Shown: one piece after another, positions 1-50,243 of the stretch
Numbering within the stretch: position 1 is the first letter of the stretch
Layout: each line of letters begins with the position of its first letter
Assembly: GCA_043782525.1 (NCBI GenBank)
Contig: JAYWAJ010000029.1
Coordinates: forward strand, 1 to 50,243
Source of the DNA: Deltaproteobacteria bacterium
Lineage (GTDB): Bacteria; Myxococcota; Myxococcia; Myxococcales; 40CM-4-68-19
Direction of reading: 5' to 3'
Length of the DNA: 50,243 nt
The notes under the pieces: model-generated
The model's database searches: none
Told to the model about the DNA's origin: nothing
What the model saw: only the letters and a program-made list of their open reading frames with translations
Made by a program: the position numbers and the translations under genes

Positions 1-224
1 AGCAGCGGCGCGCCGAAGTGGCTGCGCACGAAGAACTGGTCGTTGGGCGTGAACTCGTCGGCGAGGGCGGAGCCGGGAGCCTCCAGGTCCAGCGGGCGCG
101 TGTTGCGGACGATCAGCGCGCCCTTCTCCGAGGTCCGGTCGGCAGCGGCGGCGAGGCGGGCGCCGAGCGCTCCGAACAGTCCGAGGCGGAAGAGATCGCG
201 GCGGGAGGGGCGGGGGGGCGTCAT
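1..224 (-). CDS. Sulfite-oxidase-family molybdopterin oxidoreductase, N-terminal fragment (gene continues past the window start)
   Basis: Hand translation of the reverse strand from ATG at 224-222 gives MTPPRPSRRDLFRLGLFGALGARLAAAADRTSEKGALIVRNTRPLDLEAPGSALADEFTPNDQFFVRSHFGAPL. It has a twin-arginine Tat signal (SRRDLF) and the TPnDqFFVRsHf motif typical of SUOX/SorA-fold enzymes. It is not in the ORF track because it has no stop inside the window. Confidence 0.6.
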   Translation of the reverse strand, partial: MTPPRPSRRDLFRLGLFGALGARLAAAADRTSEKGALIVRNTRPLDLEAPGSALADEFTPNDQFFVRSHFGAPL

Positions 225-380
225 GGGAGCCTCTGGCGTGGCGCGGAGAGCAGGCAGCCTGCTTCAGGACGGCCGGATGAGCAACTGCCCGGGGGCAGAG
301 ATGGACCTGGGACCGCGATTCATGCTCTCACCGCTATGCGAGGCCAGGGTGTCCGGGCGTTGTCGCAGGGAGGAACGCCG

Positions 381-1397
381 ATGCTGTTCCGCCAGCTGTT
401 CGACTCTGAGAGCTCGACCTTCACCTACTTGCTCGCCGACGAGGCGACCCGCGAGGCCGCGCTCATCGATCCCGTGCGCGAGCAGCTGCAGCGCGACCTG
501 ACGCTGCTTCGCGAGCTCGGACTCAAGCTCGTCTATGTCCTCGACACCCATGTCCACGCCGACCACGTCACCGCCGCCGGCCTGTTGCGGGCGCAGACCG
601 GGGCCCGCACCGTCGGCGGCCGCAAGGGCCCCTCCTGCGCGGATCTCCAGGTCGCGGCGGGCGCGCAAATCCGGCTGGGCGGCGTGGTCATCGAGGTCCT
701 CGAGACGCCGGGCCACACCGACGACAGCCTGAGCTACCGGGTCGGCGACCACCTCTTCACGGGCGACGCCTTGATGATCCGCGCCGCCGGTCGCACCGAC
801 TTCCAGAACGGCGACGCCGGCCAGCTCTACGACACCATCACGCAGGTGCTCTTCGCACTGCCCGACGCGACGCTGGTCCATCCGGCGCACGACTACAAGG
901 GCTGCACCGTCACCACCATCGGAGAGGAAAAGCGCTTCAACGCCCGGGTGGCGGGGCGCAGCCGGGCGGAGTTCGTCAAGCTCATGAACGGGCTCAACCT
1001 CCCCAAGCCGAACAAGATCGACGAAGCGGTGCCCGCCAACCGGGCCTGCGGAATGCTCGACGGGCGCACGGTGCGAGAGATCGAGCCCTCCGCGCTGGGC
1101 GCGCGCCAGTCGGCGGCCCGCCTGATCGACGTGCGCGAGCCGGCGGAGTTTGAGCGTGACGGGCACCTGCCGGGGGCGCAGATGGTTCCGCTGGCCACGC
1201 TCCCGGCCCGGGCCGCGCAGTGGAGCCGCGACGAGGCCCTCATCGTCGTTTGCAAGACCGGCGCGCGCTCGGCAACGGCGGCCGCCGATCTGGCCGCGCT
1301 CGGCTTCAACAACGTCGCCACCGTCCGGGGCGGGATGGCGGCGCTGCTCAAGTCGGGCGCGCAGGTCGAGTGGGGCCGGCCCGACGCCAGCGAGTGA
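381..1397 (+). CDS. Persulfide dioxygenase (ETHE1-like metallo-beta-lactamase fold) fused to a C-terminal rhodanese domain
   Basis: This is the in-frame part of ORF 18..1397. ATG at 381 is preceded by GGAGGA. The sequence MLFRQLFDSESSTFTYLL..VLDTHVHADHVTA contains the HxHxDH motif. The C-terminus has a rhodanese active-site loop, VVCKTGARS. The upstream 121 codons are Arg/Gly/Ala-rich and look non-coding. Confidence 0.85.
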   Translation: MLFRQLFDSESSTFTYLLADEATREAALIDPVREQLQRDLTLLRELGLKLVYVLDTHVHADHVTAAGLLRAQTGARTVGGRKGPSCADLQVAAGAQIRLGGVVIEVLETPGHTDDSLSYRVGDHLFTGDALMIRAAGRTDFQNGDAGQLYDTITQVLFALPDATLVHPAHDYKGCTVTTIGEEKRFNARVAGRSRAEFVKLMNGLNLPKPNKIDEAVPANRACGMLDGRTVREIEPSALGARQSAARLIDVREPAEFERDGHLPGAQMVPLATLPARAAQWSRDEALIVVCKTGARSATAAADLAALGFNNVATVRGGMAALLKSGAQVEWGRPDASE

Positions 1398-1463
1398 AGG
1401 ACCGCCCTGCCGCCTCTCGGCGACGAGGCCGGACCGGAGCCAGGGCAGAGATGCTGCGGGTGC

Positions 1464-2057
1464 TCACTCCTGCTCGAGCAGGCGCAGGACCGACGAGGCC
1501 GCCGCGGCACCGGCCGGCAGCCCAAGCGCCGCCAGGTGGCCGTTGGCATCGAACAGCGGCCCGCCGCGAAAGCTCTCGGGCAGGGTTGCGCTGGTGTGCA
1601 GGAGCGGCCGGCCGACGTGGTCGACCCGGACGCCGAGCACATCGACCACCTTGCCATCCGTGCCCATGGCCAGGAGCTCGTCGGCGATGTCGGGGTCGGA
1701 GGTCGCGATCTCTGCCCCGGGCAGCTGGCGGGCCCGGTCGGGGAGCTGCAGGACGGCGATCCCGAGGGTGACATCGGCGCCCGCCAGCTTCGCCGGCACG
1801 GCGCCGAGACCGTCGACCACGACGACGATCTCCGCCTCCGTCATGGAGCCGTCGGCCAGCCTGGCGAGGAGCCCGTGCAGATCGGTCAATACCAGGCCAC
1901 CGCGGATGAGCACGCCGGAGGCGGAGGTTCGCGACCCGCCGGCCTGCGCGACGACGAAGACGGTGAAGCCATGCGACCGGTCGGCGACGGAGCGGAGATC
2001 AGCCGGCGCCCCGAGCGGGCGCACCACGAATGCGAGCAGCGCCATCCAGACAGTCAT
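1464..2057 (-). CDS. Secreted trypsin-like (S1C/HtrA-type fold) domain protein, catalytic triad apparently incomplete
   Basis: Part of ORF 1464..2096. ATG at 2057 follows GGAGG, and MTVWMALLAFVV is signal-like. SGVLIRGGLVLTDLHGL matches the protease His region. The Asp position reads GIAVLQL (usually DIAVL). The Ser box reads SFRGGPLFD (usually GNSGGPL). Confidence 0.6.
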   Translation of the reverse strand: MTVWMALLAFVVRPLGAPADLRSVADRSHGFTVFVVAQAGGSRTSASGVLIRGGLVLTDLHGLLARLADGSMTEAEIVVVVDGLGAVPAKLAGADVTLGIAVLQLPDRARQLPGAEIATSDPDIADELLAMGTDGKVVDVLGVRVDHVGRPLLHTSATLPESFRGGPLFDANGHLAALGLPAGAAAASSVLRLLEQE

Positions 2058-2216
2058 CTCCGCCTCCTGCAGGGAAGACGGGCGGCGCCGGCTCAAGTTT
2101 CCCGGCGAAACGAACTGAAACAGGCGCGCAGCCTTCCGGCAGCGCAGAGCTGTCGGCGAACGCCACCCCGACTCCGCCGCCGTTCGGGCCAGCCCGAAGT
2201 GCAGGGGGGTGTCCGG

Positions 2217-3566
2217 CTACTCGACGGCGAGGTTGAGCCCCTCGGTCCCCGACATGCGCCCCGCCGGCGAGAGCGGCAGGAGGAGAAGTCCGCCCAGGAG
2301 CGCGATGGGCGCGATCAGCATCACCTGCACGTCGGGCGAGCCGTGCCAGAGGTGGAGCAGCGCGATGGCCACTGCGCCGCCCAGCATGCGCGTCGAGTAG
2401 ACGGCGCTGGTGACCACCGCGCGCGCCCGCCACGGCACCACGCTCTGCGGCCCGATGGTGGCGGTGCTGGCCGCCGGCCCCAGCCCGACGCCGAGCACGG
2501 CCAGGGTCACGAAGGCCCAGAGGATGGGCTCGTGGGCGCCCACCACCACCGCGAGCAGCATCGCGCCGACCGCGGCCAGCGCGAAGCCGCCGCCGACGCT
2601 CGCCCGCATGCCGCCGCGGATCATCACGCGGACGCCGAACATCGAGCCGAGCGCCCAGCCGGCGAGCATCGGCACCAGGGCGACGCCGGCGAGGAGCGCG
2701 CTGTAGCCGCGCGCGGTCATCCACAGCGGCACGTAGGCGGTGGTCGAGTAGAGCAGGGCGCCCGCGACCGCGCCGCCGAGCAGGCCGGACTGCACCGTCC
2801 GGTCGCGCAGGTATTCGACCGGCACCAGGCTCTCCGCCGATCCGCGCTGGTGGGCGACGAGGATGGCGCCGAAGACGAGCCCGGCGGCGGCGAGGAAGAC
2901 GCGTAGCGGGGCGGAGTTGCCCGGCTCGAGCGCGATGAGGAGCAGCGCCACCGAGGCGCCGGCCAGCACCGGACCCCACAGGTCCACCTTGCCGCGCCTG
3001 CGTTCCGGATCCCGGTAGCTCACCATCAGCAGCGCGCCCGCCAGCAGGCCGACCGGCAAGTTGACGAGGAAGACCCAGCGCCACGAGGCATGCCCGACGA
3101 TCCAGCCGCCGATGACCGGGCCCAGCACGTTGGCGAGGCCCCACACGCCGGTGAAGATGCTCTGCACCACCGCGCGCTCCTTCAGCGTGTAGAGGTCGGC
3201 GGCGATGGTCATGGTGGTCGGCTGGATGGCGCCCGCGCCCAGCCCCTGGATGACGCGGAAGGCGATCAGCCACGGCACCGAGGTGGCGGCGCCGCAGAGG
3301 GCGGAGCCGGTGAGAAAGAGGGCGAGGCCGCCGATGAAGGCAGGCTTGCGGCCGAGGTGGTCGCCCAGCTTGCCCACCAGCATCACGCCCAGCGTGCAGG
3401 CGAGGAGAAAGGCAGTGAAGACCCAGGCGTAGAGGGAGCTGCCGCCCAGCGCGCGGGTGATGGTGGGCATCGAGGTGGTGACCACCGTGCCCTCGAAGGC
3501 GCTGATGACCAGGCCCAGCAGCACGGCGGCGGTGGCCAGCTTGCGGTTTGCGGTCGGACGCATCAC
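2217..3566 (-). CDS. MFS transporter (drug/H+ antiporter-like)
   Basis: 449-aa ORF with multiple hydrophobic helices. The MFS signature region is LVGKLGDHLGRKPAFIGGLALF..FRVIQGLGAGAIQP. It is divergent from a LysR regulator. Confidence 0.85.
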   Translation of the reverse strand: MMRPTANRKLATAAVLLGLVISAFEGTVVTTSMPTITRALGGSSLYAWVFTAFLLACTLGVMLVGKLGDHLGRKPAFIGGLALFLTGSALCGAATSVPWLIAFRVIQGLGAGAIQPTTMTIAADLYTLKERAVVQSIFTGVWGLANVLGPVIGGWIVGHASWRWVFLVNLPVGLLAGALLMVSYRDPERRRGKVDLWGPVLAGASVALLLIALEPGNSAPLRVFLAAAGLVFGAILVAHQRGSAESLVPVEYLRDRTVQSGLLGGAVAGALLYSTTAYVPLWMTARGYSALLAGVALVPMLAGWALGSMFGVRVMIRGGMRASVGGGFALAAVGAMLLAVVVGAHEPILWAFVTLAVLGVGLGPAASTATIGPQSVVPWRARAVVTSAVYSTRMLGGAVAIALLHLWHGSPDVQVMLIAPIALLGGLLLLPLSPAGRMSGTEGLNLAVE

Positions 3567-3648
3567 GGCAGGGTAGATGCACGGCGCGTCATTCAGAATC
3601 TGTATTTACCGAATGCATGCCATTCACATTCTGCATAGAATACTTTGG
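3567..3648. promoter_or_regulatory. Divergent MFS/LysR promoter-operator region with phased ATTC/GAAT half-sites
   Basis: An 82-bp stretch that is clearly AT-richer than its surroundings. It contains ATTCAGAAT (3591-3599), GAAT (3611-3614), ATTC (3622-3625) and the palindrome ATTCTGCATAGAAT (3628-3641). LysR regulators typically bind such dyads in their own divergent promoters. Confidence 0.35.
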
Positions 3649-4536
3649 GTGACCATCGACCAGCTGGAGGCCTTTCTCGCCGTCGCGGAGCGCGGGACCT
3701 TCACCCGGGCGGCGCGGCAGCTCGGGCTCTCGCAGCCCACGCTCTCGCGGCAGCTGCACGCGCTGGAGGCGGAGCTGGAGGTCCGCCTGCTGGTGCGCAG
3801 GCCGCGCGGGGTGGTGCTCACCGACCCGGGAGGGCGCTTTCTCAAGCGGGCGCGGGAAGCGCTCGATGCCCTGCGGCAGGGGACCAGCGAGCTGCACGAA
3901 CTGGCCCAGACGCCGCGCGGGCCGGTCTCAATCGCCGCCCTGCCGACGGTCGGAGCCTACGCCCTGCCGGCGCTGATCGAGGCCTTCCTGCGCGAGAACC
4001 CGGAAGTGCAGCTTCGCCTCGGCGAAGGGCGCTCCGACGAGCTGGAAGAGAAGGTGGCGCAGGGCGACCTCGACTTGGCGGTGACCACCTTGCCGCTGCA
4101 GCGGGTCGACCTGGTGGCACAGAGGCTCTGGAGCGAGCCGTTCCTGCTGGCGGTCCCGCGCGGGCACCGCTTCGCGCGCTCCCGCCGGCCGGTGTCGATC
4201 TCTGCCCTGGTCGGCGAGCCGCTGGTCATCGTCGGGGGATCCTCGGCCAACGCGGCGCTCTGGGCGGCGTGCGAGGCGCGCGGGCAGAAGCCGCGCATCG
4301 GCATCGAGGTCGATCATCCGCAGAGCCAGCGGCGCATGGTCGAGCGGGGCGTCGGCGTCGCGCTGATGCCGGAGATCATGGCCCGCGACCACGCCTTTGC
4401 GCGCTTCGAAGTGGTCGAGGTGCAATCTCCGCCCCGGCGGACGGTGGCCCTCATCCACCGGGGCGAGCGGTCGCTCACCTACGGGGCGCGGGCGCTGAAG
4501 CGATTCATGGTCGATCAACTCAAGGGGCGGAGCTGA
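3649..4536 (+). CDS. LysR-family transcriptional regulator
   Basis: Part of ORF 3577..4536. The GTG at 3649 gives VTIDQLEAFLAVAERGTFTRAARQLGLSQPTLSRQLHALE, the canonical LysR N-terminal wHTH beginning 2-3 residues before the DQL motif. The upstream in-frame ATGs at 3577 and 3613 lie in the AT-rich operator region. The start is therefore uncertain by up to 72 nt. Confidence 0.85.
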   Translation: MTIDQLEAFLAVAERGTFTRAARQLGLSQPTLSRQLHALEAELEVRLLVRRPRGVVLTDPGGRFLKRAREALDALRQGTSELHELAQTPRGPVSIAALPTVGAYALPALIEAFLRENPEVQLRLGEGRSDELEEKVAQGDLDLAVTTLPLQRVDLVAQRLWSEPFLLAVPRGHRFARSRRPVSISALVGEPLVIVGGSSANAALWAACEARGQKPRIGIEVDHPQSQRRMVERGVGVALMPEIMARDHAFARFEVVEVQSPPRRTVALIHRGERSLTYGARALKRFMVDQLKGRS

Positions 4537-4776
4537 GGCCGGCTCCCCGCCAACCCGCCGCTGGGTACGAAGCGGGTCCAGGAACGAGCGGTTCGGCGAG
4601 GGACCGGCTCCATCATGTCCGGTAGCGCACGCTCGCAGACGAGACGGTGCTTTCGCGTACAGCGCGACCTCTTCGCCCTGCCGGGATCCGCGCCGGTCGT
4701 TGTACTGTCGCGGCATGGCGGCGGTCGAGGTTGGGCCTATGGAAGAGAATGCCACCCTCGCAGCGGGGGTGCTCCG

Positions 4777-6114
4777 GTGCTGATCGGGTTGCGCGACTCC
4801 GATGCGCCCGCGCTGGTCAAGCCCGACGGGGCCCAGCTCTCCTACCGGCAACTCGGGGCGGAGGTGCAGGAGGAAGCCCGGGCGCTGCGCACGCAGGGCG
4901 CGTCGCCGGGGCGCGTCGTTGCCCTGGGCGTCGCCGATCCGCAGCAGTTCCTCATCTCTGCCCTCGCCGTCTGGGAATGCGGCGCGGTGCTCTTGCCGCT
5001 GGACGTGCGGGCAGGTCCGGGGCCCACCGAGTCGCTCGTCCGCAGGGCGCGGCCGGTGCTGCTCCGCAACGGCGAGGGCCTCCAGCAACTGCCCGACCCG
5101 CGGGAGCTGGATCCAGGCACCGCGCTGCTCCTCTTCACCTCTGGCTCCTCCGGTCCGCCCAAGGGGGTGCGCCTCTCCCGCGATGGGCTGCGGGCCAACA
5201 TCGAGGCGATCCTTCGATATCTGCCCGCCAGGCGGACGGCCATCGTGCTGCCGCTCACCTACAGCTACGCGCTGGTCGGGCAGGCGCTGACCACGCTGCA
5301 CGCAGGCGCGACCGCGCTCCTGCTCGGCGAGCTAAAGTACCCGGCCGAACAACTGGACGCCATGGCGCGTCTGGGAGCCCGCGGCCTCTCCTCGGTGCCG
5401 CCGTCCTTGCGGCTGATCGCGCGGGCAGTGATCGAGGGAAGCCCCGCGCCGCAGCTCGACTACGTGGCCTCGGCAGGGGCGTCCCTCGACGCCGCCACCG
5501 TCGCGCTCGTCAAGACGGCTTTTCCGGCGGCGCGGATCTGGAACCAGTACGGGCTCACCGAAGCATCTCCGCGCGTGGCGGCCATCGCCGACGACGATCC
5601 AGCCTTCGCCCGGGGCGCGACCGGCCGGCCCCTGCACGGAGTCGAGCTGCGCATCGAGGGCGAGGAGATCCTGGTGCGCGGCCCGTCGGTGATGCTGGGC
5701 TACCTCGACGATCCGGAGGCCACCTCCCGCGCGCTGCTGGAGGGCGGCTGGCTGCGCACCGGCGATGTCGGCCACCTCGAAGACGGCTGCCTCTTCGTGC
5801 ACGGCCGCGGCGACGGCGTGGTGAAATGCGCGGGCGAGCGGGTGGGGCTCGACGAGGTCGCCGGGGTGATGCGCGAATGTGCAGGCGTCGCCGACGCCTG
5901 CGTCGTTGCCTTGCCCGACGAGGCGCTGGGAGTGCGGCTGGTGGCTTTCGTCGAGGCGCCGGCCGGAGTGCTGGCGGAGCTGCGGAAGTTCTTGCGCAAG
6001 AAGCTCGGGCCGGCGAAGCGACCGTCGGAGATCATCCCCGTCGAGTCACTCCCGCGGCTTCCCTCGGGCAAGATCGACAGGCAGGCGCTGCGGCGCCGTG
6101 CGGAGGAACCGTGA
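4777..6114 (+). CDS. Stand-alone AMP-dependent synthetase/ligase (adenylation enzyme, DltA-sized)
   Basis: Part of ORF 4615..6114. Adenylation core motifs are LLFTSGSSGPPKGV (A3), NQYGLTEA (A5), LRTGDVG (A7), GRGDGVVKCAGERV (A8) and PSGKIDR (A10). The start is tentatively the GTG at 4777 (VLIGLRDSDAPALV). The ATG at 4615 would add 54 Arg-rich residues. Confidence 0.8.
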   Translation: MLIGLRDSDAPALVKPDGAQLSYRQLGAEVQEEARALRTQGASPGRVVALGVADPQQFLISALAVWECGAVLLPLDVRAGPGPTESLVRRARPVLLRNGEGLQQLPDPRELDPGTALLLFTSGSSGPPKGVRLSRDGLRANIEAILRYLPARRTAIVLPLTYSYALVGQALTTLHAGATALLLGELKYPAEQLDAMARLGARGLSSVPPSLRLIARAVIEGSPAPQLDYVASAGASLDAATVALVKTAFPAARIWNQYGLTEASPRVAAIADDDPAFARGATGRPLHGVELRIEGEEILVRGPSVMLGYLDDPEATSRALLEGGWLRTGDVGHLEDGCLFVHGRGDGVVKCAGERVGLDEVAGVMRECAGVADACVVALPDEALGVRLVAFVEAPAGVLAELRKFLRKKLGPAKRPSEIIPVESLPRLPSGKIDRQALRRRAEEP

Positions 6115-6329
6115 GCGTAGAAGTGCTGGAAGTGATCGCGCAGTTCACCGAGGTCCCTGCGGATCCGGCGCAGCCGCTCGAGCTGGCTTCGCTCGAACTG
6201 GTGCAGCTTGCCGAATCGCTGGAGGAGCGCTTCGGCTTCGTCGTCGATGCCCGCGATCTGAATGAGAAGAACTTCGGGTCGGTGGCGCGGATCGAGGCCT
6301 ACGTCGCGCGAAAGCGCGGGGCGGTGTGA
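6111..6329 (+). CDS. Small acyl/peptidyl carrier protein (72 aa)
   Basis: GTG at 6111 follows GGAGGA and overlaps the ligase stop (GTGA). The sequence VSVEVLEVIAQF..PLELASLELVQLAESLEERFGFVV has the carrier-protein helix-II pattern, with a Ser (LASLE) at the phosphopantetheine position. It is only visible as the tail of the out-of-frame ORF 4647..6329. Confidence 0.6.
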   Translation: MSVEVLEVIAQFTEVPADPAQPLELASLELVQLAESLEERFGFVVDARDLNEKNFGSVARIEAYVARKRGAV

Positions 6330-6354
6330 CGCTCCGCGGACGGTGACTCCGGCC

Positions 6355-8289
6355 ATGCGCGCCGGACGGCTCAAGCAGGTGCTGGAATGGGGCGCGACGC
6401 GGCCGGACTATGCCGCGGGCCTGCGCGCGGCGACGGCCACCATCGTGCCCCTCGGCATCGGCGAGGCGACCGGCCGTCCGCAGCTGCTCTGGGTCGCCCT
6501 CGGGGGCTGGCTCACCACCTTCGCCGATCCGGGCGGTCCCTATCCGCTGCGCGCCACCACGCTGGTCGCCTATGCCCTGGCAGGCGCGGCTTCGATGATG
6601 GTGGGCACCGCCTGTGCGGCCCATCCCTGGATCAGCGTCGCAGCACTGTTCTTCTGGGCCGCCGGCTGCGCCTTGTTGCGCGTCTACGGCGAGGCAGCGG
6701 GCGGCGTCGGCACGCTTTCGTTGATCGCGTTCTGCATTGCGCTCGGGACGCCGGTCTCCGATCTCCGCTCGCTGGCACTGCGCGGCGTGCTCTTCGTCGC
6801 CGGGGCGCTGTGGGCCGCCGCGCTGGCCCTGATGCTGTGGCCGCTGCATCCGTACCACCCCGTCCGGCGGGCGGTGGCGGCCTGCCATCGCGGGCTCGCG
6901 CTGCAAGCGCGGGAACTCGCCGGGGGAGCGCCCGGCTGGTTCGAGGCGGCGGGTCGCGGCCGCGGCCAGATCCGCGCCCTGCTCGAGACGGCGCGGTCGG
7001 TGCTGGGCTCGGTCCGTCGCGGCCGCAGCGGAGAGAGCCGGCGCAGCGAGCTCCTCGTCGCCATCTACGAGGGGGCGGAGCTGGCTCTCGGCGATCTCGC
7101 GGCGCTGTCGGAGACGCTGCTGTCGCTGGAGGAACGCGGCGTACCGCGGCCGGCCTCCTTTGCGCCGTCGATGATGAGCCTCGCCCTGGCGCTGGAGTCG
7201 ACGGCGCGGGCGGCAGGGGAGGAGGAGGCAGAGATCGCGACGCCGGTGGTGCGGCTGGAAGGGGAGGGCGACCTGGCGAGGCCGCTCGCGTCCTTGCTCT
7301 CGCACGTCCAGTTTGCACTGGAGGCGGCCGCGGCGCTGCACACGGGCGCCGGGGGCTTCGAGCCGCCGCAGCCGCTGGGCGTGCCGGCGCGACGATCGAT
7401 GCGCGACGTCCTCTCGCCGCGATCGATCGAGCTGCGCCACGCCCTGCGCGTCGGCGCCACGGCGGCCGCTGCCGCGCTGCTGGGCCTCCTGCTGCACCGG
7501 CCGCGCCGGTACTGGATCATCGTCACCACCGTGATCGTCATCCAGCAGCACTCCGGGGCGACGCTGCGCAAAGGGCTGCAGCGCGTGGCCGGCACCGTGG
7601 CGGGCGCCATGCTCGCGGCGGTGCTGGCGCCCCTCACCCACGGGCAGCTGAGGGCGGCGCTGGTGCTCTTCGCGCTGGCACTCGCGGCAGCGGCGCTGCG
7701 CCGCCACAACCATGCCGTCTACGCGACGCTGATGACTCCGCTCTTCGTGCTGATGGCCGAGTCCGCCTCGGGCGATTGGCACCTCGCCGGCACGCGCATC
7801 TCCTCGACGCTGCTGGGCGGGGCGGTGGCGTTGATCGGCTTCGCGCTCTGGCCGAGCCGCGAGCGCGAGCGGTTGCCGGCAGCGCTCGCTGACGTGCTGC
7901 GCAAGACGGCCCAGCTGCTCATCTCCGCCCGGACGGGACCGCTCTCGTACCCTGCCCGTCGCGAGGTCGGACTGGCGCTGGCCAACGCCGACGCTGCCTT
8001 CGAGCGGTTCCTCGACGAGGGTCATACCGACCTCGAGGCCGAAGCGATGATGGCGGTGCGGTCGCAGTCGCGCCGGCTGGTGGGCGCCATCGTCGCGCTC
8101 TCGGCGGCAGGCACTCTCTCGGCGGAGACGGCGCGGCCGATTGAGACCGTGCTCGACGGCCTTGCCTCCGCCGCCGAGGCGCACCGCCCTCCGCCTGCGT
8201 TGCCAACCCTGCCTGCGACGGCGCCGGGCGAGCGGCTGCGGGGGCCGATCGAGGTGATCCACGCGGCGCTGGGCCGGCTTGGAGCGTAA
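6355..8289 (+). CDS. FUSC / YccS-type (aromatic-acid-exporter-like) integral membrane protein
   Basis: Part of ORF 6262..8289, starting at the ATG at 6355. It has two hydrophobic blocks separated by a soluble region. The second block, LRHALRVGATAAAAALLGLLLHRPRRYWIIVTTVIVIQQHSGATLRKGLQRVAGTVAGAML, is the typical FUSC_2 signature. Confidence 0.7.
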   Translation: MRAGRLKQVLEWGATRPDYAAGLRAATATIVPLGIGEATGRPQLLWVALGGWLTTFADPGGPYPLRATTLVAYALAGAASMMVGTACAAHPWISVAALFFWAAGCALLRVYGEAAGGVGTLSLIAFCIALGTPVSDLRSLALRGVLFVAGALWAAALALMLWPLHPYHPVRRAVAACHRGLALQARELAGGAPGWFEAAGRGRGQIRALLETARSVLGSVRRGRSGESRRSELLVAIYEGAELALGDLAALSETLLSLEERGVPRPASFAPSMMSLALALESTARAAGEEEAEIATPVVRLEGEGDLARPLASLLSHVQFALEAAAALHTGAGGFEPPQPLGVPARRSMRDVLSPRSIELRHALRVGATAAAAALLGLLLHRPRRYWIIVTTVIVIQQHSGATLRKGLQRVAGTVAGAMLAAVLAPLTHGQLRAALVLFALALAAAALRRHNHAVYATLMTPLFVLMAESASGDWHLAGTRISSTLLGGAVALIGFALWPSRERERLPAALADVLRKTAQLLISARTGPLSYPARREVGLALANADAAFERFLDEGHTDLEAEAMMAVRSQSRRLVGAIVALSAAGTLSAETARPIETVLDGLASAAEAHRPPPALPTLPATAPGERLRGPIEVIHAALGRLGA

Positions 8290-8389
8290 CCTCTCCCGAC
8301 CTCCGCCCCGATCGTCGCAAGCCAGGGACGACCTCTGCCGGGCCCGAAGGCTTCCGGCACCAGGGCTGGCGGCGGCGCAGGGGGCGCCT

Positions 8390-8974
8390 TTAGAAGGTGA
8401 GGACCAAGGCCCCCGTAGCGGTGGCGGCGAGCGTGGCGTAGCCGACGAGCTGGTGTGCGAGAGCGAAGTCCCTTTGCGACCTCTGCCCTTCCTTTGAGGC
8501 GATGACGGGGCCGAGGATGATCTGCGCCAGCATTCCTGCCGTGGCGACAGCGAGCGCGACCTTGTGCGCCGTCGCCGTGTCGAGCCGCGCCGGCTTGGGG
8601 AGCGGACTCGGGGCAAAGATCGCCAGCGCGCCGGTGGCCGCGAAGACGACCGCGGTTCCGATGCCCAACCACCGGTGCAAACCCAGGTAGCGCTGCGTGT
8701 CGCCTCCACCGCCGTACTTGTCGGCGTAGCTCACCTGCCCGAGGACCACCGTGGCGCCCAGGGCCCCGAGGGTGACGAACCCGCCGAGCTGGTGGAGCTG
8801 CAACATCTGCCGCCGCAGGGCGAGCTTCCGCTCCAGCTCCTTCTCCTGCAGGGGCTCAGGCGCTTTTTCGGGCGGGAGCAGCTCGAAGTCCTCGCCGGTG
8901 GATGCCGGCGGTTGCGTTGCCAGGGAGATCTGTAGAGGGCCTGCGAGCAGGGCGATGGCGAGCAGCGCGGTCAT
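8390..8974 (-). CDS. Signal-peptide protein with four TM helices, each opening with a histidine (candidate di-haem b-type cytochrome)
   Basis: 194-aa ORF lying 28 nt downstream of yceI on the same strand. After the signal peptide and an acidic linker, the helices begin LQLHQLGGFVTLG, GLHRWLGIGTAVV, TAHKVALAVATAG and LAHQLVGYATLAA. Confidence 0.6.
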   Translation of the reverse strand: MTALLAIALLAGPLQISLATQPPASTGEDFELLPPEKAPEPLQEKELERKLALRRQMLQLHQLGGFVTLGALGATVVLGQVSYADKYGGGGDTQRYLGLHRWLGIGTAVVFAATGALAIFAPSPLPKPARLDTATAHKVALAVATAGMLAQIILGPVIASKEGQRSQRDFALAHQLVGYATLAATATGALVLTF

Positions 8975-9002
8975 CCGCTGCGCTCCGTGCCAGCCGGGGT
9001 CT

Positions 9003-9545
9003 TCATTGCTGCGGACCCGCGAAGATCAGCTCTCCATCGATCTGTGCCCGGTCTTCCACTTTGACGAAGAGCAACTCCGGCCGCTCCACCCCGAAGGCGT
9101 CGAGACTGATGGGGAACGAGAAGCGCGCCCGCACGCCGCCTTCCTGCGGAGTCAGGTGCACCAGGATCTGCTGGGGCTTCTGGACGCCGTTCAGGTCGAT
9201 GGTCCCCTCGAGTGTCACGTCGGTCGGGGCAGAGATGGGAAGCTGGATTCCAGAAGCCGTGCCCTTGAGCTGCACATAGGGATGCGCGGGCTCGTGGGTC
9301 ACCTCGCGAACGTGCTCGTCGCGGCTCGAGTTCCCGCTATCGAAGGAAGCGATCTTTGCCCGCACCTGGACCCGCAGCAGTCCGCCGGGCTGCACCAGCG
9401 CCCGCCCCTCGAGTGCGCGCGTGCGAGCCTTCACCTCGTGCAAGGCGTGGGTCACGGTATAGGTCAGCGTGCCCTCACGCAGGTCCAGCGCTTGTGGAGC
9501 GCCCGCGGCGGCCGCCAGGAGTGTTGCGCAGAAGAGGGCACGCAT
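9003..9545 (-). CDS. yceI: YceI-like periplasmic (polyisoprenoid-binding) protein
   Basis: 180-aa ORF with a signal peptide. The YceI hallmark ASFDSGNSSRDEHV is present, and the length and pattern suggest a beta-barrel. Confidence 0.8.
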   Translation of the reverse strand: MRALFCATLLAAAAGAPQALDLREGTLTYTVTHALHEVKARTRALEGRALVQPGGLLRVQVRAKIASFDSGNSSRDEHVREVTHEPAHPYVQLKGTASGIQLPISAPTDVTLEGTIDLNGVQKPQQILVHLTPQEGGVRARFSFPISLDAFGVERPELLFVKVEDRAQIDGELIFAGPQQ

Positions 9546-9688
9546 GTCCCAAGATCATCGACGGATTGCGGGTCGAGCGCAACCGGATTGCCTCGCAGGG
9601 GCGGGCGCGACGTCCCGGCCCTCGAGTCCGGCGCATGATCGGCCGCGTCCTTCCTCATGCTAGAAATAACGGAGGGGGCTCTGACGCA

Positions 9689-11218
9689 ATGATCCGCATC
9701 CAGCACCTTTCCGGAAGCAGGCAGGGGCAGACATCGAACTCCGGCAAGCAGGTGGTGCGCATCGGGCGCGCGCCGGACTGTGACGTGCGCTTCGACGCCG
9801 CCAAAGACCCGAAAGTCTCGGGTCACCACGCCGAGTTCCTCTACGAAGACGGCCAGTGGTTCGTGGTCGACACCGGCTCGACCAACGGCACGCTGGTGGA
9901 GGGTGCCCGCATAACCAAGCAGCGCCTGCGCCAGGGCGAGGAGATCCAGATCGGCGCCGGCGGTCCCCGGGTTCGCGTCGAATTCGACGCGCAGGACGGG
10001 TTGGGCGGCGCGATGAAGACCGAGGCGGTCTCGCTCCAGGACCTGCCCAGGCTGCGCAACTCGCCGCCTGCTCCCAACCTCGCCTCGACCGCGGTCATCT
10101 CGGCGATGTCGAGCGACCTGCGGCAGAGCGCGGATACGCAGACCGCCAAGCTCGCCGAGCTGGCGGCAAAGCAGATCGCCGAGGCCCGGCGAAAGGCGGG
10201 CGGCGTCTCCTCCGGGCAGACCATGGCCATCATGGTCAGCAGCCTCAAGGAGGTCCAGCAAGGGACCAGGACGCGGACCCGAAAGACCTGGGTCAAGGTG
10301 GTGGCGGCGGTGGCGGGCGTGGCGCTCGTCGTGGTGGCGGTGATGGGCGTCGTCATCATCCAGCAGAAGCGGCGGATCGACGCCCTGGTGAAGCAGAAGG
10401 ACGGCATCGACAAGGAGATCGCCAAGGTCCAGGCACAGATGGACGAGGAGACCGACCCGGTCAAATTGATCGAGCTGGAAGAGAAGCTGAATTCGCTCTC
10501 CGGAAGCGCCGTGCAGACCATCGAGACCCTGGAAAAGTCCGACAAGACGAAGGCCGCCGAGGTCGCCAACAAGGGAGACGAGCTCGATCAGCAGATCCGC
10601 GACATCCTGCGCAAGTTCGACGCCGCCACCTACGCGGTGCCGCCCATCTTCAAGGAGGCGCTCAAGGAGCAGATCGAGGTGCTCGAGAAGAGCTCCAACC
10701 TCAAGTACATCTACCACCGTCGGCAGAAGTACTGGCCGGCGATCGCGCGCGAGTTCGGCGCGCTCGGGCTGCCCGAGGAGATGGCCTACATCGCCTGGGC
10801 GGAGACGCAGTTCGATCCCAAGGCGAAGAGCAGCGCCGGCGCCGCGGGGATGTGGCAGATGACCCCTGCGACCGCGCAGAATTTCCACCTGCGCGTGGAC
10901 AAGCTGGTCGATGAGCGCTTCGACCCCGACAAGGAGACGCACGCGGCGGCGCAGTACCTCGCCAACCTTCTTGCCGAGTACGGCAGCGACTCGTTCATGC
11001 TGGCGATGGCCTCGTACAACCGCGGCGAGGCGGGAGTGCGGCGCGTGCTGCACCAGATCGCCCAGGAGCCGGGCGGGTTCCGCAAGGAGAAGCGCGACTT
11101 CTGGCATCTCTACCGGCTGAAGAAATTGCCGGAGGAAACGCGCGACTACGTCCCCCGCGTGCTGGCGGCGGCCATCGTCAGCCGCAACGCGCAGAAGCTG
11201 GGCCTCGAGGAGGATTAG
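9689..11218 (+). CDS. FHA domain - TM helix - coiled coil - lytic transglycosylase (SLT) fusion protein
   Basis: Part of ORF 9356..11218. ATG at 9689 follows GGAGGGGG.
- N-terminal FHA: VVRIGRAPDCDVRF..VSGHHAEFLYEDGQWFVVDTGSTNGTLVEG.
- TM helix: WVKVVAAVAGVALVVVAVMGVVII.
- Heptad-rich linker.
- SLT motifs: YIAWAETQFDPKAKSSAGAAGMWQMTPATA and ASYNRGEAGV. Confidence 0.85.
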   Translation: MIRIQHLSGSRQGQTSNSGKQVVRIGRAPDCDVRFDAAKDPKVSGHHAEFLYEDGQWFVVDTGSTNGTLVEGARITKQRLRQGEEIQIGAGGPRVRVEFDAQDGLGGAMKTEAVSLQDLPRLRNSPPAPNLASTAVISAMSSDLRQSADTQTAKLAELAAKQIAEARRKAGGVSSGQTMAIMVSSLKEVQQGTRTRTRKTWVKVVAAVAGVALVVVAVMGVVIIQQKRRIDALVKQKDGIDKEIAKVQAQMDEETDPVKLIELEEKLNSLSGSAVQTIETLEKSDKTKAAEVANKGDELDQQIRDILRKFDAATYAVPPIFKEALKEQIEVLEKSSNLKYIYHRRQKYWPAIAREFGALGLPEEMAYIAWAETQFDPKAKSSAGAAGMWQMTPATAQNFHLRVDKLVDERFDPDKETHAAAQYLANLLAEYGSDSFMLAMASYNRGEAGVRRVLHQIAQEPGGFRKEKRDFWHLYRLKKLPEETRDYVPRVLAAAIVSRNAQKLGLEED

Positions 11219-11263
11219 CCTCGGGCGCGGGGTGGTGTCAGCCCCCTCCGCTACGCTGCCCGC

Positions 11264-11893
11264 ATGAATGCTCAACAGTCCTTTCCTCCCGGCCTGCGTC
11301 GCGTCGCTGGTCATGATTCGGGTTCGCGCGTCTCGCACCACGGGCGCTCCTCCATCTCCCGGCCGACGCCGGTCCTGGCGGTCTGGCGCATGCAGGCCGG
11401 CATCGGAAGCTTGCGCGGCAAGAAGCTCTTCCGGCAGGTGGAGCAGGCCTTTCGCAGGTGCCACCGGAAGAGCGGGTTTCGGGTCACGCACTTTGCGGTC
11501 AGGGGCGCGGAGGTGCAGATGATCGTCGAGGCGGACGATACGCCGCGTTTGTCGCGCGGGATGCAGGGACTCGGAGTCTCGATGGCCAAGCGCATCAACT
11601 TCACCTCGCGCCGGCACGGTCCCGCCTTCGACGACCGCTTCTCCGCGCGGCCCCTGCGGACGCCGGACGCGGTGGCGCGCGCGCTCGAGCGCCTGCATGT
11701 GGAGCGACCCGAGTTCAGGTCCGACGGGCGCCCGCGCAAGTCCGGACCAGCCCTGGTCGCCTCGGCGCGCACCTGGCTGATGCGCGTCGGGCGCATGCGG
11801 GCGGCGCTGTTCTCACGCAGGGGGCCGCCGCGGCGCGCACCTTGGTGGCGGTTTCCGGACGCGCGCCGGCTGTGGAGGGGCCCGCCTCCGTAA
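11264..11893 (+). pseudogene. IS200/IS605 TnpA-like (REP-associated tyrosine transposase, COG1943) homologue with degenerate catalytic motifs
   Basis: GFRVTHFAVRGAEVQMIVEADD..LSRGMQGLGVSMAKRIN..FDDRFSARPLRTP resembles the family core. The usual (S/P)NH(L/V)HL(L/I)VEA HUH box reads GAEVQMIVEA. The usual DRYH reads DRFS. The C-terminal Tyr-helix region reads ALERLHVE. The Arg-rich tail runs to within 1 nt of the convergent pxpA stop. Confidence 0.5.
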
Positions 11894-11894
11894 A

Positions 11895-12632
11895 TCAGAG
11901 CGGCGCGATTTCGACGCCGGCCCGTTCCAGCGCACCCCGGATGGCGCCTGCGATCCGGTCTGCGCCCGGCGTGTCGCCATGCAGGCAGAGGGTCTGCGCG
12001 TCGACGGCGAGGCGGGAGCCGTCCGAGGCGATGACGGATCCATCCCGGACGATGCGCAGCGCCTGTTCCGCGGCTTCGGCAGGATCGTGCAGCACCGCGC
12101 CCGGCTGCGCGCGCGGCACCAGCGAGCCGTCGGGAAGGTAGCGGCGATCCGCGAAGGCCTCGCCGGCGGACGGCAGGCCGGCGGCGCGGGCTTCTTCGAT
12201 CTGCACCGAGCCGGCCAGGCCGACGAGGGTGATGTCTGCCCGGAACTCCCGCACGGCCTGCGCGAAGGCGCGGGCCAGCACGCGGTCCCGTCCGGCGCGG
12301 TTGTAGAGGGCTCCGTGTGCCTTCACATGGGTGAGGGCCGCGCCCCGGGCGCGCACCAGCGCGTCCAGGGCGCCCAGCTGGTAGAGCACGAGGCTGCGCA
12401 GCGCGTCCGGGGTGAGCTGCACCTCGCTCCGTCCGAAGTTTTCGCGGTCCGCATATCCTGGATGGGCGCCGACGTGCACGCCTCGTCCGAGCGCGAGGAG
12501 GACCGTCGTGTCCATGATGGCCGGGCCTCCCGCATGCAGTCCGCAGGCGACATTGCAGGAAGAGAGGAACGGCAGCAGCGCGGCGTCGTCGAGGCCTTCG
12601 CCCAGGTCGGCATTGAGGTCGATCTTCGTCAT
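11895..12632 (-). CDS. pxpA: 5-oxoprolinase subunit A (LamB/YcsF family)
   Basis: MTKIDLNADLGEGLDDAALLPFLSSCNVACGLHAGGPAIMDTTV..GAHPGYADRENFGR is the canonical LamB/YcsF N-terminus. The start overlaps the pxpBC stop by 4 nt. Confidence 0.9.
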   Translation of the reverse strand: MTKIDLNADLGEGLDDAALLPFLSSCNVACGLHAGGPAIMDTTVLLALGRGVHVGAHPGYADRENFGRSEVQLTPDALRSLVLYQLGALDALVRARGAALTHVKAHGALYNRAGRDRVLARAFAQAVREFRADITLVGLAGSVQIEEARAAGLPSAGEAFADRRYLPDGSLVPRAQPGAVLHDPAEAAEQALRIVRDGSVIASDGSRLAVDAQTLCLHGDTPGADRIAGAIRGALERAGVEIAPL

Positions 12633-14107
12633 GGCGATCTCTGCCCCTGCCGGGCTCGAAGCGCCTCTGCCAGGTCGACGCGCCGGAAACGGATGCGCGC
12701 CCCCGGCCGCGCTTGAGCGAGGAGGGGAAGATCGGCAGAGATGACGGTGGCAATCTTGGGATATCCGCCCGTGACCGGACGATCCGGGCCCAGCACGATG
12801 GGCAGCCCGTCGCCCGGCACCTGCACCGCGCCGGGCGCCGTGCCTTCGGGCGCGATGTCTGCCCGGCGTGGCTGGAGGGGGACGCCCTGGAGTCGAAGGC
12901 CCCGGCGATCGCTCTGTGGTGAGAGCGTGTACGGAGCCGAAAAGAAGCGGTCTGGTTGATCGAAAGAATCGAATTGGGGACCGGCGAGCGCGCGGATTTC
13001 GATAATGCTGTATCCCGCGGGATGCCTCGGAGCAGGAGGACCCGGCTGGTCCGCTTCGGGAGCCTTTCGGTCCGGCGATCGGCGGGCTGGCTCCAACTTT
13101 CCGCGCAGCACGTCGGCACCCTCGATCCGGCGCAGGGCACTCCCCGGGCGTGCCTCTACCAGTCCGCCCGCGACGGCGAGGTAACCCCGCAAGCTCTGGG
13201 CGAGCATCCCGATCTTCAGCTTCTCCCCGGGGCGGAGATCACGGACGCAGCCGTTCACGGCCACGCGCACATCGGCGAGGGCTTCGAGCTCCGGCCCAAT
13301 CAAGGTGAACTCCAGGCCTGCCGCATCGGGTGCATTTCCCAAAAGCGCGTTCACCGCGGCGAGGCCGCTCGGGTCCATCGCCCCGCCAGCCGGAACTCCG
13401 TACGCTGCGTGTCCGTACCGCGGGCCGCCCTGGATGCTGGTGTGGGGGCCCGGTTTCACAACCCGCAGGACGGGCAGTCCTTCCAGTGGGGAGGGGGGAA
13501 GGGCGGGGATCGAGGGCAGCTTTTCCACCGCCTCGAAGATCACCCGGTCGCCGGGCCGCAGCAGTGCCGGAGGTGAGGCGTCGGGGTCGAACATCCGCTC
13601 ACCGACGCGGCCGATCAGCAGCCACCCGCCTGGCGTGTCCCCCGGATAGACGCCGCTGTAGCCGCCGGCGACGGCCAGGCTTCCCGAAGGCACCCGCAGG
13701 CGCGGAGTCTGGAGCCGCGGGACCGAGAGCGGCGCAGGTGCGCCGGAGAGATAGGCAAAGCCGGGCGCAAAGCCGAGAAAGGCCACCGTGTGCACCGCCT
13801 GCGAATGCAGTCGCACCAGATCGGCAATGGCGATCCCGCTCTGGGCAGAGATCGCAGGAAGGTCGGCGCCGTCATAGACCGTGCGCAGTCGAAGGGTCCG
13901 CGCGGTTGGGCGCACCTCCGGGCCTCGCGTCACGGTGAGATTGGCCAGGTCGAAGCAGTCGGGATCGAAGAGCACCAGCAGCGTCTGCGCCCCGGGGATC
14001 GCCTCCAGAAAGCCCCGTGGTGACGCAGCCGTCAGTGCGGACGCCAGCGCGAGCGCGTCGGCGTTGGACAGATCGAGGAGCGCCGCGCCGTCGGCGAGAA
14101 CCTGCAT
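12629..14107 (-). CDS. pxpBC: Fused 5-oxoprolinase subunits B and C (KipI-like plus KipA-like domains in one polypeptide)
   Basis: Part of ORF 12629..14185, starting at the ATG at 14107, 1 nt after the MFS stop. The N-terminal half has GFAPGFAYL and PSGSLAVAGGYSGVYPGDTPGGWLLIGR (PxpB/KipI). The C-terminal half has HTSIQGGPRYGHAAYGVPAGGAMD and GPDRPVTGGYPKIATVISADL (PxpC/KipA). Confidence 0.85.
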   Translation of the reverse strand: MQVLADGAALLDLSNADALALASALTAASPRGFLEAIPGAQTLLVLFDPDCFDLANLTVTRGPEVRPTARTLRLRTVYDGADLPAISAQSGIAIADLVRLHSQAVHTVAFLGFAPGFAYLSGAPAPLSVPRLQTPRLRVPSGSLAVAGGYSGVYPGDTPGGWLLIGRVGERMFDPDASPPALLRPGDRVIFEAVEKLPSIPALPPSPLEGLPVLRVVKPGPHTSIQGGPRYGHAAYGVPAGGAMDPSGLAAVNALLGNAPDAAGLEFTLIGPELEALADVRVAVNGCVRDLRPGEKLKIGMLAQSLRGYLAVAGGLVEARPGSALRRIEGADVLRGKLEPARRSPDRKAPEADQPGPPAPRHPAGYSIIEIRALAGPQFDSFDQPDRFFSAPYTLSPQSDRRGLRLQGVPLQPRRADIAPEGTAPGAVQVPGDGLPIVLGPDRPVTGGYPKIATVISADLPLLAQARPGARIRFRRVDLAEALRARQGQRSP

Positions 14108-14108
14108 C

Positions 14109-15326
14109 TCACGCCAGCTCCCTGCCGCGCGTCTCGGGCAGGAGCACGGCGGCGACGAACAACACTGCGTACGCCGAGGCGGCAAAGATCCCGATGGCGC
14201 GTCCCAGCGGCATCTCTGCGCTCAGATAGCCGACCACGCTGGGAAAGAGAGCCCCGATGCCGCGGCCGAAGTTGTAGGTAAATCCCTGGCCCGAGCCGCG
14301 GATGCGCGTGGGAAAGAGCTCGGTGAGGAACGCGCCCATCCCGCTGAAGATGCCGGAGGCGAAGAAGCCCAGGGGGAAACCGAGGACCAGCATCTGGCCG
14401 TCGCTGATGGGCGCCTGGGTATAGACGAGCACGGTGATCATGCACCCGATGGCGAAGACGAAGAAGTTCCGCCGCCGACCGATGGCGTCGGAGAGGTACG
14501 CGCCGACCAGATAGCCGCAAAAGGAGCCGACGATGACCACCCCGAGATATCCGCCCGTGTTGAGCACGGACAGCTTGCGCTCCATCTTGAGAAACGTCGG
14601 CAGCCAGGTGGTGATGGCGTAGTAGCCGCCTTGCGCGCCGGTCGCGAGCAGGGCGGCGAGGGCGGTCGTCCGCAGCATGCCCGGCGAGAAGATCTCGAGA
14701 AAGGAGCCGGTCTCTCCCGCCTGCCGCGCCGCGCGGAAGACCGCTGGCTCCTCCACGTGCCGCCGGATGAAGAGCACGAGCAGGGCGGGCGCGATGCCGG
14801 CGAAGAAGAGGACCCGCCAGGCGGTCTGCTCCGGCAGCCTGCTGAAGACGATGGTGTAGAGGATGGCGGCGGCTCCCCACCCCAGCGCCCAGCCGCTCTG
14901 TACGGTCCCGACCGCCTTGCCGCGGTGGCGGGCAGAGATCACCTCGCCCATCAGGACCGAGCCCGCGGCCCATTCGCCGCCGAAGCCGAGGCCGATCAGC
15001 GCGCGGGCGAAAAACATGTCCCAATACCCGCGCGCGAGGCCGGACAGGCAGGTGAAGACCGCGAACCAGAGGATGGTGATCTGGAGGGTCCGTACCCGCC
15101 CGATGCGGTCGGCGAGCAATCCGGCGAGCCAGCCGCCCACCGCCGACGAGAGCAGCGCGGCCGTCGCCAGGGTGCCGGCCTGGCCGGCGGTCATGTTCCA
15201 CTCCTTGCGCAAGGTGGGGATGACGAAGGTGTAAAACTGGAAGTCCAACGCGTCGAGCGCCCAGCCGCCGAAGCAGGCGAAGAACGTGGCGCGCTCGGCG
15301 CGGGTGAGGCCGGTCCACCAGGACAT
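14109..15326 (-). CDS. MFS transporter (organic-anion/metabolite:H+ symporter-like), first gene of the pxp operon
   Basis: 405-aa ORF with 12 hydrophobic segments. MFS motifs are GWLAGLLADRIGRVRTL and ARALIGLGFGGEWAAGS. It sits immediately upstream of pxpBC-pxpA. Confidence 0.85.
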   Translation of the reverse strand: MSWWTGLTRAERATFFACFGGWALDALDFQFYTFVIPTLRKEWNMTAGQAGTLATAALLSSAVGGWLAGLLADRIGRVRTLQITILWFAVFTCLSGLARGYWDMFFARALIGLGFGGEWAAGSVLMGEVISARHRGKAVGTVQSGWALGWGAAAILYTIVFSRLPEQTAWRVLFFAGIAPALLVLFIRRHVEEPAVFRAARQAGETGSFLEIFSPGMLRTTALAALLATGAQGGYYAITTWLPTFLKMERKLSVLNTGGYLGVVIVGSFCGYLVGAYLSDAIGRRRNFFVFAIGCMITVLVYTQAPISDGQMLVLGFPLGFFASGIFSGMGAFLTELFPTRIRGSGQGFTYNFGRGIGALFPSVVGYLSAEMPLGRAIGIFAASAYAVLFVAAVLLPETRGRELA

Positions 15327-15456
15327 TGCGACACGGTAAACCCGGGGGGCCTCTGACTGTCAAACGCCTGCCCCGGGCGGAGCTGGAGCGGGGCAGGACA
15401 CGCCGTCCGTAACGCAGCCGATACCCGCCCCAGCCGGAACCACGTACAGCCATCCG

Positions 15457-17172
15457 GTGAGAACCGTCTGGACCCTGCTGTTCCTCGCCTGCGCCGGCTG
15501 TGGCGCCGGCACACTCGCCGGTGCCGACGCGGGGCCGCCGCGGTGTGGCGACGGCATCCGTCAGAGCGGGGAGGAGTGCGATCTCGGGGCAAAGAACGGC
15601 CCCAACGCCGGCTGCGAGCGCGACTGTACCTTGAGCTGCGTGCCCGGCGACCCCAAGCGCGGAGATGCCCACTGCGATCCCCACGACCCCTGCAAGGGAC
15701 ATGGGACCTGCAGCGACTTCCGCTGCACGCACTCGGGGGCGCTGCCCGCGGGCGCCGATTGCGGCAGCGGCAACCTCTGCCGCGACGGCGCCTGCCAGGC
15801 GCCGGTCTGCGGGGACGGCATCGTCACCGCTCCGGAGGAATGCGACGACGGCACCAATGACGGAGCCCGGGGCTGCGACGCGCATTGCCGCTTCACCTGC
15901 CTCGCCACCGACCCCACCCGGGACTGCACCCCGGCCGATCCCTGCCGGGGGGCGTCGTCCTGCGAGAATTCGACCCATAACTGCGCCCCGCGGACGCCGT
16001 TGGTGGATGGCACCTCCTGCGCCACCGGCAAGATCTGCAGGCAAGGTCAATGTCTGCCCAGCCTCTGCGGCAACGGCGCGGTCGACCCCGGCGAACAGTG
16101 CGACCCGCCCAACGGAAGCACCTGCGACTCCAATTGCCAGAACGTGGTCTGCGGCGACGGCGTCCGCTCCGGCGACGAGCAGTGCGACGACGGCAACCGG
16201 ACCAACCTGGACGGCTGCGACTCCGCCTGCCATTTCGAGCAGGAGCAGCGCGCTGTTGCGGTCAAGATGGTCTGGGGCACAGATGGATATTGCACCGCCA
16301 ATGCGCTGGGCTCGGCCATCGGCAGCACTGCGCAGCCGACCTTGCAGAAGCAGATCGATGCGGCGGTCGCCTCCGGCAGCATGACGCTGGCGTTCCAGGT
16401 GCTGGGGCTCGCGGACCTGACCGGCACCAACGCCACCGGCATCAAGCTGGGTGCATTGACGGGCTCACCGGCGCCGGCTCCGCCCTTCCACCACTACGAC
16501 GGCAGCAAAGACCTCGACTGGTGGTACACGCCGCAAGCCTCCGACCTCGACGCCAACCGCCTGCCCCTGGCGCAGTTGCCGGCCAGCATCTCCTCCAAGA
16601 CGCTGACCGCGGGGCCGGGCCACCTGAAGCTGACCTTCGTGCTGGGCGGAGGTCCGGTGCAGTTTGCCGGCTCCAGTGTCCGCCTGCGCGCGTCGGTCGG
16701 CGACGCCACCGCTCCCACCGAGAGCACCGCGGCCACGCCCGGACACACGCCGGGCGAACATCTCGATCGCCGGTTGACCTCGTTCCAGTCCCTGGGCAAC
16801 GGCGAACTGTGCGGCAACCTCAGCGCCGCCTCCCTCGCCGCGGCGCCCGCCCCGGCTTCGCTGCAGAGCGGCGGCTCCAGCGCCTGCGACGAGGGCTACA
16901 CCTCTGCCCACGACATGCTGGACGTCCTGGTCGGCGGGTGCTCCACGGCTTTCGGGTTCGTCACCATCCTCTCGCCGACCCAGCCGGACCAGGAGGATGC
17001 CTCGATGCCCGCCGTCGGGGGCGGAGGTCCCTACCAGCTCGTCACCAGCGGTGGAAGAGTCACCGCCTGCAAGGACCGGCATGGCGCCACCGCGACCCTG
17101 GCTCCCTGCCTGAACGCGGCCGCCTACTCGAGCGCGCTCACCTTCGCGGCCGACCGGATCATCCTCAAGTAG
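15457..17172 (+). CDS. Lipoprotein with four Myxococcus-type cysteine-rich repeats and a ~300-aa C-terminal domain of unknown function
   Basis: Lipobox is LLFLACAGC. The repeats are CGDGIRQSGEECD, CGDGIVTAPEECDDGTNDGARGCDAHC, CGNGAVDPGEQCD..CDSNC and CGDGVRSGDEQCDDGNRTNLDGCDSAC. Confidence 0.8.
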   Translation: MRTVWTLLFLACAGCGAGTLAGADAGPPRCGDGIRQSGEECDLGAKNGPNAGCERDCTLSCVPGDPKRGDAHCDPHDPCKGHGTCSDFRCTHSGALPAGADCGSGNLCRDGACQAPVCGDGIVTAPEECDDGTNDGARGCDAHCRFTCLATDPTRDCTPADPCRGASSCENSTHNCAPRTPLVDGTSCATGKICRQGQCLPSLCGNGAVDPGEQCDPPNGSTCDSNCQNVVCGDGVRSGDEQCDDGNRTNLDGCDSACHFEQEQRAVAVKMVWGTDGYCTANALGSAIGSTAQPTLQKQIDAAVASGSMTLAFQVLGLADLTGTNATGIKLGALTGSPAPAPPFHHYDGSKDLDWWYTPQASDLDANRLPLAQLPASISSKTLTAGPGHLKLTFVLGGGPVQFAGSSVRLRASVGDATAPTESTAATPGHTPGEHLDRRLTSFQSLGNGELCGNLSAASLAAAPAPASLQSGGSSACDEGYTSAHDMLDVLVGGCSTAFGFVTILSPTQPDQEDASMPAVGGGGPYQLVTSGGRVTACKDRHGATATLAPCLNAAAYSSALTFAADRIILK

Positions 17173-17249
17173 CATCGGTCGGACGACCGACGCAGGCCCC
17201 TCGGCGGTGCGGCACAGTAGCGTCGGCTACTTGAACCCGAGGGGACCGA

Positions 17250-18635
17250 ATGCGCTTCGCCGTTGCTGTTGCCCTGCTTCCTGCAGCGCTCATCGCTGCT
17301 CCGATCCACTATCAGCCCGTGCACGCGCAGGACAGCGGGACCATCGACCGCTACGCCAGCAACACGGCGGCTCCCGCCAACGCCTGGCTCAATTACTACG
17401 GCGGCCACGTCATCTCGAACGTGAACGTCGTCCCGGTGCTGTGGGGCGGCAACGTGCCCTCGAAGGTCGCCACTGGCATCGGCCCCTACTACGCGGCCAT
17501 CACCGACAGCGCCTACTTCGACTGGCTGGCCGAGTACGACACCAACATCCTCGACTGGGCGGGCAGCCAGGGCACCAACCAGCACATCGGCCGCGGCACG
17601 GCGGCGGCGACCCTCACCATCGCGCCCTCCAGCTCCGCGACCACTGTCACCAACGATCAGATCATCGCCGAGCTGCAGGGGCAGATCACCAATGGCCACC
17701 TGCCCAGGCCCGACGCGAACACCCTCTACATGGTGCACTTCCCCGCCGGCATGAAGATCTCGATGCCCGACGGCAACGGCGGCACGGCCTCGTCCTGCAC
17801 GCAGTTCTGCGCGTACCACAACACCACCGCCGCCACCGCTTCGATCCCGGAGTTTTACTACGGCGTGATCCCCAACGTGACCTCCGACGGCTGCGAGCTC
17901 GGCTGCGGGCCCATCGGCGGCGGGTTCAACAACACCACCTCGGTCGCGTCGCACGAGCTGATCGAGGCGGTCACCGACGCCGAAGTGGGCCTCGCCACCG
18001 ACAACAAGCCGCCGCTCGCCTGGTACGATCCGCAGGGACAGGACGGCGAGGTCGGCGACATCTGCAACGGCTCGCAGGGCACGGTGACTTCGCACGGCCA
18101 GTCGTGGACGGTGCAGACGGAGTGGTCGAACAGCCACAACGCGTGCATCACGCAAGCGGGCAGCACCGACTTCGCCGTCGTGCTCATGCCGGGCAACCGC
18201 GCCCTGGCAGCGGGACAGAGCGCGACCTACACGGTGACGGCGAAGAAGATCGCCGGCGCGCCGGGCACCATCACGCTCAAGGCCGACGGAATGCCCGCCG
18301 GCCTCTCAGGCACGTTCGCCAGCTCGCAGCTCTCGCCGGGGCAGAGCACCACGCTGACCGTCTCGGCGACCTCCAGCGCCACCAACGGCGACAACTACTT
18401 CACCATCCACGGCACGGCGGGCAGCACGCAGCGCACGGCCAAGGCCGAGGCCAACATCTCCGGCGGCCAGGCGGGCGGCGGGGGCGGCGGAGGCAACTGC
18501 CCCCCCGGGACCATCAATATCGGCGGCGTCTGCGTGCCGACCGGCTGCAGCTCCACCGGGGGCGGCGCGTCCTGGGTGGGCGCGTTCGCGGTGGGCGCCT
18601 TCTCCCTGCTCTGGCGGCGGCGGTCGCAGGCTTAA
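17250..18635 (+). CDS. Secreted protein with an uncharacterised N-terminal domain, an Ig-like domain, a poly-Gly linker and a MYXO-CTERM sorting tail
   Basis: A signal peptide is present. Conserved-looking blocks are VVPVLWGG, SSCTQFCAYHN, SHELIEAVTD and VQTEWSN..NAC. The C-terminus GCSSTGGGASWVGAFAVGAFSLLWRRRSQA has the MYXO-CTERM pattern: a Cys motif, a hydrophobic helix and an Arg cluster. Confidence 0.8.
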   Translation: MRFAVAVALLPAALIAAPIHYQPVHAQDSGTIDRYASNTAAPANAWLNYYGGHVISNVNVVPVLWGGNVPSKVATGIGPYYAAITDSAYFDWLAEYDTNILDWAGSQGTNQHIGRGTAAATLTIAPSSSATTVTNDQIIAELQGQITNGHLPRPDANTLYMVHFPAGMKISMPDGNGGTASSCTQFCAYHNTTAATASIPEFYYGVIPNVTSDGCELGCGPIGGGFNNTTSVASHELIEAVTDAEVGLATDNKPPLAWYDPQGQDGEVGDICNGSQGTVTSHGQSWTVQTEWSNSHNACITQAGSTDFAVVLMPGNRALAAGQSATYTVTAKKIAGAPGTITLKADGMPAGLSGTFASSQLSPGQSTTLTVSATSSATNGDNYFTIHGTAGSTQRTAKAEANISGGQAGGGGGGGNCPPGTINIGGVCVPTGCSSTGGGASWVGAFAVGAFSLLWRRRSQA

Positions 18636-18829
18636 GCAACCTCCACCGGGTGGTTCTCGTCGGAGGCGGCGCTGCCAATGGGCGGCCTTCGCATGTCTGC
18701 CCATTTCGATCTCGGCCCCGAGCCGGCAAGCGCCTCCCAGGAGGCTGGTCGGGCGGCGTCCGCACCGTCCTCTATTGGAAAGGAGGCGGGGGTCGGGCTA
18801 CCCATCTGCCGGCAACTCCGTACCTTCGC

Positions 18830-20260
18830 ATGATGAGAATCAGGCTCCTGATCTCCGCCCTCCTGCTCTGCTCCTGCATCCGCAATCCCGCTACCGGCAA
18901 GCTGGAGCTCGACCTGATCTCCCACGACCAGGAAGTCCAGATGGGGCAGCAGGCCAAGCTCGAGACCGAGCAGACCCTCGGGGTCTACAAGGAGAAGCCG
19001 GCGCTCAACGACTACGTGGCCGCGCTGGGCAAAGATCTCGCGGCGGTCAGCAACGAGCCACAGGATCCCTTCTCCTACGAAATCGTCGACGACGCGGCCG
19101 TCAACGCCTTCGCCCTGCCGGGCGGGCCCATTTTCGTCACCCGAGGCATCCTCGGCTACCTCAACACGGAGGCGGAGCTGGCCGCGGTGATGGGTCACGA
19201 GACCGGGCACGTCGTGGCGCACCATTCGGCCAACCAGATGAGCAAGGCAGAGTTGGCGCAGGTGGGCCTGGGCATCGGCTCGGCCATCTCCCCGGCGCTT
19301 GGGTCCCTGGCCCAAGCCGCGGGGGCGGGGCTGCAGCTCCTCTTCCTCAAGTATTCGCGCGACGACGAGACCCAGGCCGACGAGCTGGGCTTTCGCTTCA
19401 TGACCAAGGCGGGCTACGACCCGAAGCAGATGCTGCCGCTCTTCACCATGCTCGACGGGGTGACCAAGCAGGCGGGCGGAGCGAAGACGCCCGAATGGCT
19501 CGAGACGCACCCGAACCCGGGCAATCGCCTGGAGGCGACGCAGACTCGTTTGAAGACGGAGTTCAAGGGCTCGACCGAGGGGATGAAGGTCCGGCGCGAC
19601 GAGTACCTCAAGGCCATCGACGGCATCGCCTTCGGCGAAGACCCGCGGCAGGGATACTTCAAGGGCGACACCTTCCTCGACCCTTCGCTGAAGTTCCAAT
19701 GGACGCTGCCCAAGGGGTGGGCGCACCAGAACTCGCCGAAATCGGTGGCGGCGCAGAGTCCGAAGAAGGACGCGATCGTCGCCTTGCAGGCCGCCGGCAA
19801 GATGTCGCCGGAAGAGGCGGCGCAGAAGCTCTTTTCGCAGCAGGGCATCGTGCAGGGTCAGCCGGTCGACGTGCACGGGGCAAAGATCGCGCGCGCCTTC
19901 CAGGCGAAGACGCAGCAGGGCAGCATCGAAGGCGTGGTGGCCTTCACTCCCTACCAGGGCAACACGTACATGATGATCGGCTACACGGGGGCGGGCGGAC
20001 TTGCCGGCTACGGGGACACCTTCCTTTCGTCGATGGGGAGCTTCGGCGAGCTCAAGGAAGCCTCCGCCCTCAACGCGCAGCCGGCGCGGGTGAAGATCGT
20101 CCACCTCGACGCGCCGATGTCGGTGGCGGACTTCAACGCGAAACATCCGTCGACCATCAAGGCCGACCTGCTTGCGCTGATCAACGGCGTGGACGCCGGC
20201 GGCCAGATCCGGGCCGGTTACGCCAAGCAGATCGTGGGCGGAGTTGGGGAGCAGAAGTAG
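18830..20260 (+). CDS. M48-family zinc metalloprotease lipoprotein (BepA/YfgC-like)
   Basis: In-frame part of the artefactual ORF 17207..20260, starting at the ATG at 18830. Lipobox is LLLCSC. The sequence reads NAFALPGGPIFVTRGIL..AVMGHETGHVVAHH, which contains HExxH. Confidence 0.85.
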   Translation: MMRIRLLISALLLCSCIRNPATGKLELDLISHDQEVQMGQQAKLETEQTLGVYKEKPALNDYVAALGKDLAAVSNEPQDPFSYEIVDDAAVNAFALPGGPIFVTRGILGYLNTEAELAAVMGHETGHVVAHHSANQMSKAELAQVGLGIGSAISPALGSLAQAAGAGLQLLFLKYSRDDETQADELGFRFMTKAGYDPKQMLPLFTMLDGVTKQAGGAKTPEWLETHPNPGNRLEATQTRLKTEFKGSTEGMKVRRDEYLKAIDGIAFGEDPRQGYFKGDTFLDPSLKFQWTLPKGWAHQNSPKSVAAQSPKKDAIVALQAAGKMSPEEAAQKLFSQQGIVQGQPVDVHGAKIARAFQAKTQQGSIEGVVAFTPYQGNTYMMIGYTGAGGLAGYGDTFLSSMGSFGELKEASALNAQPARVKIVHLDAPMSVADFNAKHPSTIKADLLALINGVDAGGQIRAGYAKQIVGGVGEQK

Positions 20261-20276
20261 GCCGGCGCGCCCGCGC

Positions 20277-22745
20277 TCAGAGCTTCAGCTGCTCCAGCGC
20301 ACCGGGGCGGGCAAAGAAATAGCCCTGCGCCCGCTCGCAGCCGAGGCGCAGCAGCACCTCGACCTGCTCCGGGGTCTCGACTCCCTCGGCCACCACCTCG
20401 ATGCCGAGACCTTTGCCCAGCATGAGGATGGTCTGCACGATCTTGATCTTCCGCTCGTCCCCCACCATCGCGCCGATGAAGGAGCGGTCGATCTTGAGCG
20501 AGTCGATGGGCAGCTCGTGCAGGTAGCTGAGCGAGGAGTAGCCGGTGCCGAAGTCGTCGATACAGAGGCGAACGCCGGTGGCCCGCAGCTTGTCGAGGGC
20601 CTCGATGGCCGCGGCGCCGTTGCCGATCAGCATGCTCTCGGTCAGCTCCAGCCGCAGCCGGGAGGGGTGCAGCCCGCGGCGCTGGAGCATGGTGGCCAGC
20701 TGCTCGCCGAAGTCTGCCTGGAGCAATTGCCGGCCCGACAGGTTCACCGAAAGGGTGATCCCCTCCGGCAGCACCGAGAGCGCCCGGCAGGCTTCGTCCA
20801 GCACCCAGCGGCCGAGCGGCACGACCAGCCCCGTCTCCTCCGCCAGCGGGATGAACTCGCTCGGGGGCACCAGGCCACGCTCGCGGTGCTCCCAGCGCAC
20901 CAGCGCCTCGACCCCCACCGCGTGGCCGGTGGCGAGGTCGACGATGGGCTGGTAGTGGACGCGAAACTCACCGCGCTCTAGCGCCCGGCGCAGCTCGTTC
21001 TCGAGCCGCAGCGCCGCCATGGCGCGCTGGTGCATCGAGCTGTCGAAGACGGCGTGCCGCGTGTTGCGCACCTTGGCACGGTACATGGCGGTGTCGGCGT
21101 CGCGCAGCAGGTGCTCGACGCGCTCGGTCTCGGGCCCGCCCAGCGCGATGCCGATGCTGGCGCCCGCGAAGACTTCGTGACCTTCGACCAGGAAGGGCGG
21201 AGACAGCGCCCGGTGCACCCGCTCCGCCACTGCGACCGCCTCCTCCTCGCCCGAGACCCCCTCGACCAGCAGGGTGAATTCATCTCCGCCCAGCCGCGCC
21301 ACCGTGTCGCCGGCCCGCCGGCAGCTCTCGAGGCGCCGCGCAATCTGCACCAGCAGCTCGTCGCCGGCGCGGTGGCCGAGGCTGTCGTTGACCAGCTTGA
21401 AGCGGTCGAGATCGAGGAAGAGCACCGCGAACCGGGCCGCCTCGCGACCCTTGGCCCGCGCGAAGGCCACCTCGATGCGGTCCTTGAAGAGCGCGCGGTT
21501 GGGAAGTCCCGTCAGCGGATCGTAGAAGGCCGCTTGCAGCAGCCGCGCCTGCGCCTTGCGCCGGGCGGTGACGTCGGTGGCGGCCACCAGCAGGGCACGT
21601 CGCGCTTCGAAGACGACCTCGTGCACGGACAGCTCGAGGTCGTGGACTTCGCCGGAGGCGGTCCGGTGGCGCTCGATGGCGGGAGATCCGTTGCGCTGCT
21701 CGGCCGCGGCGCCCGGATCGAAGCGCAGGTCCGCGGACCGCAGCGTGAGGAAGCGATCGCGCGGCCAGCCGTAGTGGCGCACGGCGGCGTCGTTCACCGC
21801 CAGGAAGGTCCCGGACTCGGCATCCTCCACCCACATCGGCTGCGGGTTGTTCTCGAAGAGGACCCGGTACCGCTCTTCCGAGGCGCGCAGGGCGTCGAGC
21901 ACCCGCACCCGCTGGGTGACCTCGCGCGGCAACAGCAGCGCCGCCTGCACGCCGTGGTACTGCACCGCGCTGGCGCTGACTTCCAGCACCACCTCGGGTG
22001 CGCCCGCCCGGCGGAGCAGGGTTTCGAATCTCCGCCCCCGCGCAATCGCCGCCCGGCCGACCTCTGCGTCCGACCAGAGGGCGTGCACCGAAGTTCCCAG
22101 CAGCCTCTCGCGGGGTACCGAGAACAGCTCGGCGGCGCGCGGGTTGGCGTCGAGCACCAGGCCGTTGCGGGGGTCGACGACGAGGAGCGCCTCGGCGACG
22201 CTCTCGAAGAGCTCGCGGTAGCCGCGCTCCACCTTGCGCAGCGTCTCCTCGGGCGGCTTCTGCTCGATGAAGGGGCCCAGCCCGGCGCAGGCGCTGGCGA
22301 TGCCGGCGAGGAGGGCGTCGTCGGGAGCTTCCTGGGCGCCGGAGAAGAACTCCACCGCGGCCACCGTCCGGTGGTGGGCGACGGCAGGAAAGGCAAAGAC
22401 CGCGGCGGCGCCCTCTTCCGGCTCGGGGCGCCACTGGGGCGCTCCGTCCCGCAGCACCGTGTTCACCACGCTGCCGGTCCCGCGACCCCGCCGGCGCCGC
22501 TCGGCGATGCTGCGCAGGCTGCCCAGCCGCTCCGGCCGCTCGAGGTGCCAGACGATGGGCTTGGCGAGCGTGCCGATCGGATCGGCGAACTCGACCCGTC
22601 CGGCCTGCCAGCCCGTGGCGGCGCAGATCTGCTGCAACGCCGCGCGGAGGGCATCCTCCAGGCTATTGGCGTTCTGGGCAGCTTCGCGGACAGACTTGAT
22701 CAGCGCCGGCTCGGCCGGGCGGCGCTGGGGCAGAGATAGGGCCAT
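20277..22745 (-). CDS. Sensor (GAF-like plus two PAS) GGDEF-EAL c-di-GMP turnover protein
   Basis: Part of ORF 20277..22808. The ATG at 22745 follows GGAGG; the alternative start at 22808 would add 21 aa. The GGDEF box is intact (ARLGGDEF). EAL domain motifs are intact ([21 protein letters not shown]). Confidence 0.85.
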
Positions 22746-23123
22746 GGGCCTCCACCGGGAGGTTAGGCATCCGGGCTGGGTAGGCCGAAAGGGGACGGGT
22801 GTGGTCAAAAGCGGCGCAGATGTTCAATGCGCAACCCGCCAGGCTCGAGGTGCGGCTCGCGCTTCCCGGTGCGTGCGGCGAGCCGCGCCTGGAGAAGGCG
22901 GAGGACGACGGGGCGCCGGTCGAGGTGATCAACTTCTTCAGAGCCTGCCCAGGGAGACCCTCGCAGGAGGCGTTCCTGCGCGACTCGCCGAGGCCGAGCG
23001 CCGGTTCGCCATGGGCGGAGTTGGCGAATCTCGCCCGGTCGCCGCGGGAGAACCTCGGGCGCGCGGCGGAAGGCGCCCAAGCCGCGCTACCCGTAAACGG
23101 GCGGACACCGTCAAAAGCAGTCG

Positions 23124-23151
23124 TTGCCTCCTCGGGCGGATGTTCTAGAAT
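23124..23151 (+). promoter_or_regulatory. Candidate sigma-70-type promoter for the DUF3015/DUF4105 operon
   Basis: TTGCCT (23124-23129), a 16-nt spacer, then TAGAAT (23146-23151), about 60 nt upstream of the ATG at 23213. The -10 element lies inside the palindrome TTCTAGAA. This is motif reading only. Confidence 0.3.
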
Positions 23152-23212
23152 CCGCGCACGAAATAGGGCGCCTTCTATCCACGGGCGCCCGAAACCCTGA
23201 GGAGGGGAAGAC

Positions 23213-23677
23213 ATGCGTAAGGCAATCTGCTTGGCGGCGGTCCTTTTGACGGCGGGGGCGGTTCACGCTGCACCCTATGGTGCGGCGGGCTGTGGCCTGG
23301 GCTCGGTGCTGTTCGGCAACCAGCCGGGCTTCATCCAAGTGGTGGCGGCGACCACCAACGGCATCTTCGGAAACCAGACCTTCGGAATCACCACCGGGAC
23401 GCTGAACTGCGGCTCCCCGGCGACGCCCGCGGGCGCCAAGGTGTTCATCGACGCCAACCGCGAGGCGCTGGCCAAGGACATGGCGCGCGGCTCGGGCGAG
23501 ACCATCGCCACCCTGACCTCCCTCACCGGCTGTAGCGATTCCAAAGTCGTGGGGGCGACGCTGCAGAAGAACTTCAGCTCCATCATCCCCAACGAGAAGG
23601 TTTCCAACGACGTGGTCGCCGACAACGTGCTCTCCACGCTCAAGGCCGACAAGCAGCTCTCCTGCACGTCGATCTAA
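23213..23677 (+). CDS. DUF3015-family secreted protein
   Basis: Signal peptide followed by YGAAGCGLGSVLF..VVAATTNGIFGNQTFGITTGTLNC, which matches my recollection of the DUF3015 signature. GAGGAGGGG Shine-Dalgarno upstream. Confidence 0.7.
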   Translation: MRKAICLAAVLLTAGAVHAAPYGAAGCGLGSVLFGNQPGFIQVVAATTNGIFGNQTFGITTGTLNCGSPATPAGAKVFIDANREALAKDMARGSGETIATLTSLTGCSDSKVVGATLQKNFSSIIPNEKVSNDVVADNVLSTLKADKQLSCTSI

Positions 23678-25597
23678 GTGGTGAAGCCGGCCGCTCGCCT
23701 CATCCTGGCCGCGGCCGTCCTGACAGCGCCCCTGGCTGGGACGGCGCAGGGCACTGTCGAAGAGCTGCAAGCCTCGGCGAGGTCGCAGCACCTCGCCGAG
23801 GCGCTTCCCTGGCTCCGGCTGCTGCATGCGGACTTGACGCTGACCGGCGGCTTTCGCTCTGAGGCGGACGCCGCCTTCTTTCTTTCACCGCGCGGGGCCA
23901 CCGATCCGCAGGCGGAGCTGGACGCGGATCTCCGGGGCTTCTTCGCGCCGCCGCCCACCGACAAGGACAAGCAACATCCGCAATGCCAGTTTCCGGCGCG
24001 GTTCGCCTGGCTGAACAGCAAGCTCCACTTCGATTTCTCCACCCTGCCGCTGCAGCCCTGCCCGCGCTTCGAGGAGTTCTACCAGCGGGTGGCGGCGCGG
24101 GCGGTGACGGCGATTTTCTCGTCCTATTACATCAGCAGCCCCGCCTCGGTCTTCGGGCACACCTTGCTCCGGCTCGACCGGAGCGAGGCGCCGCTCGACG
24201 AGAAGCACTTCGAGCTCCTCGACTATGGGGTCAACTACTCCGCCACCATCGATACCCAGAACGCGCTCATCTATGCGGTGAAGGGACTGATCGGTCTCTA
24301 TCCGGGCAACTTCAATTCCATGCCCTATTTCTACAAGGTCCGCGAGTACAACGACTTCGAATCGCGCGACCTCTGGGAATACGACCTGGCTTTGACGCCG
24401 CAACAAGTGGCCATGGTCACGGCCCACGTCTGGGAGCTGGGTTCGACGACCTTTCCCTATTACTATATCTCGCGCAATTGCTCCTATCACCTGATCGCGG
24501 CGCTGGAGGCGGCGGTGCCGGAGCTGGACCTGCTCTCGCACGTCGGCAAGCTCGCCTATCCCGCCGATACCATCAAGGCCTTGAACCGGGTGCCGGGCCT
24601 GGTGCGGGCGGTGCGGTACCGCCCGTCGATCCGCGCCCAGTTTCGCAAGCGGGTGGAGGGGCTGTCGGGCGAAGAGCTCACCGGCGTGGCCCGGCTGGCG
24701 GAGAAGCCGGAGGCGCCGCTGCCGGCGGGACTCTCTTCCGACCGGCAGGCGCGGGTGCTCGACGCGGCCCTCGACCTGGTCGACCTGCGCCATGCGCGCG
24801 GCCTCATCCTCAGCACCGATCCGGAGGCGATGCGGCTCAAGCAGCAGCTGTTGGAGCGGCGCAGCGGGGTCCCGGTCCAGAGCGAGGCCCTCCTGCCGGA
24901 AGTGCCGGAGTTGCAGGCGCCGCAGCGGGGGCATGGATCGATCCGCGCCGGCGTGGCGGGTGGAGCGTCGAGCGAGACCGCCGGCTTCGGGGCGGCCAAC
25001 CTGCGGCTGGCGCTGCACGACCTGCTCGACCCGCCCACCGGCTATCCCGAGCTGTCGCAGCTCGAGTTCGTCGACCTGCAGATTCGCTACCAGCCGCGCG
25101 GGCGAACGCTCTGGCTCGACCACGCCTGGCTGGCGAACGTGGCCGCGATCGCGCCCCTGGACCGCTTCGTCCAGCCTATCTCCTGGTGGATGCGCGCGGG
25201 CGCCGAGACGCTGCGCGACCGCGGCTGTCCGGGATGCCTGGCCGGCAGCTTCGACATGGCCGGTGGGGCCAGCCTGGCGTTCGCTGGGGAGAAGCTGGCC
25301 TTGTTCGCCATGGCGGAGAGCGGCCTCTCGGCGGCGCCCAGGCTCGCCGGCCTGCGCGGAGCCCCGGTCCGGCTGGCGGTGGGCCCTTCCGGCGGTGCGC
25401 GCCTGCGCCTGGGCGATGCGCTCATCCTCCTCGGCACGGCGCGGTGGCAGGCGCTGCCTTTTGCCAATCCACATTCGTTCTTCGAGCTGGAATTCTCGGC
25501 GCGGCTGGCGCTGCCCGGCGGGCTCGCGCTCAATGCCCAGCTCATCGGCCGCCCGACCGGGACGGAGGGCTCATTGGGCACCTATCTCTATTTCTAG
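23678..25597 (+). CDS. DUF4105 (Lnb N-terminal periplasmic domain) protein
   Basis: GTG start immediately after the DUF3015 stop codon. Motifs are VFGHTLLRLD, YFYKVREYNDFESRDLWEYDL and ISRNCSYHL. DUF3015 and DUF4105 genes are commonly neighbours. Confidence 0.7.
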   Translation: MVKPAARLILAAAVLTAPLAGTAQGTVEELQASARSQHLAEALPWLRLLHADLTLTGGFRSEADAAFFLSPRGATDPQAELDADLRGFFAPPPTDKDKQHPQCQFPARFAWLNSKLHFDFSTLPLQPCPRFEEFYQRVAARAVTAIFSSYYISSPASVFGHTLLRLDRSEAPLDEKHFELLDYGVNYSATIDTQNALIYAVKGLIGLYPGNFNSMPYFYKVREYNDFESRDLWEYDLALTPQQVAMVTAHVWELGSTTFPYYYISRNCSYHLIAALEAAVPELDLLSHVGKLAYPADTIKALNRVPGLVRAVRYRPSIRAQFRKRVEGLSGEELTGVARLAEKPEAPLPAGLSSDRQARVLDAALDLVDLRHARGLILSTDPEAMRLKQQLLERRSGVPVQSEALLPEVPELQAPQRGHGSIRAGVAGGASSETAGFGAANLRLALHDLLDPPTGYPELSQLEFVDLQIRYQPRGRTLWLDHAWLANVAAIAPLDRFVQPISWWMRAGAETLRDRGCPGCLAGSFDMAGGASLAFAGEKLALFAMAESGLSAAPRLAGLRGAPVRLAVGPSGGARLRLGDALILLGTARWQALPFANPHSFFELEFSARLALPGGLALNAQLIGRPTGTEGSLGTYLYF

Positions 25598-25752
25598 AAA
25601 ATGCAAAGCACACCGCGAAGGCGCGAAGTTCAGCGAAGGATCAAGAAGAAAAGATTGGCTGGGACCGACACGCGCCGGCTGGGAGGTGGCCGGGGCCATA
25701 CACCAACCAAGACTTCGCGGCCCTTTGCGCCTTCGTTGGTATGCCTTTGCTT

Positions 25753-26154
25753 CTATTCGGGGACTTCGTGTTCCAGCAGTCCTTCGGGTTGCGACCGCTC
25801 GGTGCCGAAAGGCGCCCCCGCCGGCGTGGCCAGCTTGAAGCGCGTCGCCACGTCCGCCACCGTGAAGAAGATGAGCAGCGCCACGAAGATGAGCGCGGTG
25901 GCGAAGACCAGCCGGGTGGCGCCGCTCGACTCGTTCAGGTGCATGAAGATCACCGCCACCAGCGCCGACTTGACGATGGCGATGGCCAGCGCCACCGGCA
26001 GGGCCCAGGCGCCCAGGTGCATGGTGCCGGTGAAGTAGGTCAGCGCCGTGAACCCCAGCAGCACGATCCAGACCACGACATAGGGCACCGCCGAGTGGTG
26101 GTGTTCCTCGTGTCCCGGTCTCAGCTTGTCGGACGGCAGCGCGCTCTCGGCCAC
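25753..26154 (-). CDS. Cytochrome c oxidase subunit IV (small caa3-type subunit)
   Basis: Part of ORF 25753..26220. The GTG at 26154 follows AGGAG and sits just after the ctaE stop. The sequence EEHHHSAVPYVVVWIVLLGFTALTY..IVKSALVAVIFMHL has the typical three-helix subunit IV pattern. Confidence 0.7.
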   Translation of the reverse strand: MAESALPSDKLRPGHEEHHHSAVPYVVVWIVLLGFTALTYFTGTMHLGAWALPVALAIAIVKSALVAVIFMHLNESSGATRLVFATALIFVALLIFFTVADVATRFKLATPAGAPFGTERSQPEGLLEHEVPE

Positions 26155-26162
26155 GGTCGCTC

Positions 26163-26819
26163 CTAGATCAGGTAGAGCAGCGGATAGAGGAAGATCCAGA
26201 CCAGGTCGACCAGGTGCCAATAGAGGCCGCCCAGCTCGAGGCCGGTGTAATACCGCGACGAATACCGGCCCTGCAGCGTGCGCCAGAGGAGCCAGGTGAG
26301 CACGCTCATGCCGGCGACCACGTGCACGCCGTGCAGGCCGGTCATGAGGAAATACAAGGTATAGAACATCGCCGCGCCGGGGGCCTTCACCTCTTCATAG
26401 GCGTAATACTTCCCCGGCAGCGCCTGCTCCTGGAAATGCTCGGCATATTCGACGGCCTTGACGCCGAGGAAGGCCAGCGCGAAGAGCAGCGTGAGGATGA
26501 GGCAGAGCGCCGCCGCCCGCGGCCGGTCGGTGCGCGCGTAGAAGATCGAGAGCGCCACCGTGAAGCTGGAGGTGATCAGGACCACGGTGTTGAGCGTGCC
26601 CAGGGTGACGTTGAGGTGCCGGCTCGCTTCCTGGAAGGCGAGGGGGAACTGGAAGCGATAGACGGCATATCCGGTAAAGAGCCCGGCGAAGAGCAGGATC
26701 TCGGTGGCGAGGAAGAGCCACATTCCCAGCCGCATGGCCTCGTTCTGGCGGTCCAGCGAGGAGAAGTGGTGGGCGAGGATGCCTTCGGGCAGCCCGAGCG
26801 CCCTGGCTTCACTGGACAC
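26163..26819 (-). CDS. ctaE: Cytochrome c oxidase subunit III
   Basis: 218-aa ORF. The sequence FLATEILLFAGLF..YFLMTGLHGVHVVAG..YWHLVDLVWIFLYPLLYL has classic subunit III motifs. Confidence 0.9.
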   Translation of the reverse strand: MSSEARALGLPEGILAHHFSSLDRQNEAMRLGMWLFLATEILLFAGLFTGYAVYRFQFPLAFQEASRHLNVTLGTLNTVVLITSSFTVALSIFYARTDRPRAAALCLILTLLFALAFLGVKAVEYAEHFQEQALPGKYYAYEEVKAPGAAMFYTLYFLMTGLHGVHVVAGMSVLTWLLWRTLQGRYSSRYYTGLELGGLYWHLVDLVWIFLYPLLYLI

Positions 26820-28461
26820 GGATCACTCCCGGCGGCTCGTGCGTGCGGTAGTCGTGGGGCATCTGGGTGATGATCGGGATCTCGTCGAAGTTGTGGGTGG
26901 GCGGCGGCGAGGCGGAGAGCCACTCGAAGCCCTTCGAGCCCCAGGGATTCTGCGTGCAGCGGGCCCCGAAGCGCAGCGCGATCACCAGGTAGATGAGGAT
27001 GATGAGGAAGCCGAAGCCGAGCAGCGTCGAGCCAGCGGTGGAAGCGACGTTCAAGGCCTGGAAATGGTCGGGGTATTGATAGTAGCGGCGCGGCATTCCG
27101 TAATTGCCGAGCAGGAACTGGGGAATGAAGGTCGCATTGAAGCCGAGGACGATGAGGGAGGCGGCCACCAGGCCCCAGCCCTCGGAATAGGTCTTTCCGA
27201 ACATCTTGGGGAACCAGTAGTGGAGGGCGGCGAGGAAGGCCATCACCGAGGCGCCCACCATGATGAAGTGGAAATGGGCCACCACGAAGTAGGTGTCGTG
27301 CCAGTGGATGTCGAGCGAGGTCGTGGCCAGCGCGATGCCGGTCATTCCGCCGAAGACGATGAAATAGAGAAAGCCGCAGATATAGGCAAAGGGCGTGGTG
27401 AACTTGATCGCGCCCCGGTACATGGTGCCGACCCAGTTGAAGACCTTGATGGCGGTGAAGATGCCCACCAGCATGGAGAGGAGGCCGAAGGCCCCCGCGT
27501 CGAAGGTGCTCTGGCCGGCCACGAAGAGATGGTGGCCCCAGGTGAAGAAGCCGACGAAGGCGATGCCCAGGGAGCTGAGCGCGATGGCCCGGTATCCGAA
27601 CGGGTTCTTGCGGGAGAAGGCAGAGACGGTCTCGGAGATCACGCCCATGGCCGGCAGCACCATGATGTAGACGGCCGGATGGGAATAGAACCAGAACATA
27701 TGCTGGTAAAGGACCGGATCGCCGCCGCGGGCCGGATCGAACATGCCGAAGCCGGCGAACCGCTCGACGGCGACGATGAGCACGGTGATGCCCAGAACCG
27801 GCGTGGCCAGGACCTGGATGATGCTGGTGCCGTAGATGCCCCAGACGAAGAGCGGCATCCGCATCCAGTTGAGGCCGGGCGCGCGCAGGGTGTGGACGGT
27901 GACGATGAAGTTCAGGCCGGTGAGGATGGAGGAGAAGCCGAGCACGAAGACGCCGAGGAGGATGGGCAGCACCTGCGTCGGCGTGGTCGAGGAGTACGGG
28001 GTATAAAAGGTCCAGCCGGTGTCGGCGCCGCCGTGGACCATGCCCCAGATGGCGATGGCCGCGCCCAGCAGGTAGAGGTAGAACGAGGCCAGGTTGAGGC
28101 GCGGGAAGGCGACGTCGCGGGCGCCGAGCATGAGCGGCACCATGAAGTTCCCGAAGGCTCCGGGAATGGCGGGGATGAGGAAGAGGAAGATCATCACCAC
28201 GCCGTGCAGCGTGAAGAGCCGGTTGTAGCTGAGCGCGTCCATCAGGAACGGGCCCGGCTGCAGGAGCTTCATCCGCAGCGTCAGCGCGAAGAGGCCGCCG
28301 AGAAAGAAGGCGACCAGGACCGCGGCGAGGAACATGACCCCGACGCGCTTGTGGTCGCGGGTATTGACCCACGACATGACGGTGGTGCCATCGTTGAGAT
28401 AGTTCAGCGTCTCGACCGGCGGGGCGCCGGCCAGGGCGTCAGTTGTTTCGGAGAGGCGCAT
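26809..28461 (-). CDS. ctaD: Cytochrome c oxidase subunit I (haem-copper oxidase catalytic subunit)
   Basis: 550-aa ORF. Motifs are TRDHKRVGVMFL, WFYSHPAVYIMVLP, WGHHLF and HDTYFVVAHFHFIMVG. The start is uncertain: 28461 overlaps ctaC by 23 nt, and an internal ATG at 28377 is an alternative. Confidence 0.95.
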   Translation of the reverse strand: MRLSETTDALAGAPPVETLNYLNDGTTVMSWVNTRDHKRVGVMFLAAVLVAFFLGGLFALTLRMKLLQPGPFLMDALSYNRLFTLHGVVMIFLFLIPAIPGAFGNFMVPLMLGARDVAFPRLNLASFYLYLLGAAIAIWGMVHGGADTGWTFYTPYSSTTPTQVLPILLGVFVLGFSSILTGLNFIVTVHTLRAPGLNWMRMPLFVWGIYGTSIIQVLATPVLGITVLIVAVERFAGFGMFDPARGGDPVLYQHMFWFYSHPAVYIMVLPAMGVISETVSAFSRKNPFGYRAIALSSLGIAFVGFFTWGHHLFVAGQSTFDAGAFGLLSMLVGIFTAIKVFNWVGTMYRGAIKFTTPFAYICGFLYFIVFGGMTGIALATTSLDIHWHDTYFVVAHFHFIMVGASVMAFLAALHYWFPKMFGKTYSEGWGLVAASLIVLGFNATFIPQFLLGNYGMPRRYYQYPDHFQALNVASTAGSTLLGFGFLIILIYLVIALRFGARCTQNPWGSKGFEWLSASPPPTHNFDEIPIITQMPHDYRTHEPPGVIRVQ

Positions 28462-29494
28462 AGGAGGGTCCTTCCGACGGCCCGGGGCGGACCGCGTCGC
28501 TCTGCAGCGACTTGATGTATTCGACCAGGGCCGAGGTCTCGGGGGCGGTGAGCTTTCCTTCGTAGCTGGGCATCACCGGCTGGTATCCGTCGACGATTTC
28601 GACCGCCGGGTCCATCATCGAGCGGGTCAGGTAGGCTTCGTCGGCGTCGATGAAGGCGCCGGTGGTGAGCCGCTCGCGGCGGTGATAGAGGTCGAGCCAG
28701 GTGGGGCCGATGTGCCGCGTTCCGTCGATGGAGTGGCACTTGAGGCAGCCCTTCACCGCGGCGACCTGCTTGCCCTGCTCGACCAGGTTGCCCAGGGTGG
28801 GAGTGGCTTCGATCTCGGTGGGAGAGCCGTCCTGCTTCGAGGCCAGCGCGCCGCGCTTCTGCAAGGCCAGCCAGTCCTGGTAGTCCTCCGGCTTCATCAC
28901 GATCACTTCGCCGCGCATGACCGAGTGGCCGGCGCCGCAATACTCGGCGCAGAGGATCTGGAAACGCCCCGGCGCCACCGCATTGAACCATTGGTCGGTA
29001 TAGCGGCCCGGGAGCACGTCCTTCTTGATGCGGAACTCCGGCACATAAAATGAATGAATCACGTCGCGCGAGGTCATCAGCAGGCGCACGTTGCGCCCCG
29101 CCGGCACCCGCAGGACGTTGATGGCATTGGGGCCGTCCGGATAGGCGAACTTCCACATCCACTTCTTGCCCATCACGTAGACGTCCATCGCGTCCGCGGG
29201 CGGCGTCTGCTGGCGCACGAACTCGTTGAAGCCGATGAAGAACCAGAGCAGGAAGAAGGAGAGCGGGACGGTGACGAAGAGCGCCTCCAACCACATGGGC
29301 GGCTCGATGTGCGGCGTGGTCTGCGTCTCCGAGCGGCGCCGGAAGCGGGCGAAGAAGAGGATCGCGGTCGTCCCCACCAGGAACGACATCACAAAAGTCG
29401 TGAGGATGACGAAGTAATGCAGGCGGTCCAGGTCCCGCGCAAAGGTCGAGGCCTGTTCGGGCAGGAAGAGCATCCGGCGCAGGAAGTCGTTCAT
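28439..29494 (-). CDS. ctaC: Cytochrome c oxidase subunit II with fused C-terminal cytochrome c domain (caa3-type)
   Basis: The CuA site is ILCAEYCGAGHSVM. A C-terminal CLKCH haem-c motif is present, and there are two N-terminal TM helices. Confidence 0.9.
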   Translation of the reverse strand: MNDFLRRMLFLPEQASTFARDLDRLHYFVILTTFVMSFLVGTTAILFFARFRRRSETQTTPHIEPPMWLEALFVTVPLSFFLLWFFIGFNEFVRQQTPPADAMDVYVMGKKWMWKFAYPDGPNAINVLRVPAGRNVRLLMTSRDVIHSFYVPEFRIKKDVLPGRYTDQWFNAVAPGRFQILCAEYCGAGHSVMRGEVIVMKPEDYQDWLALQKRGALASKQDGSPTEIEATPTLGNLVEQGKQVAAVKGCLKCHSIDGTRHIGPTWLDLYHRRERLTTGAFIDADEAYLTRSMMDPAVEIVDGYQPVMPSYEGKLTAPETSALVEYIKSLQSDAVRPGPSEGPSYAPLRNN

Positions 29495-30258
29495 GCTGCT
29501 TTGCCTTTCTTGATTTCACGCCACCACAGCGCTCCGAGAAAGGCCGCCAGCGCCGCCGCGAAGAAGCCCGAACCGGCGCGCAGGGCGCCCAGCACGTAGA
29601 AGTGGTACTTGCGGCTGGAAGGGTCGTACTTGAAGCAGCGCAGGATGACGCGGTCGAGGGTGGTGCCGACCCGGCCCTGGGCGGCCTCGAGCACCGCCAG
29701 GCGGAGATCGCGCGGGCTCAATTCGATTCCATAGAGATAGCGGGAGATCTTGCCGTCGGGCGAGAGCACCATGCTGACGGCCGGGTGCTCGAACTGCTGC
29801 GCCTCGGCGTCCCACCGGTAGTGGAACCCGACCGAATCGGCCAGCGCCCGGATCGACTTCTCGCCTCCGGTGAGGAAAGGCCAATCGGTGGGATGCGCCT
29901 TTTCCGCGTTGAGCAAGGTCTGGAGATATCCGCCCTGCCGCAGCCGCGCCTCGCCGATGGTGTCCCGGGGCGAGAAGGAAACGGTCAGGCCGTAATAGTC
30001 CTCGCCGAGGCGCAGGCTGGAGCCGTTGAGGGCCTTGATCACTCCCTGCTGCACCAGGCTGCAGAGCATCGGGCAATCGAAATAGATCAGCGTCAGCACC
30101 ACCGGCTTGCCTCGCGCCGCCAGGTCGCGGAGGGCGACGTGGTTTTGCGCGGTGTCCATGAAGGCGCCGTCGGCGACGGGCTGGCCAAGCTGCTCCACCA
30201 CGTCGACCGCATCCGAAGGCGCGGCGGCGGCCGCGGCCATGAGCAGGGCCGCGATCAT
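29491..30258 (-). CDS. sco: SCO1/SenC-family copper chaperone
   Basis: Thioredoxin-fold CxxxC motif in LIYFDCPMLCSLV. ATGA overlaps occur at both ends, so it is embedded between the ACIII and oxidase genes. Confidence 0.85.
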   Translation of the reverse strand: MIAALLMAAAAAAPSDAVDVVEQLGQPVADGAFMDTAQNHVALRDLAARGKPVVLTLIYFDCPMLCSLVQQGVIKALNGSSLRLGEDYYGLTVSFSPRDTIGEARLRQGGYLQTLLNAEKAHPTDWPFLTGGEKSIRALADSVGFHYRWDAEAQQFEHPAVSMVLSPDGKISRYLYGIELSPRDLRLAVLEAAQGRVGTTLDRVILRCFKYDPSSRKYHFYVLGALRAGSGFFAAALAAFLGALWWREIKKGKAA

Positions 30259-30644
30259 TTCTGGTGCTCCTTGACGACCAGTTCCATGGCGTCGGCGATG
30301 GGCATGTGCACGGTGCCGGCCTTGCGGTCCACCCAGCCCCAGTGCTCGAGGCGGGCCGTGCGCTCCTTCTGGTAGTTCTCCAGGGTGCGATAGACCTCGA
30401 ACGGCACCTGGTCGACGATGCCGATCTCGGCCTGGCCGATCTCCCGGGGAAGCGGGTCGGGGCCGTTCGGTTGCAGCGTCTTTTCCCGCGCGTGCAACAC
30501 CTTGACGGTGATGAAGATGGAGACGAGGAAGAGCAGCGCCCAGCCGAGGCCGACGCCGAGGATGGCTCCCCAGCGAAGGCCTTCCCTGGCCTGCGCGGGC
30601 AGCGGGGGCAGATGCTCGCTGGCGTGGGAAGGCTTTTGGCTCAT
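30255..30644 (-). CDS. Small single-TM protein encoded between actF and sco (possible accessory ACIII/oxidase subunit)
   Basis: In-frame tail of ORF 30255..31256. The ATG at 30644 forms an ATGA overlap with the actF stop. The TM helix is WGAILGVGLGWALLFLVSIFITV, followed by a ~80-aa soluble tail. I recognise no family. Confidence 0.55.
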   Translation of the reverse strand: MSQKPSHASEHLPPLPAQAREGLRWGAILGVGLGWALLFLVSIFITVKVLHAREKTLQPNGPDPLPREIGQAEIGIVDQVPFEVYRTLENYQKERTARLEHWGWVDRKAGTVHMPIADAMELVVKEHQK

Positions 30645-31855
30645 GGCTGCGCGTACCTCAGCGAGTCCTCGAGGAACGGATCCTTCACTGGCACCGGCCG
30701 TACGCCGCGCAGGAGGAAGACCGCGCTGGCCACCGAGACGCCGCCGATTCCGAAGAAGGCGGTGAAGTGGGTCCAGTGCAACCCCAGCTGGTCGAGGCCG
30801 GAGGCGGGCATCACCACCCAGTAGAGATCGACGTAATGGATGAAGAGGAGCCAGGTCGTCAGCGCCGCCAGCCTGCCGGTGGTGCGCTTCACCTTGCGCG
30901 AGAGCAGGATGAGGAAGGGGATGAGGAATTGCCCGAAGAGGAGCAACTGCCCGACCGGCCGCCAGACGCCGCGGCTGCGGGTGACGATCCACTGCAGCTC
31001 CTCGGGGAGGTTGCCCGCCCAGATGAGCATGTATTGGGAAAAGGCCATATAGGCCCAGAAGGCGGTGAAGGCGAGCAGCAGCTTGCCGAGGTTGTGCTGG
31101 TGGTCGACCGTGATCAGCCGGCCCCAGGGCGTCTGGGAGGATCGCAGGCCGGTGACGATGAGGCAGATCAGCGCCAGCGAACAGACGAAGGCGCCAGCGT
31201 GGATATAGAGGCCGAAAATGGTCGAATACCAGGTCGGCTGCAAGGACATCAGCCAATCGAAGGAAGCGAAGGTCATCGTCAGGATGAAGAAGATGAGGCC
31301 GGGCGCCGCCAGCCGGCGCTGCGCCAGGGTGAGCGCGGGATCGCCGGACTCGTCCTGCTCGAGGGAGAGCGATCGCAGCCGCCAGGCGACGCCGCCCCAG
31401 ACAGCGAAGTAGACGACGGCCCGCAGCGTGAACGAGGTCAGGTTGAGGTAGCTGCGCTTGTGCAGGAGGAGCTGGAGCATCTCCTTGCTCACCGTCGGGT
31501 CGGGCGCGACCCAGAACCAGATGTGCCGGGCGCCGAGGAGGAGCGGAATGAAGAGCAGGGCGAAGAGGGGCAGCGTCGCGCCGATGCTCTCGCCCAGGCG
31601 CCGGATGGTGACGTTCCAGCGCGCGCCGGCGGCGTGGTTGGCCAGCACCAGCGAGGTGGCTCCGACGGCGAGGCCCAGCCAGTAGACGAAGGCGATGAGG
31701 TAGGCGAGCAGCGCGGGCCGGGGGGAGAAGAGGCCGCCCAGCAGCGTCAGCGCAAGTCCGCCCGCGCCGACGGCCAGGCTGCCCAGCATCAGCGTGCGCC
31801 CGCCGGTGAAGGGCGGCAGGTTGGCGTCGGGGAGCGGCTTCGGTCCGTGGCTCAT
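30641..31855 (-). CDS. actF: Alternative Complex III subunit ActF (NrfD-like membrane subunit)
   Basis: In-frame part of ORF 30641..32392. The ATG at 31855 overlaps the actE stop (ATGA). The protein has about 10 hydrophobic helices and sits in the ActF position of the operon. Confidence 0.8.
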   Translation of the reverse strand: MSHGPKPLPDANLPPFTGGRTLMLGSLAVGAGGLALTLLGGLFSPRPALLAYLIAFVYWLGLAVGATSLVLANHAAGARWNVTIRRLGESIGATLPLFALLFIPLLLGARHIWFWVAPDPTVSKEMLQLLLHKRSYLNLTSFTLRAVVYFAVWGGVAWRLRSLSLEQDESGDPALTLAQRRLAAPGLIFFILTMTFASFDWLMSLQPTWYSTIFGLYIHAGAFVCSLALICLIVTGLRSSQTPWGRLITVDHQHNLGKLLLAFTAFWAYMAFSQYMLIWAGNLPEELQWIVTRSRGVWRPVGQLLLFGQFLIPFLILLSRKVKRTTGRLAALTTWLLFIHYVDLYWVVMPASGLDQLGLHWTHFTAFFGIGGVSVASAVFLLRGVRPVPVKDPFLEDSLRYAQP

Positions 31856-32463
31856 GGCGCCTTTTCCCCTCGCAGCGTCTGCTGGATGCCGGGTGGCGCC
31901 TGGGCCAGCGTGGCCGCCTGGCTGCGCCGCAGCGCCTCGACGTACGCGACCACTGCCCAGCGCTCCGTCGGCGTCAGCTCCGCCGCGTAACTCGCCATCA
32001 GGCCATAGCCCTCCGTCACCACCTGGTAGATGTGCCCGGGCCCCGGGTCGCGGATGGTGTGCAGGTTGGGCGGAGGTCGCAGGGACATCTGCGTGGCCAC
32101 CAGGCTGAGGCCGTCGCCGACCAGGCCGTGGCAGAGGGCGCAGTGGATCTCGAACTTGGCGCGGCCCTGGGCCATCAGCTCGCGCGTGACCGGAACCGGG
32201 ATGGCGGAGACGATGTCGCCGGTGCGGCTGCGCCCGGCCGTGATCTCGGGGCGCATGGTCTGGCGCTCGCGTGGCACGGTGCCGGCCGGCGGCGTGCGCA
32301 TGGCCCGGCCGTCGGCGAAGAGGGGGTTGGCGGAGTAGGCCCGATACTTCGGCTGCCGCTCCATCGCATCGAAGATCGTCGTATCGCCACAAGCGGCCAT
32401 GAAGACGATGGCCAGCGCGGCCGGCCTGAAGCCTGAAGCCTGAAGCCTGAGGCCCGTCCTCAT
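31852..32463 (-). CDS. actE: Alternative Complex III subunit ActE (monohaem cytochrome c lipoprotein)
   Basis: The ATG at 32463 overlaps the actD stop (ATGA). The lipobox is in LAIVFMAACGD. There is a single CALCH haem motif. Confidence 0.8.
   Translation of the reverse strand: MRTGLRLQASGFRPAALAIVFMAACGDTTIFDAMERQPKYRAYSANPLFADGRAMRTPPAGTVPRERQTMRPEITAGRSRTGDIVSAIPVPVTRELMAQGRAKFEIHCALCHGLVGDGLSLVATQMSLRPPPNLHTIRDPGPGHIYQVVTEGYGLMASYAAELTPTERWAVVAYVEALRRSQAATLAQAPPGIQQTLRGEKAP
32423..32454 (-). repeat. 32-nt heptamer-repeat element, copy 1 (codons 4-14 of actE)
   Basis: The plus strand reads GGCC TGAAGCC TGAAGCC TGAAGCC TGAGGCC. It is 31/32 identical to 37329-37360. Confidence 0.85.
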
Positions 32464-32990
32464 GTCGCCTCCAGCACGGTGTGAATGCGCCTGGCGCCGA
32501 CCGCGCGGAGCTGTTCGTGCAGCCCTTCGACCTTGGCTTCGTCCTCGGTCTCCGCGCTGATCCAGAACCGGTCCAGCGAGGCGGTGCGGAACTGCTCCGA
32601 CTCGAAGACCGGGTGATAGGTCCGGGGCAGCTGGAAAAAGCCGAAGATGGAGCTGAAGAAGATGGAGAGCACCGCCAGCAGGATTCCGCATTCGAAGGTG
32701 ATGGGAATGTTCATCCAGAACCCGTGCGGCGGGCGGTTGCCGACGTTGATCGGGTAATCGACCGCATTCATCCACCATTGCATCGTATATCCGCCGATGA
32801 CGCCGAGGATGCCCCCGGTCAGCGCCACCAGCGGCACCTTGCTGGGCGGAAGCTCCAGCGCCTCGTCGATGCCGTGCAACGGATAGGGCGAATAGGCGTC
32901 GAGCCCGGGGACGCCCTGCGCGTGCAGCGCCCGCGCGGCTTCGACGCAATCCTCCGGCCGGGAGAATTCCCCGAGGACGAAGCGCCTCAT
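32460..32990 (-). CDS. actD: Alternative Complex III subunit ActD (DUF3341-like)
   Basis: The ATG at 32990 overlaps the actC stop (ATGA). The sequence is MRRFVLGEFSRPEDCVEAARALHAQGVPGLDAYSPYPLHGIDEAL followed by two TM helices. This is typical ActD. Confidence 0.8.
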   Translation of the reverse strand: MRRFVLGEFSRPEDCVEAARALHAQGVPGLDAYSPYPLHGIDEALELPPSKVPLVALTGGILGVIGGYTMQWWMNAVDYPINVGNRPPHGFWMNIPITFECGILLAVLSIFFSSIFGFFQLPRTYHPVFESEQFRTASLDRFWISAETEDEAKVEGLHEQLRAVGARRIHTVLEAT

Positions 32991-34389
32991 GGCTTCGCTC
33001 CTTCCAAGTCCGCCGCCGGGTGTTCCGCGCCCGCCGCCAGCTCGTGGCGCAACTCCTTCACCTCGCTCAGGGCAATGGCGGGTACGAACTTGAGGAAGAG
33101 CAGGAAGAGCATGCCGAAGAAGCCGATGGTGCCGGCGTACAGGCTCAGGTCCACCCAGGTCGGCGAATAGCGGGCCCAGTTGGAAGGAATGAAATCCTGC
33201 TGCAGCGAGGTGACCACGATGTTGAACCGCTCGAACCACATTCCCACGTTGACCAGCACCGATCCGATCCAGAGGACGGCGATGTTGCGCCGCAGCCTGG
33301 GGAACCAGAACACCTGGGGCACGATGACGTTGCAGAACATCTGCGTGTAATAGGCCCAGGCATATTGCCCGCGCGGCCGGGTGAAGAAGAAGACGTGCCG
33401 CTCGTAGATGTTGCCGCTGTACCAGGCGGCGAAGTGCTCCATGATGTAGCCGTAGGAGACGATCAGGCCGGTGGTGAGCAGGACCTTGGCCATCGATTCG
33501 AGGTGGCGCAGCGTCACCACGTGCTTGAACTTCATGAACCGGCGGGCCGGGATGATCAGCGTCAGCACCATGGCGAAGCCGGAGAAGACGGCGCCGGCCA
33601 CGAAGTAAGGCGGGAAGATGGTGGTGTGCCAGCCGGGCAAAATCGACGCGGCGAAATCCCAGGAGACGATGGTGTGCACCGAGAGCACCAGCGGCGTCGC
33701 CAGGCCCGCCAATAACAGATAGGCGATCTTGTAATGATGCCAATGCCGCGCCGAACCGCGCCAGCCGAGGGCAAAGATCCCGTAGGTGACGCGCGCACGG
33801 CGGCTGGTCGAGGCGTCGCGCAGCGAGGACAGGTCGGGGATGAGGCCCAGGTACCAGAAGAGCAATGAAGTGATGAAATAGGTGGAGACCGCGAAGACGT
33901 CCCACATCAGCGGGCTCTTGAACTGCGGCCAGATGGCGTTGGTCGACGGATAGGGAAAGAGCCAGTAGGCAAACCAAGGCCGCCCGGTATGCAGCACCGG
34001 GAAGATGCCGGCCTGCATCACCGCGAAGAGGGTCATCGCCTCGGCGAAGCGGTTGATGCTGGTGCGCCACTTCTGCTGGAAGAGGAGCAGGATGGCGCTG
34101 ATCAGCGTGCCGGCGTGGCCGATGCCGATCCACCAGACGAAGTTGATGATGCCGAAGGCCCAGGCGACGGGGATGTTGTTGCCCCACATCCCGATGCCGC
34201 GGGCGAGCGTGATGGTGATGGCGCTGAAGAGCAGGCCGGTGAGCGCGAGGCCGACGCAGACCATCGCGTACCAGCCCGGCCGCGCCTCCTTCCAGACGAA
34301 GTCGAGCAGCGACTTGTTGAGGGTGCCGTCGTCCTGCTGCCCCTCGATGAGCGGCGCGCCGGAGAGCCGCGCGAGGACGGGTTTCGAGG

Positions 34390-34393
<4 letters not shown>
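32987..34393 (-). CDS. actC: Alternative Complex III subunit ActC (NrfD/PsrC-like quinol-interacting membrane subunit)
   Basis: The ATG at 34393 overlaps the actB stop (ATGA). The sequence reads GMWGNNIPVAWAFGIINFVWWIGIGHAGTLISAILLL..WPQFKSPLMWDVFAVSTYF, which shows NrfD-family hallmarks. Confidence 0.85.
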
Positions 34394-37370
<2,977 letters not shown>

Positions 37371-37383
<13 letters not shown>

Positions 37384-38021
37384 GTGGTGCACGAAACCCG
37401 GGTCTGCACGTGGTACTGCTCCTTGAGGACGCGTCCGAGCGCGAGCTGGTCCTTCGGCTTCCAGGTCATGCTGGTGATCTGCTCGCGCGGGCGGAGGAAC
37501 TTCTCCGGCGCGCGGTGGCACTCGAGGCACCAGCCCATCGAGAGCGTCTGCGCCTTGTGCACCAGCGGCATCTCGTCGACGCGGCCGTGGCAGGTGACGC
37601 AGCCAACGCCCTTCGCCACGTGGATGGAGTGGTTGAAGTAGACGAAGTGCGGAAGCTTGTTGACCCCGTTCCAGACGATGGGCTTGTCGGAGAAGTAGCT
37701 CTCGCGCACCGGGGCAAGCTTGGGGCTCTTGTTCCAGATCTGCGCGTGGCAGTTCAGGCACAGCGAAGTCGGCGGCACGCCGGCGTACGACGACTTCTCC
37801 ACCGAGTAGTGGCAGTAGCGGCAGTCGATGCCCTCGTCGCCGACGTGGTGCCGGTGGTCGAACTGCACGGGCTGTGCGATGGGATCCTGCTGCTGCGTGT
37901 AGAACGGGGTTCGCACGTAGATCATCGGACCCGCGACTAGGCCGCCGCCGCCCGCCAGCGCCAGCGTGAAGAGCGCGAGGCGAAATTTGGTGTTCGACGA
38001 TGGCTTGAACAGTGCACTCAT
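37371..38021 (-). CDS. actA: Alternative Complex III subunit ActA (membrane-anchored pentahaem cytochrome c)
   Basis: Part of ORF 37371..38165, starting at the ATG at 38021 (MSALFKPSSNTKFRLALFTLALAGGG anchor). There are five CxxCH motifs: CRYCH, CLNCH, CVTCH, CLECH and CTTCH. Confidence 0.85.
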
Positions 38022-38103
38022 GCCCGGTCCGTTTGGTTCGCCCGGGGAGGCCCGGGGCGCGACAGGTGGTACTGGGAGATGGTTCGCGGCTGAAGGGATG
38101 GTT

Positions 38104-38128
38104 TGTCGCAGCGACCGAGTGTCGCAGC
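38104..38128. promoter_or_regulatory. Direct repeat TGTCGCAGC x2 in the actA / aldo-keto-reductase divergent intergenic region
   Basis: TGTCGCAGC occurs at 38104-38112 and 38120-38128 (16-bp register), about 85-105 bp upstream of the actA ATG. No function is demonstrated. Confidence 0.2.
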
Positions 38129-38296
38129 CTCGTCCGCGGTCGCCGTTCGAGCGCGAGGGACGCACGAACTCTCAGCAAAGTTCGGGCGAGTTGGCAAGCG
38201 CCGACTCGGTTCCTGTCCGCTGGGCGTCAGCACGGCCTTGGGGCTTCTACTGCCCCTCTGTGTGCTTTTGATTTTGCGGAGTCGTATGCTGGTCCG

Positions 38297-39361
38297 ATGC
38301 TGCAGGGGCAGGCGACGCCGTCGGGAACGGCGCGGTTCGAGGCGGCCAGCGGCGCGGCGGAGGGCCACTTTCGCGCGGCGCCGGGTGGACTGCGCCTCTC
38401 CTCGCTCGGCATCGGCACCTACCTGGGCCGCGACGACGCCCCGACCGACGCGCTCTACGCCGGCGCCGTCCTCCGCGCGCTGCAGCTCGGCATCAACGTC
38501 ATCGACAGCGCCATCAACTACCGGAACCAGCGCAGCGAGCGCGCGGTGGGCGCGGCCCTGCGCGAGAGCGGCCTGCCGCGCGACCAGGTCGTCCTCTGCA
38601 CCAAGGGCGGCTACCTGCCCTTCGACGGCGGCCGGCCCGCCGACGTGCGCGCCTACTTCGAGGAGACCTTCCTGCGGCCCGGCATCCTCGGCGCCGACGA
38701 GATCGTCGCCGGCTGCCACTCGCTGGCTCCTCGCTACCTCGACGATCAGATCGATCGCAGCAGGCGCAACCTCGGGGTGGAGTGCATTGATTTATATTAC
38801 GTACACAATCCCGAGACGCAGCTCGGCGAGGTGCCGCGGGCGGAGTTCCACCGGCGGCTGCGCCGGGCCTTCGCGGCTTTGGAGCGCGCCTGCGCAGGCG
38901 GCCGCATCGCCGCCTACGGGGCGGCCACCTGGAGCTCCCTGCGCCTCGAGCCGGAGGCGGAGGAATACCTCTCGCTGGCGGAATTGCTCGAGGCAGCGCG
39001 CGACGCCGGCGGGAGCGGGCACCACTTCCGCGCCGTCCAGCTGCCCTTCAATCTGGAAATGGACGAAGCCGCGACTTTTCGCAACCAGGGTGGCCGTACG
39101 CTGCTCGAGGCGGCGCAGGAGGCGGGCGTGGCTGTCTTCTCCTCCGCCAGCGTTCTGCAGGGCCGGCTGGCGCAGCAGCTTCCACCCCAGATAGGCGAGT
39201 CCTTTGCCGGCCTGCGGACCGACGCGCAGCGGGCGCTGCAGTTTGCCCGGAGCACGCCCGGCGTCACCTGCGCGCTGGTGGGCATGAAGACCCGCGCCCA
39301 CGTCGAGGACAACGCCGCGCTGGCGAGGGTCGCGCTTCCCGGGGCGTCACCGGTCCTCTGA
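38297..39361 (+). CDS. Aldo/keto reductase
   Basis: Part of ORF 38012..39361, starting at the ATG at 38297. The sequence reads LGIGTYLG..INVIDSAINYRNQRSERAVGAAL..VVLCTKGGY..IDLYYVHNPE, which shows AKR signatures. Confidence 0.85.
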   Translation: MLQGQATPSGTARFEAASGAAEGHFRAAPGGLRLSSLGIGTYLGRDDAPTDALYAGAVLRALQLGINVIDSAINYRNQRSERAVGAALRESGLPRDQVVLCTKGGYLPFDGGRPADVRAYFEETFLRPGILGADEIVAGCHSLAPRYLDDQIDRSRRNLGVECIDLYYVHNPETQLGEVPRAEFHRRLRRAFAALERACAGGRIAAYGAATWSSLRLEPEAEEYLSLAELLEAARDAGGSGHHFRAVQLPFNLEMDEAATFRNQGGRTLLEAAQEAGVAVFSSASVLQGRLAQQLPPQIGESFAGLRTDAQRALQFARSTPGVTCALVGMKTRAHVEDNAALARVALPGASPVL

Positions 39362-40710
39362 TGGCGTCGGCCACCATCACGCGCACGGGCAGGAGACGAG
39401 CTCGCGGCTCGGCGAATCCATTCCTGTTCATTGCGCTGCGCTGCGACCAGCCGCTCGAGCCGGGCGCCCGTTTTTGCATCGGTGATGCGCAGGTCGTCTC
39501 GATTGGTCGCGCGCAAGCGCTTGGCGCCGGCCGTGAAGGCATGGAGCTCCGAATCCGCATTCCGGATCCGCGGATGTCCTCGAGCCACCTGCGCATCGAA
39601 AGCGTGCTCGGCGGATGGATCGCGGAAGACCTCGGCTCGAAGAACGGAACGCTCATCGACGGACGACGCATTTTGCGCGAGTCGCTCTTTGACGGCGCGG
39701 TTCTGGAACTTGGGCACACCTTCCTGTTGTTTCGCTCGGCGCTTCCAGCGCGCGATGACAGCGGGGTGCTGGAGGGAAAGCAGTTGCAGGCCACGGCGCC
39801 GGGCCTCGCCACGCTTTCGCCGTCGTTCGCGGCAGAACTGGAGCGGCTGCGTGCGGTCGCCGTAGCGCGCGTGCCGGTGCTCCTGCGCGGCGAGTCCGGC
39901 GCAGGCAAAGAGGTGCTGGCTGCGGCCATCCATCGCCTGTCCGGGCGCAAGGGCGCTTTCCAGCCGGTCAACTGCGGCGCCATTCCGCCCAATCTCGTCG
40001 AGTCGCAGCTGTGCGGCCATCGCCGCGGCGCGTTTTCCGGCGCGGTCGAGGACCATCCCGGCCTGGTGCGCGGTGCGGACGGTGGCACGTTGTTCCTCGA
40101 CGAGATCGGCGACCTGCCCTTGCCCGCGCAGGCGGCGCTGTTGCGCGTCTTGCAGGAAGAAGAGGTGCTGGCGGTGGGCGCGGCACGGCCGGTCAAGATC
40201 GATCTCCGCGTCGTCTCGGCCACGCACCGCGATCTCGACGTGCTGGTCGCCGAGGGTCGCTTTCGCGCCGATCTGCTGGCGCGGCTTTCCGGATACGTCT
40301 GCGCGCTGCCGCCGCTGCGCGAGAGGCGCGAGGACTTCTCGCTCCTGGTGGCGCTGCTGCTGACGAAGCTGGGCGCTCCAGGCGCGACCTTCACTCCCGA
40401 GGCAGGACGCGCCCTGCTGCGATACGCTTGGCCGTTGAATGTGCGCGAGTTGGAGAAATGCCTGGCGAGTGCAGCCGCGCTGGCCGGCGACACGAAGATC
40501 GACCTGGAGCATCTTCCGTCCGGGTTGCGGAGCGCGCCCACCGCCGCGGCGTCCGCAAGGGACCTCCAGCAGCGCGATGAGCTGATCGCGCAGCTGCGCG
40601 AACATGGTGGCAACGTCACCGCGGTCGCGCGGGCCATGGGCAAGGCGCGCACCCAGGTGCAGCGCTGGCTGCGCCGCTTCGGCCTCGACCCGGGCTCGTT
40701 CCGCCGCTGA
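39361..40710 (+). CDS. Sigma-54-dependent transcriptional activator with N-terminal FHA domain (FHA, AAA+, Fis-type HTH)
   Basis: The ATG shares its A with the AKR stop (TGATG).
- FHA: SSSHLRIESVLGGWIAEDLGSKNGTLIDG.
- Walker A: GESGAGKE.
- Sigma-54 contact loop: GAFSGA.
- Walker B: TLFLDEIGD.
- C-terminal HTH: GNVTAVARAMGKARTQVQRWLRRFGL. Confidence 0.9.
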   Translation: MASATITRTGRRRARGSANPFLFIALRCDQPLEPGARFCIGDAQVVSIGRAQALGAGREGMELRIRIPDPRMSSSHLRIESVLGGWIAEDLGSKNGTLIDGRRILRESLFDGAVLELGHTFLLFRSALPARDDSGVLEGKQLQATAPGLATLSPSFAAELERLRAVAVARVPVLLRGESGAGKEVLAAAIHRLSGRKGAFQPVNCGAIPPNLVESQLCGHRRGAFSGAVEDHPGLVRGADGGTLFLDEIGDLPLPAQAALLRVLQEEEVLAVGAARPVKIDLRVVSATHRDLDVLVAEGRFRADLLARLSGYVCALPPLRERREDFSLLVALLLTKLGAPGATFTPEAGRALLRYAWPLNVRELEKCLASAAALAGDTKIDLEHLPSGLRSAPTAAASARDLQQRDELIAQLREHGGNVTAVARAMGKARTQVQRWLRRFGLDPGSFRR

Positions 40711-40719
40711 GCGCTGCAT

Positions 40720-40739
40720 CCCCGTGGCATGCCACGGGG
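40720..40739. promoter_or_regulatory. Perfect 20-bp palindrome CCCCGTGGCATGCCACGGGG (candidate activator-binding site or terminator hairpin)
   Basis: I checked base by base that it is self-complementary. It starts 10 nt after the activator stop codon and ends 51 nt upstream of the -24 element of the sigma-54 promoter. No U-tract follows it. Confidence 0.4.
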
Positions 40740-40789
40740 CGCCTCTACTCCGAACATGCGGCCAGCGGGCGATCCAGGGCGATCTGCGC

Positions 40790-40805
40790 TGGCACGGCGC
40801 CTGCT
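40790..40805 (+). promoter_or_regulatory. Sigma-54 (-24/-12) promoter
   Basis: TGGCACGGCGCCTGCT matches the consensus TGGCACG-N4-TTGC, with correct GG-N10-GC spacing and one mismatch (C for T). The -12 GC lies about 30 nt upstream of the ATG at 40835. Confidence 0.6.
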
Positions 40806-40834
40806 CCTCCCTCCCGACAAAGGAGGTAGTGCCC

Positions 40835-40996
40835 ATGCAGAAGATCCGCGAATTCGCATTCCCAGTCGCCTTGATCGCCGCCTGGATGGTGGCGGCCGCC
40901 TACACGCTCTCGCTGATGATCGGAGTCCCCGACCGCAGCGCGCCCGCGCCCCGGTCGCCGCCCGCCGCCGAAGCCGCGGCAATGCCCGCCTCGTAG
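40835..40996 (+). CDS. 53-aa single-TM miniprotein (paralogue of 47771..47932)
   Basis: AGGAGG lies 8 nt upstream of the ATG. The sequence is MQKIREFAFPVALIAAWMVAAAYTLSLMIGVPDRSAPAPRSPPAAEAAAMPAS. It is the in-frame tail of ORF 40604..40996. It has the same length and motif set as the second copy. Confidence 0.55.
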   Translation: MQKIREFAFPVALIAAWMVAAAYTLSLMIGVPDRSAPAPRSPPAAEAAAMPAS

Positions 40997-41030
40997 TTCA
41001 ACCTCACTCGTCTTGCCCGAGGAGATTGCC

Positions 41031-41369
41031 ATGCAGAAAAACTGGAAACTGATCGCCGTTCCCGTCCTCTTCGCGGTCGCCTGCGGAGGCACCATCCAGC
41101 GCGAGACCGCTCCCGCCAACGACACGGCCGGGAGCGTCGAGTGCTCGCTCGCACTCGCGCAGCACAGCAACGCGGCCGCTCTCCAGCAAGCGGTGCAGGA
41201 CGTGGTGGATGGCTCGCTCGATCCCTGCGCAGGCTCCCTTCCCCAGCGCGAGCTCTATGGGGCGTCGCTTGCGCGTATCGACGAGGACGGCGGCATGGAT
41301 CGATTCCTCGTGCTCGTCTTCAGGATGCGCCTTCTGCATCCCCTGCAACCGTCGCCCCTGCGCCCCTGA
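41031..41369 (+). CDS. Small putative lipoprotein (112 aa), function unknown
   Basis: GAGGAG lies upstream of the ATG at 41031. MQKNWKLIAVPVLFAVACGG is a lipobox-like signal. I recognise no family. Confidence 0.5.
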   Translation: MQKNWKLIAVPVLFAVACGGTIQRETAPANDTAGSVECSLALAQHSNAAALQQAVQDVVDGSLDPCAGSLPQRELYGASLARIDEDGGMDRFLVLVFRMRLLHPLQPSPLRP

Positions 41370-41390
41370 ATCGACGCAGCGTACTGCGGG

Positions 41391-41416
41391 GGACGCAGCC
41401 ACGACGGGCTGCGTCC
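41391..41416 (+). terminator. Strong hairpin (10-bp perfect stem, 6-nt loop) between the lipoprotein gene and the kinase gene
   Basis: GGACGCAGCC-acgacg-GGCTGCGTCC, preceded by a second small hairpin, CGCAG-cgta-CTGCG (41375-41388). There is no U-tract. It could be a terminator, an attenuator or a processing/stability element. Confidence 0.35.
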
Positions 41417-41527
41417 GTCCGCGCGCTCTGGATTCGCTCGCGCTCGCATCGGCGGCCGCCCTCTCGCATTGCGGCAAGCCGGTTTGCTTTCGAGCGATGG
41501 AAGGGCGAAGCTGTCGATGGAGAAGCG

Positions 41528-43927
41528 ATGGTCACGCCGGTACCGACCTTGCTCGACCGGTCCGCTGCACCCTCGGACGACCAGCCGACGCTGCTGTCCG
41601 CGCCCCTCGTCTATGCCGGCCGGTACCAGATCGAGATCGAGCTCGGCCGCGGCGGTATGGGCCGCGTCCTGCGGGCGCGGGATCTCAAAATCGGGCGCCT
41701 CGTCGCAGTCAAGGTGCTGGCCAGAGCCGTCCACGACGAGCAGCATCGGCTGCGCTTCGAGCAGGAAGCGCGCGCTGCCGGCGCGCTCAACCACCCCAAC
41801 ATCGTCGCGGTGCACGACATCGCCGAGCACGAGGGCGAGCCGTTCATCGTCAGCGAGCTGCTCGAGGGCGAGACTCTGCGCACAATGCTCTCCCGCGGGC
41901 CGCTCGCGCCCCCCGTGGCGCTGGCGCTGGCCCCGCAGCTCGCGGAGGGCCTCGCCGCCGCACACGCGAAGGGCATCGTCCACCGCGACATCAAGCCGGA
42001 GAACCTCTTCGTCACCCACGAGGGACGGCTGAAGATCCTCGATTTCGGCATCGCCAAGCTGGCCGAGAAGCAGGGCGTGCAAACCGACACGGGCGCGACG
42101 ATGGGCACCCCGGGGTACATGTCGCCGGAGCAGGTGCGCGGCCAGCCCGCCGACGCGCGCTCCGACGTGTTTGCCTTCGGGGCGGTGCTGCACGAGATGC
42201 TGACGGGCCAGGGCCCTTTCAACCGCGAGACCAGCGCGGAGACGGGCTACGCCATCCTCCACGATCCTCCTCCGTCGTTGCCTGCGTCCACACCGCCGCC
42301 GTTGGCGCGGCTGGTCGGGCGATGCCTGCAAAAGGATCCGGCGGCACGGTATGCGAATGCGGGCGAGATCCTGCATGAGCTGGCAGGCAAGCGGGCACGC
42401 TTCGAGTTGCACGCACCCCTGCGGCGGCGATGGGCGCTGCCGCTGGCGGTCAGCGTTGCCGTCGTCGCCACGGCGATTGCGCTGTCGCGGTTCGTGCCGC
42501 GGGGTGGGCAGGCGCGCATCGAGTCGCTGGCGGTCCTGCCGCTCGAGAATCGCTCCGGCGAGGCGCAGCAGGAATATCTCGCCGACGGCATGACCGACGC
42601 GCTCATCGACGAGCTCTCGCGCATCCGCTCGCTGCGGGTGGTCTCACGCACCTCGGCGATGGTCTACAAGGGCGCCCGCAAATCGCTGCCGCAGATCGCG
42701 AGGGAGCTCTCGGTCGACGCGGTGATCGAAGGCTCGGTGGCCAGTGCGGGCGGGCGCATCCGGCTCGCCGCGCGCCTGGTCCGGGCCGCGGGCGAACGCA
42801 TGCTCTGGTCGAACACCTACGACGCGCCCATCCGCGACGTGCTCGCGGTCCAGAGCGAGATGGCGAGCGCGGTGACGCGCGAGCTGAACGCTGCGCTCAC
42901 GCCGGAAGAATCGGGCCGCCTCGCGCAGAAGCGAACGGTCGATCCCGCTGCCTGGGAGCAGTTCCTGCAGGCGCGTTACGAGTTTGGCGCGCACCAGACC
43001 TGTGACGGGTACGAGCGCACGAGGGCGCTGCTCGAGCGCGCGATCGCCGCGGATCCCGGCTTTGCCGAGGCGCACGCGCAGCTCGCCTACGTCTGGGGGA
43101 CCTCGTCCTGGATGACGTGCGTGGATCCGAAGATCGCGGCCCCGAAAGCGAGGTCGGAGGCGCAGCGTGCTCTCGAGCTCGACGCTTCCAGCGCGAAGGC
43201 CCACTCGGCGCTGAGCCAGATTGCGCAGGTCTTCGACGGCGATCCCGGTCGTGCGGAGAAGGAGGCGCGGCGCGCGGTCGAGCTGGCACCCAGCGGCAAC
43301 GCCGACTGGTGTTCGCTGGCGGGCTTCCTGGTGGTCGGCGGGCGGTTCGAGGAGGGGGCGGCAGCGGCCCGGCGCGGCGCGGCTCTCGATCCGCTGGAGG
43401 CCGGGGCCCACACCATGTGCCTCGGCTGGGCGCTCTACGCCGCCGGCCACTACGAGGAAGCCATCGCGGCCCATCGCCGCGCGCTCGAGCTCGACCCGAA
43501 ATTCCTTTATGCACACCTGGAGATCGGCTGGAACCTGGTCGAGCTGGGCCGGGTCGGCGAGGCGCTGGAGCCGGTCGAGAAGGCTCGCACACTGCTCGAG
43601 CCGGGAAAGAGCTGCCTCGACGACACCATGGTCGCCGGCATGCTCGCCGCCGTGGGCAAGCGCCAGGAGGCGCTGGTCCTGCTCCTCCCTTGGGAAGCGC
43701 GGGCGGAGAAGGAATACGTGGACGGGTATCAGCTCGCCTACGCGCGCGCCCAGCTCGGCGACAAGGATGCGGCCGTCCGCTGGATGGAGATGGCCTGGCG
43801 CCAGCATTCGCCCTCCTTCGTCGCCTTCCAGCACAACCCGTACGACCTGGACAAGAAGGCGTGGCTCGCGCCGCTCAAGGGCGACCCGCGCATCGCCGAG
43901 CTGATCAAGCGGCCGCGGGCCCCCTGA
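41528..43927 (+). CDS. Transmembrane Ser/Thr protein kinase with periplasmic TolB-N-like domain and TPR repeats
   Basis: Part of ORF 41141..43927; the ATG at 41528 follows GGAG. Hanks kinase motifs are GRGGMGRV, AVKVL, HRDIKPENL, DFGIAK and GTPGYMSPE. The TM helix is WALPLAVSVAVVATAIAL. Then LAVLPLENRSGEAQQEYLADGMTDALIDELS and TPR-like helices follow. Confidence 0.9.
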   Translation: MVTPVPTLLDRSAAPSDDQPTLLSAPLVYAGRYQIEIELGRGGMGRVLRARDLKIGRLVAVKVLARAVHDEQHRLRFEQEARAAGALNHPNIVAVHDIAEHEGEPFIVSELLEGETLRTMLSRGPLAPPVALALAPQLAEGLAAAHAKGIVHRDIKPENLFVTHEGRLKILDFGIAKLAEKQGVQTDTGATMGTPGYMSPEQVRGQPADARSDVFAFGAVLHEMLTGQGPFNRETSAETGYAILHDPPPSLPASTPPPLARLVGRCLQKDPAARYANAGEILHELAGKRARFELHAPLRRRWALPLAVSVAVVATAIALSRFVPRGGQARIESLAVLPLENRSGEAQQEYLADGMTDALIDELSRIRSLRVVSRTSAMVYKGARKSLPQIARELSVDAVIEGSVASAGGRIRLAARLVRAAGERMLWSNTYDAPIRDVLAVQSEMASAVTRELNAALTPEESGRLAQKRTVDPAAWEQFLQARYEFGAHQTCDGYERTRALLERAIAADPGFAEAHAQLAYVWGTSSWMTCVDPKIAAPKARSEAQRALELDASSAKAHSALSQIAQVFDGDPGRAEKEARRAVELAPSGNADWCSLAGFLVVGGRFEEGAAAARRGAALDPLEAGAHTMCLGWALYAAGHYEEAIAAHRRALELDPKFLYAHLEIGWNLVELGRVGEALEPVEKARTLLEPGKSCLDDTMVAGMLAAVGKRQEALVLLLPWEARAEKEYVDGYQLAYARAQLGDKDAAVRWMEMAWRQHSPSFVAFQHNPYDLDKKAWLAPLKGDPRIAELIKRPRAP

Positions 43928-44773
43928 TCATTCCAGCGCGTAGGAGTGGTGGTTCTGCACCTCGCGCCACCTGGCTCCCTCTTTCGCGAAGACGAACATG
44001 AAGCGCAGGGGGCCCATGGTCCGCTTGCCATTTTTGATCCAGACGACGTTTGCGGCGGCCCAGGCGGTGAGTCCGCCGGGACCGAGTCCCGCGCGCAACC
44101 CGTCCCGCGGCCGGGGACCGTCGTCGTTCGCAGCGGGCACGGGCCTCACCAACGAGCCGGTCAGGTAACCGGGATCGGTGCCGATGATGACGAAGTCCGG
44201 AGGAGTCGCGGCAGCCAGCATGCGATCGAGGAAGACGACTTTGCGGAAGAGCGCGCCGACGTCTTCCGCCCCGGGCGCGATGCCGTCTCCTACCGGCGCC
44301 AGGTCGGGCAGCGTTCCCTCCTCGTCCCGCTTGTCGACGTCCTGGCCATGGGCGAACGAGGTGTGCTGGGCGAGGATCAGCCACCTGCCGTCCAGTTCTC
44401 CGGCGAGGCCGGTGTGGCGGACGGGCCTGCCTCCCCGCGTGTAGAACTCCCAGAACCAGGCGGAGCGGCCGTCGGGCGCGACGAAGACGCGACGCTCCAG
44501 ATCCTGCGCCGTGAACTTGCCGGGAGGCGCGGAGCCCGCGAGCGCCTTGCGGCTGGTGAACACGTCGCGCGGGGCGATGCCCCAGCTGAACGCGTCGGGC
44601 GCGACCGCGGACGCGTCGATGACGCTGCGCTCGAGCGCGGCCAGGGAATCGTGGAGGATCTTTTCGACGCTCGCTTTGGCGAGCGCCGGATCGGGCGATG
44701 GCTGCGGATCTGGCGGGCGCGCTGCTGCAGCGGCGCAACCGGCCGCGAGGAGGGCGACGGCGCAACCACGCAT
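43928..44773 (-). CDS. Lipoprotein with two NTF2/SnoaL-like domains
   Basis: Lipobox is LLAAGC. Two segments end in the NTF2-like pattern: DGRWLILAQHTSFA and GARWREVQNHHSYAL. The assignment is pattern-level only. Confidence 0.6.
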   Translation of the reverse strand: MRGCAVALLAAGCAAAAARPPDPQPSPDPALAKASVEKILHDSLAALERSVIDASAVAPDAFSWGIAPRDVFTSRKALAGSAPPGKFTAQDLERRVFVAPDGRSAWFWEFYTRGGRPVRHTGLAGELDGRWLILAQHTSFAHGQDVDKRDEEGTLPDLAPVGDGIAPGAEDVGALFRKVVFLDRMLAAATPPDFVIIGTDPGYLTGSLVRPVPAANDDGPRPRDGLRAGLGPGGLTAWAAANVVWIKNGKRTMGPLRFMFVFAKEGARWREVQNHHSYALE

Positions 44774-44818
44774 GGAGTGACCCCCTTGGCTTCGCCGCTC
44801 TGGCTGAAGCAGGCGGCT

Positions 44819-47662
44819 TCAGAATCGGTGCATGACCCGTGCGTACAGGTACCGGCCGATGAAGTCGTAAGTCTGCGGGTCGGACGTCGGCCAGAAGGAC
44901 GAGTAGATGAGAGGCGGCGGCGTATTGAAGACGTTGTTCACGCCCGCGGCGAAGGTCGTCTTTCCGAGGCTGTTGCCGAATCCGTAGCTCGCATACAGGT
45001 CCCAGCTGTTGTAGGCGTGGACGCGCCGGTGCCAGGTCGCGTCGACGGAGCAGTCCTGCCCGGGGAAGATGCCGTCGTCCCCGCATTCCCTGAAGCCGCC
45101 CAGGTAGCGCGTGTTGACCGCGACGTTCAGGCCCGAGAGCGCCCAGGTCGCGCCGGCAACGAACTTGAGCGCGGGGTTGACGCCCCAGTCATAGGTGCCC
45201 CGGCCGTGGAGGATGGTTCCATCGGCCCGGGTCACATCGAACCTGTGCAGCCAGGTGGCGTCGAAGCGCAGTCCGAACCGGCCTACCCTGCTTGGAATCG
45301 CGTACCGAACCGCGAGATCGATGCCGTCGTTCTTGATCGCCCCGATGTTGGCGGCGAAGTCGCGGATGCTGGTGATGAGATGGGTTTGCGGATCGCGCGT
45401 GATCAAGTCGCACAATCTGGGCGCGACGCCCGCTTGCGTTGGGAAGCACCCGCCGAGAATGACGTACGCTCCGGTCTGGTCGATCGCGTTGGGCAGGACG
45501 ATGTTGTAGTAATCCGCGGTCACGCTGAGGTTCTTGACGAAGGTGGGCTCGAAGACGATCCCCGCGGTGAGGATGTTTGCCGTCTCGGGCTTGAGGTCAC
45601 GATTCCCGCCGGTCGTGTATTGAAAGGCGGTGTCGAAATCGCGGTTGTTGACCGCGGATCCGCAGGCCTTGCCCAGCGGAGAATTGGGATCGATGCCGGG
45701 TCCGCTGCACGGGTCCTGGACGGTCTGCTCACTCGTGCGCTGGGGAGAGAACAGCTCCTGAAGCGCGGGCGCGCGAAACGCCGTCGAATACGTACCGCGC
45801 ACGGTGACGTCGCGAACGATGCTCCAGCGCGCCCCTACTTTGTAGGTCGTACCGCCGCCCACCGTGCTGTAACGGAAGACGCGGCCGGCGGCCATCGCCT
45901 CCACCGCCTCGGCGAAGGGCAGGCCGCTCACGATGGGGATCGAGAGCTCCGCGTAGCCCTCGTTGACGTGATAGCCCGCGCTGACAGGGTCGAAGTCCCT
46001 CGCCAGAATCAGGTCGGGGATGAACGATCCGTAAAGGCGGCGGTACTCGTATCCGGCGCCGAGCGCGACAGGCCTGTCCGCGGCGAGCCTGAAGAGCTCG
46101 CCGCTGGTGTTGATCTGGATCGTCGTCGTCTGGTCGATCCCGCGCTCGACGCCGGTGTACGTGATGTAGGCCGCCTGGGCAGGCGTGATGCTCCCGGCGC
46201 CGTGGAAGAGGTCGAGCGGCACGCATCCCGCGATGTCGTGCGCGGCGTCGGTCCCGCAGTGCGGGTTCCCTGCCGAATCGAGCCAGCTCGGGCCGACGGC
46301 CGCTTGCAGGCGCAGGGAGTTGTGCTGGCCATCGATCCCCCAGGGCAGGGTACTGCGCCCGAAGCTGAGGGACGCATCCCAGAACCACTCGCCAAAGGGC
46401 ATCGTGCCGTCCACTCCGACAACTCCCCGGAAGACGTTGGCGTCCTCGAAGTAGTGCCGATTTCCGGTTTCGACCATGCGGCGCCACATCTGCTGGACGT
46501 CGACGCCGAACGGGTTGTACCGATTGCTCGCGGAGACGGTGACCGCATCGTCATCGGTTCTGAGGGGTTCCGGCGCGAACTGCTGTTTCGACTCGCGGAT
46601 CACAAACGAGGCTTCGTAGTAGGCGCGGGCGCGGCTCCCGAGGGTCAGGTCGCCAATCGAGAACAGCGAGAGAGCCTGGTGGGGCGTCAGGTCGTAGTTG
46701 TACGGTTGAAAGTTGTATGTGTCTTTCGTTCTCTCGAACGGCCGCCATCCCAAAGCAGAGGAGGGATCGCGGATGAACGAATTGGTGTCCGGGAAGGTCA
46801 CGACCAGCTTGTTGTAGAGATCGATCCGGCCATCCTGGGCCGGGTTGGAAAGGGGCATCCCCATCGCCGCGGGAGCAATCCAGAGGTGGCCCTCGGGAAC
46901 GGTGCCGCTGCCCCCTCTGGTCACCGTCCCTGTCGCCGCGTCGAGCCGAAGGGAGGCGGCGCTGAACACCCGATCGCCCGCCCAGACCGGCTCCTGCCGC
47001 TCGAAGGTCGCCGAGAAGAGGACGTTCCCGCGCTCGCCGCCGCGCCCGGTCGTCGCGCTGAAGCTGTAGGTCTGCCCGTCGCCGTGCGGGGAGATCGCGC
47101 CGAAAGCCCGCAGCTCGGTCCCCTCGAAGCGCCTGCGCGTGATGATGTTGACGACCCCGCCCATCGAATCGGAGCCGTAGACGGCCGAGGCGCCGTCCTT
47201 GAGCACCTCGATCCGCTCGACGGCGACCGCGGGGATGGAGTTCACGTCGACGTACTGGTCGGCGCCCGGCCCCGAGGCAGCGAGCCGGCGGCCATTGACC
47301 AGCACCAGCGTGCGGTTCTCACCGAGACTGCGCAGGTTGATGCGGGTGGTTCCGAACCCGCCGGTGATTGCGTTTCCCGGCGCGTTGTTGACCTGCGTGT
47401 TCGCCCCATTGCCCTGCTCCGGCATGAGCTGCAGAAAATCGCCCACCGTCAGCCTGCCGCTCTCCGCGATCTGTTGCTGCGTGAAGACCGCGACGGGCGC
47501 GGGCGTGGTCAGGTCCTTCCGGCGGATGCGGGAGCCGGTGACGACGATCTCCTCCTCCGCGGCGCGCCTCTCCTTCTCTTCCTCGACAACCTCCTGCGCC
47601 GGCGCAGCCCCCGCTACCAAGATGAGAAACTCGAAGGTGGCCGCCAACCCCGATGAGGTCAT
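44819..47662 (-). CDS. TonB-dependent outer-membrane receptor
   Basis: 947-aa ORF with GGAGG upstream. The plug domain reads IVVTGSRI..VAVFTQQQI..RINLRSLGENRTLVLVNGRR..IERIEVLKDGASAVYGSDSMGGVVNIITR. The C-terminus ends in an aromatic residue (YARVMHRF). Confidence 0.9.
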   Translation of the reverse strand: MTSSGLAATFEFLILVAGAAPAQEVVEEEKERRAAEEEIVVTGSRIRRKDLTTPAPVAVFTQQQIAESGRLTVGDFLQLMPEQGNGANTQVNNAPGNAITGGFGTTRINLRSLGENRTLVLVNGRRLAASGPGADQYVDVNSIPAVAVERIEVLKDGASAVYGSDSMGGVVNIITRRRFEGTELRAFGAISPHGDGQTYSFSATTGRGGERGNVLFSATFERQEPVWAGDRVFSAASLRLDAATGTVTRGGSGTVPEGHLWIAPAAMGMPLSNPAQDGRIDLYNKLVVTFPDTNSFIRDPSSALGWRPFERTKDTYNFQPYNYDLTPHQALSLFSIGDLTLGSRARAYYEASFVIRESKQQFAPEPLRTDDDAVTVSASNRYNPFGVDVQQMWRRMVETGNRHYFEDANVFRGVVGVDGTMPFGEWFWDASLSFGRSTLPWGIDGQHNSLRLQAAVGPSWLDSAGNPHCGTDAAHDIAGCVPLDLFHGAGSITPAQAAYITYTGVERGIDQTTTIQINTSGELFRLAADRPVALGAGYEYRRLYGSFIPDLILARDFDPVSAGYHVNEGYAELSIPIVSGLPFAEAVEAMAAGRVFRYSTVGGGTTYKVGARWSIVRDVTVRGTYSTAFRAPALQELFSPQRTSEQTVQDPCSGPGIDPNSPLGKACGSAVNNRDFDTAFQYTTGGNRDLKPETANILTAGIVFEPTFVKNLSVTADYYNIVLPNAIDQTGAYVILGGCFPTQAGVAPRLCDLITRDPQTHLITSIRDFAANIGAIKNDGIDLAVRYAIPSRVGRFGLRFDATWLHRFDVTRADGTILHGRGTYDWGVNPALKFVAGATWALSGLNVAVNTRYLGGFRECGDDGIFPGQDCSVDATWHRRVHAYNSWDLYASYGFGNSLGKTTFAAGVNNVFNTPPPLIYSSFWPTSDPQTYDFIGRYLYARVMHRF

Positions 47663-47684
47663 AACGAGCCTCCAGAGTATCGCC

Positions 47685-47736
47685 CGTTCGAACGAAGTAG
47701 AGCGCCGCGCAGATTCGCTTTACAAGAGGTGTAAAG
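47685..47736. promoter_or_regulatory. Two perfect dyads in the AT-richer leader of the TonB-dependent receptor gene
   Basis: CGTTCGAACG (47685-47694) and CTTTACA-agagg-TGTAAAG (47718-47736) lie 23-74 nt upstream of the receptor ATG on the minus strand. They look like operators, but no regulator is assigned. Confidence 0.25.
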
Positions 47737-47770
47737 AAACAGGCGCGGCGTCGAACGGCGGCACCGGACG

Positions 47771-47932
47771 CTATCCCCGCCCGGGCTGCGACGGCGCGGC
47801 CACCCTCTCGATGCGGGTCCGCGGGGCAGAGGTCGATTGCGCGAACGACGCGAAGTCGACCATGGCCAGCGCGGCCATCATCACCCAGACGATTGCGAGC
47901 GCGATCGGGAACGCCAGCTTGCGAACGCCCAT
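47771..47932 (-). CDS. 53-aa single-TM miniprotein (paralogue of 40835..40996)
   Basis: Part of ORF 47771..47980. The ATG at 47932 has GGAGG 5 nt upstream. The sequence is MGVRKLAFPIALAIVWVMMAALAMVDFASFAQSTSAPRTRIERVAAPSQPGRG. It shares R-x-x-AFP-[VI]-AL-x3-W..AA and a later SAP-x-x-R with the other copy. Confidence 0.5.
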   Translation of the reverse strand: MGVRKLAFPIALAIVWVMMAALAMVDFASFAQSTSAPRTRIERVAAPSQPGRG

Positions 47933-47993
47933 GACTGCCTCCACCCCTCGCTCTGCCCTACGCCAGGGAAGTGGCGGCATTTCACCGCTGGTT

Positions 47994-48605
47994 TCAGGCG
48001 GCTCGTCCGCGCAGGAGCGGCGCCACCTCGGGCAACATGCGCTCCGCCCATTGATCGTAGCCTTCGCCGCTGGGGTGAAACCCGTCCGCCGACCACAGCT
48101 CGGGCCGCCCCGGCAGGATCTCGCGGCTCAGTCCAAACAGGTCGACCAGCGCCAGCGCGTGCCGGGCGGCGGTTGCGGTGACGTGCTCGTTGAACATCTC
48201 GATCCGCCTCTCGTAGATCCGGCGCGGCACCAGGCGCGCCACGGTCGGGGAGAGCGCGACGTCGGGGATGTTGGCGATGGCGATGGGCGCCGAGAGCTTG
48301 CGCAGCGCCACCACGATCTCCTCGAGGTTGAGGGCGAAGGCCTCGTCCGGCAGCTGCAGGCCGAGGTCGTTGATGCCGATGCCGATGGTGATCAGGCGCG
48401 GCCGCGTCCGCAGCGCCAGCGGAAGCTGGTCGGTGATCAGATCGGCGGTCGTGGCGCCGCTCTCGCTGCAGTTGACGAGCCGCAGCCCCGGATGCTCGGG
48501 CCGCAAGAGCCGCAGGAGCCGGTCCGGATATCCGCCCCCGCTCCGCGCCCCGACGCCCACCCCGGTCGAATCTCCCAGCGCCAGATAGATCTCTTCCGTC
48601 TGCAT
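47994..48605 (-). CDS. SGNH/GDSL-family hydrolase
   Basis: Block I is IYLALGDSTGVG, block III is GIGINDL, and block V is SADGFHPS. Confidence 0.85.
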   Translation of the reverse strand: MQTEEIYLALGDSTGVGVGARSGGGYPDRLLRLLRPEHPGLRLVNCSESGATTADLITDQLPLALRTRPRLITIGIGINDLGLQLPDEAFALNLEEIVVALRKLSAPIAIANIPDVALSPTVARLVPRRIYERRIEMFNEHVTATAARHALALVDLFGLSREILPGRPELWSADGFHPSGEGYDQWAERMLPEVAPLLRGRAA

Positions 48606-48711
48606 GCGGGGAATCTAGGTACGTGTGCGACCCCTGCCACCTCGCCGGGCCGGACGGAGCAGGAGCAAGGAAGCGGCGAACCCGGGCGGCAGTGCTAAGC
48701 TCGCCGGCAAA

Positions 48712-50243
48712 ATGATCTCTGGAAAGGACCTCCTCGCGCAGTTCAAGGCCGCCCCCTGGAAGTCGCCAGAGGAGATCGAGGCCTTCCTCGCCGCCGCCGA
48801 GGCGCCGGCCCCCTCCGACCTCGTCAAGGCCCTCGACCTGGTCACCGGCAAGGCGCCCGACGCCGGCGTCCAGCGCCTGCGCCTGACGGCCTTCGCGCGG
48901 CTGGTCGAGAAGAGTCCGGACAAGGCGCTCTTCATCCCGCTGGTCAAGGCGCTCAAGGGCGCCGAGCCGGCGATGCGCACCGCGCTGGCCGCGCTGGTTC
49001 CCAAGGTGAACAGCGCCACCGAGCACGCGGCGCTGGTCGAGCACCTGCGCTCCGACGACGCCGGCCTGCGCGCCACCGTCGCCCGCATCCTGCTGCAGAT
49101 CGGCGGCGGCAAGACCATCTTCGAGATCCTCTCCCGCGCGGTGGGCGAGGCCAACTTCAAGGGCCGCACCGAGGCGCTCGACGTGCTGGTGACCTTCGCC
49201 CGGCACCAGGCCATCCCGGCCCTGCAGGCGGCCATCCAGGTGGGCTCGCCCGCCGAGCGGGTCCACGCGCTCCGCCACCTCGGCGACAAGGCCGCCATGG
49301 CCAAGGATCCGGCCGGCGCGCTCAAGATCATCGCGCCGGTGCTGGACGCGCAGCAGCAGCAGGAGCCGGTGGTCATCCAGGGCATCCTGTCTTTTTCGGC
49401 CCTCTGCGCCGAGGAGGACTGGTTCGAGTACGTCGGCATCTTCCTCGACGCCGAATCGGTGGGCATGGTCAAGGCCGCGGTCGACGGGCTGCGGCGCTTC
49501 TCCTCGTCGCGGGTGATCGCCGCGCTGGAGCGCAAGCTGCGCGCCGGGCCGCGCGCCATCCGGCTGGCGGTGCTGGGCGCGCTGGAAGCCATCGGCACCG
49601 ACGCGGTGCTGCCGCCGCTGGTGGACGCGCTCGGGCACAAGCAGATCCCGGTCCGCAACCGCGGCGCCGAAGTCCTCAAGCAGCTCTCGATGGAGGGCAA
49701 GCTCGACCTCTCGCGCACGGTGGTGTGGCTGCTGCGCAGCCGCGACGTCAACGTCCGCCGCATGGCCACGGAAGTGATCCGGGCGGTGCCCGATCCCGAC
49801 CAGGTGCTCTGGCCCAAGCTGATGGGCGTGCTGCGCGACGAGGACTGGTGGGTGCGCGAGCGGGTGATGGACGCGCTGGTCGAGCTGGGCGGCAACCGGC
49901 TGACCGCGCACATGGTGCCGATGCTGGCCGATCCCTCGGACGTGATCCGCCGCTTCGCCGTCAACATCCTCGGACGGCTCAAGGACCCGAAGGCGCTCCG
50001 CTCGCTGGTCGGGACCGCGACTTCCGACACGGACTGGTGGGTGAAGGAGACGGCCATCGAGGCTGTGGCGCTGATCAACGACGTCCGCGCGGTGCCCTAC
50101 CTCGTCCATATCCTCGGCGCCGACCCGGACCTGCAAGCGGTCTGCATCCAGGCGCTCCTCGACATGGGGGCGAAGGGCGCGGCCCCGCAGGTGGCGGCGC
50201 TCTGCGCCTCGGAGAACCCCGACGTCCGCCTCGCGGCGGTCCG
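48712..50243 (+). CDS. HEAT-repeat (PBS-lyase-type) protein, 5' part (continues beyond the window end)
   Basis: Hand translation from the ATG at 48712 gives MISGKDLLAQFKAAPWKSPEEIEAFL.... It is open to the window end (510 codons). Repeated units are of the type VRxRAaeaLgxlgdpxAvpxLvxaL, for example DEDWWVRERVMDALVELGG, DPSDVIRRFAVNILGRLKDPKAL and DTDWWVKETAIEAVALINDVRAVPYLV. It is absent from the ORF track because there is no stop in the window. Confidence 0.75.
   Translation, partial: MISGKDLLAQFKAAPWKSPEEIEAFLAAAEAPAPSDLVKALDLVTGKAPDAGVQRLRLTAFARLVEKSPDKALFIPLVKALKGAEPAMRTALAALVPKVNSATEHAALVEHLRSDDAGLRATVARILLQIGGGKTIFEILSRAVGEANFKGRTEALDVLVTFARHQAIPALQAAIQVGSPAERVHALRHLGDKAAMAKDPAGALKIIAPVLDAQQQQEPVVIQGILSFSALCAEEDWFEYVGIFLDAESVGMVKAAVDGLRRFSSSRVIAALERKLRAGPRAIRLAVLGALEAIGTDAVLPPLVDALGHKQIPVRNRGAEVLKQLSMEGKLDLSRTVVWLLRSRDVNVRRMATEVIRAVPDPDQVLWPKLMGVLRDEDWWVRERVMDALVELGGNRLTAHMVPMLADPSDVIRRFAVNILGRLKDPKALRSLVGTATSDTDWWVKETAIEAVALINDVRAVPYLVHILGADPDLQAVCIQALLDMGAKGAAPQVAALCASENPDVRLAAV

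Follow-up and report, generated by a model that had tools for sequence, protein, structure and literature searches.

A precedent for the role proposed below is MgrB, a 47-aa membrane peptide that exerts feedback on PhoQ (PMC2789325). [quoted passage not shown] 2005, as cited in PMC4320627), the cell exterior has been described as the focus of sigma-54 regulons (PMC3162934), and the SigW-type consensus of B. subtilis is TGAAAC / CGTA (PMC5758882). The stretch analysed here, 50,243 nt of a contig from an uncultured Myxococcota bacterium (hereafter the window), contains two small genes, mini1 (40835-40996, plus strand, MQKIREFAFPVALIAAWMVAAAYTLSLMIGVPDRSAPAPRSPPAAEAAAMPAS) and mini2 (47771-47932, minus strand, MGVRKLAFPIALAIVWVMMAALAMVDFASFAQSTSAPRTRIERVAAPSQPGRG), which the initial annotation had described as related single-pass proteins. 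Both ORFs were confirmed. Each spans 53 codons, or 162 nt when the stop is counted, and a GGAGG Shine-Dalgarno site stands 8 nt before the ATG in mini1 and 6 nt in mini2.

The kinship of the two proteins was borne out by BLASTP (9/22 identities across the hydrophobic helix, E 2e-5), by profile-profile comparison (87.6% probability, E 3.5e-6) and by the retrieval of both with one HMM, intermediates such as P0041 bridging them. Their equal length is partly a coincidence, the type-1 proteins, represented by mini1, being typically of 53 aa and the type-2 proteins, represented by mini2, ranging from 41 to 88 aa; the 'SAP' common to both tails is not kept across the family. Grouped at 90% identity, the family comprises 183 clusters (52 when grouped at 50%), all from uncultured Myxococcota, of which about 100 belong to type 1, with a C-terminal PAS, and about 57 to type 2, including 23 close to mini2. 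The initial annotation knew of no described family with this motif, and no match was found in Pfam, NCBIfam or PDB. Homologues were present in many related genomes, hundreds of them keeping the start, the Shine-Dalgarno site and the length. The substitutions were biased to synonymous ones (dN/dS 0.23 for mini1 and 0.24 for mini2), variation being highest at third codon positions, and purifying selection acts on the family (dN/dS about 0.23). The two genes encode genuine, conserved and previously undescribed single-pass miniproteins, members of two old paralogous subfamilies that are differently wired; the family as a whole is restricted to this lineage, its carriers being uncultured Myxococcota of soil.

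A single-helix architecture was obtained for both proteins in the AlphaFold2 models (core pLDDT 96), with a predicted helix at residues 3-28 of mini1 and 3-34 of mini2, followed by a disordered tail. Across the family the helix is far more conserved than the tail; its core shows an invariant F-P-x2-L-x3-W pattern and one face of small residues, and the hydrophobic run extends over 20-23 residues. The N-terminus, which is short and conserved, would be cytoplasmic and the variable tail periplasmic, the type-1 proteins having a slightly positive N-terminus and an acidic tail; the type-2 tails are net basic (+3.3), a poor fit with a periplasmic location. Many family members are followed by convergent genes or strong hairpins, and most look monocistronic; no membrane protein was found as a conserved neighbour across the family.

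Mini1 is preceded by a gene for a 449-aa FHA-domain sigma-54 enhancer-binding protein (39361-40710, plus strand; Pfam FHA, Sigma54_activat, AAA_lid_14 and HTH), by a 20-bp palindrome without mismatches, CCCCGTGGCATGCCACGGGG, that closely follows the activator stop codon (40720-40739), which is a candidate enhancer site for binding of the activator, and by a sigma-54 (-24/-12) promoter, TGGCACGGCGCCTGCT (40790-40805, plus strand), ending 29 nt before the mini1 ATG. The exact GGCAC-N6-TGCT motif has a single match in the window, namely this promoter, and the folding of the palindrome region as RNA does not surpass that of shuffled sequence (z -0.3). In L013-L018, L039-L040, L042-L046, L090-L096, L099, L106, L116 and L162 an activator orthologue (52-86% identity) stands ahead of a family member, and the activator lies directly upstream of the type-1 gene in 18 of 21 loci; the other three (L041, L047 and L048) have no adjacent activator, yet they keep both promoter and palindrome. 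A GTGGC-N0/2-GCCAC palindrome stands at the matching place in all type-1 loci inspected, including L047 and L048. The sigma-54 element is found 28-33 nt 5' of the ATG in L013, L014 and L039-L048, and in L090-L096, L106 and L162 it likewise follows the activator gene. The activator and promoter reported directly upstream of mini1 are real, and this tie, through a conserved promoter and a linked activator gene, holds in nearly every lineage; activator homologues of Sorangium and Polyangium (about 50% identity) are not accompanied by a miniprotein.

On its other side mini1 is followed, after a 34-nt gap with no hairpin and weak folding (z -1.7), by the gene for a 112-aa cysteine-containing lipoprotein (41031-41369, plus strand; lipobox LFAVAC), which has no Pfam match and whose homologues (42-51% identity) directly follow mini1 in L090, L091 and L162; the two genes are probably co-transcribed. 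A very stable stem-loop (41367-41436, plus strand; dG -42.9 kcal/mol, z -4.65, with none of 200 shuffles folding as well), missed by a simple terminator scan because it lacks a T tract, likely marks the end of the sigma-54 transcription unit. This hairpin and a 158-nt gap set the lipoprotein gene apart from that for a 799-aa bitopic Hanks-type Ser/Thr kinase (41528-43927, plus strand; Pfam Pkinase and TPR), which consists of a kinase domain, a membrane helix at residues 302-320, and a periplasmic TolB-N-like domain with TPR repeats. Beside the type-1 module Hanks kinases are over-represented: of the 15 lineages that could be evaluated, about 7-8 have one, with matching architecture in L091 and L093 and other kinases nearby in L090, L162, L094 and L096. 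The sequenced flanks contain no kinase in roughly half of the type-1 lineages, among them the large 'PAS-tail' clade L040-L048.

The wiring of mini2 is of another kind. A non-coding element, CTGAAACC-N4-(G/C/T)TGAAATG-N4-CAC-N9-CGTA-N-G, is conserved 5' of the gene (47957-47997, minus strand), and within it TGAAAT-N16-CGTA resembles an ECF-sigma promoter, differing in that the -35-like hexamer ends in T, where C is usual. It was present in 19 of 19 lineages inspected, with 26 columns invariant across 15 lineages, and matched the window once against 0.03 matches expected. Elsewhere in Myxococcota MAGs the matches fell on contigs from which a family member had been recorded before; two new Myxococcales/Deltaproteobacteria contigs, when inspected, had the element directly upstream of a type-2 gene, and one match (L072) looked like chance. 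The surroundings of the type-2 genes yielded neither an ECF sigma nor an anti-sigma gene, and the two CTGAAAY direct repeats of the element might be bound by an activator instead. The gene that precedes mini2 on the same strand encodes a 203-aa GDSL/SGNH hydrolase without signal peptide (47994-48605, minus strand; Pfam Lipase_GDSL_2); its stop codon is the TGA inside the CTGAAAC of the element, and it ends 61 nt before mini2. The hydrolase occupies this position in 17 of 19 type-2 lineages, and the element persists where it is absent (L001 and L032).

Downstream of mini2 are a conventional TonB-dependent receptor of 947 aa (44819-47662, minus strand), with Pfam matches only to Plug (52-170) and the beta-barrel, and, following the receptor gene, a 281-aa SnoaL/NTF2-like lipoprotein (43928-44773, minus strand; SnoaL_3 at 228-280, lipobox LAAGC). 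The identities assigned earlier to the activator, kinase, receptor and SnoaL_3 lipoprotein were correct, as was the 0-nt distance from the kinase stop to the end of the lipoprotein gene; of the 'tandem NTF2' one domain has a Pfam match, the second copy being only a weak internal repeat (E 0.08-0.4). The 108-nt gap that parts mini2 from the receptor gene (47663-47770, minus strand) is strongly structured (dG -50.3 kcal/mol, z -4.09), with an AT-rich palindrome, CTTTACA-N5-TGTAAAG (47718-47736), at the tip of the fold, and is consistent with termination of the mini2 transcript, with a separate control region of the receptor, or with both. The claim that each miniprotein heads its transcription unit does not stand in that form; because of the hydrolase gene upstream of mini2 and the structured gaps, the likelier units are mini1 with the 112-aa lipoprotein, the kinase alone, mini2 alone, and the receptor with the SnoaL lipoprotein.

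The mirrored layout had suggested one envelope module, in which the miniproteins would serve as bitopic adaptors, physically linking the TonB-dependent receptor (or its substrate state) with the Ser/Thr kinase and, beyond it, the FHA activator. All the components are indeed adjacent in the window and in other contigs of the same organism (L019 and L020); in the related MAGs L095 and L096 an activator-miniprotein(-kinase) module has a divergent receptor homologue (44-54% identity) as its neighbour, and a sulfate-type ABC importer at the corresponding position in L094 hints that uptake systems recur beside the module. This reading is nevertheless very unlikely, since the receptor follows mini2 only in the lineage of the window (L019-L024), and in the 18 other type-2 lineages the next gene is absent or unrelated, the receptor being found in none. 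Most type-1 lineages have no receptor nearby, and at about 8 of 13 metagenome loci with usable flanking DNA the receptor homologues (43-50% identity) are accompanied by neither activator, kinase, SnoaL protein nor miniprotein. The SnoaL lipoprotein was not found beside receptor homologues elsewhere, and no second instance of the twin mirrored layout came to light outside the window. Moreover, the receptor lacks in Pfam the N-terminal signalling extension of transducer-type receptors, the structured gap parts it from mini2, and the paralogues are on different contigs in five MAGs that carry both. The position of the two genes beside the receptor is a local accident, not a conserved coupling device.

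A function of the miniproteins themselves can be sought along other lines. They might be secreted pre-peptides, with a Sec signal peptide cleaved at a small-x-small site (after AAA and before Y in mini1, after ALA and before M in mini2) to release peptides of ~30 residues, possibly an autoinducer that the kinase would sense through its periplasmic TPR domain. The n-h-c-like layout of basic residues and hydrophobic run, the conserved A at -3 and A/T/G at -1, and the sole weak database matches, which are to signal-peptide regions (the BcsB leader, E 0.1, and DUF4148), all speak for it, and the fixed length and invariant C-terminal P-A-S of type 1 suggest that the tail end is recognised by something. 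We consider such secretion quite improbable, given that conservation is highest in the hydrophobic segment and lowest in the supposed mature peptide, the reverse of typical secreted proteins; in type 1 the hydrophobic run extends beyond the putative cleavage site (YTLSLMI), no helix-breaking residue stands ahead of the site, and the modelled helix is continuous through it. Stress-effector peptides acting on the membrane rather than as regulators, whether small Psp-like envelope-stress proteins or toxin-like peptides perturbing the membrane potential, would fit the alternative-sigma-type promoters of both paralogues (sigma-54 with a signal-gated activator, and the ECF-like element), the envelope functions typical of both sigma classes (PMC3162934; PMC5758882), and the mostly monocistronic genes with no conserved partner. 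This too seems unlikely: the sequences resemble neither PspB/C/D/G nor any other Pfam/NCBIfam family, and the strict helix positions (F, P, L, W, the small residues and Y-T-x-S) point to a specific protein contact and not to generic membrane activity. That the ORFs are not genes, their similarity arising by chance from hydrophobic, GC-rich sequence, could be argued from their short, alanine-rich products and a genome of about 70% GC, where spurious long ORFs are common; the probability of this is negligible, and the reading is already refuted by the comparative data, namely the homologues, the dN/dS, the conserved dedicated promoters and the profile E-value.

The interpretation that we favour, with a probability of roughly 60%, is that mini1 and mini2 are signal-induced inner-membrane miniproteins whose conserved helix is the active part and which are outputs of two alternative-sigma circuits. 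The FHA domain of the activator implies a switch by the phospho-threonine of a Hanks kinase, and in the window the kinase that signals to the activator would most likely be the adjacent receptor kinase, the one that has a periplasmic TPR domain. Phospho-threonine made by this kinase would turn on the activator, which probably binds the palindrome adjoining the stop codon of its gene and would thereby drive sigma-54 transcription of mini1. Mini2 would be transcribed from its own ECF-like element, at a fixed chromosomal site behind the GDSL hydrolase gene, and the pairing of both genes around a receptor would stem from an island, specific to this lineage, that lies between mini2 and an aldo-keto reductase gene. 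Once inserted in the inner membrane, each miniprotein probably acts by a helix-helix contact with a larger membrane protein. For mini1 this partner is plausibly the receptor kinase itself, which would give feedback of the kind exerted by MgrB on PhoQ; the kinases adjoining L094 and L096 have no membrane helix, and therefore such feedback cannot be universal. Two separate alternative-sigma circuits in these uncultured Myxococcota would each have one of the subfamilies as their dedicated output, in most cases from a monocistronic unit.

Two open reading frames of 53 codons plus stop are present in the window where the initial annotation had placed them, at 40835-40996 on the plus strand (mini1, type 1) and at 47771-47932 on the minus strand (mini2, type 2), and their GGAGG ribosome sites lie 8 nt (mini1) and 6 nt (mini2) before the ATG. 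These starts are correct because longer in-frame extensions cross conserved promoter elements and are not conserved. The kinship claimed for the two products was confirmed by BLASTP, with 41% identity over 22 residues of the hydrophobic segment (E 2e-5), and the profile-profile comparison of the subfamilies gave a probability of 87.6% (E 3.5e-6). A joint HMM of mini1 and mini2, run on a set of 1.8 billion representatives, retrieved 52 clusters at the 50% identity level, with members 41-100 residues long bar a few obviously aberrant long entries, while a profile search of a 5.8-billion-cluster collection gave 183 clusters, every one unnamed or entered as 'hypothetical protein' and, where the source was named, always from a Myxococcales bacterium. 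Intermediates such as the homologous protein P0041 combine type-1 and type-2 features. Family-wide alignments were too divergent for locus finding and subfamily alignments were used. Over the N-terminal 30-33 codons the pairwise dN/dS was 0.24 for 19 mini2 orthologues and 0.23 for nine mini1 orthologues, as expected under coding constraint, and the third codon positions were the most variable in both sets. A chance similarity is excluded by the retrieval of homologues, the residue conservation and these dN/dS values; mini1 and mini2 are real genes of one family under purifying selection, which is confined to uncultured soil Myxococcota.

Neither miniprotein matched a family in Pfam, NCBIfam, PADLOC or PHROGs, in scans that also took in the neighbouring 112-aa lipoprotein and SnoaL protein, and the profile search of the PDB gave for the miniproteins only chance-level matches, to signal-peptide regions. 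In agreement with the earlier statement, no described family was found in protein libraries or literature searches. The family is a new one inside the known class of small membrane proteins.

AlphaFold2 models from the subfamily alignments contain a single helix, at residues 3-28 of mini1 and 3-34 of mini2 (core pLDDT ~96), followed in both by a low-confidence or disordered tail; the hydrophobic run comprises 20-23 residues. Two residues, P9 and W16, never vary within the family, and F8, L12 and A21 hardly do (mini2 numbering). Type 1 (~100 clusters) is very uniform, with a modal length of 53 aa, the invariant residues M1, R5, E6, F9, P10, L13, W17, A20, Y23, T24 and S26, and an acidic, Pro/Ala-rich tail whose last residues are P-A-S in at least about half of the clusters. 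Type 2 (~57 clusters) has in common with type 1 the helix motif F-P-x2-L-x3-W, there followed by D-F-A-x-F, and its tails are net basic and of variable length. Both miniproteins are predicted to be signal-anchored, N-in and C-out.

A sigma-54 promoter is characterised by -24 GG and -12 GC elements, TGGCAC-N5-TTGCW-like, at the correct spacing. The one noticed earlier before mini1, TGGCACGGCGCCTGCT at 40790-40805, is the sole exact match in the 50-kb window, and T/CGGCAC-N5-(C/G/A)TGCT occurs 28-33 nt before the ATG in every type-1 locus whose upstream stretch was inspected. About 50 nt upstream of this promoter the type-1 loci conserve a GTGGC-N0/2-GCCAC palindrome (40720-40739 in the window), which overlaps or closely follows the stop codon of the activator gene. 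This gene, encoding an FHA-domain sigma-54 enhancer-binding protein (39361-40710, plus strand), had also been recognised as adjacent, and its counterpart is the upstream gene in 18 of 21 type-1 loci. Searching from the miniprotein side, a same-strand FHA activator was found directly upstream everywhere except in three loci (L041, L047 and L048), which have no adjacent activator yet retain promoter and palindrome. From the activator side, most orthologues of 52-72% identity precede the promoter and a family member (loci L090-L096, L099, L106, L162 and L116); the activators of L097 and L098 (58% identity) have neither downstream, and the homologues of cultured Sorangium and Polyangium (~50% identity) are followed by other genes, with no promoter and family member. 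Owing to these searches from both sides, the type-1 miniprotein looks like the dedicated local target of its FHA activator group.

At 39358-39363 the stop of an aldo-keto reductase gene overlaps the activator start (both at 39361), and the two genes may be co-transcribed in the window's lineage; in relatives a Mpo1-like gene, not the activator, follows the reductase. Distant FHA activators of Polyangia also precede sigma-54-like promoters driving other small proteins. Two C-terminally anchored ORFs of ~75-80 aa lie behind one of them (L100:3770-4300), the promoter stands ~130-210 nt after the activator gene in L107 and L111, and in Polyangium a secreted cysteine-containing protein is found in this position. 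The pairing of FHA activators with small envelope proteins may be more widespread.

In the window's own lineage and its closest relatives L090, L091 and L162, four lineages in all, the type-1 miniprotein gene is followed by the 112-aa lipoprotein gene or its homologue, and in L013 and L014 by unrelated small ORFs. The large clade with the 'PAS-tail' has no same-strand gene and a strong hairpin at this place; in L040, L041, L043, L044, L045 and L048 the GC-rich hairpin GGGGACGCGGGC...GCCCGCGTCCCC, with dG down to -43 kcal/mol, lies ~40-60 nt past the miniprotein stop and is probably a terminator without a T tract. At locus L116 two divergent type-1 miniproteins stand in tandem after one FHA activator (L116:5011-5172 and L116:6250-6411), with tails sharing ATY(H/Q)APEV(V/I)IEVTP...PS, and the stretch separating the activator from the first of them contains pieces of a kinase domain that may belong to a pseudogene.

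The association with Hanks kinases held in part: a kinase lies within the available flanks in ~7-8 of 15 evaluable type-1 lineages (window, L090, L091 with two, L162, L093, L094 and L096), but many family members have none nearby. Roughly one kinase per 100 kb is expected in myxobacterial genomes, as estimated from the M. xanthus count, and kinase neighbours of type 1 are far commoner than this. For M. xanthus 99 kinases were reported (PMC4320627). The kinases of the window, L091 and L093 have a common architecture composed of kinase domain, membrane helix, TolB-N-like segment and TPR, and those of L094 and L096, of 666-672 aa and convergent with the miniprotein, lack a membrane helix. The latter two seem by eye to have, after the kinase domain, a segment like a class III nucleotidyl cyclase, and at least three architectures occur among the kinases beside the activator-miniprotein module.

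The type-2 gene has a fixed chromosomal position in 19 of 19 lineages. A GDSL hydrolase gene lies upstream in 17 of them; that of the window (47994-48605, minus strand), unmentioned in the initial annotation, is on the same strand, 61 nt upstream of mini2. In most type-2 lineages an aldo-keto reductase gene stands between the miniprotein gene and what lies further out, which is the alternative-complex-III operon in some and a large FAD/Fe-S oxidase gene in others. No same-strand gene follows the miniprotein in 7 of the 19 lineages; in the others the genes in between encode 243-aa and 172/184-aa proteins, a MacB/FtsX transporter or a DoxX-like protein, with no shared family, and the same-strand proteins found after family members (243, 184/172, 179, 164 and 183 aa) matched no Pfam family and had nothing in common. 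A leader peptide or attenuator was ruled out by the many family members with no downstream same-strand gene. The window also carries, at 25753-38021 on the minus strand, a large respiratory cluster containing alternative complex III genes (multihaem cytochrome c7, a 1000-aa Fe-S/molybdopterin-like protein, NrfD-like and ActD-like subunits, cytochrome c) and after them, as judged from translated sequences, genes for haem-copper-oxidase-like subunits; it is syntenic with many, not all, type-2 loci. A link to alternative complex III was rejected, as it consists of synteny only, with unrelated genes between, and is absent at type-1 and some type-2 loci (for example L008).

Every type-2 gene is preceded by the element CTGAAACC-N4-(G/C/T)TGAAATG-N4-CAC-N9-CGTA-N-G (47997-47957 in the window, minus strand), with 26 invariant columns in 15 lineages. 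Since it is kept in the two loci where the hydrolase gene is absent (L001, L032), the element is regulatory and not a by-product of the hydrolase stop; nor is it a known RNA, as Rfam yielded no match for 40000-48700 with E values up to 1. Its part TGAAAT-N16-CGTA (47959-47984), invariant among the lineages, occurs once in the window against 0.03 occurrences expected. ECF-sigma promoters have a -35 AAC core and a -10 CGT core 16-17 nt apart, and the spacing of the SigW-type consensus is 16 nt. In B. subtilis this consensus reads TGAAAC at -35 and CGTA at -10 (PMC5758882). The mini2 element resembles it, differing in the -35-like end, which is AAT and not AAC (last base T instead of C), and, unlike a plain ECF promoter, it has conserved spacer bases, G-N-CAC, and an upstream direct repeat, which point to additional or different binding proteins. 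Alternatively, the pair of CTGAAAY direct repeats (12 bp apart) could mark the site of a response regulator, and 'ECF-like' is our best guess for the element. No ECF sigma or anti-sigma genes were found in the flanks of the 19 type-2 loci; ORF clusters c9 and c21, taken up as ECF sigma candidates, were artefacts, read antisense to a large HEAT/ATPase gene.

In 185,579 genomes the strict motif occurred on ~17 MAG contigs of Myxococcales/Deltaproteobacteria, most of them already known type-2 carriers, and in the two new contigs that were inspected it stood directly before a family member; a third, divergent subtype is represented there (L058, L064). Among Myxococcota MAGs no other regulon members with the strict motif were found beyond the family-carrying contigs, bar one chance-like match (L072), and elsewhere ~25 matches were scattered over unrelated taxa, near the chance expectation. 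Matches in two Acidobacteria MAGs (Bryobacteraceae and Sulfopaludibacter), L068:373-400 and L061:4481-4508, share the spacer GAGCCACT, and that of L068 lies shortly upstream of a tRNA-like gene, as judged from sequence; they may be due to chance or to a promoter type common to soil phyla.

The neighbours of the miniproteins were identified by Pfam as described earlier: the FHA and sigma-54 activator, a Pkinase and TPR protein (real start ~41528, end 43927), a SnoaL_3 lipoprotein (43928-44773) and a TonB-dependent receptor with Plug and beta-barrel domains (44819-47662, minus strand), the kinase stop abutting the SnoaL_3 lipoprotein gene with 0 nt between them. A simple scan for sigma-70 promoters and terminators was uninformative in this GC-rich DNA, and hairpins were found by folding. 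The 34-nt gap between mini1 and the 112-aa lipoprotein gene is unstructured (z -1.7). A stem-loop follows the lipoprotein gene (dG -42.9 kcal/mol, z -4.65), with the kinase start ~100 nt further, and the 108-nt gap between mini2 and the receptor gene holds a long stem-loop (dG -50.3, z -4.09); strong hairpins follow many family members elsewhere too. The most economical reading of the sequence would be four units, namely mini1 and the lipoprotein from the sigma-54 promoter, the kinase, mini2 from the ECF-like element, and the receptor with SnoaL. This and the structured gaps contradict the initial picture of two convergent operons, each headed by a miniprotein, although some read-through may occur. 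A perfect AT-rich inverted repeat, CTTTACA-CCTCT-TGTAAAG, is located just upstream of the receptor gene at the tip of the GC-rich stem-loop (47718-47736, minus strand) and could serve as operator for a repressor that responds to a metal or a substrate; receptor homologues in L095 and L096 are preceded by the loosely similar motifs TTGTAAA and TTGCAAA.

The mirrored layout itself, thought to mark a single module, is unique to the window's organism, the only one with both paralogues in one locus; in the five MAGs that have both types they are unlinked, on separate contigs. Compared to relatives, the window's lineage has a block between the reductase gene and mini2 composed of activator, mini1, lipoprotein, kinase, SnoaL and receptor, and because of this lineage-specific block mini2 borders the receptor by an insertion accident. 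The idea of a mobile element was provisionally rejected; no repeats or integrase were noticed, and the GC content of the receptor gene is barely below that of its surroundings (65.7% vs ~70%). A receptor follows the type-2 miniprotein in the window's organism only (L019-L024) and in none of 18 other lineages, and 13 metagenome loci with receptor homologues of 43-50% identity, about eight of them with usable flanks, carry no module gene. Furthermore, the receptor consists by Pfam of the Plug, from residue 52, and the barrel, with no room for a signalling extension of ~80 residues. A residual link between the receptor and the activator/mini1/kinase block is seen in L095 and L096, where a distantly related activator-miniprotein module has a receptor homologue (44-54% identity) as its divergent neighbour; in L096 a convergent kinase is visible as well. 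The headline mechanism of the initial annotation, in which the miniproteins couple the TonB-dependent receptor to Ser/Thr kinase signalling, is thus largely unsupported, as the association is not conserved and the receptor has no signalling extension, and we consider it improbable. In L094 (1-2949) a sulfate-type ABC importer, read from translated sequences as a binding-protein tail, two permeases and an ATPase, stands directly upstream of the activator-miniprotein-kinase module, in the position taken by the receptor in L095 and L096.

The reading that we prefer, with a probability of about 0.6, is that of a signal-induced membrane miniprotein acting by helix contact. A Hanks kinase would make the phospho-threonine ligand for the FHA domain of the activator, which would bind the candidate palindrome and promote transcription of mini1 by sigma-54, extending to the 112-aa lipoprotein gene in the clade of the window; the miniprotein would insert N-in, and its conserved helix would act on a membrane partner. 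In a Sec signal peptide the h-region is short (~7-15 residues), and after it comes a polar c-region in which positions -3 and -1 are small residues. Small residues are conserved at -3 and -1 of a possible cleavage site in the miniproteins, as in a secreted peptide with a cleavable Sec signal peptide, but the hydrophobic segment is the best-conserved part and with 20-23 residues too long, the type-1 run extends beyond the possible site and AlphaFold2 models one helix, so that secretion appears quite unlikely. A stress effector or toxin-like peptide is held to be an unlikely, though slightly better, candidate. The proposed membrane miniprotein working through helix contact is functionally most like MgrB in its feedback on PhoQ (PMC2789325), and it is tempting to speculate that FHA activator, sigma-54 promoter and miniprotein together form a conserved cassette that exerts feedback on receptor kinases of the eukaryote-like Ser/Thr type. 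In this version, to which we give a modest chance at most, the helix would dock on the membrane helix of the kinase and reset signalling, the C-terminal P-A-S tail would possibly contact the periplasmic TPR domain, and the second paralogue would be wired to an ECF-type circuit.

The enterobacterial sensor-kinase modulators MgrB, SafA and YoaI likewise have ~50 residues, one membrane helix and a short cytoplasmic N-terminus, and mini1 and mini2, with their single predicted membrane helix, are within the size of this group (up to ~65 aa). In MgrB, SafA and YoaI the function is carried by the helix and juxtamembrane residues (PMC2789325, PMC11429745). As in the MgrB group, the miniproteins are encoded by small separate genes, which from the sequence are proposed to be controlled by the pathway acted on. 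Unlike MgrB, they show no sequence similarity to MgrB or other described small-protein families, many family members have no nearby kinase and kinase binding is a proposal here, and the MgrB pathway of histidine kinase and response regulator would be replaced by one from Hanks kinase to FHA activator to sigma-54. The activator itself, composed of FHA, AAA+ sigma-54 interaction and HTH domains, is like the FHA sigma-54 enhancer-binding proteins of Myxococcus xanthus, reportedly described by Jelsbak et al. in 2005 (cited in PMC4320627), with the implied common logic that a Ser/Thr kinase gates a sigma-54 activator; unlike those of M. xanthus, its orthologous group is confined to uncultured lineages and the conserved adjacent target is a single miniprotein gene. 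In the Psp system (PspF, PspB/PspC/PspG), too, a dedicated activator and a sigma-54 promoter drive small inner-membrane proteins linked to the envelope state. PspF has no FHA input domain, in contrast to the activator described here, and neither the miniproteins nor their neighbours gave a Pfam or NCBIfam match to PspB, PspC, PspD, PspG or pspA. FecA/FecR/FecI, where the signal of a TonB-dependent receptor reaches transcription through a bitopic protein of the inner membrane and a sigma factor, is the nearest precedent for the receptor-coupling idea; unlike FecA, the receptor of the window has no N-terminal signalling extension, the miniproteins are far smaller than and unrelated to FecR, and the pairing with the receptor is not conserved.

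To our knowledge, small membrane proteins are under-annotated, and nearly all characterised ones are enterobacterial and act on histidine kinases or transporters. The family presented here is a clean, conserved and unannotated one, tied by sequence-level evidence to two alternative-sigma circuits, and in type 1 an FHA-gated sigma-54 activator seems to have the miniprotein as its dedicated target, an arrangement that we have not met described before. The results also correct a tempting but unsupported link of TonB-dependent uptake to kinase signalling via these genes, and provide defined promoter, operator and gene parts that could be tested in a tractable myxobacterium. Ser/Thr kinase signalling is abundant in myxobacteria and poorly understood. 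If the feedback proposal were true, the miniprotein would be the first small-protein regulator of a bacterial Hanks kinase, a Ser/Thr-kinase counterpart of the PhoQ-MgrB pair, and small-protein control would extend to bacterial Ser/Thr kinase signalling.
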